The notes below the pieces were generated by a model that worked only from the letters and a program-made list of their open reading frames with translations, did no database searches and was not told the origin of the DNA. The position numbers were made by a program, and so were the translations under genes. Shown in pieces: positions 1 through 64,000 of a DNA stretch of 64,000 nt. The first letter of the stretch is position 1; each line of letters begins with the position of its first letter. Origin of the DNA: Candidatus Levyibacteriota bacterium (GTDB lineage Bacteria; Patescibacteriota; Microgenomatia; Levybacterales; UBA12049); contig PLZJ01000002.1 in assembly GCA_003152105.1 (NCBI GenBank), positions 469,682-533,681 on the forward strand, read 5' to 3'.

Positions 1-245
1 TTCTAATGCAAATCGATTCCATGTGTGCAATAACTATTTTAAGCACCGGTACAACGAATCAGTGGTCTTGGGCTAGCAATGAAGATGGAATAAGTAACAA
101 TAAAATCGTGCTTTATTTATCTTCTGGAGTGCACGAATTAACGCTTGCAAGTGGAGATACAAATGTAAGTATAGATGCATTATTATTTACACAGGACAAT
201 AAATGTCGTCCAATTGGGCTTGGTGGTAACTGCACTCCACAATAA
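1..245 (+). CDS. C-terminal fragment of a protein whose start lies upstream of the window (ORF open to position 1); unknown function
   Basis: ORF in frame from window edge, stop at 243-245; no recognisable motif. Confidence 0.3.
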   Translation, partial: LMQIDSMCAITILSTGTTNQWSWASNEDGISNNKIVLYLSSGVHELTLASGDTNVSIDALLFTQDNKCRPIGLGGNCTPQ

Positions 246-263
246 GTGCTATTCATAGATAAC

Positions 264-292
264 TTGCAAATCACACCATTTAGTTGTATAAT
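264..292 (+). promoter_or_regulatory. sigma70-like promoter TTGCAA-17-TGTATAAT (extended -10) upstream of marR-like gene
   Basis: TTGCAA at 264-269, 17-nt spacer, TATAAT at 287-292 preceded by TG. Confidence 0.45.
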
Positions 293-296
293 CAAA

Positions 297-315
297 TAGT
301 TAGATAGTCTAACTA
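297..315 (+). promoter_or_regulatory. Perfect 8-3-8 palindrome TAGTTAGA-TAG-TCTAACTA, candidate MarR operator
   Basis: Perfect inverted repeat between -10 box and start codon (321) of MarR-family gene. Confidence 0.45.
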
Positions 316-320
316 AATAT

Positions 321-770
321 ATGGCAAGCACAATTAACGAAACTCTCATTGATCAATTTTACTCTATATCTTCTTTAATTAAGCACAAGTCTTTGTTTTC
401 TCAAGCAGCGATGGAGTTAACATTACAGCAAATTCATGCTCTCTCTTTTATTCAAAAAAATAAAAGCGTAGCAATGCATCAAATAGCTGATTATTTCCAG
501 ATTACATTGCCTACTGCAACAATACTAGTTGATAAATTAATCGCACAAAAGTTGGTTACAAGAGTACATGATACGTCTGATAGACGTATAGTACGCATAG
601 CACTTTCTTCACACGGAGTGACATTACTGGAAAAGGCGAAAAAAATTAGGAATAAAAAAGTTAATCTTCTTTTATCTCATCTTTCGCTTTCAGAAAAAAA
701 AACCTTGCTAACTATATTTAAAATATTGCACAATAGAATGGAGGTAGAAATTGAAACAAAACAGTCATAA
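321..770 (+). CDS. MarR family transcriptional regulator
   Basis: Winged-helix MarR-like region (LTLQQIHALSFI...IADYFQITLPTATILVDKLI..RV.DTSDRR); first gene of efflux operon. Confidence 0.8.
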   Translation: MASTINETLIDQFYSISSLIKHKSLFSQAAMELTLQQIHALSFIQKNKSVAMHQIADYFQITLPTATILVDKLIAQKLVTRVHDTSDRRIVRIALSSHGVTLLEKAKKIRNKKVNLLLSHLSLSEKKTLLTIFKILHNRMEVEIETKQS

Positions 771-1863
771 AATTTTAAAGCCTATTTTTATTGGGATGCT
801 ACTTGGAATAGCACTACTACTTATAGGTAGTTTTTATTTTAGTACAAGCGATAAAATTGCCACATCAAGTGTTTCTTCACATATTGTTTCGAGCGTAATA
901 TCTGCAGATGGCCAAGTACAGTCTTCAAACGAAGCAATGTTGCACTTCCAAACTGGTGGGAAGCTTATTTATTTACCTTTAAAAGAAGGAGATAAGGTAT
1001 ACACAGGTGAAACAATAGGGCAACTTGATTCAACAGCTTTGCAGGATGAGCTTACGCAGGCAGTTAATACATATAAAACTAATCAAATTGCATTTCAACA
1101 AACCCTTCAAAATCAAAATGCTGGAGTTTTGTATGGACAAACACGTACTGGACTTGATACGACAACTGGACATAATGTTTCTTATTCGAATACGACCGAA
1201 GAGACAGTTATCTATAGTGAGGTTAATAACGCAATCCAACAAGGACAATTAAATTTGCAGAGTCAATCATTAAACGTAGATTTAGCAAAATATGCCTTAT
1301 CTCTTGCATCATTAACTAGTCCAATAAATGGTATTGTCTTGCATGAAGATGTAACTATTCCTGGTGTTAATGTTACACCATCAACAACCTTTACTGTCAT
1401 TGATCCTAGTGCTCTAATTTTTAAAGCAAATGTATCACAAAACGATATAGATTTTGTGAGCGTCGGAGCTTCAGCAACTGTAAGTATTGGGGAAGGGACA
1501 AAGCAAACAATTTCAGGTACTGTTACAAAAATTTATCCTGAACTCGTCACGCTTTCAGACGGCGAGCAAGTATATCAAGTCGATATAACAAGTAATGATC
1601 TTTCACAAATTGCAAGCTATGGACAAGCGGGGAATGCAGAGATAGCAAGTAGTGCTCAAGGAAACGTATTGCTTGTTCCCTATTGGACTATTATTTCTCA
1701 TGATTATATTTGGGTAAGTGATAATGGAAAAGCAGTGCTTAAGCAAGTTGTAGTTGGGAAAGTGCATGGGGATAAAATTGAAATACTCTCTGGCTTGCTT
1801 CCTACCGATAAAATCATAGTAGATCCAAAAACACTCGCAAAATTATCATATAGAATGCTATGA
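751..1863 (+). CDS. HlyD-family membrane fusion protein (efflux adaptor subunit)
   Basis: N-terminal TM anchor, long Q/N-rich coiled-coil region, beta-barrel C-terminus; operon context with MFS pumps. Confidence 0.65.
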   Translation: MKQNSHKILKPIFIGMLLGIALLLIGSFYFSTSDKIATSSVSSHIVSSVISADGQVQSSNEAMLHFQTGGKLIYLPLKEGDKVYTGETIGQLDSTALQDELTQAVNTYKTNQIAFQQTLQNQNAGVLYGQTRTGLDTTTGHNVSYSNTTEETVIYSEVNNAIQQGQLNLQSQSLNVDLAKYALSLASLTSPINGIVLHEDVTIPGVNVTPSTTFTVIDPSALIFKANVSQNDIDFVSVGASATVSIGEGTKQTISGTVTKIYPELVTLSDGEQVYQVDITSNDLSQIASYGQAGNAEIASSAQGNVLLVPYWTIISHDYIWVSDNGKAVLKQVVVGKVHGDKIEILSGLLPTDKIIVDPKTLAKLSYRML

Positions 1864-2498
1864 AAAAATTATTTTCAAAATTAAAAGATCCTAAAGTATA
1901 TTCAGTTGTTATTATTGTCTTTACTGCAGTTGTAATAATTATTCTTGCGTTATTCCTAGAAACCAGAGACGGGAGAGTATTTATCGATAACTCACTAATA
2001 GCTGCTCCAATTGCAACCATATCTCCAGATACTTCTGGCAAGCTTATTGAAATGGATGCATATGAAGGGGAAATGGTAAAAAAAGGAGATCCACTTGGTG
2101 TTGTTGGTACTGAAATAATAAGAGCAAATTCTGACGGTGAAGTGGTTGTGCAGCAAAATCAAATTGGCGGTATTGTTACACCGCAAACACCTCTTGTGCA
2201 AATCATAGATCCAACAATGCTTAGAGTATCTGGAACAATTGACGAGAATAAAGGTTTATCAGATATTAAAATTGGACAAGTTGCATCTTTTACTGTAGAT
2301 GCGCTTCCTGGTAAGACATTTTGGGGATATGTTGATGAGATTTCTCCAACTGCAAAACAAACTGCGCTTTCGTTTACCATTTCAACTGAAAGACCAGTAC
2401 AGCAGTTTTTAGTGTACGTAAAATTTGATGCGAATACGTATCCACAAATTAAAAATGGAATGTCTGCAAAACTAACTGTCTACACAAAAACCCATTAA
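1860..2498 (+). CDS. HlyD-family secretion/adaptor protein (biotin-lipoyl-like + beta-barrel)
   Basis: N-terminal TM, lipoyl-like hairpin (GEMVKKGDPLGVV), C-terminal HlyD_3-like barrel; 4-nt overlap with upstream gene. Confidence 0.6.
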   Translation: MKKLFSKLKDPKVYSVVIIVFTAVVIIILALFLETRDGRVFIDNSLIAAPIATISPDTSGKLIEMDAYEGEMVKKGDPLGVVGTEIIRANSDGEVVVQQNQIGGIVTPQTPLVQIIDPTMLRVSGTIDENKGLSDIKIGQVASFTVDALPGKTFWGYVDEISPTAKQTALSFTISTERPVQQFLVYVKFDANTYPQIKNGMSAKLTVYTKTH

Positions 2499-2501
2499 GT
2501 T

Positions 2502-4019
2502 ATGCCAAAAGGTAATAAAGCTGCGCAGGAAAATACTGGTATTTCCAGAAATCAGTGGATGATTCTATTAACACTTATGATTTCCTCATTTCTTGGAAGA
2601 CTAGATGGTTCTATTGTTAATCTTGCGTTGCCAAAAATTATTGAAACCTTTAGCATTAATGTTTCTCAAGCAAGTTGGATTGCGACTGCATATATAATTG
2701 CAAATGCAATTTTTGTTCCTGTTTTCGGAAAACTTGGCGACATGATAGGGAGAAAACCACTTTATTTAACAGGAATTATCGGATTTACGTTAACGTCAAT
2801 GCTTGCAGGACTTTCATTTAGTTTTCCATCTCTGATAGTTTTTCGAATTCTTCAAGCAATAACTGTTTCTATTGATTATCCAATTGCGCTTTCAATTATA
2901 GCTTACACTTTTGTAGGGAGGAAAAATCAGGCTATGGCAATGGGTATTTGGTCATCGGTTTTTGCCGCAGGTATTATTTTTGGTCCACTTATCGGAGGGC
3001 CGCTTATTGATAATTTTGGTTGGCGTTCAGTATTTTATGTGAATGTACCACTTGGAATACTGGGGACATTTATGGCGCTTCGATTTATTCAAGAACCGGT
3101 TAAAAAATTTATTGGACTTAAACATTTTGATTTTGAAGGTGCCATATTGCTTGGTGTATTTTTAGGAACTACAGTATTGGTACTCGATCAAGGGCAAACT
3201 TGGGGATGGACGAGTAACTATAGTGTCATTTGTTATATGGTTTCGCTTCTTTCGTTTATCGCGTTTCTTATTTTTGAAATTGTCCAAACAGAACCAATTA
3301 TTGATTTAAAATTTTTCAAAAACTTAACTTTTACCGCGTCAATAGTTACCTCTTTCATATCGTTTATGGGTTTGATTGGAGGTATCTTTTTAATTCCACT
3401 TTTTACGCAAATTTATCTTGGTTATTCAGTTACAAAAGCAGGATATGTGTTTATTCCAATGGCTGTTGGAATGATGCTTTCTGCCCAATCGAGTGCAAGA
3501 CTTTCACAAAAAATACCTGGTCGTTATTTAACAGCAATAGGAATGTTTTGGGCTTCATTTATCATGTTTTTGTTTACAGGGTTGGATATTAAGTGGGGAT
3601 TTTGGCATATTTCTTTACTATTAATGCTTTTGGCAATGGGACTTGGTGCGGGACTTCCTTCATTAACACAAGCAGCGACCGGTTCAGTGCCATTAGAGGA
3701 AGTTGGTATTGCAAGCTCAATACTTGCTTTGGCAAGAAATATTTCTGGAGCATTTGGTACTGCGATATTTGCAACTATTTTAACTAACAGTGTTTATACT
3801 AATCTTGAAAATATACAACGCTACTCTCAAATTCACACGACAAATCCAACACTTTTGGCAACCGTTACAGGACTTATGGAAGCCAAAGCAAATATTGCAG
3901 CATATGATACGGTTTTTTTCTGGGGTGCTGTCGTTACATTTATAGGTGCAATTTCTGCTCTTTTTGTAATCGATAGAAGAGGAGCGCATACTCCTCGACC
4001 AATGGTAGTTGTTGAGTAG
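2502..4019 (+). CDS. MFS transporter, DHA2 (EmrB/QacA-like, 14-TMS) drug:H+ antiporter
   Basis: MFS signature motifs (GRLDGSIVNLALP, GKLGDMIGRK), ~14 hydrophobic segments, 505 aa. Confidence 0.8.
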   Translation: MPKGNKAAQENTGISRNQWMILLTLMISSFLGRLDGSIVNLALPKIIETFSINVSQASWIATAYIIANAIFVPVFGKLGDMIGRKPLYLTGIIGFTLTSMLAGLSFSFPSLIVFRILQAITVSIDYPIALSIIAYTFVGRKNQAMAMGIWSSVFAAGIIFGPLIGGPLIDNFGWRSVFYVNVPLGILGTFMALRFIQEPVKKFIGLKHFDFEGAILLGVFLGTTVLVLDQGQTWGWTSNYSVICYMVSLLSFIAFLIFEIVQTEPIIDLKFFKNLTFTASIVTSFISFMGLIGGIFLIPLFTQIYLGYSVTKAGYVFIPMAVGMMLSAQSSARLSQKIPGRYLTAIGMFWASFIMFLFTGLDIKWGFWHISLLLMLLAMGLGAGLPSLTQAATGSVPLEEVGIASSILALARNISGAFGTAIFATILTNSVYTNLENIQRYSQIHTTNPTLLATVTGLMEAKANIAAYDTVFFWGAVVTFIGAISALFVIDRRGAHTPRPMVVVE

Positions 4020-4257
4020 AAATCCCTCTTGATTTCGTATTTGGAAAGAGTATACTTGAGTTGAAGACCGGAATATGAAACACGTTTCGCTTCATCAACA
4101 CATAGAGAAAAAAGTAACTGCTCATAGTTTATTACATAAACCACATAAAAAACACGTATCTCATTTCCAAACTATCTGTGTTAAGTGTCTTCGAATGATT
4201 GGAGATGCTTGCTGCGACACATTTTGTGTTCCAAAGGAACCAAACTAAAATATACAC

Positions 4258-5775
4258 GTGGAATATACTACAAAATCACTAGAAGGAAAATTAATTTTAT
4301 TTGCAACAATCCTTGCTTCTGGTATGGCGTTTTTAGATGGGTCAGTAGTTACCATTGCAATACCATCAATTCAAGAAAAGTTTCATGCGACAATCACAGG
4401 TATTCAATGGGTTGTTAATGGATACTCATTACTTCTTTGCGCGCTCATTTTAATTAGCGGTGCACTTGGGGATAGGTTTGGCAGAAAACGAATTTTTTCT
4501 TATGGAATATTACTTTTTGTGCTAGCTTCATTTCTTTGTAGTATTTCTCAGTCCATTACTGAGCTTGGTTTATTTAGAGCATTTCAAGGTATTGGCGGAG
4601 CCATGATGGTGCCTGGAAGCTTGAGTATAATAAATAGTGCATTTGCGCAAAACGTACGTGGCCGGGCAATCGGATTATGGTCAGGATTTGCAGGAGGAGT
4701 TTCAGCACTTGGACCATTTGTTGGTGGATATTTAGTTCAATATTTTGGATGGCAATCTATTTTTTATATTAATATCCCTCTTGGAATACTAGCTTTTATA
4801 ATTGCAATAAAATGTATTCCAGAAACGAAAAATCATGAATCTACTAAGATAGATTTTATTGGGGCTTTGCTTATATTTCTCTCACTTTTAGGAATTGCAT
4901 ATGGATTAATTTCAGTTTCAGATTATGGATGGTCGAATCCATTAATTCTTGCAAGCATACTTTTTGGAGTGATCTCGTTTATACTTTTTCTCTATGTTGA
5001 AAAAAAAGTCAAACAGCCGCTTGTTCCATTCCATATCTTTAAGTCATCGCTTGTTAGTGGTGCAAATATTGCTACTTTATTTCTCTATTTTGCTCTTTCA
5101 GGCGTTATATTTTTTCTTGTTTTAAATTTTCAGCAAATACAACATTATTCGCCAATTTATTCAGGACTTGGACTGCTGCCAACAATTCTTCTCATAACTT
5201 TTTTATCTGGCCCTGGAGGAACTATTGCAGATAAATATGGACCACGATTTTCAATGATAGTTGGTCCACTTATTGTATCAATTGGTATGTTTCTTCTTAT
5301 ACTGCCATCCGATCATGCAAATTACTTTATCTCATTTATGCCAGGACTTGTATTGTTTGGTGTAGGTATGGCACTTGTGATTGCACCACTTACAAAATCT
5401 GCACTCGCTGTAAAAGAAAATTACTCAGGTGCAGCGTCAGGGGTAAATAATGCAGTAGCCAGAATTGCAGGCCTTTTAGCAGTTGCGCTCCTTGGCGCAA
5501 TTATTGTATTTTTATTTCAACAAAGCTTAACAAAGCAAATTACTAATTCTGCAATAAAAAGGTCAGATAAAACACAGATTATTTCTCAGGAAAATAAACT
5601 TGCCGGAATTGATTTGCCAAAGACATTTTCTAAATCTGAAGTTACTATAGCGCAAACAGCTATTAATTCATCGTTTATATATGGGTTTCGCGTTATTATG
5701 AGTATTAATGCGTTCTTAGCATTTTTAAGTGCTGTTGTCGCATTTTTTACTATTCGAAACAAAGTAAAAACTTAA
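4258..5775 (+). CDS. MFS transporter, DHA2 family (second paralog)
   Basis: MFS motifs (LDGSVVTIAIPSI, GALGDRFGRK), 14 TMS, 505 aa; tandem with previous MFS. Confidence 0.8.
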   Translation: MEYTTKSLEGKLILFATILASGMAFLDGSVVTIAIPSIQEKFHATITGIQWVVNGYSLLLCALILISGALGDRFGRKRIFSYGILLFVLASFLCSISQSITELGLFRAFQGIGGAMMVPGSLSIINSAFAQNVRGRAIGLWSGFAGGVSALGPFVGGYLVQYFGWQSIFYINIPLGILAFIIAIKCIPETKNHESTKIDFIGALLIFLSLLGIAYGLISVSDYGWSNPLILASILFGVISFILFLYVEKKVKQPLVPFHIFKSSLVSGANIATLFLYFALSGVIFFLVLNFQQIQHYSPIYSGLGLLPTILLITFLSGPGGTIADKYGPRFSMIVGPLIVSIGMFLLILPSDHANYFISFMPGLVLFGVGMALVIAPLTKSALAVKENYSGAASGVNNAVARIAGLLAVALLGAIIVFLFQQSLTKQITNSAIKRSDKTQIISQENKLAGIDLPKTFSKSEVTIAQTAINSSFIYGFRVIMSINAFLAFLSAVVAFFTIRNKVKT

Positions 5776-5806
5776 TATGTATATGTAATTTGTTATAATC
5801 GGATAC

Positions 5807-6217
5807 ATGTATACGGTTGCAATTTGTTGTTCCAAAAAATTTAAAAAACAGGAAAGAATTTTTGCGAGAAAGCTACGTGAATTGGGATTAAATGTATACG
5901 AAGCTCCACTTCATAATGCTGCTAAATGGGATACGCTTTCTGAATCTGATAAAGTAACGTTTGCTGCAGGTGCTACTTATAGACATTTTCATAAGATTAG
6001 CAAATCTGATGCTATATTTGTTTTAAACGAAGGCGGCTATATTGGGGTAAGTGTTAATATGGAAATAGGGTACGCAGCAGCGTTGAATAAGAAAATATTT
6101 TTCAAAGAAAATGATTCGGAATATGCACGAAAAATACTTATTGACGGATACGCAAATACTGCAAAAGTGCTAATGAAACGAATTCATTCTGTTCAGACGC
6201 CAGATATTCTTGACTAA
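5807..6217 (+). CDS. Nucleoside 2-deoxyribosyltransferase-like (Rossmann-like) small protein
   Basis: C-terminal motif NMEIGYAAALNKKIF resembles the NDT active-site GMELGYALSQGK motif; weak. Confidence 0.35.
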   Translation: MYTVAICCSKKFKKQERIFARKLRELGLNVYEAPLHNAAKWDTLSESDKVTFAAGATYRHFHKISKSDAIFVLNEGGYIGVSVNMEIGYAAALNKKIFFKENDSEYARKILIDGYANTAKVLMKRIHSVQTPDILD

Positions 6218-6225
6218 CATTCGGA

Positions 6226-6627
6226 TTATAATTTGTGTTCCAGTATCGTTTTTTTGGTAAAGTGTTCAAGTGGAAGCACAAGTGCCTCTTGTGGGGTAAT
6301 CCAAATATAATCTTCCGCTTCGTCATTTAATGTTACTTTTTCGTCGTTTGTTTTGACCAAATAGTTTAAAAATAACATATGGCTTTTTTTGTAGTAACTT
6401 CCATTATCAATATATTCATAAATTGCAAGAAATGTTGGGTCATAAACAGTAAGTCCTGTTTCTTCCATTGCTTCTCTTTTGAGAGCTTGCTCTATGGTTT
6501 CTCCAAGCTCAATGTGTCCACCGGGTACACAATACAGATTATTCATCTTATGTGTTTTGATTAAGATAATTTCTTTCTTTTTATTTTGTATAAAAAGACC
6601 TGCGATAGGTTCGGGAAAGTGAGACAT
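6226..6627 (-). CDS. NUDIX hydrolase
   Basis: Canonical Nudix box GGHIELGETIEQALKREAMEETGL. Confidence 0.8.
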   Translation of the reverse strand: MSHFPEPIAGLFIQNKKKEIILIKTHKMNNLYCVPGGHIELGETIEQALKREAMEETGLTVYDPTFLAIYEYIDNGSYYKKSHMLFLNYLVKTNDEKVTLNDEAEDYIWITPQEALVLPLEHFTKKTILEHKL

Positions 6628-6668
6628 TTTATAGATTATACCATCTATAAAAATATAGAGAAGATATA

Positions 6669-7082
6669 TTATGCGGAATGATTTGTTCTATCAAATAATT
6701 CAATGTCAGGAAGCACAGTAAGGTTGGTTCTAACTAGTGCTTTTTCAACGCCTGTTACATTTCTTTTGTCTTTTCTGTTTCCTGCTATAACCCTTAATGT
6801 TTCAGATTGCTCAACTGGTATAGGTGTTATAGCTGTTGGATTTTCAAGTGGTGTCTTATCTTTATGAAAATGTTCACGAAGTTTGAGTACTGTTAAGCCT
6901 CCAATAATAGGTGCTGCAGTTACGACCCCTGCAATAATTGCTCCTTCAAAATTACTTTGATATGCTTCAAGTGAAGTTATTGCTACGCCTACCCCTTCAA
7001 GTGCTCCTACCATTGCAGCGCTAAATCCTCTTTCAGATACAGGTGGTTTTACTGGTATGCCAACATGATTTTCATGGCTCAT
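6669..7082 (-). CDS. Hypothetical protein with glycine-zipper hydrophobic segment
   Basis: ORF only; GxxxG-rich TM-like stretch. Confidence 0.35.
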   Translation of the reverse strand: MSHENHVGIPVKPPVSERGFSAAMVGALEGVGVAITSLEAYQSNFEGAIIAGVVTAAPIIGGLTVLKLREHFHKDKTPLENPTAITPIPVEQSETLRVIAGNRKDKRNVTGVEKALVRTNLTVLPDIELFDRTNHSA

Positions 7083-7203
7083 AGTATTGTATTATAGCAC
7101 AAAATACGATAACTGGTATATTTGTAGCCACTTTATGGCTATAAAATGAATTGGATTTAAGTCTTTTGACGATCTTGGGTTGTATGTAGATCGTAAAGTT
7201 AGG

Positions 7204-7719
7204 TTAAGGCATAAAACCTAAATCTACGAGTGTTTTGTGATTCCAATGATCGGGGTCAAGGACATTTGGTCTTCTTACCATAGCAAGCCTTTTATGATTT
7301 TGATTATGAGGCATTCTGTTAATGGGCGTTACTATTACCCTTCCAGCTTCTCGAGATGCGTGAACTACTCTAACTCCACGTTCTCCAACATGGGCAACTC
7401 CAACATGAATTTTTTTCTTATCCTTTATATCTTGAGGAACAAATCCCAGGACATCACCCGTTTGGATCGGAACATGAATTGGATCAATTGTTTGAAGCAC
7501 ATCGTCAGGATCGGTAAACCATTCTTCTGAGCGATAATAGTTTGGTACTTGTGTTCCCATAGATCTAACAACCAAAGAAGTGTAAAGCTGACAATTCATA
7601 CCTGGATCATTTTCTTTGACCGGTAGTTCTTTAGCAAGCACTGAATCAACGTCCCTTCTCGTTGGGCCAAGATGAACAGCGTATGGGATGTAGGGAATAT
7701 TTTCTTTTTTCAAAGGCAA
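7204..7719 (-). CDS. NlpC/P60 (C40) family cysteine peptidase-like protein
   Basis: Cys (MNCQLY) followed by GDVLGFVP...HVGVAHVGERG..VVHAS pattern typical of NlpC/P60 Cys-His-His core. Confidence 0.5.
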   Translation of the reverse strand: MPLKKENIPYIPYAVHLGPTRRDVDSVLAKELPVKENDPGMNCQLYTSLVVRSMGTQVPNYYRSEEWFTDPDDVLQTIDPIHVPIQTGDVLGFVPQDIKDKKKIHVGVAHVGERGVRVVHASREAGRVIVTPINRMPHNQNHKRLAMVRRPNVLDPDHWNHKTLVDLGFMP

Positions 7720-7759
7720 TTTTTGGCGATTCTATTTATATCGTGTAGGAGAAAATTTG

Positions 7760-8131
7760 TCAATTATTTTTTACTTTTGCCTTTTTAATAAGCTTTTCTT
7801 TATGCTCTTCGAGTTTTGCTTCTGTTAAATTTTCTGCATTAATAATACTGTTTCTTGCATGTTTTGAGGTATGTATGAGTTCATCTAATTTTAGGTTTAT
7901 GGCTGCTGCATCTCTATTCTGTTTATGTTGTATTAAAAAAAGTAATAAAAATGTTATGACAGATACTCCTAAATTAAAAATAGACTGCCAAAGAGAAGAG
8001 TATTTAAAGATAACACCGCTTACAAACCAGCCAAATACAAGAAGAACCGCAAAAAAGAAGGCAAGTGGAGAACCTATTGCTTTAACTGTGTGTTTTGAGA
8101 AATGTCGAAATAACTCATGTAACGAAGACAT
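7760..8131 (-). CDS. Low-affinity iron permease family membrane protein (PF04120-like)
   Basis: Motif FLIQHKQNRDAAAINLKLDELI; start chosen at internal Met (ORF extends to 8197 and would overlap sodA start). Confidence 0.6.
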   Translation of the reverse strand: MSSLHELFRHFSKHTVKAIGSPLAFFFAVLLVFGWFVSGVIFKYSSLWQSIFNLGVSVITFLLLFLIQHKQNRDAAAINLKLDELIHTSKHARNSIINAENLTEAKLEEHKEKLIKKAKVKNN

Positions 8132-8165
8132 GTAAGAAATTATAACAGAAGATTTTTTTATTGAC

Positions 8166-8807
8166 ATGTATTTAGTAGCGTTGTACACTATTTTCATGTT
8201 TACCCTCCCAGAACTTCCATATGATTATGATGCATTAGCTCCTTTTATTAGCGCAGATATTCAGCACTTACATCACAGTGCACATCATGCAGCGTATGTT
8301 AAAAACTTAAATACTGCTCTTGAGAAATATCCCGAATGGAAAGATAAATCAATCGAAGAAATTATTACGTCATTAGATAAATTGCCCTCAGATATTAAAA
8401 CAACTGTACGAAATAACGGAGGAGGTCACTATAATCATTCAATGTTTTGGGAAATGATGGCACCGCATAATGGCCAGGCTCCTTCTGGTACATTACTTGA
8501 TAAAATGCAGCATAGTTTTGGGGATGTAAAAACGTTCCAAGATCAATTTAGTCAGGCTGCAGTAAAGATTTTTGGAAGTGGTTGGCAATGGCTTGTATTT
8601 GATAAAGGAGAAGTATCTATGATGAGTACTCCTAATCAAGATTCTCCTTTTAGTCAAGGTAAAATTCCGCTGCTTGGTCTTGATGTATGGGAACATGCCT
8701 ATTATCTTCAATATTATAATAAAAGACCAGATTATGTTACGGCTTGGTGGAATATTGTGAATTGGGATGATGTAGCAAAACGATTAGACAGCGCGATAAA
8801 AACATAG
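8166..8807 (+). CDS. sodA: Superoxide dismutase (Fe/Mn)
   Basis: LPELPYDYDALAPFISADIQHLHHSAHHAAYV and DVWEHAYYLQYYNKRPDYV motifs. Confidence 0.9.
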   Translation: MYLVALYTIFMFTLPELPYDYDALAPFISADIQHLHHSAHHAAYVKNLNTALEKYPEWKDKSIEEIITSLDKLPSDIKTTVRNNGGGHYNHSMFWEMMAPHNGQAPSGTLLDKMQHSFGDVKTFQDQFSQAAVKIFGSGWQWLVFDKGEVSMMSTPNQDSPFSQGKIPLLGLDVWEHAYYLQYYNKRPDYVTAWWNIVNWDDVAKRLDSAIKT

Positions 8808-8862
8808 TTTTTAAAGCCAAGAACTCTTGACAAGTTCATAAGTTATATGGGATAGTTAAATT

Positions 8863-9552
8863 ATGGATCAACCAACTGCTCAAGAATCAACCGTACAATC
8901 TCCACCAGTATCTACCCCTCCAGCTCAGCCTGTTTCCACGCCACCTGTAGAAACTCCTTCAAACAACTCCGGAAATACCAGCTTTACTACAAAGAAGGTA
9001 CATATTCCAAGAATACTTCTTGTGTTATTCGCATGTCTTATTTCTGGAGTTTTATTTGGAGTGGCTGGATATTTTCTTGGACTAGGTCAAAGACCAGTTT
9101 TAGTGCCTATTACTCATTTAAGACCTGTGGTGACTCCATCAACTATCCCATCGCCATCAATCTCTCCAACTCCAAGTTCGTCCCCAAGTTCCATAACTCC
9201 AGCTTCGACGACACCTGGTCAAAGTAAACCATTAACCGTTTCATCAGTAAGTCCAGCAAGCATAGGTCCCAATGCAGGACCTGCAAAACTAACAGTAACG
9301 GGAACTAACTTTTTAGTTGGTGCAGGTATTTCAGTTGTCGGTCCATATGATCTTGCAACAGGAAATGCTGCGTCGGGAAGCACACTCAGTACTATTGCCG
9401 TTGGAAATGTAGTTTTTAATTCGGCCACAGAACTGTCCGGAACATTACCTTCAGGGTTGGTAAGTGGCTATTATAAAATAGTAGTTACAAATCCAGATGG
9501 CACATCAGCATCATCGGGTCTTTCTCTCCTTGTTAGTGGATCTTCGCAATAA
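8863..9552 (+). CDS. Membrane-anchored surface protein: Q/P/T-rich N-terminal tail, TM, PT-rich linker, C-terminal IPT/TIG-like Ig fold
   Basis: TM HIPRILLVLFACLISGVLFGVAGYF; PS/T linker; C-terminus ..VTGTNF..YKIVVTNPDGTSA typical of IPT/TIG. Confidence 0.5.
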   Translation: MDQPTAQESTVQSPPVSTPPAQPVSTPPVETPSNNSGNTSFTTKKVHIPRILLVLFACLISGVLFGVAGYFLGLGQRPVLVPITHLRPVVTPSTIPSPSISPTPSSSPSSITPASTTPGQSKPLTVSSVSPASIGPNAGPAKLTVTGTNFLVGAGISVVGPYDLATGNAASGSTLSTIAVGNVVFNSATELSGTLPSGLVSGYYKIVVTNPDGTSASSGLSLLVSGSSQ

Positions 9553-9577
9553 TACTAATTTTTAGTATACTTAACTC

Positions 9578-10567
9578 ATGAAATTTGATTTGCAAAAAGA
9601 TGATGCCTTTGCCGTTTTATCATCAACAAAACCTGTTGTTGAAAATCTTCATTTTGTAAGAATTCATAATGAAAAAATTGAAATGATTGCAAAACAATGT
9701 GAAGTTGAAATAAAGAAAGGATTTGGTAATGCAAATGATCATTTTGGAAACGCGAAAACGCTAGAGGATCATATGCAGTTGATTTTTCTTTTAGACTGTA
9801 TCAACTTTTGTTTTTGGGCAGAAAAAGATAAGCCAGTTTGGGAAGTTGCATTTCCGAAAAAAGAAGCACCTAACGGTGGCTGGTATGGATTAACAAAATG
9901 TTTTGCAAAAGCATTACATAATAAAATACCTTTGCTAGACGCAGCGTTTCTTTCAAAACTCACGCTGCCAAAAGCTCGTGAAATATTCGTTGGGCAAGAT
10001 AATGTCGAAATACCATTGCTTCCGGAAAGAGTAAGAAATTTAGTAGAAGCAGGAAAGGTGCTTTTGAAGAAATATGACGGAAAATTTATACGTGTTTTAG
10101 AAAAAGCTCAATATGACGTTTTAAATTTGGTACCACTATTATATAAAGACTTTTCATCATTTCGCGATTACTCGCTTTTTAATGGTGAGAAAGTATATTT
10201 TTTAAAGCGAGCGCAAATTTGCGCTCAAGATCTTTCATACCTTTCGACTATATACAAGGAATTTGAAATGAAACATTTAGATAGCGTGACTGCTTTTGCC
10301 GATTATAAAGTGCCACAAATGCTTAGATATTTTGGGGCAATTTCATATACCATTGATCTTGCAAATAAAATTGATACAAAAACGTTAATAAAAAAAGACA
10401 GTAGAGAAGAAATTGAAATAAGAGCAGCAACCATCTGGTGTGTTGAGAAAATGAGGCAAGTAAATGATGCGTATACTGCTGCGCAGCTTGATAATGCGTT
10501 ATGGCAAATATCTCAGAACAATATAGGTATTCTTCCCTATCATAGAACAAAAACGATATTTTATTAA
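9578..10567 (+). CDS. Queuosine salvage protein (DUF2419/Qng1-like)
   Basis: Motifs DCINFCFW, KRAQICAQDL, FADYKVPQMLRYFG characteristic of DUF2419. Confidence 0.55.
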   Translation: MKFDLQKDDAFAVLSSTKPVVENLHFVRIHNEKIEMIAKQCEVEIKKGFGNANDHFGNAKTLEDHMQLIFLLDCINFCFWAEKDKPVWEVAFPKKEAPNGGWYGLTKCFAKALHNKIPLLDAAFLSKLTLPKAREIFVGQDNVEIPLLPERVRNLVEAGKVLLKKYDGKFIRVLEKAQYDVLNLVPLLYKDFSSFRDYSLFNGEKVYFLKRAQICAQDLSYLSTIYKEFEMKHLDSVTAFADYKVPQMLRYFGAISYTIDLANKIDTKTLIKKDSREEIEIRAATIWCVEKMRQVNDAYTAAQLDNALWQISQNNIGILPYHRTKTIFY

Positions 10568-10653
10568 CGCCCTCCTCGAATCATAAGGATCCATAAGTTC
10601 ATAGATTCTTCTAATTGAAATAGCCATGGAATAAATGATACACTTTTGAACAT

Positions 10654-11409
10654 ATGCACTCGCCAAAAGTTGAAACTACGCAAGATGCATTTTTGAAAAA
10701 CGGGCTTCCATTTATAAAGAGTATTCAAAAAATTGATTGCAAAAAATCTACAATTGATGGAGTTTCGTTTATTTCTCCTACTCCTAATGAACTTGAAAAA
10801 TTAACGTTTTATTTAGCTATTCAAATCGAAGAATATGAAAAAAAATTGCAATCTTCAAGAAAATTTAATCATCCATTTTCATTTCAAAGAATAATAGCAG
10901 TAGGAACAGGTGGGTATACATTCGCAAAAAAATTAAAAGAACATCTCCATTTGCCACTTTCAGTCTTGGAAGCACGGTCTTATAAAGGATTAAAACGCGC
11001 AAGTAAAGTTGGTATTACGTTATCTCTTTCAAATTCTATTATAGGTGAACATGTATTATTGCTAGATGAGGTAAACGACAAAGGAGAAACATTAAAAGGA
11101 GTAAAGGCATATGTGAAAGCAATGGGGCCAAAATCTATTACGACTGCGACACTTTTTTATAAACCTAAATCAAAAACAAAATCTGATATTTATGCATATG
11201 AAACTTCTTCTTGGATTATTTTTCCTCATGAAACAAGTGAATTTATTGAAGAAAGATATGAGGCATGGAAAAAGACGTATACGGTTGCAAAAATGTATTC
11301 ACTTCTTGTTGACAAGATTGGTTTACCAAAAGAAGAAGTATCATATTATTTAACCCGTGCTATTCAAAATGAACATAAAGAAGCTGCGAATCACAAGAAA
11401 AAATCATAG
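10654..11409 (+). CDS. Phosphoribosyltransferase (type I PRTase fold)
   Basis: PRPP-binding loop VLLLDEVNDKGETL; RIIAVGTGGY. Confidence 0.6.
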   Translation: MHSPKVETTQDAFLKNGLPFIKSIQKIDCKKSTIDGVSFISPTPNELEKLTFYLAIQIEEYEKKLQSSRKFNHPFSFQRIIAVGTGGYTFAKKLKEHLHLPLSVLEARSYKGLKRASKVGITLSLSNSIIGEHVLLLDEVNDKGETLKGVKAYVKAMGPKSITTATLFYKPKSKTKSDIYAYETSSWIIFPHETSEFIEERYEAWKKTYTVAKMYSLLVDKIGLPKEEVSYYLTRAIQNEHKEAANHKKKS

Positions 11410-12577
11410 ATACGCACTTCGTGGTAAAATAATAAATGTGAGAAGAATTATTTATTATATTTTTATAGCAATTTTTTCCTCACTTCTTGGTTTTTATTTA
11501 TCAAATGTTCTTCTTTTTCATACAACATCATTTACACAACTATTGCCTGAAAAAAAAGAAGTCATAGGTTTTTTGCCATACGAAACTCTTAGTCGTGCAA
11601 AAACATACTACAGTGGCATTACAACGCTTGCATATTTTGCGTTAACAATTGGAGACGACGGAAATATCGTAAAACTACAAACACCTCAACAAGAAGATCC
11701 AGGTTGGTACGCGTTGTCATCTGGAAAAGTAAACCCATTTTTACAAAGTGCAAAAGCACATAATCAATCATTGGCGCTCGTTGTTTTTAGTGGCAATAAT
11801 GATGTAATTTCAAATCTCGTTTCTAATCCCTTGAAAAATGGGCAAACACTAGCACATGATCTTTTGCCAGTAATGCATAAATATGGGTTTACAAAACTTA
11901 ATATTGATATTGAAGCAACAGCAACTGCTTCATCTTCTTCACAAAAACAGTTTGGTCAATTTATAAAGTCACTTTCATCTGCCATGCAAAATGGAGGAAT
12001 AAATGAAATCTCTCTTGACATGAGTCCTTCGGATTTTGTCAAAAGTGATTTAATTGATCCTTCTCTTGTATCTCCAATGGTAAATCAAGTGGTTGTAATG
12101 GCTTATGATTATCATTCAACAAGCTCAATTGTGACAGGACCTGTAGCACCGCTTTCAGGAGCAGGGATTTCTTTGGAATATGATACAGAAGCGGCAGTAA
12201 AGAATGCATTGATGACAATTCCAAGCGATAAATTATTACTTGGTATGCCCCTTTATGGTTACGAGTGGGATACACTAACCACTGGAGATAGAATTGCTAG
12301 CATACCTGGTTCAGGGGTTGTTGCAAGTAATAAGAGAGCAGAAGCATTACTGTCAACATGTGCTAATTGTAAAAATAGCTATGACATGATCGATCAAGAA
12401 GAACATGTAAGTTATTTTGATCCGTCTGCTAATTTGTACCACGTATTATATTATCCGACAAAACAATCTACGCAGGCAAAAATTACCTTTGCAAAAGATA
12501 ATAATCTCGGAGGGGTTGCTTTATGGGCACTTGGTTTTGAGGGAAGTACTATACTTTCTCCACTTCAATCTTATTAA
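11357..12577 (+). CDS. Glycoside hydrolase family 18 (chitinase-like), N-terminal TM anchor; true start probably downstream of 11357
   Basis: GH18 catalytic motif LNIDIE, MAYDYH, GGVALWALG. Confidence 0.7.
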   Translation: MLFKMNIKKLRITRKNHRYALRGKIINVRRIIYYIFIAIFSSLLGFYLSNVLLFHTTSFTQLLPEKKEVIGFLPYETLSRAKTYYSGITTLAYFALTIGDDGNIVKLQTPQQEDPGWYALSSGKVNPFLQSAKAHNQSLALVVFSGNNDVISNLVSNPLKNGQTLAHDLLPVMHKYGFTKLNIDIEATATASSSSQKQFGQFIKSLSSAMQNGGINEISLDMSPSDFVKSDLIDPSLVSPMVNQVVVMAYDYHSTSSIVTGPVAPLSGAGISLEYDTEAAVKNALMTIPSDKLLLGMPLYGYEWDTLTTGDRIASIPGSGVVASNKRAEALLSTCANCKNSYDMIDQEEHVSYFDPSANLYHVLYYPTKQSTQAKITFAKDNNLGGVALWALGFEGSTILSPLQSY

Positions 12578-12578
12578 C

Positions 12579-13226
12579 CTATTCCAAATTACCTGTCAGA
12601 TTTGTTTGCGAAAATACAAATCGTTGCCCGGCTTTTAATGAAACTTGTTGACTCGTATCCGTAGAATCAGTATAGCCAATTGTCCCAGACCCGGATTTTT
12701 GTGAAATAGAAGTCGTATCATTATCAACAGAAATCGTTACTACAGAAGAAGTATTTCCCAGTTGCAGTAATAGATTATTTTGAATTAATGCAACTGGATA
12801 CGTTCCAGTTATATGGTATGTCGCAGTACCTGAATCTTGGGAATATACAAATGAAGATTGTAGAGCTTGAATAATGGAAACTTGTGTATTTTTGAGTAAA
12901 GAAATACTTGTACTGCTTGGAAATTCAATATTTGCTTGTCCATCCGTTTTAGTTAATACAAGTTCGCCCTGTACTAGAGGCTCCATACCAGTAAATTTTG
13001 CAGGTTGTGTGGCGATTCTCGTTTCTACTTCAACATCTCCACTGATTGCTGAGATTGTTCCCTGTATGCTTTGTTTTGGAGGATTTGCAATCGAAAATGA
13101 TGAAGTTATAGTTGGAGGTGATGCAAAAGGTGGTGTATGCGATACGGGAGTTGTAACTAGCGAATATGAAAATGCTATTCCTATACCAATAAGTAGAAAT
13201 ATAACAAAAGTAAAAAGATATTTCAT
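12579..13226 (-). CDS. Secreted/anchored hypothetical protein (N-terminal TM, S/T-rich)
   Basis: ORF with N-terminal hydrophobic anchor. Confidence 0.4.
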   Translation of the reverse strand: MKYLFTFVIFLLIGIGIAFSYSLVTTPVSHTPPFASPPTITSSFSIANPPKQSIQGTISAISGDVEVETRIATQPAKFTGMEPLVQGELVLTKTDGQANIEFPSSTSISLLKNTQVSIIQALQSSFVYSQDSGTATYHITGTYPVALIQNNLLLQLGNTSSVVTISVDNDTTSISQKSGSGTIGYTDSTDTSQQVSLKAGQRFVFSQTNLTGNLE

Positions 13227-13277
13227 TGATCTAGTGCAAGTATACTACACGATGCGTTTGGTAACAAAAAATAGCCC

Positions 13278-14513
13278 TTAGGCTTTCTTATAAACATAGA
13301 AGAAATCTTTTTGATATCCAGTTAAATATGCCCGTCCACCATTTACCATATTTTGCATCAAAGGTTGATACGTATATTGCCCGCTTCCTAATGGTTCGTA
13401 AACAACAAATCGTACCCAAGCGGCGTTAATATCTAGCTGCATAGCATTTACTGCACCTGCTGCAATTAAGGCTTTTGCGAGAGTTTGCGGTATTAATGAA
13501 TATCCTGCCGCATAAATAAGATTTCCATCTTTTGTAATACCAATGCCAGAACGCCATGTATACATGCTATTGGTTGTTGTAAGACCCCATGTTTGCATAT
13601 TCCAAAGCGATGACGAGGTGATATCTTTTCCATCTTGTACTAGCAGTGGTCCGTTTTGACGTGCACCTATAACATCTGGGGCAAGTGATTCACCAGCATA
13701 TTTTATAATTTGTGGACTTCTATCAGAGAACATCAGGAAAGTTGCATTTCCTGGTTTTAAAGGCAGGTATGTGTGTTTGCCAACAATCATTCCATATCCA
13801 CCATCTTTGTTTAAAAACCCTCCATTAAAGGCTGCAACAAGGTTATTATCTTGCTGTATGTCAAATGGAATTTTTCCTGGTCCAGGATCAGTTGGTCCTC
13901 CTGGTTGAATATATCCCGCAACAGGCAAAACGGATAAGTTAGTCATGTCCATTTTTACAAGAGCAACAACTGCATATGACCTATCCGGATCAGGGCGTAC
14001 AAATGTTCGTGCGATTTCCCATTTCTTTGTCCCAATTGTAATTGGTGTCCAAACACCTTCATTTGGTAAAAGAGTAAAGTGCGTAAGAGGAGGAATAGGA
14101 GTAAGAGTTAGGGTTGGAAGGTTTTGGAATTTAGCAATTTTTGGTAAGACGGTAAATACATGTGAGCTTGGATTTTGAAAATTATATTTAATTTTATTTG
14201 CCTGATCTTCAATTGCAAAAACTATTGATTCAACATTAATAGTTGCTTTATCTCCAATTAAAGGTCGAATAATATTATCAGTGGTATTTGCTAGAAAAAG
14301 AGGATTAACTTCGAGTTCTGTAAATAGAAGAAGTACTGCTAGGACAAAAAATATAATAATTAAAAGTATTGTGGCAGGTAGGGAAAATATATTTTTCAGT
14401 CTTATAATACTTGAATTAGGTAAGTTTTTTTGAGAATTTTGATTATGTTTTTTGTGAGATGTTTTTGTTTTTTCCTTTGTCTTTTTTGAAGAGTTAAGTT
14501 TAGATTTTTTCAT
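13278..14513 (-). CDS. Phosphodiester glycosidase family protein (DUF2233-like), membrane anchored, K-rich N-terminus
   Basis: C-terminal NAMQLD motif and GITKDGNLIYAAG resemble DUF2233/NAGPA-like family. Confidence 0.5.
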   Translation of the reverse strand: MKKSKLNSSKKTKEKTKTSHKKHNQNSQKNLPNSSIIRLKNIFSLPATILLIIIFFVLAVLLLFTELEVNPLFLANTTDNIIRPLIGDKATINVESIVFAIEDQANKIKYNFQNPSSHVFTVLPKIAKFQNLPTLTLTPIPPLTHFTLLPNEGVWTPITIGTKKWEIARTFVRPDPDRSYAVVALVKMDMTNLSVLPVAGYIQPGGPTDPGPGKIPFDIQQDNNLVAAFNGGFLNKDGGYGMIVGKHTYLPLKPGNATFLMFSDRSPQIIKYAGESLAPDVIGARQNGPLLVQDGKDITSSSLWNMQTWGLTTTNSMYTWRSGIGITKDGNLIYAAGYSLIPQTLAKALIAAGAVNAMQLDINAAWVRFVVYEPLGSGQYTYQPLMQNMVNGGRAYLTGYQKDFFYVYKKA

Positions 14514-14773
14514 TTTAAGTTAGTTAATAGTATATCAAAGAATAACTGATGTGAAAACCGGACTAATATTGGGAAATATTCAAATTCATGATTTATAGAA
14601 CCAGGAATAATTAGCTGAACTATTACTTGCATTTATAAAAATAATTTGATATATTTCAATCCGTTTAGCATTAGTAATGGTGAGTTTGGATAAATGAATA
14701 ATAACCCAATATCACCTGCCTATATTCCCCAATGTAATTATTTTTCGTTATGTTTTCAAAGAGGAGGTGAATT

Positions 14774-15097
14774 GTGAAGAAAACAATAATTCTTTTGTTT
14801 ATTGTAACTATTTTTTTAAGTGCACAACCTGCTTTTGCTGATAATGCAGATATTAATAAAGTTCAATCCTTTGTTCAAAGCGTTATTCAACTAATGGTAA
14901 CTCTTGCTGGATTGGTTGCATCTGGCTTTTTTGTTGTAGGAGGATTCCGTTATATAACAAGCTCTGGTAATCCACTGCAATTAGAAAAAGCAAAAAAAAC
15001 AATATTATATTCTGCGATTGGATTAGTGATAGTATTGGGAGCATTTGTTTTTAGTAACATCGTTACTAACCTAGGAACGCAAGCATTCGGTAAATAA
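14774..15097 (+). CDS. VirB2/TrbC-like T4SS pilin precursor (GTG start)
   Basis: Signal peptide + two TM hairpin (LAGLVASGFFVVGGFRYITSSGNP...LYSAIGLVIVLGAFVF); RBS AGAGGAGGTGA 5 nt upstream; precedes VirB6/VirB4 genes. Confidence 0.5.
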   Translation: MKKTIILLFIVTIFLSAQPAFADNADINKVQSFVQSVIQLMVTLAGLVASGFFVVGGFRYITSSGNPLQLEKAKKTILYSAIGLVIVLGAFVFSNIVTNLGTQAFGK

Positions 15098-15105
15098 ATC
15101 GAATA

Positions 15106-16368
15106 ATGAGAAAAGTTAATATATTAATTCTTGCACTAAGCTTGTTTTCAAGCTCGTCTTCTTATGCTTTTGCAAGCAATAATGAAATTCCCAATTTTAC
15201 GAATTCTACTATACATTTTGTTTCTGCTTTTGCAGCTTTATTGTTTATACTTTTCTTAATTAGGGGAGGTTATTATTATATTATTTCTAGTGGTAATGCT
15301 GAAAGATTAATTTCAGCCAAAAGAACAATACTAAATGCCAGTATAGGCTTACTAATTATTATAGCATCTACATTTATAAGTTCTTATCTTCAAAGTACAT
15401 TTAATTCAAATTTCAATACTCACACTGGTAATTCGATTATATTACCTAAAATTCAAGAATCAACATCTTCATCTGGTATTTCTCAAGCGTTAAATGATGC
15501 TATTTCTGGGTTTTTACAGGTGCTGATACAAAGCGCAACAAAACCAACAATTGATGGAATAATTGGATTTTTGTCGTCAACTCCAAGTTTAATACAAAAT
15601 CAAACAATTTTTCATTTTTGGTTAATTATGGTTGGGATCGCAGATTCATTATTTGTTCTTGTAATTGTGTTATTAGGATTGCAAATTATGAGCTCGGAAT
15701 CCTTGGGATTTGGTGAAGTAAATATTAGAAGTGTTATGCCTAAATTAATGATATCGTTTATAGGAATTCATTGTTCAATTTTTATATTACAATGGTTTAT
15801 TGACTTGTGTAATATATTATCAACCACGTTAGTGAATATAACAGGTGGGATTGATCATGCATGGATTATAGATGCTTTTTCTTCAGGCGCTATTTCTATT
15901 GGATCTGAACCGATTATTACTTTAATTTTTTTATTGTTATTTTTAATTTTATCAATAATTTTGCTTCTTTTTTATATCAGTCGTTTAATAATAATTGGTT
16001 TAATAGCTGTTTTATCACCGTTAATATTTTTAATTTGGCCAATTCCTAGATTTTCAGATTTTGCAGAAATCACATTAAAATCCTACCTAGTTACAATTTT
16101 TACGGTATTTATTCATTTGGTAATTATCGAACTTGCATCAGCAATGTTAACTGTTCCAGGTGAAAATGTACACGATAATACATTTATCTCAGTATTAATA
16201 GGTGTAGGCTTACTCTTCTTATTAATAAAAACGCCATCGGTAATGATGCAGTTTATTTTTTATACAAAAGGGGTAAATATAATGAAATCATTCGCTAATC
16301 AAGTTATTAATGTTGCAAGTTCAAGGAGAAGCGTTGGTACGGAATTAGTTAAACATAATGTTGTATGA
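15106..16368 (+). CDS. VirB6/TrbL-like polytopic membrane protein with N-terminal VirB2-pilin-like domain
   Basis: N-terminal ~100 aa paralogous to upstream pilin (FILFLIRGGYYYIISSGNAERLISAKRTILNASIGLLII); >=6 further TMS. Confidence 0.5.
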   Translation: MRKVNILILALSLFSSSSSYAFASNNEIPNFTNSTIHFVSAFAALLFILFLIRGGYYYIISSGNAERLISAKRTILNASIGLLIIIASTFISSYLQSTFNSNFNTHTGNSIILPKIQESTSSSGISQALNDAISGFLQVLIQSATKPTIDGIIGFLSSTPSLIQNQTIFHFWLIMVGIADSLFVLVIVLLGLQIMSSESLGFGEVNIRSVMPKLMISFIGIHCSIFILQWFIDLCNILSTTLVNITGGIDHAWIIDAFSSGAISIGSEPIITLIFLLLFLILSIILLLFYISRLIIIGLIAVLSPLIFLIWPIPRFSDFAEITLKSYLVTIFTVFIHLVIIELASAMLTVPGENVHDNTFISVLIGVGLLFLLIKTPSVMMQFIFYTKGVNIMKSFANQVINVASSRRSVGTELVKHNVV

Positions 16369-16856
16369 AAACTACTAGAATACCAGCTCAAATTACAACT
16401 ATAGAAGATACAGTGGCTGGCAAATTGACATTAAGACAACTTATTTTATTAATAATTCCAATTATTTTATCGATGATGATGTATATATTTATTCCTAAAT
16501 ATTTTAATTTCTCAACTCCAAAGATAATTATTTCTTCTTTCCTAATAATAATTTCATCTGTAGCATCTATTAATACTAAGAATAGATTGATAATAGATTG
16601 GATTGTGATCCTTATCAAATATATTTTTCGGCCCAAATATTTCGTCTACGAAAGATCTAGTATTACGTTTAAAGATAAATTGAAAATGAACTTAATAAAT
16701 AATAAAAATCATGAAAATATTAAGAATAAAATTGAAGAAAAAACCATTTCGACAATATTCAGTTACGGTAAAATTTCACTTAATCCAAAATTTTCTATTA
16801 GTTTTAAGCCTGTTAAAAAAGGAGGTATAAAAGTTGCTATATATAAAATATCGTAA
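16365..16856 (+). CDS. VirB3/PrgI-like small T4SS membrane protein
   Basis: Short N-terminal segment then TM (LTLRQLILLIIPIILSMMMYIFIP); position immediately upstream of VirB4. Confidence 0.35.
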   Translation: MKTTRIPAQITTIEDTVAGKLTLRQLILLIIPIILSMMMYIFIPKYFNFSTPKIIISSFLIIISSVASINTKNRLIIDWIVILIKYIFRPKYFVYERSSITFKDKLKMNLINNKNHENIKNKIEEKTISTIFSYGKISLNPKFSISFKPVKKGGIKVAIYKIS

Positions 16857-17424
16857 TAAAGGTAGTTCTGCAAACCAGATTAAAATTAAAGAAGTAAAAG
16901 ATGGGATATTATGTTTACCAAATAATTTATATAGTGGTATTTTGGAAACCTCTTCTGTTAACTTTGAGTTAAAGAGTATATCTGAACAAGAAATATTATT
17001 ATATTCATTTGAGACGTTTTTAAATTCGCTCCCGTGTCCGATACAGATTTTAGTTCGTACTCGCGAAGTAGTACTGGAAGAATATTTAGAAAGAATTGAT
17101 TCCTTAGGTTTGAAAGAGAATGAGATAATTTATAAAAAGCAATTGAAAAGTTACTCTGAATTTATAAGCAAACTAATTGTAGGAAATAAAATTCTTTCAA
17201 GAAAATTTTATGTGATATATTCATATAATTGTACAAGTGAATTTTCCGTAGTTAAGGAACACATGCAATTGCTGCAAAATATTCTAGTTTCTGGATTTGA
17301 AAGATTGTCTATGAAGGCAAATCCTCAGTCTTCATTGGATATTTTAAAAATCTTTTATACTTTTTATCAACCTGAAAGATCTAAAGTGCAAACCTTGACC
17401 AATGGACTGTTTGATAATATATGA
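16834..17424 (+). CDS. VirB4/TrbE/CagE-family ATPase, N-terminal fragment (separate ORF; either split gene or frameshift)
   Basis: N-terminal VirB4-like region (VNFELKSISEQEILLYSFETFLNSLPCPIQILVRTREV); ends in ATGA overlap with next ORF; 196+585 aa = typical VirB4 length. Confidence 0.5.
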   Translation: MLYIKYRNKGSSANQIKIKEVKDGILCLPNNLYSGILETSSVNFELKSISEQEILLYSFETFLNSLPCPIQILVRTREVVLEEYLERIDSLGLKENEIIYKKQLKSYSEFISKLIVGNKILSRKFYVIYSYNCTSEFSVVKEHMQLLQNILVSGFERLSMKANPQSSLDILKIFYTFYQPERSKVQTLTNGLFDNI

Positions 17425-19178
17425 TCAATTTTTTCAATTTTAATAGCTTTTTTAGAAAAGACACCCAAAATGGCGAAGGAAAAGCATATGATTTTTTGTT
17501 AAAAGATCAAAATGCTATTGATTTAATATCATATGATGGACTTGAAGAGAATAGTACATTTATAAGAATGGGTGATTCATATATTCGAACTCTATTTATT
17601 TCGGGTTATCCATATACAGCAAGTTCAGGATGGCTCTCGCATTTAATAAACTTTAATCAGAATGTAGATATATCTTTTCATATTGAAGAAGTTGATTCTC
17701 AATTAGCTTTACCGAAACTGAACAGAAAAATTACAGAACTTGAGTCTACAAGACGAGCAATGGAAAAACAGGGCAGATTTATAGGATCAGAAATTACAGA
17801 TCCTTTAGAATCTGCGATAGAGTTAAAAAATAAAATTCAAAGAGGACAACAAAAAATGTTTCAATTGTCAATATATATACTTTTGCATTCATCCACAATA
17901 GAGGAATTAAATAAATTAACTAGAATTCTAGAGACACTCTTGGCAACACGACTGTTTTTTTCAAAAATTTCTACATTTCAGCAAATTGAAGGCCTGCAAT
18001 CAATTTTGCCTAGAGGTGAGGATATATTAAAACATAAACGAAATCTTGATAGTGAATCGGCATCTTTAACTTTTCCTTTTATTTCTTCAGAGTTGGTTCA
18101 AGAATCCGGAATTTTATTTGGTATAAATAAATCTAATAATTCATTAGTAATTGTAGATCGATTTTCACTTACGAATGCTAATAGTATAATTTTTGCACAA
18201 TCAGGAAGTGGTAAGTCATATACCTCAAAAGTGGAGATTTTAAGACAACTTATGCACGGTACAGATGTGATAGTAATAGATCCAGAAGGTGAATATAGAC
18301 AACTGTGTAATTCAGTAAAAGGAACTTATATTTCATTATCTATTAATTCAAAAGAAAAAATTAATCCCTTCGACTTAAACGGAAGTTTAGTAAATTTTGA
18401 AGATAAAGTACAGCAATTAACTGAATTATTTTCATTAATGCTGGATGGATTTACCAGTAGAGAAAAAGCAATTATAGACAAAGCTATACTTAAAACTTAC
18501 AAGATATTTGGGTGGACGAGTAAAAAGAAAGGAATAGAATTTCCATTATTGAAAGATCTTTACAGTACTTTATTAAAAATGGAAGAATTTGATCTCAGTA
18601 ATAGGATAGAAAAATATGTTAATGGATCATTATCTAAATTGTTTAATAAACAAACTAATGTGGAATTAAAAAATAGGTTAATAGTATTTGAGATAAAACA
18701 TTTACCTGAGTCAATTAAATCAATTATGATGTTGGTATTAGCTTCACATATTAACGGGATTGTTAAAGTATATCCAAAACGGAGGCTATTAGTAATAGAT
18801 GAGGGGTGGAAATTGCTTGAAAATAAAGAAACAGCTAGATTCATGACAGACTTGGTCAGACGCGGAAGAAAATATTATTTGGGAGTAAATATTATCACAC
18901 AACAGGCAAACGATTTCCTTAACAATGAATATGGACGAGCTCTAGTTTCGCAATCTTCACTGAGGATTTTAATGAAACAAGATACAACCACAATTAAAAA
19001 AGTTGTGAATGAATTTGCTCTGTCAGAATATGAACGTAATTTTCTATTAACCTGTGATAAAGGTGAAGCTTTAATAATAGCTGATCAAAATCATGTATCT
19101 GTTCAAATTGTAACTTCCAAGTCTGAACATCCGCTGCTCACAACAGATCCTAAAGAACTGTTAAGAACAAGTGTATAA
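17421..19178 (+). CDS. VirB4/TrbE/CagE-family T4SS ATPase (central and C-terminal ATPase domain)
   Basis: Walker A SGSGKS, Walker B LLVIDEGW; VirB4-type flanking conservation. Confidence 0.85.
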   Translation: MINFFNFNSFFRKDTQNGEGKAYDFLLKDQNAIDLISYDGLEENSTFIRMGDSYIRTLFISGYPYTASSGWLSHLINFNQNVDISFHIEEVDSQLALPKLNRKITELESTRRAMEKQGRFIGSEITDPLESAIELKNKIQRGQQKMFQLSIYILLHSSTIEELNKLTRILETLLATRLFFSKISTFQQIEGLQSILPRGEDILKHKRNLDSESASLTFPFISSELVQESGILFGINKSNNSLVIVDRFSLTNANSIIFAQSGSGKSYTSKVEILRQLMHGTDVIVIDPEGEYRQLCNSVKGTYISLSINSKEKINPFDLNGSLVNFEDKVQQLTELFSLMLDGFTSREKAIIDKAILKTYKIFGWTSKKKGIEFPLLKDLYSTLLKMEEFDLSNRIEKYVNGSLSKLFNKQTNVELKNRLIVFEIKHLPESIKSIMMLVLASHINGIVKVYPKRRLLVIDEGWKLLENKETARFMTDLVRRGRKYYLGVNIITQQANDFLNNEYGRALVSQSSLRILMKQDTTTIKKVVNEFALSEYERNFLLTCDKGEALIIADQNHVSVQIVTSKSEHPLLTTDPKELLRTSV

Positions 19179-19773
19179 CAGATCATTTATTAATTTATAT
19201 AATTTTACTTTTGAGTTAAAAATATTATTATTACTTTTTTTAATAATATTGCTTCTTCCAATTATAGGAATATTTATATTAACTCAAGAAGGATTTAGTA
19301 AAGTTTCCAATTATTTGGTTAACAATACCGCTCATTCAATCAGATTAAATTATCCAGATGGCAAGCTTTACAAAATAATAAATATTCAAACAGTTTGGCC
19401 TTTACATGGCATAACTACTCTTGAATTTGGGCAAAATGATTTTCCATACCAACCATTTCATACTGGTATAGATATTGCAGGACCATTTGGTTTTCAAATA
19501 ATTTGTGCCATGAGCGGGAAAGTAGTTTATGCAGGAGAAATATCATGGGGTTATGGTAAGCATGTTATCGTAAATAACGATAACAATATTCAAACCGTTT
19601 ACGCACATCTCGATAGTATAGCTGTTAAGAATGGAGACGAATGTATAACGGGGAAAACAGTTATAGGTACCGAAGGTCAAACTGGTTGGGCGACAGGACC
19701 ACACTTGCATTTTGAGATTGATCTTTGGGGGATTCCGGTAAATCCAAGAAATTTTATTTATGGGAATCCTTAA
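19171..19773 (+). CDS. M23 (LytM-type) peptidoglycan endopeptidase, membrane anchored
   Basis: HTGIDIA ... GPHLHFEI M23 zinc motifs; overlaps virB4 stop; likely T4SS-associated cell-wall hydrolase. Confidence 0.8.
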   Translation: MYNRSFINLYNFTFELKILLLLFLIILLLPIIGIFILTQEGFSKVSNYLVNNTAHSIRLNYPDGKLYKIINIQTVWPLHGITTLEFGQNDFPYQPFHTGIDIAGPFGFQIICAMSGKVVYAGEISWGYGKHVIVNNDNNIQTVYAHLDSIAVKNGDECITGKTVIGTEGQTGWATGPHLHFEIDLWGIPVNPRNFIYGNP

Positions 19774-19818
19774 ATAATTATTTTAACAGTCCCAGATATG
19801 ATATATTAAGATTAGTAT

Positions 19819-20586
19819 ATGGTTAAATATATATTTTCATATCCATTTATAGTTCCATCAATTAAGGTATTGATTTTGGTTATTGTATGTTTCTTCCTTA
19901 ACATGTTTTTACGTTCTTTAGTGAAAGTGCCCCATAGATTAGATACTAGAAAAGGAAGAACGTATATTTCAGTTTTACGCAATCTCATAACACTTGTTAT
20001 CATTTATGCAGCTCTTCATGTTACATTTTTAATACTTGGTATAAATATTGTTCCATTGTTAGCATCAGCAGGCGTTTTGGGCATTATCATCGGTATAGGA
20101 TCGCGTTCCCTTTTTGAAGATCTAATTGCCGGTTTTTTCCTATTGTCTCAATCTCGTATCGCGCTTGGTGATTATATTAAGGTTGGCACAAATATTGAGG
20201 GTACCATAATAAATATTGGATTTAAAAATATAGAGCTTCGTAGTCCTGATGGGTCTTTGATAATTGTGCCAAATGGACAAATTAACTCACTTATTAACAC
20301 CTCGTATGGAAAAGCAGTAAATACCATTGATGTTCCGGTAAAATCTGGACAAAAAATTGATGTCGTACTTCACGTGTTTGAAGAAGTATTGGCGTCCCTT
20401 GAAAAAGATGATGAGATGCAAATATTTAAAGATTCAAAAGTATTTGGTATTGCAAATATACTCGCCGGTGCAGTTGTGATCCGTACCATAATTATTACTC
20501 CTACATCGCTTCGAGGAATAATTGATGAGGAATTTCGCCATAGATTACTTAAGGATTTTCAAAAGCATAAATTGCTCTTTGCGTAA
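19819..20586 (+). CDS. Small-conductance mechanosensitive channel (MscS family)
   Basis: MscS beta-domain motif IALGDYIKVGTNIEGTIINIGFKNIELRSPDGSLIIVPNGQI. Confidence 0.75.
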   Translation: MVKYIFSYPFIVPSIKVLILVIVCFFLNMFLRSLVKVPHRLDTRKGRTYISVLRNLITLVIIYAALHVTFLILGINIVPLLASAGVLGIIIGIGSRSLFEDLIAGFFLLSQSRIALGDYIKVGTNIEGTIINIGFKNIELRSPDGSLIIVPNGQINSLINTSYGKAVNTIDVPVKSGQKIDVVLHVFEEVLASLEKDDEMQIFKDSKVFGIANILAGAVVIRTIIITPTSLRGIIDEEFRHRLLKDFQKHKLLFA

Positions 20587-20631
20587 AACTACTTTTCTCT
20601 GTATTGCAAAATATGATATTATTGCAACCAT

Positions 20632-21198
20632 ATGTTTTCAATTAAACCAGTATCACTTTTCTACCATTATATTCCTCTTGTTCTTATCGCAACCATTACC
20701 TGCGGACTTGTCTATGTAACAGCACAACAAATTGTCCGTCAAGGTGCTAATGATCCACAAATCCAAATAGCAGAAGATGATGCGTCCGATCTTGCAACAG
20801 CTGGCCAATCAACACCACATCTTGTGCAAAGCATTAACCCAATACATAGCTTACAACCCTTTGTCATTCTCTATGACCAAAATGGCAATATCCTTTCCAC
20901 AAATGCAACAGATACCAATCTTTTGCAAATGCCAAAAAGCATTTTCTCAAACATCGAAAGTCGTGGTGAAGATAGATTTACCTGGGAACCACAAGACGGA
21001 CTTCGTTTTGCAGCAGTCATTGTTCGTGTTCCTTCAAAAAGTACCAAGGAGTATGTGCTTGTTGCCCGTTCTCTCCGTGAGGTAGAAATGAGAGAAAACG
21101 ATCTTCTTGTTTATGCTTGCCTTGCATGGATTGCAATGCTTACAACAACCCTTATTGCGCTTCTTTTAAAGCCACTATTTTTAGAAAAATATTTGTAG
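20632..21198 (+). CDS. Hypothetical membrane protein (N- and C-terminal TM)
   Basis: ORF, two hydrophobic segments. Confidence 0.35.
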   Translation: MFSIKPVSLFYHYIPLVLIATITCGLVYVTAQQIVRQGANDPQIQIAEDDASDLATAGQSTPHLVQSINPIHSLQPFVILYDQNGNILSTNATDTNLLQMPKSIFSNIESRGEDRFTWEPQDGLRFAAVIVRVPSKSTKEYVLVARSLREVEMRENDLLVYACLAWIAMLTTTLIALLLKPLFLEKYL

Positions 21199-21207
21199 TA
21201 AGTATAT

Positions 21208-22692
21208 TTGCAATCAGGATTGGTACTTGTTAGAATAAAATCCCAATTGACTTTGCCTATGCTGCCAACACGCGTTGCGTTTGTAGATATTGAAACAACA
21301 GGACTCCGATTTTTACGAGATCGTATTATTGAAATAGGGATAATACGAATGGAAGATGGGGTAGTGACAAAAACATACCAAACCTTAGTAAACCCAAACA
21401 CATATCTGCCTCCCGAAATATCACAACTTACTGGTATTGATAACGCGGTACTTGAAAACGCACCGTCTTTTTCTCATGTGGCAAAAGAAATTGCCGAAAT
21501 ACTATCAGACTGCGTGTTTGTAGCACACAATGCTCGTTTTGACTATTCATTTTTAAAACAAGCATTTTTTCAAGAAGAAATGACATTTTCGCCAAAGCAG
21601 CTTTGCACCGTTAAATTATTTAAATATTTTTACCCTCGTAAAAAAAGCCACAATTTAGATAGCGTCATGGAAACTTTTGCCATACCATGTAAGACGCGTC
21701 ACCGAGCATTTGATGACGCGTTAGTACTTGTCTCATTTTACGAAAAACTATTACAAACCGTGCCCCAGGAAGAACTTGAAAAAGCATATAATATCATTAC
21801 GAAAAAACCTTCCCTTCCTGTTGGATTATCGCAAGAAGATATCAAAGCATTGCCAAATAGTCCAGGGGTATATATTTTTTATGGCAGCGAAAATATCCCT
21901 TTGTACATTGGGAAAAGCGTTTCTATTCGAGACAGAGTCTTATCTCATTTTTCAAGTGACATTAAATCCCCATTTGAAATGAAAATTTCTCAACAAGTAA
22001 AGCGCATTGCGACGCTACAAACTAAAGGAGAACTTGGTGCACTCCTTAAAGAAGCAACGCTTATTAAGCAGTTGTCACCGCTTTATAACAAGAAACTTCG
22101 AAACGCAAAAAAACTTGTTGTTTTGTTAAAAACACAAAATGATAAAGGGTATGACATGGTAACACTTACACAGCTTGACCACATTTCAAAAGAAATACTT
22201 TCCTCAATTCTTGCACTCTTTTCTTCAAAGAAAAAAGCCACGGACTATTTACTGTTTGTTTCAAAAGAATATGACCTTTGCACAAAACTACTTGGGATTG
22301 AACACACAAAAGACGCGTGTTTTGCCTTTCGTTTGGGAAGATGCAAGGGAGCGTGTAAAGACAAAGAAAAAACAGTTGCATATAATTTCAGGTTTCAACA
22401 CGCATTTTTAAAAACAAAAATCCATCCGTGGCCATTTAACGGGCCTATTGCAATTTATGAAAAAAACACACTTGGAGCAGACGTATTTTATGTTGATAAC
22501 TGGTGTTTTCTTGGGAGTAACAGCGATCTGGATGAAACCATATCGCAGGAGTCATTGCAAAAGGGAAACTTTGAAGACAGTAGCTTTGATGTGGCAACAT
22601 ATAAGATACTTTCAAGTTATATTAAAAATCCTAAAAATCAACAACATATTATGCTCGTCTCACAACTTATCAAACAATCCCAAGCATTCTAA
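21208..22692 (+). CDS. DnaQ-like 3'-5' exonuclease (DEDDh) fused to GIY-YIG nuclease domain
   Basis: Exo I VAFVDIETTGL, Exo II/III (HNARFD, H..FDD); GIY-YIG GVYIFYG..PLYIGKS..R..H. Confidence 0.75.
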   Translation: MQSGLVLVRIKSQLTLPMLPTRVAFVDIETTGLRFLRDRIIEIGIIRMEDGVVTKTYQTLVNPNTYLPPEISQLTGIDNAVLENAPSFSHVAKEIAEILSDCVFVAHNARFDYSFLKQAFFQEEMTFSPKQLCTVKLFKYFYPRKKSHNLDSVMETFAIPCKTRHRAFDDALVLVSFYEKLLQTVPQEELEKAYNIITKKPSLPVGLSQEDIKALPNSPGVYIFYGSENIPLYIGKSVSIRDRVLSHFSSDIKSPFEMKISQQVKRIATLQTKGELGALLKEATLIKQLSPLYNKKLRNAKKLVVLLKTQNDKGYDMVTLTQLDHISKEILSSILALFSSKKKATDYLLFVSKEYDLCTKLLGIEHTKDACFAFRLGRCKGACKDKEKTVAYNFRFQHAFLKTKIHPWPFNGPIAIYEKNTLGADVFYVDNWCFLGSNSDLDETISQESLQKGNFEDSSFDVATYKILSSYIKNPKNQQHIMLVSQLIKQSQAF

Positions 22693-22850
22693 GTTCCGCT
22701 CTATTCTTGCAAGTTTCTTACTATATTATTGCTCATCTCTTATCCCTTGCGGATATGCTGTATATATGAGAGTAGGTAAAAAGAAGTTCTCAGCTAATTC
22801 TTGGTTAAGAATGTTACTCTTTAAAACACAATGAAAGGAGGTGAAGGAGA

Positions 22851-23021
22851 ATGAAAAGTAGAAGAGGATTCGCAGGAATGTCGATTGATAAGCAAAGACA
22901 AATCGCAAGTAAAGGAGGAAGAGCTGCTCATCAAAAAGGCACTGCTCATGAATGGAATAGTGAACAAGCAAGACTTGCAGGTGCTAAAGGAGGCAGAGCA
23001 CGCGCAAGGAATGCTGCGTAA
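22851..23021 (+). CDS. KGG-repeat general stress protein (56 aa), missed by the 60-aa ORF cutoff
   Basis: Repeats ASKGGRAAH / GAKGGRARA; strong RBS AAAGGAGGTGAAGGAGA 1-17 nt upstream. Confidence 0.6.
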   Translation: MKSRRGFAGMSIDKQRQIASKGGRAAHQKGTAHEWNSEQARLAGAKGGRARARNAA

Positions 23022-23208
23022 ATGTACTACTGGTGGGGTAGATTACACATACCAAACAAAACAAACGTACTCTGCCCCAACCAGATATAAAGGAGAAAAT
23101 TATGAATATATCAGATATTGTAACAGTCATTATAAAAACATACTCTCAAATGCTATTTATGTTATTTCACGCTCCGGTTGAATAACTCACCGCTTCGTAG
23201 GATAAAGA

Positions 23209-24417
23209 GTGGAAGCTCATTTTACAGGTCGGATACAATTTGCTAAAATTGCCCTTATGAAAAGGAACATGTTGCAAGTACTCTATATTTCTGCAATGCA
23301 GTTTTTAGAGCCATTAGGACCAGTGCAAACCTATACGGTTATTATTCGCGAAGCAAAAAAACTCGTTGCGTTTGATGAGGGTGTTATTTATGTAGAGCAA
23401 AAAGGAAGGCTACAAAACGTCTATAGTTCTAACCCAAAAGATAAAAGTACGCCTCAAAAAAAGGGAGCGTATCTTGCCTTTGCCAAAAAGAAAGTAATAA
23501 CGCTTTCGAAACAGGAAGTAGCATCGCTTCACCCAGGACTTTATTCCCAAGGCATTATTTCCATGCTTTTTATTCCTCTTATGTATAAAAATAAAGCAAT
23601 TGGCGTACTGTCGCTTCGATCGTCAAGCCAACAAGAAATATATACAAAAGATGACATTGCCGTCCTGCATATTTTTAGTTCTCTTGTTAGTTTAGCAATC
23701 CGAAAAATGCAACTTAATTACGAATCAAAACGCGCGCTTTCAATGAGAGATCAATTTATCTCTCTTGCCGCACATGAACTCAGAACGCCACTTACCTCAA
23801 TTCATGGGTATTTACAGCTTCTTGAAAAGAAAATTCCACAAACTGACACAACAAAAACAAAATGGGTAAAAGAAATGGCAAAAGAAACAATGAAACTTCG
23901 CTCACTTGTAACTTCGCTTTTGGAAGTACATAGTATTGAACGAGGAAAACAGCTCTATAGTTTTAGCCACGTTAGTATTGCAGTCATTGTAAAAAAAGCA
24001 ATAGAATACACAACGCTTTTATATCCACAGCATCAGATTGTCTTTGAAAACACGCTCGGAGAAGACGTTTCAATTATTGCTGACGAGCAAAAACTAGAGC
24101 AAGCAGTAACGAGTATTTTAGATAACGCTGCAAAGTTTTCAAATACAGAGGATATCTTACGTATTTCACTTGCAAAGCCAAAGAATAAAAAAAAATACAT
24201 ACAACTTATTATTTCAGATCAAGGAAAAGGGATAAGAGAATTTGATTTACCAAATATTTTTGAAGGGTTTTACAAAGGAGACAATAATCAATCAGCAGGA
24301 ATGGGTCTTGGACTCTTGCTTGCAAAACACATCATTGAGAAACATCACGGAAGTATTTCTTTAACGTCAAAACAAGGAAGAGGAACAAGTGTCACCATTT
24401 TGTTACCTATTGCTTAA
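23209..24417 (+). CDS. Sensor histidine kinase (GAF-like + HisKA + HATPase_c), cytoplasmic
   Basis: H-box HELRTPLTSIHGY; N, G boxes (ILDNAAKFS, DQGKGI, GMGLGL). Confidence 0.8.
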   Translation: MEAHFTGRIQFAKIALMKRNMLQVLYISAMQFLEPLGPVQTYTVIIREAKKLVAFDEGVIYVEQKGRLQNVYSSNPKDKSTPQKKGAYLAFAKKKVITLSKQEVASLHPGLYSQGIISMLFIPLMYKNKAIGVLSLRSSSQQEIYTKDDIAVLHIFSSLVSLAIRKMQLNYESKRALSMRDQFISLAAHELRTPLTSIHGYLQLLEKKIPQTDTTKTKWVKEMAKETMKLRSLVTSLLEVHSIERGKQLYSFSHVSIAVIVKKAIEYTTLLYPQHQIVFENTLGEDVSIIADEQKLEQAVTSILDNAAKFSNTEDILRISLAKPKNKKKYIQLIISDQGKGIREFDLPNIFEGFYKGDNNQSAGMGLGLLLAKHIIEKHHGSISLTSKQGRGTSVTILLPIA

Positions 24418-24423
24418 CCGATT

Positions 24424-25095
24424 TTATTCTTTAATCATGTAGCCAAAACCGCGCACTGATTGGAGTAATTTCTTTGGTTGTTTCCCATCAATTTTCTTTC
24501 GTAAATATCCCATATAGACATCCACAACGCGAGAATCAATGTCTGAAGAATAGAGCCATACTCTGTTTAAAATCATTTCGCGGGACAATATTCTTCCTTT
24601 ATTTGAAAGAAGATAATGAAGCAGTTCAAATTCCTTTGGTGTTAACTGAATTTTGGTATTTGCTCTTTTCACCTCAAGTGTTTGTGTATTTAATTCCAAA
24701 TCTCCTGCAGAAAGCATTGTTTTGCTTTCTCCTCTTTCCCGAACTCTTGCCTTAATGCGTGCCAAAAACTCATCAGCAATAAATGGTTTTGTCATATAAT
24801 CATCTGCCCCAAGAGATAACCCTTGTACAATATCAGTAATACTGTCTTTTGCGGTTAAAATAAGGATAGGTAAGTCTGGATAATTTTTTCGAATTTCAAT
24901 TGTTACGGTTTCCCCGCTCATGACAGGCAGTCCTAAATCAAGTACTACTAAATCTGGCACGCTTTTTTTAATAAGTTCAAGCGCCCCGATCCCATCATCT
25001 GCAAGCTGCACATTAAACCCTTGATCAAGGAGCAGTTCTTTGATATAGGTTTGGAGTCCTTTATCGTCTTCAACAACTAAAACCTTTTTTAGCAT
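24424..25095 (-). CDS. OmpR-family response regulator (REC + winged helix); start at internal Met MLKKVLVVEDD
   Basis: REC motifs VLVVEDD, DLVVLDLGLP, LTAKD; C-terminal winged-helix RVWLYSS..SRVVDVYMGYLRKKI. Confidence 0.85.
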   Translation of the reverse strand: MLKKVLVVEDDKGLQTYIKELLLDQGFNVQLADDGIGALELIKKSVPDLVVLDLGLPVMSGETVTIEIRKNYPDLPILILTAKDSITDIVQGLSLGADDYMTKPFIADEFLARIKARVRERGESKTMLSAGDLELNTQTLEVKRANTKIQLTPKEFELLHYLLSNKGRILSREMILNRVWLYSSDIDSRVVDVYMGYLRKKIDGKQPKKLLQSVRGFGYMIKE

Positions 25096-25189
25096 CGTCC
25101 TATTATAACAACATAGTCTCATTCTTACAATCATTGAACACGCACGAATTTCAATAGCTTAAGCCATTTTAATTTGCTATAATCCCAAC

Positions 25190-25522
25190 ATGATTACCTA
25201 TCAAGATTTTGAAAAAGTCGATATACGCGTTGGAAAAATACTAACAGTAAGTGAATATGTGGAAGCAAGAAAACCTTCATATAGGCTAACCATAAATCTA
25301 GGAAAAGAAATAGGAATAAAAAAATCTATTGGGCAATTTAGCACAAATTATACCAAAGAGGAGTTAGAAGGAAAGCTTGTTGCCTGTGTGGTAAATTTTC
25401 CTCCTCGTCAAATAGGCACTTGCGTATCTGAAGTACTTACCCTAGGTTTTCCTGACGAAAATGGGAATGCAGCACTTGTATCCCCTTCAAAAGATATACC
25501 ACTTGGAGGAAAGCTATTTTAA
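25190..25522 (+). CDS. tRNA-binding protein (CsaA/Trbp111-like OB fold)
   Basis: MITYQDFEKVDIRVGKIL...LVACVVNFPPRQIG typical of CsaA/EMAP-II-like tRNA-binding domain. Confidence 0.7.
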   Translation: MITYQDFEKVDIRVGKILTVSEYVEARKPSYRLTINLGKEIGIKKSIGQFSTNYTKEELEGKLVACVVNFPPRQIGTCVSEVLTLGFPDENGNAALVSPSKDIPLGGKLF

Positions 25523-25568
25523 ATAAAAAAAAGTTGACTTGTATAATCCGAACTCATAAAATACCACG

Positions 25569-26126
25569 GTGGGAAATCCAAAAGAGAGATTTTTAGAAGC
25601 ACGAAAGCGTTTAAACCCAGAGGGACTTGTGTTTAGTGCCTCTGCAAGCGCAACCTCACCCGCAATTTTACCTGCAGTTGGAGTCGGAACAACATATATT
25701 ATTCATGAACTTGCATCCATGACAAATCCCTCAGTTGTAAAAGTTGCATCCATTGCCATTCTTGGTGCATGTAATACCATTAGTATTAAAACTGAATCGA
25801 AAGCACTACAAAAAGACAACTATAGCGCAAGTCCCATATCCAGCACACTAAATGTGGTAACAGATAAACCTCTTGTTTCTTCCATTACCGGACATTTGAT
25901 AAATTTTATTCCTCTGTCTGTACTCAATCCCATAAACCTGTATGCAATTGCAACAAGAAACTATACACTACTTGCACAAAGTGAAGGTGCAGGTTCACTT
26001 GCGTTAACGACCTATTACACAACCTTAAATACGTTGATTTTAAAGGGAAAAACAGAACCTTTTATAAAAGGAGTTCGAAAAGTAAGAGATGTAATCAACC
26101 GTAAAATAACTGCTTTACAAAAATAA
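25569..26126 (+). CDS. Hypothetical protein
   Basis: ORF only. Confidence 0.3.
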   Translation: MGNPKERFLEARKRLNPEGLVFSASASATSPAILPAVGVGTTYIIHELASMTNPSVVKVASIAILGACNTISIKTESKALQKDNYSASPISSTLNVVTDKPLVSSITGHLINFIPLSVLNPINLYAIATRNYTLLAQSEGAGSLALTTYYTTLNTLILKGKTEPFIKGVRKVRDVINRKITALQK

Positions 26127-26148
26127 CATAAATCTCTACTATTGAGGT

Positions 26149-26874
26149 ATGCAGCAAAATCCAAATCAAAAACCAACATGGGGAAGTGCAACATTTGGCT
26201 CATTTAATCAGCCTGATCAAATAGCCTTTATACACCGTGTGTACGCATGGATGTGTGGGGGACTAGTGATTACCGCATTTATTGCGTATTGGGTCGGTAA
26301 TTCCGCAACGCTTAAACATTTTATCCTTGGCAACATGTTCATTTTTTATGGGCTCATGATCGTTGAACTAATAGCGGTTATTTTTTTAGCAAGTATGGTG
26401 CATAAAATATCAGCAACGCTAGCTGCTGTTGTATTTCTTCTCTATGCAGCTTTAAATGGATTTACGTTGTCAATTATTTTTCTGCTCTATACCATTTCTT
26501 CCATTGGTTCAGTTTTTATTATTACTGCCGGGATTTTTGGCGGCATGAGCATCTATGGGTATGTTACCAAAAAAGATTTAACCACTATTGGTAATTTTGC
26601 AATCATGGGACTTTTGGGACTTATTTTGGCAATGATTGTGAATATATTTTTACAAAACAATATGGTCAGTTTTATCCTCTCATGCATTGGTGTTGTCATT
26701 TTTGTGCTCCTTACTGCTTATGACACACAAAAATTAAAATGGTTATACAGCATTGGCCGAACAGAAGGAAATGACGGAGAAAAGAAAGAAGCAATAAACG
26801 GCGCACTGACGCTGTATCTTGATTTTATAAACCTCTTTTTGGATCTTCTTCGAATTCTTGGAAAAAGAAAGTAA
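26149..26874 (+). CDS. Bax inhibitor-1/YccA family membrane protein
   Basis: 7-TM; N-terminal and LTAYDTQKLK motifs typical of BI-1 family. Confidence 0.75.
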   Translation: MQQNPNQKPTWGSATFGSFNQPDQIAFIHRVYAWMCGGLVITAFIAYWVGNSATLKHFILGNMFIFYGLMIVELIAVIFLASMVHKISATLAAVVFLLYAALNGFTLSIIFLLYTISSIGSVFIITAGIFGGMSIYGYVTKKDLTTIGNFAIMGLLGLILAMIVNIFLQNNMVSFILSCIGVVIFVLLTAYDTQKLKWLYSIGRTEGNDGEKKEAINGALTLYLDFINLFLDLLRILGKRK

Positions 26875-26882
26875 AAGGAAGT

Positions 26883-27362
26883 TTACAGTGACATTTCCAG
26901 ACCTACATCAATTGGTGAAAAACCATGTTTTTCATAAAAGGAAATAGCTCCTTTATTGTTGAAATATGAATTCACATATATTTTTTCATACCCCTTTGCT
27001 TTTGCCCATGCTGTGCCTTTTTTCATAAGTAATGATCCAATACCTTTTGATTGATACGACGCTTCAACAAAAATATTTCCCACTTCACAATAGGAATATT
27101 TTTTCCAATCTTTTGGTTTTGGTGCAATAAGTATGTAACCTATTGCGCGACCACTGTCTTCTGCTAAGAAACAAATGGAATGGGGTTTGTTTAAAAAAGA
27201 AGAAAAGTATTTAATACCTGGCTTGCTTTCTGGCCAGTTCATTACCAAATCATGATCATATTGATAGTTATCTTTAAAAAGTAATGTGTCTAGGCTAATT
27301 ATTGTTTGTAGATCAGCCTTTGTTGCTTTTCTAATAGAAATCATACGACTAGTATAACGCAC
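26883..27362 (-). CDS. GNAT family N-acetyltransferase
   Basis: Acetyl-CoA binding motif QSKGIGSLLMKKGTAWAKAKGY. Confidence 0.7.
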   Translation of the reverse strand: MRYTSRMISIRKATKADLQTIISLDTLLFKDNYQYDHDLVMNWPESKPGIKYFSSFLNKPHSICFLAEDSGRAIGYILIAPKPKDWKKYSYCEVGNIFVEASYQSKGIGSLLMKKGTAWAKAKGYEKIYVNSYFNNKGAISFYEKHGFSPIDVGLEMSL

Positions 27363-27376
27363 ATTCTACCATATGC

Positions 27377-27562
27377 TTATTTTGCAAACCACGCATATAA
27401 ATGTCCTAGTACTGAAACAATTAAAAATGTTAGTCCCCATCTTACTGGATGAGATCCTGCAAAAGGAGAAGCAATTAAAATACCAATACCTATGCCGCCA
27501 ATGGCATGAACCATTGCATTATACATAGAATGCTTTTTCATATAAGCTATTGCTTTTTTCAT
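27377..27562 (-). CDS. Small hypothetical membrane protein
   Basis: 61-aa ORF with two hydrophobic segments. Confidence 0.3.
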   Translation of the reverse strand: MKKAIAYMKKHSMYNAMVHAIGGIGIGILIASPFAGSHPVRWGLTFLIVSVLGHLYAWFAK

Positions 27563-27638
27563 ACAACACCTCCCTTCTATCTCTAGCGTAATAAGAATGG
27601 TAGTGCTTGGTCAAGTAGTAGTTTTTACTTTGAAGATA

Positions 27639-28061
27639 TTATTTTCCAAATCCAACAAGAATTGCACCAGTTACCATAAGTGCAATGCCTAAAATAACAC
27701 TCAAATCTGCTTTTTCTTTTAAAATAAAGATAGAAAGAAGGAGAGTCAGTACAATACTTAATTTATCAATTGGTGCAACTTGAGAGGCGTTACCAAGTTG
27801 CAGCGCTCGAAAATAAAATAACCATGAAAGCCCAGTTGCAATGCCTGATAAGACAAGAAACAGAACGGTAAAAGAGGAGAGACTTCCAATTTGTTTTGTT
27901 GTTCCTTGAAAAAACACAATGCCCCAGGCAAAAAGCAAAATGACAACTGTTCTAATTGCTGTTGCTAAGTTTGAATCAATATTTTTAACGCCAATTTTTG
28001 CAAGTATTGCGGTTAGAGCTGCAAAAAAAGCTGATAACAGTGCATAGATTACCCAAGACAT
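27639..28061 (-). CDS. Small EamA/DMT-superfamily transporter (4-TMS); start at internal Met
   Basis: EamA-like domain AILAKIGVKNIDSNLATAIRTVVILLF; ORF extends to 28238 but N-terminal extension is non-hydrophobic. Confidence 0.5.
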   Translation of the reverse strand: MSWVIYALLSAFFAALTAILAKIGVKNIDSNLATAIRTVVILLFAWGIVFFQGTTKQIGSLSSFTVLFLVLSGIATGLSWLFYFRALQLGNASQVAPIDKLSIVLTLLLSIFILKEKADLSVILGIALMVTGAILVGFGK

Positions 28062-28393
28062 ATGAATATAGTATACCATTCCCCACTTATTGCTATTTGC
28101 GACAAATTGGTATTTACTATAGTTAGATGAAAGAGAAAGATAAGGAAAAAGAAACGTATAAATATAATTACAAAACAAAAATGAAACATGTAAATAGTGG
28201 TTCAAATGCCATTTATGGATGGGGGCTCGTTGCTGCATTGTTTTACTATTTGCAGCATGTCACAACCTATTGGGACGGCGTAATTGGTATTATAAAAGCA
28301 CTTTTGTGGCCAGCATTTCTCCTCTTTAAAGTATTTACCCTAATAAAAATGTAATATTTCTCTTTACAACAGGTTGTATAATAGAAAGACGCA

Positions 28394-28987
28394 ATGAGTA
28401 TAGACCTGACGCTTCAATCCCTTGATCCAAAAACAACCGCCCTTGTCATTATTGATTTGCAGCGTGGGATTGTTGCAATGCAAACAGAACCGTATCCAGC
28501 CGATATTGTAATTTCCCAAACAAAAAATCTCAAAGACGCATTCCAAAAAGCAGACGCACAAGTAATGTTAGTTCGCGTAAAAGGATCGTTAGATGGTAAA
28601 GATATGCTTAGCCCCAATGCTGATGAACCAATGGTAAGATCTGGGGAAATGCCAAAAGACTGGGCAGAAATTATTCCAGAGTTAACACCAGCGGATAATG
28701 ATTTGATAATTACAAAACGACAATGGGGTGCATTTTACGGAACAGAGCTTGATTTGGAACTTAGAAGACGAAATATAAAAACAATTGTGCTTTGTGGAAT
28801 TGCAACTAATTATGGTGTTGAATCAACTGCTCGAGATGCGTATGAACGTGGATATGACCTCATTTTTGCAGAAGACGCAATGGCTGCTCGCTCAAAAGAA
28901 GATCATGCATTTGCCATAACTCGTATTTTTCCTTGCATTGGTAAAATTCGAAAGTCTACACAAATCATAAAAGCTCTTTTGAAATAA
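28394..28987 (+). CDS. Isochorismatase-family cysteine hydrolase
   Basis: ALVIIDLQRGIV; catalytic Cys region IVLCGIATNYGVESTARDA. Confidence 0.75.
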   Translation: MSIDLTLQSLDPKTTALVIIDLQRGIVAMQTEPYPADIVISQTKNLKDAFQKADAQVMLVRVKGSLDGKDMLSPNADEPMVRSGEMPKDWAEIIPELTPADNDLIITKRQWGAFYGTELDLELRRRNIKTIVLCGIATNYGVESTARDAYERGYDLIFAEDAMAARSKEDHAFAITRIFPCIGKIRKSTQIIKALLK

Positions 28988-28996
28988 CAGGGTGTA

Positions 28997-29743
28997 TTAT
29001 TGATAAAACCCCAGGTTAATCTGTTCATTTGTCCAGGCAAGAAGAGATCTATTTTCAATAGCTCGACGCGCGTCAAATCCGTTGTCTCCGATCCATGTAG
29101 CTGCCTCTTCTATTAAATCTATGCCATCTTCTGGTGTCATTTCGTTTCCACGGTGATCTAAAACTGCTATTTCTCGCATTCTTTCCCTTTCATCTTGTTC
29201 GTTTCCTTTTGTATTATAAAACGCAAGTGAGTTGTGTTTTGGAAGGCCAAGGCGGAGTTGAAATGCATGTACTAGCTCTTCAACACACCCATTGCTATAT
29301 TCCCATTCATCAATCATATGAAGCACAGATGCTTTTTCTGCAATAATACCAAGCCATAAGGCTTGGAAATGTGGCTGTTCCCATGTTTGATCAATTGGAC
29401 CAAAATCTGAAGGGAAAATAATCGGACTATCACTCCTTTGTTCTACTTCTTTGAAGAACGTATAACTTTTTGTGTAATTTGTATTTATCACGCGTTCCAT
29501 TACTTGATGTGGAAATAAAGTGGGGTTGGTAAGAAACTGCTCATACTTGGTTTTTCCTGATGTGATTGGTGCACTCACATATGCCATACCTGTTGGATAA
29601 TGAATGCCTCTGACAACACGCATAATATTGTGTGCAGTAATTGCTTGCTCAGTTTGTTCAGGCCATACCTGTGTTTTATAACGATACCAAAGTGAATGTT
29701 CCTCAAGTGGGCCTGGAGTAGGTGCAAGCTGTTCTTTTCCCAT
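28997..29743 (-). CDS. Hypothetical protein (possible deviant P-loop APITSGKT)
   Basis: ORF; weak Walker-A-like AxxxxGKT. Confidence 0.3.
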   Translation of the reverse strand: MGKEQLAPTPGPLEEHSLWYRYKTQVWPEQTEQAITAHNIMRVVRGIHYPTGMAYVSAPITSGKTKYEQFLTNPTLFPHQVMERVINTNYTKSYTFFKEVEQRSDSPIIFPSDFGPIDQTWEQPHFQALWLGIIAEKASVLHMIDEWEYSNGCVEELVHAFQLRLGLPKHNSLAFYNTKGNEQDERERMREIAVLDHRGNEMTPEDGIDLIEEAATWIGDNGFDARRAIENRSLLAWTNEQINLGFYQ

Positions 29744-29785
29744 GGAGGCTGATTATATCACCATACAGTCGTAATGCAAGAAATA

Positions 29786-30991
29786 CTACCAATCTTTTTT
29801 GTAATATATTTTTCCTTTTAAATTCTCGGGCAAATACGACTGTTTGCTTTTTACTCCTGTCTCTTTTTCCTCTTTCCAGGCATAGCGAATATGTCCTTTT
29901 CCATAGCCTTGTTGTTTCATAACCTTATTTGAGGCATTTCGAAGATGAAGTGGAATAGGACCAAGTACTGTGTTTTCAATATCAGAAAGTGCTTCAAATA
30001 TCCCAACTGTTGAGGCAATGGATTTTTTGGAAGTTGCAAGATACGTTGCTGTTTGAGAAAGAATAAGTTGTGCTTCTGGCATGCCAATCATATGACAAGC
30101 TTGCATGGCTGCTGTTGCAAGCACCATTGCCGTTGGCTGCGCGTTGCCAATATCTTCAGATGCAAAAATGACCATGCGTCTTGCAATAAACAGTGGGTCT
30201 TCTCCAGCTTTTAACATACGTGCTAAGTAATGGAGCGTTGCATCTGGGTCACTGCCGCGCATTGATTTAATAAAGGCGGAAATAGTGTCATAATGCCAGT
30301 CACCTTTTTTATCATAATAAATTGCTTTTTGTTGTACTGCTTGTTCAGAAACTAAAAGTGTAACTTTTTTTGCAATACTTGCCGAAAGTTCAATAGCATT
30401 GATTACCGTTCTCCCGTCTCCATTTGCAAAATGAATAATGTGTGCGAGTGCTTCTTTTTCAAACATGTGTTTTGGAAATGTTGCTACTGCTTTTTCCACG
30501 ACCTTTTGTAAATCATCAGTACTGAGTGGCTTTAAAACATACACCTGTGAACGAGAAATAAGAGGAGCGTTAACACGAAATCCCGGGTTTTCTGTTGTTG
30601 CACCAATTAAACTAATTGTCCCATCTTCAACAACAGGTAAAAACCCGTCTTGCTGCGCTTTGTTAAATCGATGAATCTCGTCAACAAACAGTATTGTTTT
30701 TTTGTTTTCCTCGCTCTTTATAAGACGAGCTTCTTTTATTACTTTTCGTACATCTTCAACGCCACTTGTCACTGCAGAGAAAAAAACAAAATGTGATTTT
30801 GTAGAATGAGCGATAACATGCGCGAGTGTTGTTTTTCCACTTCCTGGAGGACCCCACAAAATCATTGAAGGAATATTGCCACTTTCAATAATTTTTCTGA
30901 TTGGTCCGTTTTTGCCAACTAAATGTTCTTGCCCAATATATTCGTCTAAATTTTTTGGTCGAAGAAGTTCTGCGAGAGGTTGATCTGCCAT
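29786..30991 (-). CDS. rarA: Replication-associated recombination protein A (AAA+ ATPase RarA/MgsA)
   Basis: Walker A GPPGSGKTTLA, Walker B ILFVDEIHRFNKAQQD, MgsA C-terminal domains. Confidence 0.9.
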   Translation of the reverse strand: MADQPLAELLRPKNLDEYIGQEHLVGKNGPIRKIIESGNIPSMILWGPPGSGKTTLAHVIAHSTKSHFVFFSAVTSGVEDVRKVIKEARLIKSEENKKTILFVDEIHRFNKAQQDGFLPVVEDGTISLIGATTENPGFRVNAPLISRSQVYVLKPLSTDDLQKVVEKAVATFPKHMFEKEALAHIIHFANGDGRTVINAIELSASIAKKVTLLVSEQAVQQKAIYYDKKGDWHYDTISAFIKSMRGSDPDATLHYLARMLKAGEDPLFIARRMVIFASEDIGNAQPTAMVLATAAMQACHMIGMPEAQLILSQTATYLATSKKSIASTVGIFEALSDIENTVLGPIPLHLRNASNKVMKQQGYGKGHIRYAWKEEKETGVKSKQSYLPENLKGKIYYKKDW

Positions 30992-31055
30992 GTGTCTATT
31001 CTACCACGCTACCGCAATCATAAAATGAAAGCAAAACTGGTGCTATAATCATTTA

Positions 31056-31604
31056 ATGCAACTTGTTGTCCCATCAATTACCTATCAGGAAAGTTTTCTC
31101 TCAGCAGTTGACGAATATCAAAAAGAACAAAAAAGCAGCATGCATATGAGAAATGAGCATTATAACTTACTGAATAAAGGCGAGCTAGTACATAATTTTC
31201 AAGCATATGTTGATCTTGTAAAATCTCGCTCAACTGGTCGAAATCTACCACCTGGATATGTTCCTGAATCAACTTTTTGGTATGTCGACAACAACACCTA
31301 TATTGGGAGAGTGTCGATTCGCCATACGTTAACAAAGCCTTTATTAGAAACTGGAGGTCATATTGGCTATGATATAAGACCAAGCCAAAGAGGCAAAGGA
31401 TATGGTAATAAGTTACTTTCTCTTGCTTTGGAAAAAGCAAAGGATCTTGGAATTACGAAAGTTCTGATTACGTGTAATGTAAATAATATACCTTCTAAAA
31501 AGGTAATAGAAGCAAACAAGGGAATATTTGAAAACCGTGTCAAAACACAAGAGGGAGAAAGTGACAAGCTTCGGTATTGGATTACGCTTGAAAATCAACC
31601 ATAA
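31056..31604 (+). CDS. GNAT family N-acetyltransferase
   Basis: RPSQRGKGYGNKLLSLALEKAKDLG. Confidence 0.7.
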   Translation: MQLVVPSITYQESFLSAVDEYQKEQKSSMHMRNEHYNLLNKGELVHNFQAYVDLVKSRSTGRNLPPGYVPESTFWYVDNNTYIGRVSIRHTLTKPLLETGGHIGYDIRPSQRGKGYGNKLLSLALEKAKDLGITKVLITCNVNNIPSKKVIEANKGIFENRVKTQEGESDKLRYWITLENQP

Positions 31605-31628
31605 ATTATTACTTCTGTTTCCAAACTA

Positions 31629-32726
31629 TTGACTTCATATCAATATTACCTCATCATTAAAAAGATGGAAACTGCTACGCCAATACAACCTACAACACAG
31701 CCTCCAGTGCAAGCACCCGTTACTCCGGGCGTTTCAAGCGTTACGCCAACTACTCCACAAATAGTCACCGAATCACTCCACGACAATTATGTTAAAGGAT
31801 CATTTAAACGAAGACTTGGAGCTTTTCTTATTGACTTTTTACTCTGCTACGCTGCGCTTGTAGTTGTGCGATTTTCAAATATCCCTTCACTCTATCTTTG
31901 GATAAGTATTGCAACCGTTGTTGTGGCACTCTGTTATGCGCCACTTTTTATCTGGAAATGGGGAGCAACACCGGGAAAAATGGTATGTAAACTTAAAGTT
32001 GTTAAAACTGATTACCAAAAAGTTGGTTTTTGGCGCGCTTTGCTTCGAGAAACATTTGCTAAATGGATTTCATCATTCTTTTTTAATCTTGGCTATTTTT
32101 GGATGTTTCTAAATAAGCAAAGAATGACGTGGCATGATGAGATTGCTCAAACAGTAGTTGTTGAAGTAGATTCTAATCGACAACTCATGCCTTCAACCAT
32201 TTCTCCAAAAGTTTCGGTTAAAAATATTATCTCTTTTTTCATAACTTATATATTATTTGGAACTCCATTTATCTTTTTAATACTCTACGTATTCTTTTTC
32301 CGTCCTTTTCAAGTAAATGGAATTTCCATGCAGCCAAATTACACAAATAAAGAATATTTTATAACCAAACTTATGTATGGCAGCGTAGAAAGAGGGGATG
32401 TGTTTGTATATAAGGCACCGGATTCACCAAGAAAAGATTATATTAAACGAGTTATTGGACTTCCAGGTGAAACAATAATGATTAGCACTGGCAAAGTATA
32501 TATCAATGGGCAATTACTTGATGAAACAAGTTACCTGGCAAGCACTGTCATAACTTCAGGAGGATCATATTTGCCAGATGGGAAAACTATTACTATTCCA
32601 AATGATTCGTATTTTATGCTTGGAGATAATAGATCACAAAGCATAGACTCAAGGCAGTACGGGCCGGTTGCAAAACAACTACTCATTGGAAAAGAATTAT
32701 TTTGCTATTTCAACTGCGCAAAGTAG
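31629..32726 (+). CDS. lepB: RDD-family membrane domain fused to signal peptidase I (S26)
   Basis: S26 motifs NGISMQPN (Ser), KRVIGLPGE (Lys), GDNRSQSIDSR; N-terminal RDD-like TMs. Confidence 0.7.
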   Translation: MTSYQYYLIIKKMETATPIQPTTQPPVQAPVTPGVSSVTPTTPQIVTESLHDNYVKGSFKRRLGAFLIDFLLCYAALVVVRFSNIPSLYLWISIATVVVALCYAPLFIWKWGATPGKMVCKLKVVKTDYQKVGFWRALLRETFAKWISSFFFNLGYFWMFLNKQRMTWHDEIAQTVVVEVDSNRQLMPSTISPKVSVKNIISFFITYILFGTPFIFLILYVFFFRPFQVNGISMQPNYTNKEYFITKLMYGSVERGDVFVYKAPDSPRKDYIKRVIGLPGETIMISTGKVYINGQLLDETSYLASTVITSGGSYLPDGKTITIPNDSYFMLGDNRSQSIDSRQYGPVAKQLLIGKELFCYFNCAK

Positions 32727-32750
32727 TAGCAATAAGATAAGTACAATAAG

Positions 32751-33398
32751 TTACACAGCTACGTATAGTGAACTAATTATCGGTAGTATATCTTTTATAT
32801 CAGACACAACAAACTCTGGATTACATTTTGCTATTTCGTTTTTGTGAAATCCATATGCTGCGCCAATTGTTTTTACTTTTGCATTTTTCCCAGCTTTGAT
32901 GTCAACATCAGTATCTCCTATCATTACCGCAGATTCTTTTGAGACACTTAAGAAACGCAGCGCTTTTTCTATTCCTTCTGGATCTGGTTTTTGTTTCAAG
33001 ACATCTTCACTCGTTAAAAGCAGATCTAAAAACGGAAAAATTCCAGCTCTTTTGAGGGTTGATGTTGCAGTTTTATTTGATCTTGTGGTGAGCGCAACAA
33101 TAAGAATGTGTTGTTTTTTTAGCGTTTCGAGAACTGAAAGTGTATTGGTAAAGGGAACAGATAGGAAAAGATGTTTTTTCTGGAAATCGCGGTGCAATGA
33201 AATAAGTTTTGATACATCTTTTTTTCCTGTTAAACCGATATAGCAATCTGCAAGTGGTTTTCCAATGTATGGACGAATTTGTTCTCTTGAAACATCTAAA
33301 AACCCTTCCTTTTTAAGGGTAAATGCAAATGCTTGAAAAATAAATTCAGTGGTATCCAGAAGCGTTCCGTCAACATCAAAAAGAACGAGTGTGATCAT
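32751..33398 (-). CDS. HAD-superfamily hydrolase (phosphatase); start at internal Met MITLVLFDVDGTL
   Basis: HAD motif I FDVDGTLLDT, motif IV GDTDVDIKAG; upstream ORF extension is low-probability. Confidence 0.7.
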   Translation of the reverse strand: MITLVLFDVDGTLLDTTEFIFQAFAFTLKKEGFLDVSREQIRPYIGKPLADCYIGLTGKKDVSKLISLHRDFQKKHLFLSVPFTNTLSVLETLKKQHILIVALTTRSNKTATSTLKRAGIFPFLDLLLTSEDVLKQKPDPEGIEKALRFLSVSKESAVMIGDTDVDIKAGKNAKVKTIGAAYGFHKNEIAKCNPEFVVSDIKDILPIISSLYVAV

Positions 33399-33558
33399 AC
33401 TCAGATTATAGCAAAATACAATACGAAGATTTGGGATTGAGTGCGGGCAAGTTGTTTGTTTTGAAGGTTTTCTCGATAGAGAAGAACGGTCATTGCAGAC
33501 AGAGCTTGCCTCGCGTGCACTCATTTTGTTGCGGGAATGTTATACATGCAGCCGTTGC

Positions 33559-33864
33559 TTATAGTGGTCTTCCATGGAGTGCATCATCGTAGCTTTGTGA
33601 TCTGATTGCTTCGCCTAAAGATTGAACGTCAGCATGCTTAACCTTTGTTAGTTCGGAGACTGAAACATTGATGCAGTCGGCGAAAATACCGGTTACGTAG
33701 TGTGGAGCACGTTCACCTCTTGAGATGACATGAAGTATGATTACTTGAACTTGACCTTTTTTGGTTTGTTCATCTAATACTGAAACGATTGATCGTTCGG
33801 CATGCTTCTCATTGTTTACGTTCCTTTCGAGAATGTAAATTTCGTCGACTTCGACTCTATCCAC
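33559..33864 (-). CDS. Hypothetical protein (GC-rich islet 1)
   Basis: ORF; local G+C visibly above window background. Confidence 0.3.
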   Translation of the reverse strand: MDRVEVDEIYILERNVNNEKHAERSIVSVLDEQTKKGQVQVIILHVISRGERAPHYVTGIFADCINVSVSELTKVKHADVQSLGEAIRSQSYDDALHGRPL

Positions 33865-33909
33865 AATAGTTCCTTTCTATGTTGTTAGTTGAATTTGAAA
33901 AAGATCTAT

Positions 33910-34233
33910 CTACAAATGCCAAACCAAATTTGCCAGTAGCACGAGTGTCACAAAGCAAATAACAGAACCGATGAGTGTCCACCATGACAGCTTCACTGTT
34001 CTTCTGTTCGTAGGATATCGACGGGTTTCTGGTGTACCTGCAATATAATTCAACAGCAAAAAGAATGCTGAAACGAGAATAAAGCAGGCGCAAACACAGG
34101 CTCCAAAAATGGCGACTATGTACTCGATTATGTTAATCATCGTCTTTCTCCTTCTGTTTGTATGTTGTGCTGCGAAGGCAAATCCTACGTACTCAGCTTT
34201 GCTTATGTTTGTATCGCGTATCCATCTGGCCAT
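33910..34233 (-). CDS. Small hypothetical membrane protein (GC-rich islet 1)
   Basis: Two TM segments; likely starts at internal Met MINIIEY. Confidence 0.3.
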   Translation of the reverse strand: MARWIRDTNISKAEYVGFAFAAQHTNRRRKTMINIIEYIVAIFGACVCACFILVSAFFLLLNYIAGTPETRRYPTNRRTVKLSWWTLIGSVICFVTLVLLANLVWHL

Positions 34234-34628
34234 CTCACATTGATCGTACCATCTCCTACTCTGAAGAAATCAAATACGTCCAATCCAAACAAGCCAACAG
34301 AGAGCGAGACTTTACATCCGGTGGTTGGGCACAGATCTACAGTAGAACTACAATCTATTCCAGAGCAGTCAACGTGGATCGTGTTTTCTCCATCGTATGT
34401 TATTGTGTAGGTTGTATCGTACTTATCTTGCGAACTTATGACGAGTTGTCCACCAACTGGTACATTGGCAAGGTTATTACCAACAATTGAAACGCCGCTT
34501 GACCTTGGTTGACAACTTTCTAGCCAAACGACAAGTCCGACAATAAGAACGATAGTAGATACGACGAGTCCAAAGGCAGAAATATAATAACGCATGCATT
34601 TCCTTTTGTTCTTTTTAGTAAGCGACAT
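34203..34628 (-). CDS. Membrane-anchored Cys-rich hypothetical secreted protein (GC-rich islet 1, first gene)
   Basis: N-terminal TM; 8 Cys in ectodomain. Confidence 0.35.
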   Translation of the reverse strand: MSLTKKNKRKCMRYYISAFGLVVSTIVLIVGLVVWLESCQPRSSGVSIVGNNLANVPVGGQLVISSQDKYDTTYTITYDGENTIHVDCSGIDCSSTVDLCPTTGCKVSLSVGLFGLDVFDFFRVGDGTINVRWPDGYAIQT

Positions 34629-34654
34629 ACTACGTATAGCTTTATACGCACAAT

Positions 34655-34798
34655 ATCACTTACTAAATGTGTATTTTTCCGCAACTTGTGAATGTGCAAA
34701 TGAAAAAAAACAAGATATAAAATGCTTATTTCTATAACTGTCTTTTAGCCATGGGAGTATAGCAGAATAAAGAGAGCACTTCAAGTGCTATAGGATTA
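34655..34798 (-). promoter_or_regulatory. Conserved repeat element copy 1: minus-strand promoter (TTGAAG-17-TATACT, TG-extended) plus conserved ~120-nt 5' leader
   Basis: 15-mer TTGTGAATGTGCAAA and blocks GGAGTATAGCA.AAT / CAAGTGCTATAGGATTA shared with 49433-49563; ATCACTTACTAA shared with 63134-63145. Confidence 0.5.
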
Positions 34799-34902
34799 TT
34801 TGCGTTATTATTTTTCGTACAATAACTTTTTATCCTTATATTACTCTTATATGTATATTTATTACTTGACTTACCGAAACAATTACATTGTAATTAATAC
34901 AT

Positions 34903-36030
34903 ATGCCAGAAGGAGTAGGTGGAATAGTAGAAGGACAAGCAAGAAATGTATTTGCCAGTAGAATGGCAGATGTAAAAACTTTAGAAAGTGAACAGCAGCC
35001 TCATCATTTTCCAAATCTGATAAAGTTTGTAAAAAACGTAGAGCATATGGGAAATAGTATGAATCAAGCAGATTCACTTAGAACTCTTCGAAACGCAGTT
35101 AAAAATGCAGTTGAGCGTTCAATAACGGGAGATACAGATAGGGAGTTAACACCCTCGGAACAGCAAAAATTACATGCCATATCGCAAATATTTATTGGCC
35201 CATTAGCACTCCAAAAAGAATCGTTAACCCAAGGCTTAAACGATTCACCTCAAATTTCAAAAGAAAAAGCAACACAAGAGAAATTACTTTCTGCGCAAAT
35301 CCAGCAAGGTTTGGTGCAAGGTATATTATATGCATCTAGTGACCGGGCGACAAAAGAAGAAGTTGAAGCGGTATTTTGGCACGTTGGTATGCTTGAGCTT
35401 TTAAGTGAAACACAAGTTGGCCAAAATATACACTTGAAAGACTGGCTTCGTGGAGTGCGAAATCATGCTGCAATGCTTAAGCTTTTTGAGGAACATGGAG
35501 ATGTTCTCGAAGTATTTATGCCAGATCCAGATGAACTAAGTGATGTAGAATTTCTTGATTTAAAAGGTATAGATGCTGTTGTGCTTCTTCGGGACAGAAC
35601 TGATAAAAAAGCAATGCATCTTGTTTGTGTTGATGCAAAATCTGGTGATCTGTTTGGTGTTTTGGATGCAAAAGTACCTGGAATTTCTAATCCAAAAACA
35701 CAAGAACTAATAGATGGAATTGCCAAAAAAGCGCAAGATGATTTGTTAAGTTCTGATATTACACTTACGCAATTTCCAAAAAAACTCGAAGTAAGAATTC
35801 CATCATTTCGTGCCAAAGGTTTGTTTTCAAATGAGGAATTGATCGATGTTGAAAAATCTGCAAAATATCATAAAGCAAGTCCTACGCTTGTACAGTCCAA
35901 TACACTCATGAAAGAACTTCAGAGTGGGAGTAAGGAAGAAATGAGTGCACGATTAGCAAGATTTGGAAGCTTGCCTGACGCAAGTGCAGATTTGGTGGTG
36001 TCAATGCTACATAATGTAATAGAATCATAA
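34903..36030 (+). CDS. Hypothetical cytoplasmic protein (375 aa), no recognisable domain
   Basis: ORF divergent from the repeat-element promoter region. Confidence 0.4.
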   Translation: MPEGVGGIVEGQARNVFASRMADVKTLESEQQPHHFPNLIKFVKNVEHMGNSMNQADSLRTLRNAVKNAVERSITGDTDRELTPSEQQKLHAISQIFIGPLALQKESLTQGLNDSPQISKEKATQEKLLSAQIQQGLVQGILYASSDRATKEEVEAVFWHVGMLELLSETQVGQNIHLKDWLRGVRNHAAMLKLFEEHGDVLEVFMPDPDELSDVEFLDLKGIDAVVLLRDRTDKKAMHLVCVDAKSGDLFGVLDAKVPGISNPKTQELIDGIAKKAQDDLLSSDITLTQFPKKLEVRIPSFRAKGLFSNEELIDVEKSAKYHKASPTLVQSNTLMKELQSGSKEEMSARLARFGSLPDASADLVVSMLHNVIES

Positions 36031-36031
36031 T

Positions 36032-36262
36032 ATGCCAAAAGAATTAAAACATCCCTTAGAACATAATGAGGGACCAAGGAGAAAAGAATCGTCTGTATAC
36101 CTGCTTTTTAGTAGAGCTTCTCATAGACTTGTTGATCTTTTTAATAGTCAAAATATCCCTTCAGATAGGCCTCATCCAAAGCAATTAACACAAGATCATA
36201 CAGATGAAATAGCAATGGAACTTGGAAAGCGTCCAGAAGAACAAAGAGATGTGAAAAAATGA
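36032..36262 (+). CDS. Small hypothetical protein (76 aa), 1 nt downstream of the 375-aa gene
   Basis: ORF. Confidence 0.3.
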   Translation: MPKELKHPLEHNEGPRRKESSVYLLFSRASHRLVDLFNSQNIPSDRPHPKQLTQDHTDEIAMELGKRPEEQRDVKK

Positions 36263-36590
36263 AATGAGAGAGAGTTTTGTCCTATAAGGAAGTAAAAGGG
36301 GTATGCAAGCTTTTGCACACGTTTTACATTCCCTAAGGAGAGGGTCTGTGGTAACACCACAGTATCACCACAGACCCTCATTCGGTTGTCGACCCAGGAT
36401 TACCCTAGATCAACATTCCACTTCTTGACTGAACGTTCAAGTCTTGCCCACGTGTTAGTAGACTCAACTCTATCGTACAGCTCAAGAACCGTACTGAGAA
36501 GAGAAAAAGCCTGTAGTAATTAAAAACATCATTATTTTAGCTATTAATTTTTCATAAAGGAAAGTGGAGTAAATGAAGGAAAAAAGAATT

Positions 36591-36670
36591 GGGGCTGAGT
36601 GATTTTGGATTAAGCTAAGAAGCTACGGCTGCTTACGCAGAAATAGATTTTTGCTTGGTCACTCAGCCCC
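36591..36670 (-). terminator. Hairpin (12-bp GC-rich stem GGGGCTGAGTGA / TCACTCAGCCCC) followed on minus strand by a T-rich run; candidate terminator of 36689..36973
   Basis: Perfect 12-bp inverted repeat with a ~56-nt loop; AATTCTTTTTTCC follows on the minus strand. Confidence 0.35.
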
Positions 36671-36688
36671 TACGTGTGTTACGAACGA

Positions 36689-36973
36689 TTAGAATTCAAA
36701 CTTGACAGATCCTTGTCGATCTTTGGTCGAAAAATGGACGCTGATATTCCCGAAATCGGCGTTGTAGCCATAAATCATCCAGGATTCTCCGCTGCCGTTT
36801 TCTCGATGGACTCCTTTGATATACATGATAAATCCGGTAACGTAAGTAGTTGTTTTAATGTCAAAATACATAAAACGCGTTCCAGACTCACCATCAAAAA
36901 GGTTGAGCATGAGATCGAACTTGGATGGGCCTGCAATGACGGGATACATCTGATCGGTCTGGATAAGAGACAT
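36689..36973 (-). CDS. Hypothetical protein (GC-rich islet 2)
   Basis: ORF. Confidence 0.35.
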   Translation of the reverse strand: MSLIQTDQMYPVIAGPSKFDLMLNLFDGESGTRFMYFDIKTTTYVTGFIMYIKGVHRENGSGESWMIYGYNADFGNISVHFSTKDRQGSVKFEF

Positions 36974-37091
36974 ACGTCCCTCCTTCTATGGCTAATCTGC
37001 GAAAACGGCAGAAGCGCTGTTGCACTGATATTCATCAGTACCACCTGAATTTCGATCCAGGAATTAAATGGTGCCCCTCAGTAGATTTCGA

Positions 37092-37472
37092 CTAGTTGCT
37101 ACTTGTCCACTGAATTTTGCCATCTCTTGTGATCACACAGGAAATGAATTCACCCTCGATCAGCAGTGCTGAGACTGATAGATCGTTTTGGGAAAGGTTA
37201 AAGCTTCGAGCACAAAGCGCAGCCCAGGTATGAGCTAACCAGGTTAACTGGTTCTCATAAAGACTGCGAAGCTGATTAAAGCCAGGGCTTCCCAAAAGCG
37301 GATTGACGAGCGTGACATTGTCGAGAAGAACCTTTCCTTGACCTTGAGGCAAATGAGCCCTGAAATCAGTGATGATCTCATCAGGCGCATGCTTCATATA
37401 GTCTTGGGCTTCAGGTCTCCACGAATCTCGGGCGATGAATCGATTGGTAAAACGAAACGAAGGTAATCGCAT
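37092..37472 (-). CDS. Hypothetical protein (GC-rich islet 2)
   Basis: ORF. Confidence 0.35.
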   Translation of the reverse strand: MRLPSFRFTNRFIARDSWRPEAQDYMKHAPDEIITDFRAHLPQGQGKVLLDNVTLVNPLLGSPGFNQLRSLYENQLTWLAHTWAALCARSFNLSQNDLSVSALLIEGEFISCVITRDGKIQWTSSN

Positions 37473-37707
37473 GGCAGCATCCTTTCTATAAAGTTTTATC
37501 TACTGAGGAGCATTCTAAACACAACATATGTTCACAATGCCACTCAGTAAATTAACACACGTACTATAAAAGAGCTACGAAAAGTTTGGATACGCAGCTT
37601 TTGCCTATCGTCCTTTTTCGTCTTGGAATTGTAGCAAAAAGAGGCACAACAGTCAACTACTACAGGATAAAAGAACCGTTACCACAAGGGGACAAGTAGT
37701 AGTAATA

Positions 37708-38898
37708 TTATTGTTTCCAGATAAGAATTGATACCCAAATTTCAGGAACTTGAGGATTACCGTTTTTTCCATACGCTTCATAAGGTACACTTTGATTTGC
37801 CGAAATCCCAATACCTATTTCATTATACTTTCCATCTTGCAAATATTTATATCTATCTTCATTTGGTTTTATAATGTTTTCCCAAATAGCATTTATAAGA
37901 CCAAGGGTAAATTTATTACCTCCTGCATCAGTATATGGGTGAGGCGCGCCATCATAAAATGCATTGATCCATGGAGACTGGGGTGCATGCGCATCAACTG
38001 CTTGAAGCGTTCTTGAGTCTTTCCAAGCTGGTGTAGTGCTTGCGCATGGTTTTGTATTTGGTGGCCATGGATTGTAAAAGCCGCGATATGGATAATCTTG
38101 TACATTATATTTTGACGGGTTTTGTGGCCATGGATTATCTGCTGGCCAAGGCCACGCAAATGCATAATGAGAAGAAGCAGTATATGGTTTTCCATCCACT
38201 TGTTTATTTGCAACATCACTTTTTTGTCTATGCATCCAATAATTAGCAGTTTTTAGGGCACAATTTGAAATTTGCGTATTTACTGATGCAAAAGGGGAAA
38301 CATTATGATTAGTTCTGTATGTATTTATTTGAGAAAGTAAATACTGTTCCATTAACTTAAACGGAATACCTGTTTGCGCACTTTGTGCGATCATCGATGC
38401 GCTAATAGTATTGCCAATGAGATTTGTTGTACTTTGTGAATTTATCGAAAAATTAGTACTACTGTTGTCATCAAACTGTTCATACACAAACTTTGACTCA
38501 TCTACTCCAAGATAACTATTTGCTAAAAGCCACGCATGTACAAGTGGCTCTGTATTTGCTTTTGTATCATTTGAGACAACGACAAATTGTTGTAAGTCGT
38601 TATCAAATGTAATCGTAAATGAATCAGTATCAATTGGCACATTTGAAAGTAGCGTTTGGAGCGTATTTTGTGGAATTGTTTTTGAAATAACTGGCGCAAC
38701 TGGTGTTTGTGCATGTTCTGATATTGTTTGATTTTGTGAAACAGCGACTATTGTAATGGGAAGCGCAAGAAGTATTGTAAATACAGCAAGAAGTGAATAC
38801 TTTGTGGTTTTAGGAATTGATGAGAATACATTTGTTTTACTACTATGCGAAGTACTTTCAGTTATCTTTGTATCGTCAGAAGAGGGGATCTCATCCAT
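37708..38898 (-). CDS. Membrane-anchored secreted protein with CAP/SCP/PR1-like domain and W/P-rich insert
   Basis: N-terminal TM; INTYRTNHNV..ANYWMHRQ...SHYAFAW...YNEIGIGIS resemble YkwD-type CAP motifs. Confidence 0.4.
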   Translation of the reverse strand: MDEIPSSDDTKITESTSHSSKTNVFSSIPKTTKYSLLAVFTILLALPITIVAVSQNQTISEHAQTPVAPVISKTIPQNTLQTLLSNVPIDTDSFTITFDNDLQQFVVVSNDTKANTEPLVHAWLLANSYLGVDESKFVYEQFDDNSSTNFSINSQSTTNLIGNTISASMIAQSAQTGIPFKLMEQYLLSQINTYRTNHNVSPFASVNTQISNCALKTANYWMHRQKSDVANKQVDGKPYTASSHYAFAWPWPADNPWPQNPSKYNVQDYPYRGFYNPWPPNTKPCASTTPAWKDSRTLQAVDAHAPQSPWINAFYDGAPHPYTDAGGNKFTLGLINAIWENIIKPNEDRYKYLQDGKYNEIGIGISANQSVPYEAYGKNGNPQVPEIWVSILIWKQ

Positions 38899-38984
38899 TG
38901 GTTATTTATTACATAGTAGTAATACAATGTCAAGCGTTGTAATAAATTAATTACAATAAGAGGACACTTTGCTATACTACAAGT

Positions 38985-39245
38985 ATGGAAGAGCTGGAAA
39001 AGCGAGTTGAAAAACTTGAACAAAGAAACAAGAGAGTAGAAATTGATAAAAAATGGGAAACTAGCTATACGAGACGAATCCTTATTATATTATTTACGTA
39101 TGTTACTATCTCAATCTACTTACAATTTATTGTTGGCATTAACCCATGGATAAATGCCATTGTTCCAACCGTTGGTTTTATACTCTCAACACAAACGCTC
39201 CCGTTTTTCAAACGTTTGTGGATAAAGCACATTCACCGTAAGTAA
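38985..39245 (+). CDS. Small membrane protein with N-terminal coiled coil
   Basis: ORF, 2 TMS. Confidence 0.3.
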   Translation: MEELEKRVEKLEQRNKRVEIDKKWETSYTRRILIILFTYVTISIYLQFIVGINPWINAIVPTVGFILSTQTLPFFKRLWIKHIHRK

Positions 39246-39326
39246 TTGGAAGTTTTTTCTGCTCTTTTATTCTTTATTGAGATACCTATGTAGTTTCCTT
39301 TATAATGAGAGTGAACATAACATTTC

Positions 39327-41144
39327 ATGCAACATGATAACGAGAAAGATTTAAAAAAAACGTCACAAGATAGTTTTTTTACGTCAATAAAACGCATGGA
39401 TTGGAAATTAAAACTGTCACTTCTTAGTATTATTCTTTTTCTCATCGCTCTACCAATTCTATTTGCTCTCCATAATCAAGCAACACTATTAGGACATGCA
39501 CAAGTTGATCAAAATGTTGATTATGACGCGGCACTTTCTTCTTTTACTATTCCAAATAACCAAACTTCCTTGTCACTATTTACGCCAAGTACCGATCTTT
39601 TGAATCAACCAATTACCAAACTTCCACAAGTATCGAGTCAATTACAATCAGCCATGCGTACATATCAAACACAACAAACAAATGCATCTCTTTTACAAAT
39701 GGTTACCCTTGCAAAAAACAGATATATTCTTTTAGAAAATGAAATAAATACAAATCCCTCATTATTTCTAAACAGTGTGCTGCCTGGTCAAATTCGACAA
39801 ACATTTCCAGAACAAGTACAACCATTCCTTGAACAAAATGTACAAATAACAGGAGACATACAGTATTCGCATGGCGATAATTTTACAACAAACACCGATA
39901 TTGATTTTTATAGTATTTGTCAAACAAACGGCACTTGTTACCGGTTACATTTTCCAGGAACAGTTCCTGATGACATAACACCGGACGAAAACATAACAAT
40001 ACAAAGCGTGGCAATAGGTGCAGATGTTTTACTGCCTGATTCTACAAATCAGGCTAGTACAACTGGATATGTCCAGTCTTATCATGTAAACAAATTACCC
40101 ACTTTTATAAAGCCTAAAAAAGACCAGAAACTTTTAGTTATTTTAATAGGTAATTTTAATTCGCCTGTTGTTGGAAATACAGGTCTCGATAGCTTTTGGA
40201 AAAAGGTAATGGATGAGGTTGTTTCATTTTATAAACAAAATTCATATGGAAAAGTTTCGATAACGTATGAATTAAAGGGTTGGTATAACACAACGTCTCA
40301 AATGAGCTGCAAGAGATCAAGTTGGTGGGATAATGTGACAGCAGGTTTTTCAGCAGACGCAAATGGAAGTCATGATTACCAAACAGGTGTAAACGCTTAT
40401 GTTGCGTATCAGAAAAAACATCATTTACCAGTGCCAAAAGATTATACTGGTATTATTGTTGTGTTTACGCCAACGTCAAAAGGAGCGTCTAAAGGAGATT
40501 GTGATTATGCAGGTATGTCATTTGGTATTGGCCCCCATGGTTCACCTCCACAGTTTCATAATATAATAACAGCAACTAATTTAACGGGATTTAAGGATGT
40601 TGACACAAAAAGTCAGGCAGTTGCGCACGAGATTGGACATGGGCTTGGGATAAATCATGCCTCAACACTTATTTGTAAAAAAATAAATGATTTTTCCAAC
40701 TGCGCGAGTGTGCATCTTGATGAATACGGAGACATACAAGATGTTATGGGAATGCCACAAATGCCAGAGCTTTATAATGTGGCACATAAAGTAGCACTTG
40801 GGTGGATAACTTCAAAACAAGTAAAAACAGTTACCACAAGCGGGGTTTATGATCTGCATCAATTTGACACGTTTGCAAATGAAACAATGGTACTTCGCAT
40901 AAAAAAATCAGACACATCAAACTTGTTTTATTATATTGAATACAGAAAATATCATGGCTTATTGCTCCATTTATGGAATGAAGAGGCACAGGCAAATACC
41001 GCACTTATCCCATGGGACTTAGATGGTGCAAATCCATTTATAACAATTGGAGAAAATATTACCGATAGCGTAAATCATATAAAAATAACACTAATTAGAT
41101 ATGATAAAGAAAAAAACACTGCGTATGTTGATGTTAAGATGTAA
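39327..41144 (+). CDS. Secreted metzincin-type zinc metalloprotease (HExxHxxGxxH), membrane anchored
   Basis: N-terminal TM; zinc motif VAHEIGHGLGINH. Confidence 0.6.
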   Translation: MQHDNEKDLKKTSQDSFFTSIKRMDWKLKLSLLSIILFLIALPILFALHNQATLLGHAQVDQNVDYDAALSSFTIPNNQTSLSLFTPSTDLLNQPITKLPQVSSQLQSAMRTYQTQQTNASLLQMVTLAKNRYILLENEINTNPSLFLNSVLPGQIRQTFPEQVQPFLEQNVQITGDIQYSHGDNFTTNTDIDFYSICQTNGTCYRLHFPGTVPDDITPDENITIQSVAIGADVLLPDSTNQASTTGYVQSYHVNKLPTFIKPKKDQKLLVILIGNFNSPVVGNTGLDSFWKKVMDEVVSFYKQNSYGKVSITYELKGWYNTTSQMSCKRSSWWDNVTAGFSADANGSHDYQTGVNAYVAYQKKHHLPVPKDYTGIIVVFTPTSKGASKGDCDYAGMSFGIGPHGSPPQFHNIITATNLTGFKDVDTKSQAVAHEIGHGLGINHASTLICKKINDFSNCASVHLDEYGDIQDVMGMPQMPELYNVAHKVALGWITSKQVKTVTTSGVYDLHQFDTFANETMVLRIKKSDTSNLFYYIEYRKYHGLLLHLWNEEAQANTALIPWDLDGANPFITIGENITDSVNHIKITLIRYDKEKNTAYVDVKM

Positions 41145-41158
41145 AGTAATGTAGCTAT

Positions 41159-41698
41159 TTAATTTTCTCCACTCACATCTATAATATTTCCTGTTGTTGC
41201 GTCATAAACTGTTTCACCATAGGTAAAAACAGGTATTTGTGTACCTGGAGGAAGTGGTACATTGTTTAATACAAATGGACCTTTTTCTTTAACAAACAGA
41301 ACAATATGATTATCATCAACGCCAACATCTTCTCCATTCATAAGTTGTGACGCGGTTTTTGCAGTAACAAATTGCATTGACTCAACTATCGGAACTTTTC
41401 CATTTACGCTGTCTCCTCCAACAAATGGATTGTGAAAAATGTACGTTTGCGCATCTGACAAAGAAAAGTTAACAGCATTACTGCTCAAGCTTGTATGAGT
41501 TGGTGCAATTGCAGGTAAGCCACTTTCAGGAACCCCAGCTGCTGCATGAGATTTTGTAAGCGGAAGCGTTGTCGTTTTAACAAATAACAAAATATACGTA
41601 AAAATACAACAACCGAATATGCCACTTACTATGACAACTAATTTTATTTTTTCGCTTTTTTGTATGGTTTTCATATTACTGAGTAATGCCTGTTTCAA
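41159..41698 (-). CDS. Membrane-anchored secreted hypothetical protein
   Basis: ORF, N-terminal TM. Confidence 0.35.
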   Translation of the reverse strand: MKQALLSNMKTIQKSEKIKLVVIVSGIFGCCIFTYILLFVKTTTLPLTKSHAAAGVPESGLPAIAPTHTSLSSNAVNFSLSDAQTYIFHNPFVGGDSVNGKVPIVESMQFVTAKTASQLMNGEDVGVDDNHIVLFVKEKGPFVLNNVPLPPGTQIPVFTYGETVYDATTGNIIDVSGEN

Positions 41699-42671
41699 TT
41701 ACGCCTCCGTGATTTGTTTGCGTTGGTTCTTTACCATTTTTCCATCGTACCCACGTTGGTGGATTTTTGGTATACATTATTTTTCCGTATTTTTTACTAT
41801 TTTCAATATACAACATCTCATTATTTTTTCTAAACATATTATTGCTAAAACTAACAAACTTTGACGTAGTAATGTTTCCTCCACCAACAAATTCTTCGCC
41901 AAGATCAATCTCGCTTCCTTCTTTTTTAATAAATGTTTCTAGATCGTTATTATTGGAATTACCTTTAAAATGAATATGATTTCCATCTATTTTTATGCGC
42001 CACGTATTTACATTTACATTATTGATATCTACCGTGATATCTTTTCCAAAATCATTTTTTGCAATTCTAGGACCTGGGTGAAAATGGTATCCGCTATGTT
42101 GACGAAAATCAGCAAAAAAAACATTGTTGTTAATAAGTACATGAGCTTTTGAAAAATGATTTAACGATTGATCACCAATCAGTGCCGCGTATCCAGAACC
42201 ATATCCAGCTTCTATCCAAAAATTTCCTTGTTTATCATTTATCCAGGTTTCCTGCGAAAAATGATTATTTTGATTTACTTTATATACAATAAGATTTTGC
42301 GGTGTGATTGTCGTTTTGTCTTCAAAAATTGGATACGTTGTTTGAAAATTTACTTCAGCATAACAGTGCTCCATAACACCTGGTGAATTAGGACAAAGAA
42401 TATATTTTTTTGTACTCTTTGTATCTTGAAGCGGTGTATCTTTTACAGAAAGAGAAGGGGTGATAGATGTAGCAGACGTTGTCGCACCAAGAACGCTTTG
42501 TGACTTGTTATAAACTTTAGCATATACCAGGAGTGCAAGTACGATAAAAATTGCACAAACAAAAAGCATTATGTAGAAAAGGACATCATGACTAAGTACA
42601 GAATATGTTAACAAATGTTTTTTCTTGTCAGATATATTGTTTTCCATACGCGTTGTACAATTATTATTCAT
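41676..42671 (-). CDS. Membrane-anchored secreted hypothetical protein (N/G-rich, possibly beta-rich fold)
   Basis: ORF, N-terminal TM. Confidence 0.35.
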   Translation of the reverse strand: MNNNCTTRMENNISDKKKHLLTYSVLSHDVLFYIMLFVCAIFIVLALLVYAKVYNKSQSVLGATTSATSITPSLSVKDTPLQDTKSTKKYILCPNSPGVMEHCYAEVNFQTTYPIFEDKTTITPQNLIVYKVNQNNHFSQETWINDKQGNFWIEAGYGSGYAALIGDQSLNHFSKAHVLINNNVFFADFRQHSGYHFHPGPRIAKNDFGKDITVDINNVNVNTWRIKIDGNHIHFKGNSNNNDLETFIKKEGSEIDLGEEFVGGGNITTSKFVSFSNNMFRKNNEMLYIENSKKYGKIMYTKNPPTWVRWKNGKEPTQTNHGGVIETGITQ

Positions 42672-42746
42672 TGTCCAAACAACCTTGTCAATGATTGGGT
42701 ATTACGAAAAAAAATGTATAACTCCTGTGTTATAATAATTTTTTAG

Positions 42747-43811
42747 TTGGGTGAAAAGATGTTAGTACCACTTGCTGAAAGGGAAGCCCCGTTAAATATT
42801 TATGCCGATTTAACTCCAAGTGAATATGGAGGTTGTGTTCAGGCTGCAAATATAAATACAAGAGCTGAAATGGTCGCTAATTTATCAGAATATTTTACGG
42901 AAAGTAGAATTGACCCTGCCAATGTTTGTTTTATCGTAACAGGAAGTGATGGGAAAAGTGAGCGACATGCAAAATCAATTACTGAAGTTGGTATATTAAC
43001 TAATGATCCCACTCTTTCTTTTATTGCAGAGGATTTTACCATGTGGTATAGCGGCGACCATATGGTAAAAAAAGATATTACAAGAACATTTGATGTCAAT
43101 CCACATACAGGTATACCAGATGTGAGACATGTGAGCACAGTTACTGGAAATCCATCAACACGAAGTGATACAGATGTGCTTTCTTATGCATTTGGAGATA
43201 GGAAACGTGTATATCCTGACAGAATTATTAACGCACAACATATATTTGGAAACGAGGAAATTCTACGCGATGCAAAAAGACAAGTATATGTTGAAGCGAC
43301 TACTCCGCCTACGGGAAAGCGTATTCGACAAGATATGAAAGTACAACTGAGAGATTATAAGCGATCATTAGCAGACGGAGGTGCGCAAGGGGTATATCAC
43401 CGCCAGCGAGCTTTTTCACTCGAGCCTGCGATGCAATATTATAGCGAAGACAAAAGTTATTATACGCTTGGATTTAAAATTCCAGCCCTAAGAACTATAC
43501 AGAGATCGCTTGATTTATACACTGTCGAATCAATTATGTCAGGAAAACTTACCATAGATGATGCGGTAACATTTCCAACAGATACTGTCGGGAGAATAGA
43601 CGCTTTGCAAAGAAGAGGACATATCCCGATTTACTCTGTAAATAGTAATGGACATATAGGGGAGGCGTATGATTGGTTTTTGCAGCAATATCACGCAGCA
43701 CAAAACGCAAATCATCGAAGCGGAAAAGCAGTTGCGATGCCATTTTCGCAGGAGGAATTTGTAACGCACCAACGAACTATCCTTTCTTTTTTACATGAGT
43801 TAAGAGGCTAA
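42747..43811 (+). CDS. Hypothetical cytoplasmic protein (354 aa)
   Basis: ORF; weak GS...D pattern (FIVTGSDGKSERHAKSITEV), not assignable. Confidence 0.35.
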   Translation: MGEKMLVPLAEREAPLNIYADLTPSEYGGCVQAANINTRAEMVANLSEYFTESRIDPANVCFIVTGSDGKSERHAKSITEVGILTNDPTLSFIAEDFTMWYSGDHMVKKDITRTFDVNPHTGIPDVRHVSTVTGNPSTRSDTDVLSYAFGDRKRVYPDRIINAQHIFGNEEILRDAKRQVYVEATTPPTGKRIRQDMKVQLRDYKRSLADGGAQGVYHRQRAFSLEPAMQYYSEDKSYYTLGFKIPALRTIQRSLDLYTVESIMSGKLTIDDAVTFPTDTVGRIDALQRRGHIPIYSVNSNGHIGEAYDWFLQQYHAAQNANHRSGKAVAMPFSQEEFVTHQRTILSFLHELRG

Positions 43812-43823
43812 CTTCTCTTTGTT

Positions 43824-45305
43824 TTATTTTGCCCTTAAACGCTCTAGATTTGCAGGATAAATAGTAATAATTTTGTATTTTGATCGGGAATTTGAAAACT
43901 CTAGAGGATTTTTGGTATCAGTATATTTTGCCGTAATATACCTTGTCCCTGCGTCAGAAAAAGCAGTGTGCCACGCATAATATGCCTTACCTTGATTATC
44001 CAAATACAGCTGTTTAATCACATCTCCTCGAAGATCAACTAGTGTTATTTTCCCATGCGTAACCGGTTGAGATGAAGAATCAGCTTTGATTGATAAGTAC
44101 ACAGTATAGCCGGTAAAAAGCGATGTTGTTGAGGTAGTAAGCGTTATTGTTGGACTTTTTTTAGCAGCCGGCCTTGTTGATTTAACTTGTAATTTTGGTG
44201 TTTGACTTACTTCTTGTATAAACTGCATGCCAACTGGTTTTAACACATTATTTGTTGTATAGAGTCCCCACGTTACATTCCCATCATTTCCTCCAAGTTT
44301 GTCATTCCATGCATACCAAATTGCAACAGGAATTTGCTCTTGTTCAAAATCAGTAAATAACTTGTGTAAATACGTTGCTTGCCACGATAGGTTTGGGTTT
44401 GCATTGTGTCCTATTTCAGTTACCCAAAGAGGCAATGGGTTTGAAGCTTTCTTATATGCTTGTAAAGAACTCGTTAAATTACCAGTGGACCCTTTCCAAA
44501 AAGATGGATCTGGTGTTTTACCATATGGATGTACACCAACTGCAGTTATTTGTTTTAGAGAATTCGGATACGTTGATCGAAGAACAGAGAATACTTGTTT
44601 TAGATAATTAGTATTTCCAGACGCTAAGCCTCCCATGATTATCTTAATGTGTGTATCATTATTTTCATTAAAGTTTGTAATAACAGCTGAAGACTTTGCC
44701 ACAAGTGTTGCATAAATATTCTCAGGAACTTTTGGACAATACCCTTTTTGACTTGGACAAATATCCTCCTCGTTCCAAAGTTCAATTGCATTTACCGAGT
44801 CGCTATTTGCAATCAGAAAGCTTTCAAGGTTTGGAATATAGTAATTTTCAATATATGCATTCCAAATCGAATTATTTCCAGATCCGAGTGGATTTTTGGA
44901 CAAATCAGTACTTGCAGGTTGTGTGCACGACTGATTATTTAAAATGGCAAGTACTTTTAGATTGCTTAATCCAAACTGTAGAGAGCTTTTACTAGGAAGT
45001 TGACAATCTCCGTAAACTACTGTTCTTATCCAGTCTGGCTTTAACTTTTGAAGTTGCCATTTGTTTGGATATGAATATGATTTTGGTCCTACGTTAACTT
45101 GTATGCCAAATTGTGTTGGATAAAGCGATACCGGTTGCGCTGCATGATTATAAAAATTTTGTGATGATTCAATGCCAAGAGGGATTGTTATCGTAATTAA
45201 AAGCAGTGCTAAAACAGTAATTTTTGTAGACGTTGGGATAGTTTCATAGAAGTTTTTTACTTTTTGAAATAACGTGTGTTTTTCATTTTGCTGTTTTCCT
45301 TCCAT
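43824..45305 (-). CDS. Clan GH-A glycoside hydrolase (GH5-like), membrane anchored, with C-terminal Ig-like domain
   Basis: Acid/base motif IELWNEE, H.Y (VGVHPYG), nucleophile WVTEIGH, WYAWN. Confidence 0.55.
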   Translation of the reverse strand: MEGKQQNEKHTLFQKVKNFYETIPTSTKITVLALLLITITIPLGIESSQNFYNHAAQPVSLYPTQFGIQVNVGPKSYSYPNKWQLQKLKPDWIRTVVYGDCQLPSKSSLQFGLSNLKVLAILNNQSCTQPASTDLSKNPLGSGNNSIWNAYIENYYIPNLESFLIANSDSVNAIELWNEEDICPSQKGYCPKVPENIYATLVAKSSAVITNFNENNDTHIKIIMGGLASGNTNYLKQVFSVLRSTYPNSLKQITAVGVHPYGKTPDPSFWKGSTGNLTSSLQAYKKASNPLPLWVTEIGHNANPNLSWQATYLHKLFTDFEQEQIPVAIWYAWNDKLGGNDGNVTWGLYTTNNVLKPVGMQFIQEVSQTPKLQVKSTRPAAKKSPTITLTTSTTSLFTGYTVYLSIKADSSSQPVTHGKITLVDLRGDVIKQLYLDNQGKAYYAWHTAFSDAGTRYITAKYTDTKNPLEFSNSRSKYKIITIYPANLERLRAK

Positions 45306-45399
45306 ACGTATATGTAGTATGAAAGTTTATTGTGTGGTGTGTCAAGTAACTGAAGATATGTTTAATAATAGTAAAATAAAATAATGCTATACTTTCTAT

Positions 45400-45810
45400 A
45401 TGCAGTATAAAAATTCACTTACCATGCAGGGAATTGCAATGCTTCTTATGCTGCTTTTGCAATATTTTCTTGGTATGTATACAAATCTCTATGTACAATT
45501 TCCAAATGGTCAACACGGAGATATTCTTTGGGAGTTTGCATGGAAGCAACTTCCCCTTGTGCTTCATATAATCCTTGGCATATTACTTATTGTTAATGCC
45601 ATTATTTTAATTATCCGTTCGTTCTTGCAAAAAAATAAAACGTGGATTAAGGCCTCTATCATTGGCTATGTTGGTATTCAAATCGCAGCACTTTCAGGAG
45701 CGGCATTTATTCCAACGCAAGTGGCAATATATTCATTTTCTATGTCTTTGTGTTTCCTCCTTGCGCTTCTTGCCTATGGATACGGCATTTATGCTTCGAA
45801 AGTAAAATGA
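45400..45810 (+). CDS. Hypothetical 4-TMS membrane protein
   Basis: ORF. Confidence 0.4.
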   Translation: MQYKNSLTMQGIAMLLMLLLQYFLGMYTNLYVQFPNGQHGDILWEFAWKQLPLVLHIILGILLIVNAIILIIRSFLQKNKTWIKASIIGYVGIQIAALSGAAFIPTQVAIYSFSMSLCFLLALLAYGYGIYASKVK

Positions 45811-46472
45811 AATTTATAGTTTCTGTTATCGTTATTGCATTTACCTCATTTATTGTTTATAAGGTTTGTTCAACATCAACAAAAACCAAAAAGAAGCAGA
45901 AATCAAAACACAAAAAAGCACTTATTGCCTCAATTGTGACTGCGCTTCTTTTGCTCGCTTTTCTTTTTTATGTTATGTATCAAGCGCAAACTGCCAAAGA
46001 TTTTCAGTGCAGTAATACACAAATTGTGTCTACAAAACTTCCGAGTAAACTGCAAACTGCACTGGATTATTTTTTGCTTGGAAATTATGCATATGATAGT
46101 GGAAACTGCCGACAAGCAATTGTCGACTATACAAAATCAATCCAAAAAAACCCAAATTATCCAGAAGTGTTTAATAACAGGGGATATACGTATATGCGAC
46201 TTAGAAATTATAAAGCCGCGCTTTTGGATCTAAACCGCGCAATTTTACTAAAACCAAATTATATTCAAGCGCTGATGAATAGAGGTGATATCTATAACTA
46301 TTATTATCAAATAAATAGACAAAAGGCTGTTTTAGATTATAAGAAAGTTATTTCACTTGGCGGAGGAAATAGCACAAGTGTATGTGGGCATTTGTTCTTG
46401 GCAGAAAACAACGGATGGCATATTGGTACGTTTTTACATCTTCCTTTTTTACTTTTTTCAAACTGCCGGTAA
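45807..46472 (+). CDS. TPR-repeat protein, N-terminal TM anchor, K-rich linker
   Basis: Tandem TPR motifs (A..Y..AI..NP.Y.....NRG); ATGA overlap with upstream gene. Confidence 0.6.
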   Translation: MKFIVSVIVIAFTSFIVYKVCSTSTKTKKKQKSKHKKALIASIVTALLLLAFLFYVMYQAQTAKDFQCSNTQIVSTKLPSKLQTALDYFLLGNYAYDSGNCRQAIVDYTKSIQKNPNYPEVFNNRGYTYMRLRNYKAALLDLNRAILLKPNYIQALMNRGDIYNYYYQINRQKAVLDYKKVISLGGGNSTSVCGHLFLAENNGWHIGTFLHLPFLLFSNCR

Positions 46473-46503
46473 TAACTCATGCATACCCTGTTATAATCTC
46501 TCT

Positions 46504-46908
46504 ATGAAAAAATTATATCCCTCAGACAAAATATATGTTGGCAAATCACATGTTGCAAAAAATGAACGTGGAGTTTTTGCAAAAAGAGCTATTAAAAAAA
46601 ATGAACTTATAGAAACGTGTCCGGTAATTGAAGTATCAAAACAAGATGCAAAAAACCTGCGAGAAAGTATTTTAATTACCTATTTTTATTATTTTGGGAA
46701 AAAGAAAGAACGATTCGTAACTGCTCTTGGATTTGGATCACTCTATAATCACACCTATTCACCTAATGCTGTGTATAGTGTTAACCATAAAACCCAAGTA
46801 CTTCAATTTAAAGCAATCAGAGATATTAAAAAAGATGAAGAAATAACCGTAAATTATATCTTTGCCTATCCTAATGCAAAAAGTCCTCTTTGGTTTGAAA
46901 ACGCTTAA
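46504..46908 (+). CDS. SET-domain protein (putative protein-lysine methyltransferase)
   Basis: RGVFAKRAIKKNELI, NHTYSPN (NHSCxPN-like), EEITVNY. Confidence 0.65.
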   Translation: MKKLYPSDKIYVGKSHVAKNERGVFAKRAIKKNELIETCPVIEVSKQDAKNLRESILITYFYYFGKKKERFVTALGFGSLYNHTYSPNAVYSVNHKTQVLQFKAIRDIKKDEEITVNYIFAYPNAKSPLWFENA

Positions 46909-46910
46909 AC

Positions 46911-47702
46911 CTATTTAGCTTTAGGAAATTGAAATGAATTTACCATTTGTGTAAATAGATTATCTTGGTTACTTGCGCTTTGAATATACATTTCATAGGT
47001 TGACCCATTGTAATAGGCATATGCTGCATCAGTTATTCCAGGAATAGACCCTTGTGTTAGAAGGAGTACGGGAACACCATTTACCGTAGTATCTGTTTGA
47101 TTTTTAAACGCTTTTGGACTTACGCTACTGTCGTTTGATGCATTTTCTAAAAAGGTCTTATAACTTTGATAAGAGCTAAAATTATTGTTTGCCTCAATTA
47201 AAATAGTAAGTTTTGAGCCTGTTAATACCACAACATGCACTGGATCCGCACTGTTTACCGTATAATCTGGCGACGTAAAATCATACCCATTTACTGATGA
47301 AACATCTTGATTGTTTGCTGATTCGACCCAGTTTGAAGGATAGTTAAGAGTAAAATGTAAGCTTGCATCACTATAATTTTTCCAATTAGTAGTTTGAGCA
47401 GAAGTTGAAGAAGCTGATGGGTTTTGTGCACCTGGTGGTTGTATAGTAACAGGAGGAATGCTTTTAGTTTTTACTATGGTTTGCACTGGATTTGAAGTAA
47501 TACTTAGTTGCCCTTGCGCTTTTCCAACCATATAGAAAATGACACCTGATACAAGTGCTGCAAGCAGACAACAGAGCAGAATTAGAATTACTCTTGGAAA
47601 ATGAAAATGCTTGGAAACAATTGGAGGTTCTTGCGTTGCAGGTTGTTGGGTAACAACAGGTTGCGGTTGTTGAACTGGCTGTTGTTGAACAGAATTATCC
47701 AT
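46911..47702 (-). CDS. Membrane-anchored surface protein with Q/P-rich N-terminal tail (paralogous anchor module to 8863..9552)
   Basis: HFPRVILILLCCLLAALVSGVIFYMVG matches HIPRILLVLFACLISGVLFGVAGYF. Confidence 0.4.
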   Translation of the reverse strand: MDNSVQQQPVQQPQPVVTQQPATQEPPIVSKHFHFPRVILILLCCLLAALVSGVIFYMVGKAQGQLSITSNPVQTIVKTKSIPPVTIQPPGAQNPSASSTSAQTTNWKNYSDASLHFTLNYPSNWVESANNQDVSSVNGYDFTSPDYTVNSADPVHVVVLTGSKLTILIEANNNFSSYQSYKTFLENASNDSSVSPKAFKNQTDTTVNGVPVLLLTQGSIPGITDAAYAYYNGSTYEMYIQSASNQDNLFTQMVNSFQFPKAK

Positions 47703-47897
47703 ATCTATACTATTCCATAGTTACCAGTATTAGTCAAGAAAAGCTCAAGGAGGTAGAGAATGTTAAAACAAGGATTCTAAGTTGTGGGTAATGTTTTAAG
47801 AATGGACGCGAAGGGTAGACTACAATATGTAGTAAAGGTCAATTGACCACTACCCAACGCGATGCGTCCACTCACAGAATGTGCTGCGGTTTTGCCG

Positions 47898-48266
47898 TTA
47901 GGCTTTTTGAAGAACCAGTCCCTTTACCCTTTCAGGTTCGAGAGTACTGCCTCCAGGTGGGAAGAAAACGCCACGTTCGCCGACGAATGCGACAGAAAAA
48001 GCGAGTCGATCGTCACTTATTACGTTGAAAGAGGTGACCATTAGGCTCGCAAAGTACCTGAGACGTTCTTCATCGGTGACAGCAAGCCAGTCAAAATCTT
48101 CTGTCGCCTCGGCGAGCCATTTGTAGGTTACGTAGAGGTACTGATTGTCCTCTTCGCCCTCGATCCATGCGCGCTCGACTTCTCCCCGAGTAACAGGTTC
48201 GCCAGAGCATTGTCTTTCGAGTTGTCCTCCTGCGTAGTGTGCGAGAACTTCGTTTGTGATTTTCAT
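47898..48266 (-). CDS. Hypothetical acidic protein (GC-rich islet 3, gene 3 of 3); start at internal Met with RBS
   Basis: ORF; GAAAGGAAAC RBS before MKITNEV. Confidence 0.3.
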   Translation of the reverse strand: MKITNEVLAHYAGGQLERQCSGEPVTRGEVERAWIEGEEDNQYLYVTYKWLAEATEDFDWLAVTDEERLRYFASLMVTSFNVISDDRLAFSVAFVGERGVFFPPGGSTLEPERVKGLVLQKA

Positions 48267-48297
48267 GTTGTTTCCTTTCGTATTCGACGTGTTGTTT

Positions 48298-48930
48298 TTA
48301 GTGTTGGTGTACAGCAAACGAATCAGGATCGAATGCTTCGACGGCTCGGTCGGGCGTGATGGTGACAGTCTTGGCTTGGGCATCTACAGCATTGATCGTG
48401 AAGATCTGTTGCTTGGTCTTGCCCAACTGGAAAGGTGGAGGCGTTGTTTGCTTTGGAAGAACCTCAGCTAGCATCGCCAGCACATATCCTTGGACGCTGA
48501 AAAGACTCGGAGTCAGGACGAAGGGAGCAAACGGATCTTCAAGAAACGCTATTCCTTCTCCTTCAATCTCAAGCTTAACGAGTGTCGAAGATTTGTCGCC
48601 TCCAAGCGGTTTGAGATAAATGGGATTTCCTTCGGAAACCACGAGTTGTCCCAGGTCTGAGGGCTCAAACTGAGTCCTTAAGTTTCCTGGACGAATAACT
48701 CGTTCGTTTCCGCATGAACAGCGTTTTTCGGAACCTTCCCGAACTGCATCCCAGCGAGGATCAGTAATTCCACTTCTTCCTCCTGGAAGTTCGACGTAGA
48801 CGTTCTGGGTCAAGTCTGCTCTCTGCTCAACGAGCAAATTGCAGGCCGCCAGATACAGTTCTTCGTCGAATTGAGTTCGGTCTGTCTGAACTCCACGAAC
48901 GTACGAAATTGCGTCTTGGACTGTTTCCAC
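48298..48930 (-). CDS. Hypothetical protein (GC-rich islet 3, gene 2)
   Basis: ORF. Confidence 0.35.
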   Translation of the reverse strand: METVQDAISYVRGVQTDRTQFDEELYLAACNLLVEQRADLTQNVYVELPGGRSGITDPRWDAVREGSEKRCSCGNERVIRPGNLRTQFEPSDLGQLVVSEGNPIYLKPLGGDKSSTLVKLEIEGEGIAFLEDPFAPFVLTPSLFSVQGYVLAMLAEVLPKQTTPPPFQLGKTKQQIFTINAVDAQAKTVTITPDRAVEAFDPDSFAVHQH

Positions 48931-48982
48931 TCTATTTCTCCTTTAAGATTCTGCTTGTTTCCCAGGTAAGGAAAGAGCAGGT

Positions 48983-49333
48983 TTATGCCTGTGAGTGAGC
49001 CTGTTCTGCGTGTCTTCTGATCGCAACTGCGATGCATGATCCTCTGGCAGCGAGACCTTCTCGGACCGCCGTCTGCATTGGTTGATCGTAGCCCCTTATA
49101 GTGAAGAGAGCATTGAACTTGGTATACAAGTCCTCAAATCTCTTCGTTAGGGCTCGCATCTTCAACGCCGTATCGTCGTCCACATGAGCAACGAGCTCTT
49201 GGGAGACTGGTTGGTCGGACGGAAGCAGAATTGCCAGTTGTGCCTCCACTTGGTCTAGCTCCACAAGGATTTCTCTGCCTTGTTGGCAAACCTCGTCGAA
49301 GTCATAACCGAGCTGTAGGTATTGTAGCTTCAT
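48983..49333 (-). CDS. Hypothetical protein (GC-rich islet 3, gene 1)
   Basis: ORF. Confidence 0.35.
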   Translation of the reverse strand: MKLQYLQLGYDFDEVCQQGREILVELDQVEAQLAILLPSDQPVSQELVAHVDDDTALKMRALTKRFEDLYTKFNALFTIRGYDQPMQTAVREGLAARGSCIAVAIRRHAEQAHSQA

Positions 49334-49432
49334 GAGTACTCCTTTTTATTGTTATTTGTTCTTTCCTTAACCTGGGAAAGAAAATAGGCATAAATACCCA
49401 CTTTCTTCCTCAGGCTAATTGGGAACAATGTA

Positions 49433-49563
49433 CCGCAACAAATTGTGAATGTGCAAAAATAACTAAAATTAGCACGAAATAAACTGCTTATGTCTAAATA
49501 TGCTAATTTTTAGTTAAAGGAGTATAGCAAAATTAAAGATCTCTAACAAGTGCTATAGGATTA
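49433..49563 (-). promoter_or_regulatory. Conserved repeat element copy 2: minus-strand promoter TTGTTA-17-TATACT (TG-extended) plus conserved leader with 13-bp-stem hairpin
   Basis: Shares ~80% identity over ~120 bp with 34679-34798; leader contains ACTAAAAATTAGCA ... TGCTAATTTTAGT inverted repeat. Confidence 0.5.
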
Positions 49564-49633
49564 GATTTAAGTTAAATGAAGCTTGCAGTAGTGGAAGATG
49601 TTAGAACCTTATTTTACTAAAGTTTTATTTTAA

Positions 49634-50335
49634 TTAAAGTATTGAAGTAGATAATTGTTCCCATTGTTTCTTTCTTAAAGTTAAGTCTGGATTAGTCTCT
49701 ATGATTTTCTTTGCCTTTTCCAAGTATTCCCTAGCTTTATTCTGGTCATCATTCTTTATTATATTTGCAATTCTCATATACCCTCCTGCTACCCAAACAT
49801 CTTTGCTGTATTTATTTGGTGCATCATCAGACGCTTTAAGTTCTTCCAAAGCTTTTTCAGCTCTTTCTAAAGCAGTTTTATCTCCAGCTTTATATTCACA
49901 AGTTGCTAGATGAACTTTCATATCTGCTAAAACTGAATTTCTTTTATGTGTTTCTGGAGGATTATTTTCCATGTTTTCCACTGCTTCTTTATATGATTTT
50001 ACCGCTTCATCAAATTCTCCTAAGTCTTCCTGTAGTTCTGCAAGATTATATAGTGGTATTCCAAGAGATTCTTTAATACCACTTTGCCTTGCTAAATCAA
50101 CAGAAGCTAGCATTTCATATTTTGCTAAAGTTAATATTCTTTTGCTTTTGTGCAAGCTGCCATAAACTCTTAGGGTTATAGAACGACAAGCAAGACCTTC
50201 TGAAAATCCTAAGTCATCATTTTCTTTGTCATAAGCAAATAATGCATCATCATTAAAGGTTAACGACTCTGTAAACTGCTCTTTTTCTCTCGCTTTTGCA
50301 GCATTACCATGTAATATTCTTCCTTTACTTTGCAT
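49634..50335 (-). CDS. TPR-like helical repeat protein
   Basis: Repeated A..Y...A...EAV / KA.E.L TPR-like helices. Confidence 0.45.
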   Translation of the reverse strand: MQSKGRILHGNAAKAREKEQFTESLTFNDDALFAYDKENDDLGFSEGLACRSITLRVYGSLHKSKRILTLAKYEMLASVDLARQSGIKESLGIPLYNLAELQEDLGEFDEAVKSYKEAVENMENNPPETHKRNSVLADMKVHLATCEYKAGDKTALERAEKALEELKASDDAPNKYSKDVWVAGGYMRIANIIKNDDQNKAREYLEKAKKIIETNPDLTLRKKQWEQLSTSIL

Positions 50336-50394
50336 ACTAAGATTATATCATCTACACATCCGGGGTTTACACTATTGTCTTTTTATCTTAGACT

Positions 50395-50660
50395 TTAGAT
50401 AAGGAGAAAGTAGCTGTAGTATTTCTTTTGTAGTTCTTCTAGTTTCCAGTCAGTAGGTTTTATGATTTTTCTACAGTTCTCTGATTTACAGTTACATTTA
50501 AATGTTTGTATGGTAGTTTCATAAGTAGCATACTCAACTACTATCTCTTCTCCCTTCTTAATGTCCTTCATTGCTACTAAAGTTACAGAGTCACATAATC
50601 CAGCATTTGGAATACATGAATGATTAAATGTAGCTGTTTCTTTAAGTTCATCTCTTGATG
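50395..50660 (-). pseudogene. Decayed SET-domain gene remnant (SET core frameshifted and interrupted by stops; intact post-SET Cys cluster)
   Basis: Frame A: ..TATFNHSCIPNAGLCDSVT then TAG TAG; frame B: MKDIKKGEEIVVEY...FKCNCKSENCRKII (post-SET C.C....C). Confidence 0.5.
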
Positions 50661-50896
50661 TTAGACTACTCTTATACGATTACTATTTGGCACAACTTTC
50701 TATATATGTGAAATACTCGGTGCCATTTTATTGCATTTGGGTTATGAAATCGGGTTATATATAGCCTCAATTTCTATGGTTGTGTTAATTGGCTATACAA
50801 TTACTGGAGCATGGTTTCTTGTTGTTGGTGTACAGGGAGAAAGAAAAGCGCGTTAGTTAAACGCTTGCACGGAATGAAATGAGAGCCTATTCTAGA

Positions 50897-51406
50897 TTAG
50901 ATCCATCGTCTCACTTTATTTTTGTAATCTACCCATTGCTTGCCAAATTGATGCTCAAGTTGTGCTTCTTCTCTTTTAATCATTAAATTAATAAGTGGTA
51001 AATGCAAAAAAGTAATAAGTATGCCAAAAATTGTACCAAGCAGTAGAGAAGCTCCTAGAAAAATAAAAAAGTTTCCTCCAAGATAAAGAGGATTTCTTGA
51101 ATATCTAAATGGACCTTGTGTAATAAGATGTTTTTGGGGTTTTAAGACAATGACTTTCATTTGCGCGCGGTAAAAGTAGTATGTTGCCCACACTCTAATA
51201 CTATATCCAATAACTAAAAATAGGATACCAATTGCAAAGAACAAGAATGAGTTAAATGGGGTTATTTTAAAGAGTAAATCTATTAGTGAACCAATAAATG
51301 CAATGATGAAACCAAAAAGTATTGCTGGTATATTATTAATTGCACTTTTTATAAGTATCACATTAAAAGTATACCATCTACTTACCATTGTTTTGTGGTT
51401 AAACAA
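50897..51406 (-). CDS. Isoprenylcysteine carboxyl methyltransferase (ICMT/PEMT)-family membrane methyltransferase
   Basis: RYSRNPLYLGGNFFIFLGASLLLG ... EEAQLEHQFGKQWVDY. Confidence 0.65.
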   Translation of the reverse strand: MFNHKTMVSRWYTFNVILIKSAINNIPAILFGFIIAFIGSLIDLLFKITPFNSFLFFAIGILFLVIGYSIRVWATYYFYRAQMKVIVLKPQKHLITQGPFRYSRNPLYLGGNFFIFLGASLLLGTIFGILITFLHLPLINLMIKREEAQLEHQFGKQWVDYKNKVRRWI

Positions 51407-51618
51407 GATTCCTCATTTAGACATGAGAAACAAGTGTTTAGCTGTATTTTTTGATATTTCTTGCACTATTCTTACTTTTTATTAACTCATCCCTTATGTG
51501 GTTTTTTTACCATATATACATGGAACTACTGATGGTAACAGGAAGCATGGTTGGTTTTATACTTTATTTCTCACAACGAAAACTTGGCTAGAACAATCTA
51601 TGAAAGGAGGTGTTAAAA

Positions 51619-51825
51619 ATGGCAACAGTAATTAATAATCCAACTCCAATGGAAACAAGCGACAGTAGTGGAAACGGATTCTTAGTAGGAATCGTATTGC
51701 TTTTACTTTTGGTTGTTGTATTTTTTGTGTATGCACTGCCTATGCTTCGATCAAGTATGCAAACAACTGCTCCACAGGTAAATATACCTGATCATGTAAA
51801 TGTAAACGTTCAGCATACTAAATAA
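51619..51825 (+). CDS. Small membrane protein (68 aa)
   Basis: RBS AAAGGAGG 8 nt upstream of ATG; one TM LLLLVVVFFVYALPML. Confidence 0.35.
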   Translation: MATVINNPTPMETSDSSGNGFLVGIVLLLLLVVVFFVYALPMLRSSMQTTAPQVNIPDHVNVNVQHTK

Positions 51826-51920
51826 GAAGAAGCAGGTCAGTCAAAGTATCTTTTAAACGTTCATTTTTGTCAAGGAACATGTTTGTTTTCTTTCTGTGAT
51901 ATAATCCAAAAAATATCTCT

Positions 51921-53810
51921 ATGAAAGAGCAACATTTAGACATTGACGACGACATGTACTTACAATTAGCTGCATGGGGAGATGTTGCTGGTATTGACAC
52001 GACACCTATTCAAAAACCCAAGACAGTAAACGAAACACTTTTATCAAAAAGAGAAGGAAAATCTCCAACGACTGTTTTTGAAGACTTGCGATCAAGGCTT
52101 TCCTTTAAGCAATCACGCTTTGCAAATCGAATAAAAGAAGATGTTATTGGTATGAAGCGAAGATTGCCTGATCGCGTGGAAACTTATTGGGATAAGCTAA
52201 CTGCAGGTTGGGCAAAAGGGTTAGATGAATCCGCAACTGATGGATTGGTCAGAGTTGGTGATCATGAAGCGTCGATTTTTGCAATGCACTGGAAATTTAT
52301 TGGTGGTTCATTAAGTGTTGCTTCAGCTCAGTCATTTCTTGATGCAGGGGATACTGCAGTGAAGAAAGACATCCCTTTTATAAGTTTTTATAGTTCAGGG
52401 GGAGTGAGGCAGCATGAAAATGGGGCAGGCTTGAAACAAATGCCTCGTCTTGTTAATGCAATGCGCCATTTTAAAGAACATACACGTAAACCACAAATTG
52501 CCGTGCTTGGAGCACAAGTATGGGGTGGTGTTTCTGCAAGTTCTCTTCCACATGCAGATGTGACAATTGCACTTTTGGGTACTGATTTTGGTTTTTCAGG
52601 TCCTCGTGTTATTAAAAGTTATGAACAACAAGACGTGCCTTTTGGAACACAAAGCGCAGAGGTACAAGCAGTGATTTACCGAAATTTAGATGTTATTGTT
52701 GAAGACAAAGATGAATTATTTGATTATTTAAAACGATTTTTAGATGTAACAGATAGTAAGCACGCAAAATTAACAGAGGAAACATTACCTGATTTTCATA
52801 TTGTTGGAAATCCACAAGCACTTCGATCTTTTGATTTCTCAAACGAAGGGATAGCAAATGCAACGACAACTCATCAGGTAGATACTGATTTTCAAGCAGG
52901 TGAAGAAGTAGTTTTTCAAAAAGAAGTAGCACCAGAGGATAAATTAATGCAAGAATATGAAGCAATAATTCGAAGTGCCAAGCGACCTGATGCAGCATTT
53001 TTTATGGAACATGGATTTTCAGAAGTAGTTCCGCTTTATAACAGCTATTCAGTTGAAGACCGGATGAACTACCCGGCAATAATTGCGTCAATTGGAAAAA
53101 TTGGTCCACAGCCGTTTTTACTTATTGGTACACAGCCTTCTTATCAAAAATCAGGTGAAACAGTCAGAAAAATTCCTTCGAGTCCTGAACCGAAAGATTT
53201 TCGCTATATGCAACGAATGCTTAAAATGGGCAAAAGACTTAAGCTACCCCTTGTGTTATTTACCGATACGCTTGGTGCAAGACCCTCGATAAAATCAGAA
53301 GAAGATGGGCAATCAAGAGAAATTGCGTATGCAATGTATGATGTAATTGATTATCCAGAAATTGTTCAAACGTATGATATTAATGCGATTGGGAGCGGCG
53401 GCGGTGAGGTAACAAATAATGGAGATTTTGTTGGAATGCTATCAAAAGCGCATATGTATGTTGCAGAACCACGATCAGCAGCGTCCATTATTTATGCTGC
53501 AAATCCTTCTGTTGAACAAGTGAGAGATACAATAAATTCTCTGCGTGTTACTGCAGATGACCAGTTAGATCTTGGATTAATTGACGCAGTAATACCTGAG
53601 TCTGATAATACTTTAGAAACAGTTAAAAACGTACATGATGCAATTGCGCAAAATTTTATTCGCCTTCAGAAAAAATCACAAAAACGAAGACTTTCTGAGA
53701 GAGATAAGAAAATTAGAGGATACAAAGGTTTTGAACTCGTAAAAACAAGACGGTTGCCATTTATACACAAAAGTAAGCAGCCTGAAACTAGTAGTCATCA
53801 AACATCCTAG
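51921..53810 (+). CDS. Fused acetyl-CoA carboxylase carboxyltransferase beta-alpha (AccD-AccA) homolog, divergent
   Basis: AccD-like ISFYSSGGVRQHENGAGLKQM, GGVSAS..GFSGPRVI; AccA-like LPLVLFTDTLGARPSIKSEEDGQSREIAYAM, IGSGGGEV; no AccD zinc finger. Confidence 0.7.
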   Translation: MKEQHLDIDDDMYLQLAAWGDVAGIDTTPIQKPKTVNETLLSKREGKSPTTVFEDLRSRLSFKQSRFANRIKEDVIGMKRRLPDRVETYWDKLTAGWAKGLDESATDGLVRVGDHEASIFAMHWKFIGGSLSVASAQSFLDAGDTAVKKDIPFISFYSSGGVRQHENGAGLKQMPRLVNAMRHFKEHTRKPQIAVLGAQVWGGVSASSLPHADVTIALLGTDFGFSGPRVIKSYEQQDVPFGTQSAEVQAVIYRNLDVIVEDKDELFDYLKRFLDVTDSKHAKLTEETLPDFHIVGNPQALRSFDFSNEGIANATTTHQVDTDFQAGEEVVFQKEVAPEDKLMQEYEAIIRSAKRPDAAFFMEHGFSEVVPLYNSYSVEDRMNYPAIIASIGKIGPQPFLLIGTQPSYQKSGETVRKIPSSPEPKDFRYMQRMLKMGKRLKLPLVLFTDTLGARPSIKSEEDGQSREIAYAMYDVIDYPEIVQTYDINAIGSGGGEVTNNGDFVGMLSKAHMYVAEPRSAASIIYAANPSVEQVRDTINSLRVTADDQLDLGLIDAVIPESDNTLETVKNVHDAIAQNFIRLQKKSQKRRLSERDKKIRGYKGFELVKTRRLPFIHKSKQPETSSHQTS

Positions 53811-54817
53811 TCATATCGTTCTTTAATTGCCAAAATAGCTTGTTTTGGTAAGACAAACGTTGTACTTTTTTCTGGAACTGATTGTGGCAATTCTACAACA
53901 GGAATATTTTGATTTCGAAACCAATCGAGTACTCGTTTTGTATACTTTTCAAGTACTGATGCGCCTGAAGTAATACCTATTGTGCGCATTCCTGGACGAA
54001 ACCACGTTGTATCAATTTCTTCTGGTGTATCAATAAGCACTGACGGCATAATCTCTTCTCCAATTTCTTTAAGTTCAGTTGAATTATGAGATGCAGGTGA
54101 GCCCACAACAAGTAAAAAATCAGACTTTAGGATCAGATCATCTACTGCTTGTTGCCTATTGTCTGTGGCATAGCAAATACTTGATCGATCAGGTATGTGA
54201 ATGTCTGGAAACCTTCTTTTTAATGTATCTTGTGCATCTTTTACCTCAGCAGTTGATAACGTAGTTTGTGAATAGACAACCGTTTCTTTTTCTTTTGGTA
54301 ACGCAATTTCATAAGCTGCGTTTTGTTCATCAATATCTAAAAATGTATAATTTTCCTCTTCTAGTTCTCCTAAAACTCCTATTGGTTCTGGATGATTCCT
54401 TGCTCCAATATACACGACGTGCTGATTTTCTGCTTGTGCTTTTACGACTTTTTTATGTACTTTTTCAACGAGCACGCAAGTTGTATCAACAACTAATGCA
54501 TTTTTTTGATCAAGAAGCGTTCGAACGTGTGGACTTATGCCATGTGCTGAGAGAAATACAATGGCACTTTGGGGGAGTTTATCAAAATCATTTTGTATAT
54601 TAATAAGTCCTCTTTCTTCTAAATCTTTCATCACCGGTGTGTTATGTACAATACTTCTATTTGTATAGACAGCCTCTCTTCCATCTACCAGATCCAATAC
54701 TTCAGATGCTGCAACAAATGCCATGTTTACGCCACCGCAAGGACCTCTATTTCCTGCAAGTAATACTTTAGATATGCTTTTTGGAAGCGCTACAAGAGCT
54801 GGTTGTTCAGGAGTCAT
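53807..54817 (-). CDS. ispH: 4-hydroxy-3-methylbut-2-enyl diphosphate reductase
   Basis: LAGNRGPCGGVNMA, VVDTTCVLVEKVH, SSICYATDNRQQAV match IspH Cys-ligand motifs. Confidence 0.85.
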   Translation of the reverse strand: MTPEQPALVALPKSISKVLLAGNRGPCGGVNMAFVAASEVLDLVDGREAVYTNRSIVHNTPVMKDLEERGLINIQNDFDKLPQSAIVFLSAHGISPHVRTLLDQKNALVVDTTCVLVEKVHKKVVKAQAENQHVVYIGARNHPEPIGVLGELEEENYTFLDIDEQNAAYEIALPKEKETVVYSQTTLSTAEVKDAQDTLKRRFPDIHIPDRSSICYATDNRQQAVDDLILKSDFLLVVGSPASHNSTELKEIGEEIMPSVLIDTPEEIDTTWFRPGMRTIGITSGASVLEKYTKRVLDWFRNQNIPVVELPQSVPEKSTTFVLPKQAILAIKERYD

Positions 54818-54893
54818 AAAACGTCTCTATTATATTGCTTTTCCAACCATTTGTCTTCTAAAGTGAAAACGAGGATAGTGATATAATCGAAAA

Positions 54894-55424
54894 ATGAAAC
54901 TTATCTTATTATACGGTCCACCTGCTGTTGGAAAATTAACCATAGCAACGCTTCTTAAGGAAAAGACACATTACAAACTTCTTCACAATCATTTATTGCA
55001 AAATCCAGTATCTGAAGTGTTTTCATTTGATAATCCGGCAAATACTTTGCTTGTTCGAGAATTTAGACTTCGAATCTTGTCCCATGCAACAGACAGTAAT
55101 ATAGATCTTATTGCAACGTTTGGGATATTTAGCAATAATCCGTTTTCTCATATTGAGCAGATAATTAAAACCGTTGAGGAAAAAGGTGGAACAGTTTGTC
55201 TAGTACAGTTAAAAGCAGATAAACAGATACTCTTAGAACGAGTTGAAATGCAGTCTAGAAAAGATCATGGCAAAACATTGAGCAAAGAAGACTTTCAATC
55301 GTTTCTAGAAAAAAACAATCATTTAAACGAAGCATATGAAAAAGCAAATCATTTGACAATTGATACAGGTATATTGACTCCAGAGGAATCTTTAGAAAAA
55401 ATACGCTCATACTATCATCTGTAA
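54894..55424 (+). CDS. P-loop kinase-like ATP-binding protein (AAA_33-like)
   Basis: Walker A GPPAVGKLT at N-terminus. Confidence 0.5.
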   Translation: MKLILLYGPPAVGKLTIATLLKEKTHYKLLHNHLLQNPVSEVFSFDNPANTLLVREFRLRILSHATDSNIDLIATFGIFSNNPFSHIEQIIKTVEEKGGTVCLVQLKADKQILLERVEMQSRKDHGKTLSKEDFQSFLEKNNHLNEAYEKANHLTIDTGILTPEESLEKIRSYYHL

Positions 55425-55428
55425 GACT

Positions 55429-56025
55429 ATGATTACGACCATTATCTTTGATTTATCAGAAGTATATATAAAAGGAATGATGGGAATTGAAAAAAAAATA
55501 GAAGGTAAGACGGGAATACATGTCGAAAGTGATTCATTTCATCAAACAGCGGAAGCAAAAGAGTTTTTTCACGGAAAAATAACTGAAGATGCGTTTTGGC
55601 AAAAACTTATTGCAAATTACAATCTACCAATTGACAAAGAATCTCTTAAGAATTTAGTTCGAGAACAAATGATCGAAGTTGAGGGTACAAGAGAGATTAT
55701 AGAAACGCTCAAGTCAAATGGCTATAAACTAGGGCTTTTATCAATTCATGCCAAGGAGTGGATTAATCATGTAGAAGGGCAATTTGATTTTCATAAGTTA
55801 TTCCATTCTGTTATGTATTCATTTGAAGTAGGCCTAAGTAAACCAGATGAAAAAGCATTTTCCCTTATACTAACAAAACTAGGTGTTTCACCTGATGAGT
55901 GTTTGTTTATCGATGATTTTATTGGAAACATTGAAGCAGCAGCAAAACTTGGGATGAAGACTATACAATTTATAAACGCAACGCAGCTTCGGCAAGATTT
56001 GAAAAAACTACAAATCAACGTATAA
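55429..56025 (+). CDS. HAD-superfamily hydrolase
   Basis: Motif I IIFDLSEVY (variant), motif IV LFIDDFIGNIEAAAKLGM. Confidence 0.55.
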   Translation: MITTIIFDLSEVYIKGMMGIEKKIEGKTGIHVESDSFHQTAEAKEFFHGKITEDAFWQKLIANYNLPIDKESLKNLVREQMIEVEGTREIIETLKSNGYKLGLLSIHAKEWINHVEGQFDFHKLFHSVMYSFEVGLSKPDEKAFSLILTKLGVSPDECLFIDDFIGNIEAAAKLGMKTIQFINATQLRQDLKKLQINV

Positions 56026-56036
56026 TCCTTACATCT

Positions 56037-57050
56037 TTATTTATTCAACCACCGAGAAAGCGAAAAAGAATCATATCCATACAGAAATATGCCAATTGCA
56101 ATACCAAAGAGTATAAAGTGTGGCCAAACTGCTTCGCCAAAGTAAAACAGCGATGCAGTAACAAAAAGCAGAAAGAAAATAGTATTCCACCGCATCAATA
56201 GTCCCAGCACATACAAGAGTCCTATGAGTGACTCAATAATTCCAGCACAAAGAACGGTTAAAAGCGGAGGAAATGGGAAGACGCTGGTTAAATGATATTT
56301 GGAAATTACTTGTAACGATAGTTCTGGATGAAGAAATTTAACATAGACAGCTGTATATATAAGAGACAAACCAAAGGTTATGCGAAGAATCGTAAATGCA
56401 TATTTTCTCCCAAATTCGTCAAGAGATTTTGCCATTTTGTGTTGTTCTTTAAATACCATTTGGTCAACGCTATATGTTTCACCACCTAAAAGAAAAAGAA
56501 CAAAAAATTCTCCAAAATAATTTATGTAGGTTACCATATATGCATGAAAGGTAAGTGCAGAAATTGCATACATAATAATCATCAGTGCTGCAAAAAATCG
56601 TGTATGAAGACCAAGTAAAAATGCTATACCGCATGTATACAATATAAAAATTAATACGGTTTCGCTACCTATTTGTGTTAATGGAAGTTCAGGTCCAAAA
56701 AAACTTTTATACGCTGCTGAGCAAATGAGTGAAATGCCAAGTACAAGACGTATGAGAAGAGTTGAATATGGTCGAAATTGCTCAATGGTACTTCCTAGTT
56801 TTTTGGAAAACGCCGCATTGCAGATAAGATATGAGGCAAAAAGCGCGACAATGATTCCTGAGAGAAAAAGAAGAAATAGCAAAAGATTTGAAGATGATGT
56901 AAGAATTGAAAACACGTTTATGTGTACTTTTAAATCATTTGTAATATCCGTTGAGCTAAGTACATACACCTCATGTGCGAAAACTTGTTTCGAATAAAAA
57001 AGATAAAAGATTGAAAGCAGAAGTGGTGCAATATATTTTTTACTCATCAA
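56037..57050 (-). CDS. Tandem DoxX-like polytopic membrane protein with signal peptide
   Basis: Two repeats of 4-TMS DoxX-like units. Confidence 0.45.
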   Translation of the reverse strand: MMSKKYIAPLLLSIFYLFYSKQVFAHEVYVLSSTDITNDLKVHINVFSILTSSSNLLLFLLFLSGIIVALFASYLICNAAFSKKLGSTIEQFRPYSTLLIRLVLGISLICSAAYKSFFGPELPLTQIGSETVLIFILYTCGIAFLLGLHTRFFAALMIIMYAISALTFHAYMVTYINYFGEFFVLFLLGGETYSVDQMVFKEQHKMAKSLDEFGRKYAFTILRITFGLSLIYTAVYVKFLHPELSLQVISKYHLTSVFPFPPLLTVLCAGIIESLIGLLYVLGLLMRWNTIFFLLFVTASLFYFGEAVWPHFILFGIAIGIFLYGYDSFSLSRWLNK

Positions 57051-57062
57051 TATTTATAATAC

Positions 57063-57566
57063 ATGAGTTGTGAGAAATTAAAAGTGGGTGTTTGTTATAA
57101 TAGCAACATGCTTTCAAATATTGAACAAGTTATTCGTGAATATTTACCAGGCGTTGTTCATATGTCTTTGGCAACAAGTAACAATAATGTGCCTTGGATA
57201 AGCGAACTTCATTTTATGTACGATGCTGATTTGCATATATATTTTCGTTCTCTTCCCTCAAGAAGACACAGCCTTGATATAAAAGAAAATCCAAATGTTT
57301 CTGGAAATGTCATAAAACAACATACCATAGGTGAAAAAGTAAGAGGGGTTTATTTTGAAGGCAAAGCTGAACTTATTGAGAATGTTACTATGCAATCGGA
57401 AAGTTACAAAGCGTTTACCAAGCGTTTTGGACCAAATAAAGATGTTCTAGAGGAAGCAAATACGGAAAACGGACACAAGTTCTATAAAATAACTGTTGAA
57501 AACTATTATGTATTTGATAGTATTTCTTCAAACCCTTCTAAGAAATATAAACTTTCTTGGCATTAG
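57063..57566 (+). CDS. Pyridoxamine 5'-phosphate oxidase-like FMN-binding split-barrel protein (general stress protein 26-like)
   Basis: VHMSLATSNNNVPWISELHFMYD...IYFRS...K..NP.VS. Confidence 0.5.
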   Translation: MSCEKLKVGVCYNSNMLSNIEQVIREYLPGVVHMSLATSNNNVPWISELHFMYDADLHIYFRSLPSRRHSLDIKENPNVSGNVIKQHTIGEKVRGVYFEGKAELIENVTMQSESYKAFTKRFGPNKDVLEEANTENGHKFYKITVENYYVFDSISSNPSKKYKLSWH

Positions 57567-58196
57567 TCACTTTATAAAATAGTAAATTGCCAAAAAGTGA
57601 CACATACTTCCAAAAAGAACAAACATATGCCAAACGGCATGATAAAACGATTTCCCACTTTTACTATAAAAATAGACACCAGAGGTATAAAACAAACCAC
57701 CTAAGAGTAGTAAGAGTAAAAGAAGTGGAGAGAGTAGGGAAGTAATTGTATATAAAACAAATACAATGCTCCAGCCAAGAAGAATATAGATTGCCAAAGA
57801 AAGTTTCTTATATTTATTGCCAAATACCGCTTTAAGTGTTATCCCAGTTATGGCGAATATCCACATCATGATAAGAAATATGATGGAAACTATATTTTGT
57901 GAGGATAATAAAAAAGGAGTATATGTTCCAACAATTAAAAGATAAATTGCACTATGATCAAGTATGCTAAATACTTTTTTTGCTTTTGTAAATGAAAGTG
58001 AGTGAAATAGCGTTGAGGTACAATAAGTAAGCAGTAGTGAGAAAAAATATACCCACACTGCAATAAGTGGTAAAACTTGGGTTACTTTTTTATGAAAGAG
58101 CAAAAAGATAACAATACCAATTAAAACAATAATAAAACCTACTCCATGCGTGATACTATTTGCTATCTCGCTAAGTATTGCTTTTTTCCTATTCAC
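57567..58196 (-). CDS. Hemolysin III / PAQR-family channel protein
   Basis: 7 TMS; C-terminal YHAVWHMFVLFGSMCHF motif. Confidence 0.75.
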   Translation of the reverse strand: MNRKKAILSEIANSITHGVGFIIVLIGIVIFLLFHKKVTQVLPLIAVWVYFFSLLLTYCTSTLFHSLSFTKAKKVFSILDHSAIYLLIVGTYTPFLLSSQNIVSIIFLIMMWIFAITGITLKAVFGNKYKKLSLAIYILLGWSIVFVLYTITSLLSPLLLLLLLLGGLFYTSGVYFYSKSGKSFYHAVWHMFVLFGSMCHFLAIYYFIK

Positions 58197-58225
58197 AACT
58201 CAAGTATACCAGAGAAAAACCCACT

Positions 58226-58266
58226 CTTATATAAGTATTGACTTATATAAGAAAATGATTTAGTAT
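58226..58266 (+). promoter_or_regulatory. Tandem 10-bp palindromes CTTATATAAG (x2) overlapping a -35 TTGACT / -10 TAGTAT promoter; candidate ArsR operator
   Basis: Self-complementary 10-mers at 58226-58235 and 58242-58251; TTGACT 58238-58243, 17-nt spacer, TAGTAT 58261-58266. Confidence 0.4.
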
Positions 58267-58273
58267 CTTCTTA

Positions 58274-58576
58274 ATGGACATTTTTTCAGCACTTGCAGAC
58301 CCAACAAGGCGTTCTATATTAACATTACTTGCCAAACAAGGAGGCCTAAGTGTAAATGAAATTTTCCATAAGTTTCCCATCAGTCAACCTGCCATTTCAC
58401 AACATCTTAAAGTACTTCGAAATGCAAAGCTAGTTGATGTAAGTAAAAACGAGCAAAAACATATTTATGCGATAAATACTTCTTCAATTGATTCATTACA
58501 AAACTGGGCTCAAGAAATGAAGCAATTATGGACGAGTCGATTAGATCGACTAGACGATGTGTTAAAAAAACTCTAA
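58274..58576 (+). CDS. ArsR/SmtB-family transcriptional regulator
   Basis: ADPTRRSILTLL...LSVNEIFHKFPISQPAISQHLKVL. Confidence 0.8.
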   Translation: MDIFSALADPTRRSILTLLAKQGGLSVNEIFHKFPISQPAISQHLKVLRNAKLVDVSKNEQKHIYAINTSSIDSLQNWAQEMKQLWTSRLDRLDDVLKKL

Positions 58577-58590
58577 AGAAAGGAGGTATT

Positions 58591-59070
58591 ATGTCAAATG
58601 CAATTAAAGAATTAACAATCACAAAAGAAATCGATGCACCTATTGAAAAAGTATGGAAAGCATGGACTGATCCAAAAATCATACAACAATGGTGGGGACC
58701 AGATGGTGTCACAAACCCTATTTGTGAATTTGATGCTACTCCAGGTGGAAAATTACATATTGAAATGCTAGCCGGAGAAGAACTAGGAGAATTAAAAGGA
58801 AGTAGATGGCCAATGAAAGGAGTTGTAACTGAAATTGAAAAGCCAACTAAACTCATTTTTACATCAACTGCTTTTGAAGACGAAGATGGTAAGACAAATC
58901 TCGAAAATCTCGTAACGGTAACGTTTTCTCAAAATGGAGATAAAACAAAAATGATAATCCATATTGAAGTAACAAAAGCAACTGAAAAAACGAAAATGGC
59001 GCTCAAAGGTATGGATATGGGTTGGAATCAGCAGATAAACAAACTAGAAAAAATGCTTGCACAAAAATAA
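58591..59070 (+). CDS. SRPBCC (AHSA1/Aha1-like) domain protein; start at internal Met with RBS AAAGGAGGT
   Basis: EIDAPIEKVWKAWTDPKIIQQWWGP; typical ArsR partner. Confidence 0.7.
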   Translation: MSNAIKELTITKEIDAPIEKVWKAWTDPKIIQQWWGPDGVTNPICEFDATPGGKLHIEMLAGEELGELKGSRWPMKGVVTEIEKPTKLIFTSTAFEDEDGKTNLENLVTVTFSQNGDKTKMIIHIEVTKATEKTKMALKGMDMGWNQQINKLEKMLAQK

Positions 59071-59350
59071 CGTGCGTATTTTTTCATTTGAGAGGGGAAA
59101 ACTATTTTTTTGGGGTATGCACAATTTTTGCAAATGGTAGTTCAAAGTTTTTTGGTAAAACGCCACTTGCCATAAACGATTGTACAGGGGTATCTTTTCC
59201 GTGACTTGGATGTTTTTCTGAAACAGTTACACTACTTATTGCAAGAGCAGCAATGGCAACTTTTGAGATAAATCGTCTTCCCTTTTCCATGTAGCAAAGC
59301 ATACAGATGAGTAAGCTATATTTCAAGTGGCAAAATGACGAAGCGCAAAC

Positions 59351-60028
59351 TTAGTTTGTACGCTCAAAGGTGAAGTTTATGCTATAAACACTTGACTCAT
59401 CTCCATATTGATTTTTATATTGTAGCTGGAGTGTATTTGCTCCATTTGGCGGTGAATAACAAAGTGTTGAAAACGCTTGATAATCATTCCATCCTGCGTT
59501 ATTAATATTTTGTTTTCTCATAAGTCCACTCGTATCTCCACCTCCTGGTGCGTCAACAACACAAAATGTTTGTGAAGAATTCATGCTAATTGATTGACCG
59601 TTTGTTGGATAGGTAATATTCATTTGAGGAGGATTAGAAGTATGTGGAGATGAAGTAGGAGTTGGGGTAACTGTTGGCGTAGGAGAGAGTGAAGGTGTTG
59701 GAGTTAGGGTAACTGTTGGAACTTGTGTTGGACTTGATTGTTGTATTTGATTACTTGTTTGCGAATCGGGTACTGGTGTATCTGTTGGTGCCTCTGTAAT
59801 GCTTGGTGCTTCGGTAGTTTGGGAACTTGTCTTACCTCCTCCTTTACTACCAAAAATATATGTTGCTCCAGAAAATACAAGCACGATTGCAAGCAAAACA
59901 AGAGATACAATACTTTTGTTATGTTTTAACCACACAACATATTTATTTTGAAAACTGAGTTGTTTTAAAAGTGGTGTATTATCTAGTTCGACTTTCTCGT
60001 TTTGATCTTCTTGAGGGGAATCTTTCAT
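59351..60028 (-). CDS. Membrane-anchored surface protein, PT-rich linker, unknown C-terminal domain
   Basis: N-terminal tail + TM (SIVSLVLLAIVLVFSGATYIFG) + TPTP linker. Confidence 0.4.
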   Translation of the reverse strand: MKDSPQEDQNEKVELDNTPLLKQLSFQNKYVVWLKHNKSIVSLVLLAIVLVFSGATYIFGSKGGGKTSSQTTEAPSITEAPTDTPVPDSQTSNQIQQSSPTQVPTVTLTPTPSLSPTPTVTPTPTSSPHTSNPPQMNITYPTNGQSISMNSSQTFCVVDAPGGGDTSGLMRKQNINNAGWNDYQAFSTLCYSPPNGANTLQLQYKNQYGDESSVYSINFTFERTN

Positions 60029-60076
60029 TCCTATACTATTCCATATAGTGCCTAGTATGTCAATATATTGGTAGCT

Positions 60077-60838
60077 TTATGCTTCAACATCCTTTTTAGT
60101 AATAGTCATAAAGACTACTAAAAGAAAAATAACTATTGTTAACACAATGCTCACTTTTCCCGTTCCATAATTTAATCCGTTTAGGCTTTGTGGTTTGCCC
60201 ATCCAGTCGGAAAAAGATGCACCAAGCGGTCTGGTAATAATATAGGCAAACCAAAAACAAAAAATAGAGAAATTCTTCCATACTATATAGATAAAAAGGG
60301 GAATCAATATCACAACAAAAAATACAATACCAGAAGTTAAATAACCAAGTCCAAATGTCACGGCAGTCATATCTCCAACAGCAGTACCAAGTGCAAATGT
60401 TGCAAGCACAGTGATCCAGTAAAATATTTCCCTGCGGTACGTGGTAATGCTGTGGATAGATAATGTTTTTTCAAAGGAAAACCATACAACAAAGGTTATG
60501 ATAAGAACGAGTGAGAAAAAGATGGAAGAAATATAATAGGGAATCCCAAATCCAATATGAAGTACATCAGCTGCCATAGTACCAAATACTGCAACCATCG
60601 AAGCTGCAAACCAATATACAAAAGGGATATATTTTTTGACTATAAACTGAAGGAATAGCGCAATAAGAAGACCCAATGCTCCAATTCCTACCGCAATAAC
60701 GGGATTTAACTGATGTACCATAAAATCTGACGTTGTTTCACCCATGGCAGTTGTTAATAATTTAATAATCCAAAAATAGATAGTTATTTGCGGTACTTTT
60801 CTCAAATGAGTTGATGTGAGTATTTTGGACAATTGCAT
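60077..60838 (-). CDS. Hypothetical polytopic membrane protein (~8 TMS)
   Basis: ORF. Confidence 0.4.
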   Translation of the reverse strand: MQLSKILTSTHLRKVPQITIYFWIIKLLTTAMGETTSDFMVHQLNPVIAVGIGALGLLIALFLQFIVKKYIPFVYWFAASMVAVFGTMAADVLHIGFGIPYYISSIFFSLVLIITFVVWFSFEKTLSIHSITTYRREIFYWITVLATFALGTAVGDMTAVTFGLGYLTSGIVFFVVILIPLFIYIVWKNFSIFCFWFAYIITRPLGASFSDWMGKPQSLNGLNYGTGKVSIVLTIVIFLLVVFMTITKKDVEA

Positions 60839-61015
60839 AAATTCTAGTGTAACGAATAAATGTTACACTACTTTTCTCCTTCGAACTACTATAACACTGA
60901 CAATAATAAAATCAGCAATGACAATATATACGGCGTACGTGAGACTTGTCCAATTGTAAGTGCTTAGCGCTAAGATTGCAAAAACACCACCAATACTACT
61001 TAATAAATACGCTGA

Positions 61016-61432
61016 CTAGGTTTCTTCTTTAGGATTTATCCATGAATGGCGAATGGTAGGAATAGTTGCAAACGCATCAATGAGAACTGAGGCAATAACT
61101 GCAGCTGCCGGACTATTGAATAAATACCAAAATAGAAATCCTGAGAGTGCTCCGATTTGACAAAAAACGTCAAAAAGTGAATATTTTGCGTAACCATATT
61201 TTAGGCCAAGAATAACAATTGCACTTGTTTCAAGAAACACAGAGCCAGTAAATATCGCAGTAATATATTCATGACCTGCAAATTCTGCAATGGTAGCAAT
61301 CCCTGTAATGAGGGACCATGTTATCCAAGAAGTAATATTTGGTTTGGTTTTCCCTTTTAAAATATCTCGTATGTAGGGGATTACTGTGCTAAGCGTAATT
61401 AGCGAAGCAATGATCAAGAAGAGGACATGCAT
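61016..61432 (-). CDS. Hypothetical 4-TMS membrane protein
   Basis: ORF. Confidence 0.35.
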   Translation of the reverse strand: MHVLFLIIASLITLSTVIPYIRDILKGKTKPNITSWITWSLITGIATIAEFAGHEYITAIFTGSVFLETSAIVILGLKYGYAKYSLFDVFCQIGALSGFLFWYLFNSPAAAVIASVLIDAFATIPTIRHSWINPKEET

Positions 61433-61591
61433 TAGGATAATTATAACAAAATAAAAAACTAAGATAGGTATGGTGGAAATTGAGTAAGTAGAGTGATAAT
61501 GCTTGAGTGCATAAATCGCCTCCTTTTCAAAGATTTTACTCTTTTTCCACCAAACCCTGGCATCTTATTCTTCTTATAGATCCCTCCTATA

Positions 61592-62116
61592 CTAGTTTCT
61601 AGACATTGCATCTGGTGGTCGAAGATTGAGACCTTCGCTGACCAAATACAGAAATGTATAAAGATCGTAATCTTTTCCAATTTCTGCCGAGAACCTTTTG
61701 GGGTTCTTGCAATAAGGTCCAAAGCACCAGTTTCTAGGAAAACCTTCAAAGTAAATTGGCGAAATTCTTTCTTCTCTGTCGATGAGTTGGAAGAAGTTGT
61801 CCGGCACAGGCCTGTTAGACTTGATACTCAACTTCCAGTTATAGAAGTTATACCGAAGTCGTACTTCTATTCCTCCAAAGGCAAGACTGTATACGGGAAG
61901 GAGAACCGATTTTGATCGATGTGTTCCAACGACTCGTACTGGATTTGCCTTCCAATCTTCAAAGGTCACCGAGAATAATCTTGAAAGATCATCTCGAACA
62001 AAAAGAAATTGATGTTCGAATCCCTTGTGCCAAAGAAGATCATTGTTTGGTTGATGTTCGTTTGCCCAATCTTGCAGTTGTGGAGAGTCTTCTCTTTTCT
62101 TTGTGACAGAGGTCAT
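61592..62116 (-). CDS. Hypothetical protein (GC-rich islet 4, gene 3)
   Basis: ORF. Confidence 0.3.
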   Translation of the reverse strand: MTSVTKKREDSPQLQDWANEHQPNNDLLWHKGFEHQFLFVRDDLSRLFSVTFEDWKANPVRVVGTHRSKSVLLPVYSLAFGGIEVRLRYNFYNWKLSIKSNRPVPDNFFQLIDREERISPIYFEGFPRNWCFGPYCKNPKRFSAEIGKDYDLYTFLYLVSEGLNLRPPDAMSRN

Positions 62117-62160
62117 GTTCGAATCCTTCCAAGTTGTATTAGTTCGTCAAAAAAGTCCAG

Positions 62161-62568
62161 CTAACGTTCGAACTGAAACCGATCGAATTGCATAGATACC
62201 ATTGTGGAAAAAGGAAGGAACGCTTTGAACTGGGGAAGAGAAAATTCCAAATAGTCACTTTCCTTGTCTTTTCCCGTTTCAATCTCGATCCAACACCCTT
62301 GGTAAATATCGCCGTACAAGAGTACTAGTTTTGCACGGTATAACAGATTGTCGTCATTGTTCCTGAATTGAAGACGAATGTGATCTTCGTCGCCACCAGG
62401 AAGCACCAGAACGTGCATGCGGTGAGTGAATATGTGTTTTTCTAACTCATTCGCCAGTTCTTCTCGTAGAGATCCTGTTCTGGCATGTGAAAGCCACTTT
62501 GCAAAATCTTCTGGTTTGATCGGATTCCACTTTTCCAAAGTACTGGTTGCAACTGCTGTTTTTGGCAT
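62161..62568 (-). CDS. Hypothetical protein (GC-rich islet 4, gene 2)
   Basis: ORF. Confidence 0.3.
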   Translation of the reverse strand: MPKTAVATSTLEKWNPIKPEDFAKWLSHARTGSLREELANELEKHIFTHRMHVLVLPGGDEDHIRLQFRNNDDNLLYRAKLVLLYGDIYQGCWIEIETGKDKESDYLEFSLPQFKAFLPFSTMVSMQFDRFQFER

Positions 62569-62600
62569 TTTTATTTTCCTTTCAGTGTTTTGGTGTTGAT

Positions 62601-63059
62601 TTACAGTCTATCTAGCGTACGTTCGTCACAGTCGATAACCATTCCTTCTCCGTAATATAAATCTGGAGAGCGCCAAATCAAGCCGAATTCGCGTTTTCCG
62701 AAGTAGGAAGGAAATTCCATTCCATACTCCATGTGAGTGACGAGAATAAGGATGTCACCTTCATCTGCTTTATCTTTAACAAGCCCAAGAGCTGCAGGAA
62801 GATTTTCGGGATGGTTGTCTTCAGCCCAGAGTACCTCATGTTGCTCGAAGTCGTCTTCTGTCCAGCCGAACATTTCGCACAGTACTTTGGCGCTGTCAAC
62901 GGCTCGAGGAGCAGTAGAGGAGAGAAGGAAGAAAGTATCTCTATCTCCGGCAAGTGCTTCAATTTTTTCACCTGCTTGCTCCATTTGCTCTCGTCCCTCT
63001 TCGCTTATCCGCCTATCGTAACCGTGTTTTCCGTGACGCAGGATAACCAATTTTTTCAT
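62601..63059 (-). CDS. Histidine phosphatase family protein (SixA/phosphoglycerate-mutase-like), islet 4 gene 1
   Basis: RHG motif VILRHGK at N-terminus; ILILVTHMEYG (His) later. Confidence 0.55.
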   Translation of the reverse strand: MKKLVILRHGKHGYDRRISEEGREQMEQAGEKIEALAGDRDTFFLLSSTAPRAVDSAKVLCEMFGWTEDDFEQHEVLWAEDNHPENLPAALGLVKDKADEGDILILVTHMEYGMEFPSYFGKREFGLIWRSPDLYYGEGMVIDCDERTLDRL

Positions 63060-63133
63060 TGTTTTTCGTTCTCCGTTTTGTTGAGTTCACTAAGTAAGTG
63101 ACACGCTGAGTACCAACATATGATACACAATGC

Positions 63134-63290
63134 ATCACTTACTAATGTTTATTCTATAAGAAGTTATTAAGGTGCAAAATGCTCGAAACACCACAATACA
63201 ATGCTAGTATGTATGTTTGTTTTTGAGCTTGTGGATTATATAACAAGACGGACTATATTGCGAACTGCAAATAAATAATATAAAGGTTAC
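63134..63290 (-). promoter_or_regulatory. Conserved repeat element copy 3 (more diverged), upstream of islet-4 operon
   Basis: ATCACTTACTAA(A)TGT, GTGCAAA and AATGCT blocks in the same order and spacing as copy 1; candidate minus-strand promoter TTCGCA-18-TATAAT. Confidence 0.4.
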
Positions 63291-63862
63291 CAGATATAGG
63301 GTATAAGTGCTTTTGTTTTGTTCATATAATCTACATATTCTTTTGGAAATTTTTGACGCATATGTTTTTCTTCTATTTTCACACTATATATGAAATAGAA
63401 GAGCATAATGGCAAGTGGTATAAGCCAAAATAAACCAATCGTTACCGTTGAACCTAACATAGCAAGGAGAAGACCTGAATATATAGGATGTCTGATATAG
63501 GCATAGGGACCTGATTGTATGAGTTCTGGCTTTTCTCTTTGCGACATTGGCATTCCCCAATTACTGCCAAGATAATATCTTGCCCAAATAGCTATTCCAA
63601 TACCAGCTGCGCAAAGCAACACACCCAAAAAGGATATGAATGGATTAAAAAACAAGTTTGAAGTCTGTTTATGCCACATAAATTGACTAAACAGTGGTGT
63701 GCGGATTTCAAGTATCACAAGTAGTATTATAACTATGCGAACAAATCTTTCTGCTAACCAATTACCACCTTTAATGCTTTTCTTAACATGAAAACTAGAA
63801 ATAAACCAATACAATATAAAAATAACCCACAAAAAAGGTATTATTTCGACGAATATAGGCAT
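63287..63862 (-). CDS. ICMT/PEMT-family membrane methyltransferase (second paralog)
   Basis: YAYIRHPIYSGLLLAMLGSTVTIG ... EEKHMRQKFPKEYVDY. Confidence 0.65.
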   Translation of the reverse strand: MPIFVEIIPFLWVIFILYWFISSFHVKKSIKGGNWLAERFVRIVIILLVILEIRTPLFSQFMWHKQTSNLFFNPFISFLGVLLCAAGIGIAIWARYYLGSNWGMPMSQREKPELIQSGPYAYIRHPIYSGLLLAMLGSTVTIGLFWLIPLAIMLFYFIYSVKIEEKHMRQKFPKEYVDYMNKTKALIPYIW

Positions 63863-64000
63863 GTGATTATTGTAGCACGGTTAGTATGCCGGTGTATTAA
63901 AACAAATTACTTCAAAATATATGAAAAGTAGAGAAAATTTTATATGGAAAAGTCACACGTATTAGTAACAAAATTTCTTACCTTGTGGGAGTAATGCCAG

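Follow-up and report, generated by a model that had tools for sequence, protein, structure and literature searches.

Near the end of the 64,000-nucleotide stretch of DNA that we analysed (the window), three genes on the minus strand form a putative operon (operon 3), with gaps of 32 and 44 nt between them, and the leader element considered here lies directly upstream. The initial annotation had placed the element before this operon, and all three of its reading frames are indeed called genes. The first gene (62601..63059) encodes a 152-aa protein of the histidine-phosphatase superfamily. Its description as SixA-like holds as a weak match: the protein has the sequence LRHGKHG at residues 7-13 (RHG at 8-10), matches Pfam His_Phos_1 (PF00300) with E=3e-4 and 20.9 bits, just under the cut-off of 21.7, and has five homologues among 5.8 billion proteins, three of which carry PF00300 (40-43% identity), with one of these three named SixA by its source. 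The second gene (62161..62568; 135 aa) is led by a Shine-Dalgarno sequence and matched no family. The third (61592..62116; 174 aa) belongs to an uncharacterised family with 835 representative homologues; its AF2 model has a pLDDT of 95, and no solved structure in the PDB matched it in sequence or in fold. The operon ends (61445..61560, minus strand) in a predicted long-range hairpin, GGUGGAAA...UUUCCACC; a U-run comes next, and then the leaderless promoter of the next gene. Compared to a sample of 22 genes from elsewhere in the window, the three genes are rich in G+C (0.41-0.46, relative to a mean of 0.36), as had been claimed relative to the flanks, and in GC3 (0.38-0.43, relative to 0.19-0.30).

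The region upstream of this operon (63055-63295, minus strand) is the third copy of a module that is also found at 34595-34830 (copy 1) and 49333-49580 (copy 2). We built an nhmmer profile from copies 1 and 2 alone, scanned the whole window with it on both strands (128 kb searched), and found that copy 3 was the top non-self match (E=1e-5, 63055-63244), followed by a fourth site at 37590-37670 (E=0.0067), with all other matches at E>=0.3. In pairwise comparison, copies 1 and 3 gave a Smith-Waterman score of 41, which none of 1000 dinucleotide shuffles reached (19.4±2.6). This alignment pairs 63126-63240 with 34649-34761 (83 matches, 26 mismatches and 10 gap columns) and amounts to 70% identity over 115 nt, in agreement with the earlier estimate of 65-70%. 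The matching strings reported with that estimate were likewise located (atcacttactaatgt at 63134-63148, atcacttactaaatgt at 34655-34670 and ggtgcaaaatgct at 63171-63183, together with the aatgct blocks), but the homology runs farther than the 63134-63220 assigned to it. Copy 2 and copy 3 showed no significant pairwise similarity in the same test of Smith-Waterman scores with shuffles, while copies 3 and 4 shared a local score of 31 in the hairpin apex (0 of 500 shuffles). Identity among the four copies is 70-84%. Thus, the proposed third copy is a true, diverged member of the family and, on the evidence of their sequences, the four copies are related by descent.

Each module is about 230 bp in length (about 215-250 bp) and consists of a promoter and a folded 5' untranslated leader, with the parts in the same order in all copies: an upstream box, the -35 and -10 elements, a first hairpin (SL1), a U-rich UUUGCAC box (clear in copies 1-3, but not in copy 4), a second hairpin (SL2), an A-rich spacer, a Shine-Dalgarno sequence and the start codon. 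All four lie on the minus strand. In copy 1 (34595..34830), the -10 ends at 34756, SL2 occupies 34614-34667 and the ATG is at 34595, which gives a leader of 160 nt from the end of the -10 to the ATG, upstream of ORFs at 34203-34595, 33910-34140 and 33559-33864. In copy 2 (49333..49580), the corresponding positions are 49521, 49367-49418 and 49333 (187 nt), and the ORFs that follow (48983-49333, 48298-48930 and 47898-48266) have a G+C of 0.50. The leader of copy 3 is 175 nt. Copy 4 (37472..37690), which was absent from the earlier list, has a -10 ending at 37628, SL2 at 37498-37552 and its ATG at 37472 (155 nt), followed by ORFs at 37092-37472 and 36689-36973; we include it based on its nhmmer match to the profile of copies 1 and 2, its folds and its local score with copy 3. 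The end of SL2 is 21-45 nt from the start codon in all four copies, and in three of the four cases a co-directional gene stops about 20 nt before the module starts, and no other terminator intervenes. No further copies were found in the 10-kb flanks on either side of the window; the four in these 84 kb all have the same position and orientation relative to the downstream Shine-Dalgarno sequence and ATG. A leader peptide or small ORF was rejected, since reading of the sequences revealed no start codon or ORF conserved among the copies on either strand.

The promoter of copy 3 (63235..63264, minus strand), as identified in a promoter scan, comprises the -35 TTCGCA (63264-63259), an 18-nt spacer and the -10 TATAAT (63240-63235). 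The same pair of elements and spacing had been proposed at 63255-63285; the promoter is present, but about 20 nt from there. TTCGCA and TATAAT align column for column with the -35 and -10 elements of copy 1 (TTGAAG/TGCTATACT), copy 2 (TTGTTA/TGCTATACT) and copy 4 (TTGACT/TGCTACAAT), and in an alternative register the -10 of copy 3 would be TGtTATATA at 63245-63237, which matches TGCTATACT of the other copies. The upstream box, ATCCTATAGCAC, is exact in copies 1, 2 and 4. The corresponding region of copy 3 (63265..63295, minus strand), GGTAAC...TTATTTATTTGCAG, is in the four-way alignment a diverged counterpart of TAAC(G)-N7-9-ATCCTATAG; copy 3 has TTATTTATTTGCAG in place of the exact ATCCTATAGCAC box, and the flanking GGTAAC alone is kept. 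Since it has lost both the ATCCTATAG box and a clear TGn, the copy 3 promoter is probably the weakest of the four.

The -10 elements also bear on where transcription would begin. The motif TGCTAYAMT occurs 11 times compared to 2.9 expected and is evidently the genome's own -10 consensus, and in six of seven other TGCTATAMT promoters the ATG lies exactly 6 nt past the -10. This offset in leaderless genes sets the predicted +1 at the first base of SL1 in copies 2, 3 and 4, such that the transcript of copy 3 is predicted to start with the G at 63228 and those of copies 2 and 4 near 49514 and 37621, respectively; the predicted 5' end of copy 1 is near 34749. Co-transcription of the three genes of operon 3, like the transcription start itself, is a prediction.

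Both hairpins are found in each leader. In copy 3, the A/U-rich SL1 (63181..63228, minus strand; GCUCAAAAACA...UGGUGUUUCGAGC) has the predicted +1 as its first base and folds with -12.9 kcal/mol (2 of 200 shuffles); SL1 was modestly better than shuffles in copies 1 and 4 (17 of 200 and 16 of 200), and a consensus fold recovered its apical 6-bp helix alone, as the MAFFT alignment mis-registers the 3' arms. It is followed by a single-stranded box (63164..63180, minus strand), AUUUUGCACCUUAAUAA, which the alignments identify as the counterpart of (A/U)UUUGCACAUUCACAA in copies 1 and 2. SL2 of copy 3 (63088..63147, minus strand) is a 25-bp RNA hairpin of -27.9 to -28.5 kcal/mol (z=-4.2, 0 of 200 shuffles), and the A-rich spacer beyond it (63060..63087, minus strand) contains the Shine-Dalgarno sequence GGAG (63074-63071), 11 nt before the ATG at 63059. 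Across the copies, SL2 has 23-25 bp, -27 to -30 kcal/mol and z of -4.2 to -5.7 (0 of 200 shuffles per copy), and these hairpins are among the most stable in the window.

Two further properties of SL2 indicate that it was maintained as RNA. First, SL2 is stable on the sense strand only, with -27 to -29 kcal/mol on this strand compared to -14 to -17 on the antisense strand (-27.9 and -13.9, respectively, in copy 3, which has five G·U pairs). Because it folds well on the mRNA strand only, with 17 G·U pairs (3-5 per copy) compared to two, SL2 probably acts as RNA. Second, the paired positions covary: 95.8% of cells are paired among the four copies, and 10 of 18 pairs have double changes, neither of which was reached in 500 shuffles, although these counts overstate independence since there are just four copies, related by descent, of which copies 1 and 3 share the outer SL2 stem. 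The covariation score was 0.75, relative to 0.39 (0 of 500 shuffles), and slid controls were 29-57% paired. Thus, the leader element is a complete promoter with a 155-187 nt structured 5' untranslated region that contains a covarying, strand-specific RNA hairpin.

The modules are found exclusively before GC3-rich, Shine-Dalgarno-led operons, which differ sharply from the resident genes. The residents are AT-rich, mostly leaderless and without Shine-Dalgarno sequences. In contrast, GC3 is 0.34-0.54 in the cassette genes, compared to 0.19-0.30 in the sample of 22 others (Mann-Whitney P=2e-6), and a Shine-Dalgarno sequence precedes 10 of 10 called cassette genes, compared to 5 of 57 others (Fisher P=1e-8). 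The four cassettes hold 10 of the 13 ORFs with GC3 >=0.32. Nearly every GC3-high gene of the window, and the majority of the Shine-Dalgarno-led ones, are thus marked by one of these modules; the suggestion that a third cassette is tied to the same element is upheld, and the tie is stronger than had been supposed. The leaders themselves are host-like in G+C (0.30-0.38), relative to 0.42-0.50 in the cargo. We ruled out paralogy of the cargo, as the 11 cassette proteins have no significant mutual similarity (best E=0.12). Ten of these proteins, that is, all but the 94-aa product of the second gene of cassette 4, had no match in PADLOC or PHROGs, one sub-threshold match in NCBIfam and, in Pfam, the weak His_Phos_1 match only. 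The four operons are best read as compositionally foreign and horizontally acquired. An empty-site comparison is impossible because the databases hold no closely related genome (the closest relative of the flanking ICMT gene is just 52% identical).

Searches beyond the window yielded no known relative of the leader as a whole. Rfam 15 gave no match at the gathering score anywhere in the window and none at E<=5 for copy 3, and for copy 1 gave three chance-level matches only, to eukaryotic snoRNA and miRNA families; on these scans, the reading as a known RNA family was rejected. A strict two-block leader pattern (TGCTATACTCC...TTTGCACATTCACAA) had no match in 185,579 GTDB species genomes, and thus a leader of the copy 1/2 type was not found outside this lineage, where recurrence is limited to the promoter box and the architecture. 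The TAAC/ATCCTATAG box recurs in three Patescibacteria loci (L012, L021 and L022) and is conserved across genera, and in other Patescibacteria MAGs (L020, L022 and L013) the same promoter box lies ahead of leaders that are long and structured and of GC3-outlier genes that match nothing in Pfam. Homologues of the 210-aa cassette-2 protein in L029 and L031 likewise have a 22-28 bp hairpin before the Shine-Dalgarno sequence. A phage origin of the promoter was rejected, since the pattern is absent from IMG/VR and three 17-mer matches there are at chance level. We also note that analogous or homologous cargo genes elsewhere adjoin tRNA-Lys (with its 3' half duplicated), tRNA-Asn, tmRNA or a tyrosine recombinase, or lie in a tRNA-Trp island.

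We propose that the module is a re-used, host-type expression and RNA-control unit that drives horizontally acquired genes, a reading to which we assign a probability of roughly 0.7. Its firm parts are the homology of the copies, the conservation and covariation of SL2, the RNA-strand specificity of this hairpin and the exclusive tie of the modules to GC3-high, Shine-Dalgarno-led operons. RNA polymerase would start at a host-type promoter, composed of the TAAC/ATCCTATAG box, a -35 and a TGnTATAMT-like -10, and the transcript, beginning about 7 nt past the -10, would fold at once into the A/U-rich, 5'-terminal SL1. It would then pass through the UUUGCAC box (clear in copies 1-3) and form the 23-25 bp SL2, after which ribosomes would load at the Shine-Dalgarno sequence in the unstructured A-rich spacer. 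In this way the copy 3 module would transcribe and post-transcriptionally control the SixA-like three-gene operon, and the paralogous modules would do likewise for three other, unrelated operons. Since these foreign operons depend on Shine-Dalgarno sequences in a mostly leaderless genome, the module would be a re-used, host-adapted expression adaptor. With respect to the biochemical role of the hairpins, we infer that SL1 might shield the 5' end from 5'-end-dependent decay and that SL2 might be a site for double-stranded RNA processing or protein binding, for instance by RNase III; the upstream box may bind a regulator.

We considered that the leader might instead be an attenuator or silencer, in which SL1 with its U-run, or SL2, acts as a terminator or roadblock that stops read-through from upstream or holds the operon off until relieved by a trans-acting factor, such as a protein on the UUUGCAC or ATCCTATAG box. 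The 5' arm of SL1 is A-rich and its 3' arm U-rich, followed by U-rich sequence (U8 in copy 1, UAUUUUUG in copy 2 and AUUUUG in copy 3), and L031 has a canonical hairpin and then U7 at the equivalent position. Moreover, the start of three modules so soon after a co-directional gene, with no terminator between, would leave room for such a function, and the cross-genus conservation of the upstream box suits a regulator site. However, the SL1 stems are weak and A/U-rich, the U-run of copy 4 is apart from the stem, a terminator scan reports none in the copy 3 leader, and SL2 has no U-tract in any copy. Furthermore, a terminator at +1 leaves no space for an upstream sensing or anti-terminator domain. 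We therefore regard attenuation as an unlikely, if serious, alternative to an expression and RNA-control unit.

The foreign composition of the cargo also raised the idea of an element that acts as DNA. The hairpins would then be sites of recombination or transposition, whether integron attC-like, MITE/REP-like or ends of the IS200/IS605 type, and mobile cassettes would have the modules as their ends. The location of related cargo elsewhere beside tRNA or tmRNA genes or a tyrosine recombinase would fit, as would a hairpin structure that is kept while its sequence varies, as in attC sites. However, each SL2 has 3-5 G·U pairs and about half its stability is lost on the other strand, which argues against a duplex or cruciform, though not against a site that is read, like attC, as single-stranded sense DNA. 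In the 10-kb flanks and the two surveyed parts of the window (about 1-10.6 kb and 25-64 kb), none of the called genes encodes a recombinase, transposase or integron integrase, and the window has no tRNA or tmRNA genes. Attachment-site-like or direct-repeat boundaries were rejected as well: the sole significant similarity shared among cassette 3' ends is the promoter of a neighbouring gene, and none of these ends resembles SL2 (all z<1). In addition, the modules are host-like in composition with a host-type -10, and the hairpin lies inside the 5' untranslated region, downstream of the promoter. Such a role thus seems quite improbable.

We give even less credence to a separate gene for a small RNA, which would span about 150 nt between +1 and the end of SL2 and merely happen to lie upstream of the operons. 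A strong promoter and two conserved hairpins, with SL2 usable as a 3' end, are consistent with such a gene, as is the conservation of the copies although the downstream genes are unrelated. Against it are the fixed orientation and spacing from SL2 to the start codon in all four copies, the lack of a U-tract behind SL2 and of a separate operon promoter between SL2 and the ATG, and the need of Shine-Dalgarno-led genes for a leader, the resident promoters being leaderless. Finally, chance similarity of A/T-rich intergenic DNA, which the composition of the region and the non-significant copy 2/copy 3 comparison might suggest, is rejected with near certainty by the shuffles, the profile scan, the copy 3/copy 4 local score and the identical order of promoter, SL1, box, SL2 and Shine-Dalgarno sequence in all copies.

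Bacteria of the candidate phyla radiation either lack cultures or are difficult to grow, and their expression control and domestication of foreign DNA are almost unstudied. Here, two separate expression styles occur in one genome, that of the leaderless residents and that of the foreign operons, nearly all without Pfam matches, under one promoter-leader. If this pattern extends across the genome, the module could serve to recognise, by sequence, genes that were acquired recently or are under special regulation; it would be a new structured RNA motif whose hairpins can be tested, and would supply a ready-made expression cassette to genetic work on Patescibacteria. It would also be a clean natural case of promoter and leader re-use as a route to expression of horizontally acquired genes. 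A bolder and distinctly doubtful extension is that the TAAC/ATCCTATAG promoter and long-hairpin leader form the conserved 5' part of a Patescibacteria-wide system that captures or shuttles small GC-rich operons and makes them expressible in leaderless-type hosts; promoter-leader-cargo units might then move between genomes, landing by tRNA or tmRNA genes or recombining via leader homology, with SL2 licensing or silencing the cargo.

The module can be compared to several known systems. Like integron attC sites, it conserves structure rather than sequence and accompanies small accessory-gene cassettes. In contrast, an attC site is found 3' in a promoterless cassette, in arrays next to intI, and acts as single-stranded DNA, whereas SL2 lies in a 5' untranslated region behind its own promoter and in dispersed copies, with no integrase among the surveyed genes and with cassette 3' ends that share nothing with it. 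The modules fit neither integron cassettes with attC (R''/R' GTTRRRY boxes, a position 3' of a promoterless ORF and an adjacent intI tyrosine recombinase) nor MITE or REP elements (many near-identical copies, terminal inverted repeats and any orientation relative to genes); the inverted repeat here is internal and RNA-strand-specific. Similar to the cis-regulatory leaders and riboswitches of Rfam, the module places a conserved, structured 5' untranslated region before the ribosome binding site, but unlike ligand sensors it has two hairpins only, with no multi-helix junction or pocket, and matches no Rfam 15 family.

Stabilising stem-loops at the 5' terminus are known from E. coli ompA and from the B. 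subtilis ermC and aprE leaders, and leader hairpins processed by RNase III from T7 early RNAs and the pnp and rnc leaders; a near-perfect duplex of 23-25 bp is of the size class recognised by bacterial RNase III. SL1 resembles the former in that it begins at the predicted first transcribed nucleotide, and SL2 resembles the latter as a near-perfect 23-25 bp duplex placed after the 5' end and ahead of the ribosome binding site. In sequence, the module is unrelated to all of these leaders, and its 5' end is a predicted one. Phage morons sit between resident genes as autonomous units of promoter, gene and terminator whose G+C deviates. The cassettes likewise are small and self-contained, each having its own promoter and a terminal hairpin, and differ from their neighbours in G+C. 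Unlike morons, they are not inside a prophage, have no PHROG matches and use a promoter pattern absent from IMG/VR, and one promoter-leader of host composition serves all units.

The module also parallels the re-used ('mobile') promoters described by Nijveen, Matus-Garcia and van Passel ('Promoter reuse in prokaryotes', PMC3575422), in which closely similar upstream regions within a genome precede genes that are not homologous. The same pattern is seen here, with about 230 bp common to four operons whose proteins are mutually dissimilar, although the identity of 70-84% is below the conservative thresholds used for the re-used promoter groups in that study. The module also differs from re-used promoters in that the unit includes a long, structured 5' untranslated region with a covarying hairpin, and in that it is tied specifically to foreign, Shine-Dalgarno-led genes in a largely leaderless genome.

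The initial annotation placed a third, diverged copy of the leader element at 63060-63290 (c3; here 63055-63295), upstream of the operon led by a SixA-like phosphatase gene, and the sequence strings it quoted are found where it located them. We compared c1 with c3 (34595-34850 with 63060-63310) and, as the annotation had suggested, set the result against 1000 dinucleotide-preserving shuffles: the local alignment score was 41, which no shuffle reached (0/1000; 19.4 ± 2.6). The identity, put at about 65-70%, measured 70% over 63126-63240 (83 matches, 26 mismatches, 10 gap columns). Read on the minus strand, the c1 (34595-34830), c2 (49333-49580) and c3 regions align across promoter and leader. 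When both strands of the window were scanned with a profile built from c1 and c2 only, and hence blind to c3, the top non-self match was c3 (63055-63244; E=1e-5), the second was a fourth site (37590-37670; E=0.0067), and all remaining positions had E of at least 0.3. The fourth site marks a module (c4; 37472-37690, minus strand) absent from the first list, which lies upstream of ORFs 37092-37472 and 36689-36973 and has a ATCCTGTAG box, TTGACT-17-TACAAT, the A/U-rich hairpin SL1 and a 24-bp version of the long hairpin SL2. Similarity between c3 and c4 is significant and located in the SL2 apex; that between c2 and c3, taken pairwise alone, is not significant. The 10-kb flanks on either side of the window hold no additional leader copies. 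We conclude that c3 is a real copy of the leader element upstream of the putative phosphatase operon, which supports and extends the first interpretation. ICMT/PEMT-family paralogues lie directly before c3 (63287-63862, minus strand) and one gene before c2 (50897-51388, minus strand), an arrangement that may go back to an old segmental duplication or be coincidental.

All four copies are on the minus strand, with an identical order of parts. An upstream box, TAAC(G)-N7-9-ATCCTATAG, is matched exactly by c1, c2 and c4 and only in degenerate form by c3; then come a -35 element, a spacer of 17-18 nt, a -10 element (TGCTATACT or TGCTACAAT; in c3 TATAAT, with an alternative register TGtTATATA), and a leader of 155-187 nt followed by a Shine-Dalgarno site and ATG. 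The candidate c3 promoter of the initial annotation exists, but its position was off by about 20 nt (TTCGCA is at 63264-63259 and TATAAT at 63240-63235). The motif TGCTAYAMT occurs 11 times in the window compared to 2.9 expected, and is therefore taken as the genome's own -10 consensus. A start codon follows exactly 6 nt after TGCTATAMT at 6 of its 7 other, non-module occurrences; sites of this motif at resident genes include 7091-7099(-), 25175-25183(+), 31041-31049(+) and 33405-33413(-), and further 38970-38978(+), 45385-45393(+) and 63869-63877(-). The 6-nt spacing therefore points to leaderless mRNAs, and it puts the predicted transcription start at the 7th nucleotide after the -10 element. 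Moreover, 36 of the 67 called genes look leaderless, their start codon lying 5-12 nt after a -10-like hexamer, and resident genes across the window are mostly leaderless and without a Shine-Dalgarno site.

The predicted start coincides with the first paired base of SL1 in c2, c3 and c4, and a U-rich box, (A/U)UUUGCAC, follows SL1 in c1-c3. SL1 folding energies were clearly better than those of shuffles in c2 and c3 and just modestly better in c1 and c4, and the consensus fold recovers only the apical helix; SL1 is thus less secure as a conserved structure than SL2. Each SL2 has 23-25 pairs (-27 to -30 kcal/mol; z -4.2 to -5.7; 0/200 shuffles in each copy), and all four rank among the strongest hairpins of the 64-kb window. 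The stem sequence differs among c1/c3, c2 and c4, but pairing is nonetheless maintained. In an alignment of just four related sequences, with an outer stem common to c1 and c3, both sides have changed in 10 of 18 consensus pairs, 95.8% of cells are paired (80.6 ± 3.3% in shuffles; 0/500), and the covariation score is 0.75 compared to 0.39 (0/500 shuffles); in a control, sliding the 3' partner by 1-3 columns reduced pairing to 29-57%. Folded in the mRNA sense, SL2 reaches -27 to -29 kcal/mol and contains 3-5 G·U pairs per copy (17 in total), whereas the complementary strand reaches only -14 to -17 kcal/mol and its G·U pairs number 2 over all copies. Such an asymmetry is not expected of a duplex or cruciform DNA site. 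We conclude that SL2 probably acts as RNA.

The three ORFs downstream of c3 (62601-63059, 62161-62568 and 61592-62116, minus strand) are called genes with gaps of 32 and 44 nt and, as first noted, have higher G+C than their surroundings. In the 11 ORFs that follow the four modules, G+C is 0.41-0.51 and GC3 0.34-0.54, compared to 0.32-0.39 and 0.19-0.30 in a sample of 22 other window genes, such that the two samples do not overlap (Mann-Whitney p=2e-6 for GC3). Among 79 non-overlapping ORFs of at least 70 aa, GC3 is at least 0.32 in 13, and 10 of these 13 are inside the four cassettes. A Shine-Dalgarno motif precedes 10/10 called cassette genes, compared to 5/57 others (Fisher p=1e-8). Since the leaders are host-like (G+C 0.30-0.38) and their cargo is richer (0.42-0.50), a compositional break falls near the ribosome binding site. 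Elsewhere, a 56-aa KGG-repeat ORF (22852-23022, plus strand; general-stress-protein-like) is GC3-high and Shine-Dalgarno-led as in the cassettes; leader homology is absent. Its Shine-Dalgarno site (AAAGGAGGTGAAGGAGA) is very strong, and it has a terminator hairpin (23029-23083).

The cassette proteins are unrelated to one another. PADLOC and PHROGs gave no matches (ten proteins scanned per search), NCBIfam gave one sub-threshold match, and the sole Pfam match was a weak His_Phos_1 in the first gene of operon 3, whose putative SixA-like product carries the RHG motif; only five relatives of it turned up among 5.8 billion proteins. The third protein of this operon (174 aa; 61592-62116, minus strand) belongs to an uncharacterised family of 835 representative homologues with invariant W17, V62, H66, S70, P74, V75 and G125; its AF2 model is confident (pLDDT 95), and no PDB structure resembles it by sequence or fold. 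Every cassette ends in a large hairpin. The long-range hairpin closing operon 3 contains a 17-codon mini-ORF (MHSSIITLLTQFPPYLS; 61459-61512, minus strand) with an AAGGAGG Shine-Dalgarno site. The non-coding tail of cassette 4 (36264-36700, minus strand; about 430 nt) is unusually structured (-148 kcal/mol), with a perfect 18-bp hairpin (36337-36392) and a hairpin plus U-run (~36590-36680); it has no Rfam match and could be terminators or an unknown RNA. Across the 16 kb holding cassettes 1, 4 and 2 (33500-49600), one TPR and one SET-domain protein are the only called gene products with a Pfam match, and this part of the genome may be variable.

The window belongs to a 1.14-Mb metagenomic scaffold. 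Among 185,579 species genomes, a strict two-block leader pattern had no match, and we did not find the c1/c2 leader sequence itself outside this lineage. A degenerate promoter pattern (ATCCTRTAGYASTTG-N17-23-TGCTAYAMT), for which our own rough estimate, made without a tool, is about one chance match per collection, matched six metagenome loci and six genome loci (three of the latter in Patescibacteria MAGs) and none in IMG/VR. All 12 loci carry TGCTATAAT or TGCTATACT; a TTGAC-like -35 is present in most of them, although the pattern left the -35 free. Several of these promoters are upstream of long hairpin-rich leaders and GC3-outlier genes without Pfam matches. GC3 is 0.67 compared to about 0.31 at L022, 0.61 compared to 0.45-0.53 at L013, and 0.45 compared to 0.27-0.39 at L020, which lies directly after a tmRNA gene (779-1198) and whose leader opens with an SL1 at +1 and runs through a long SL2 and an A-rich spacer to a Shine-Dalgarno site. 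Homologues of the 210-aa cassette 2 protein (about 50% identity) lie directly after a tRNA-Lys with a duplicated 3' half (L029; 4704-4855) and directly after a tRNA-Asn (L031; 4668-4740, promoter CCTATA-TTGACT); both are GC-richer than their own loci, each behind a 22-28 bp hairpin and a Shine-Dalgarno site. Of the SixA-like homologues, one adjoins a tyrosine recombinase (L010; 1023-1838), and others occur in an island next to tRNA-Trp (L008; 4834-4908) that also holds DUF2726 and NERD genes. In the latter, a perfect 21-bp hairpin (GCAATACATTCTCATTAGCCA...TGGCTAATGAGAATGTATTGC; 5940-5990) precedes the Shine-Dalgarno site, ~35 nt before the SixA-like start, a position that echoes SL2 in an unrelated genome. 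Sites adjacent to tRNA or tmRNA genes or to recombinases are classic contexts of island insertion. These cases show that the promoter type and long-hairpin leader recur before foreign-looking genes in other members of the group.

The best-supported reading is that the module is a re-used host-type promoter and leader serving acquired operons that depend on Shine-Dalgarno sites, in a genome whose genes are largely leaderless. It would drive these horizontally acquired operons and control them post-transcriptionally: SL1 may protect the 5' terminus, SL2 may be where double-stranded RNA is processed or bound by a protein, ribosomes may land on the A-rich spacer, and a regulator may bind the upstream box. 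These roles are drawn from what is generally known of how bacterial mRNA decays and is processed. In the main rival reading, compatible with the same data, SL1 together with its U-run, or SL2, is an attenuator or insulator that holds the acquired genes conditionally silent. Much less likely, the copies are DNA-level recombination sites, against which stand the strand asymmetry of SL2 (for a duplex or cruciform site), the lack of any annotated recombinase, transposase or phage gene among called genes in the surveyed regions (~1-10.6 kb and 25-64 kb of the window, and the 10-kb flanks), and the unlike cassette 3' ends, which share nothing beyond the next gene's promoter and have no sequence in common with SL2. 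An attC-like, MITE-like or IS-end identity is unsupported, given no recombinase or transposase among the called genes of those surveyed regions, no tRNA gene within the window, no flank copies and unlike 3' ends. The flanking ICMT gene shares only 52% identity with its closest relative, which made an empty-site comparison impossible. That the leader is an independent small RNA is likewise much less likely, as is chance similarity among the copies, given the shuffled c1-c3 scores and the profile E-value of c3.

The module offers a concrete way, open to experiment, of studying how Patescibacteria express and acquire genes. The module belongs to no Rfam family. It resembles phage morons as an autonomous unit with deviant G+C, but differs from them in having no phage context. 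Among described phenomena, promoter re-use in prokaryotes (PMC3575422) comes closest; to this the module adds a 5'UTR that is long, structured and equipped with a covarying RNA hairpin, a tie to compositionally foreign cargo and a contrast with the leaderless resident gene set.
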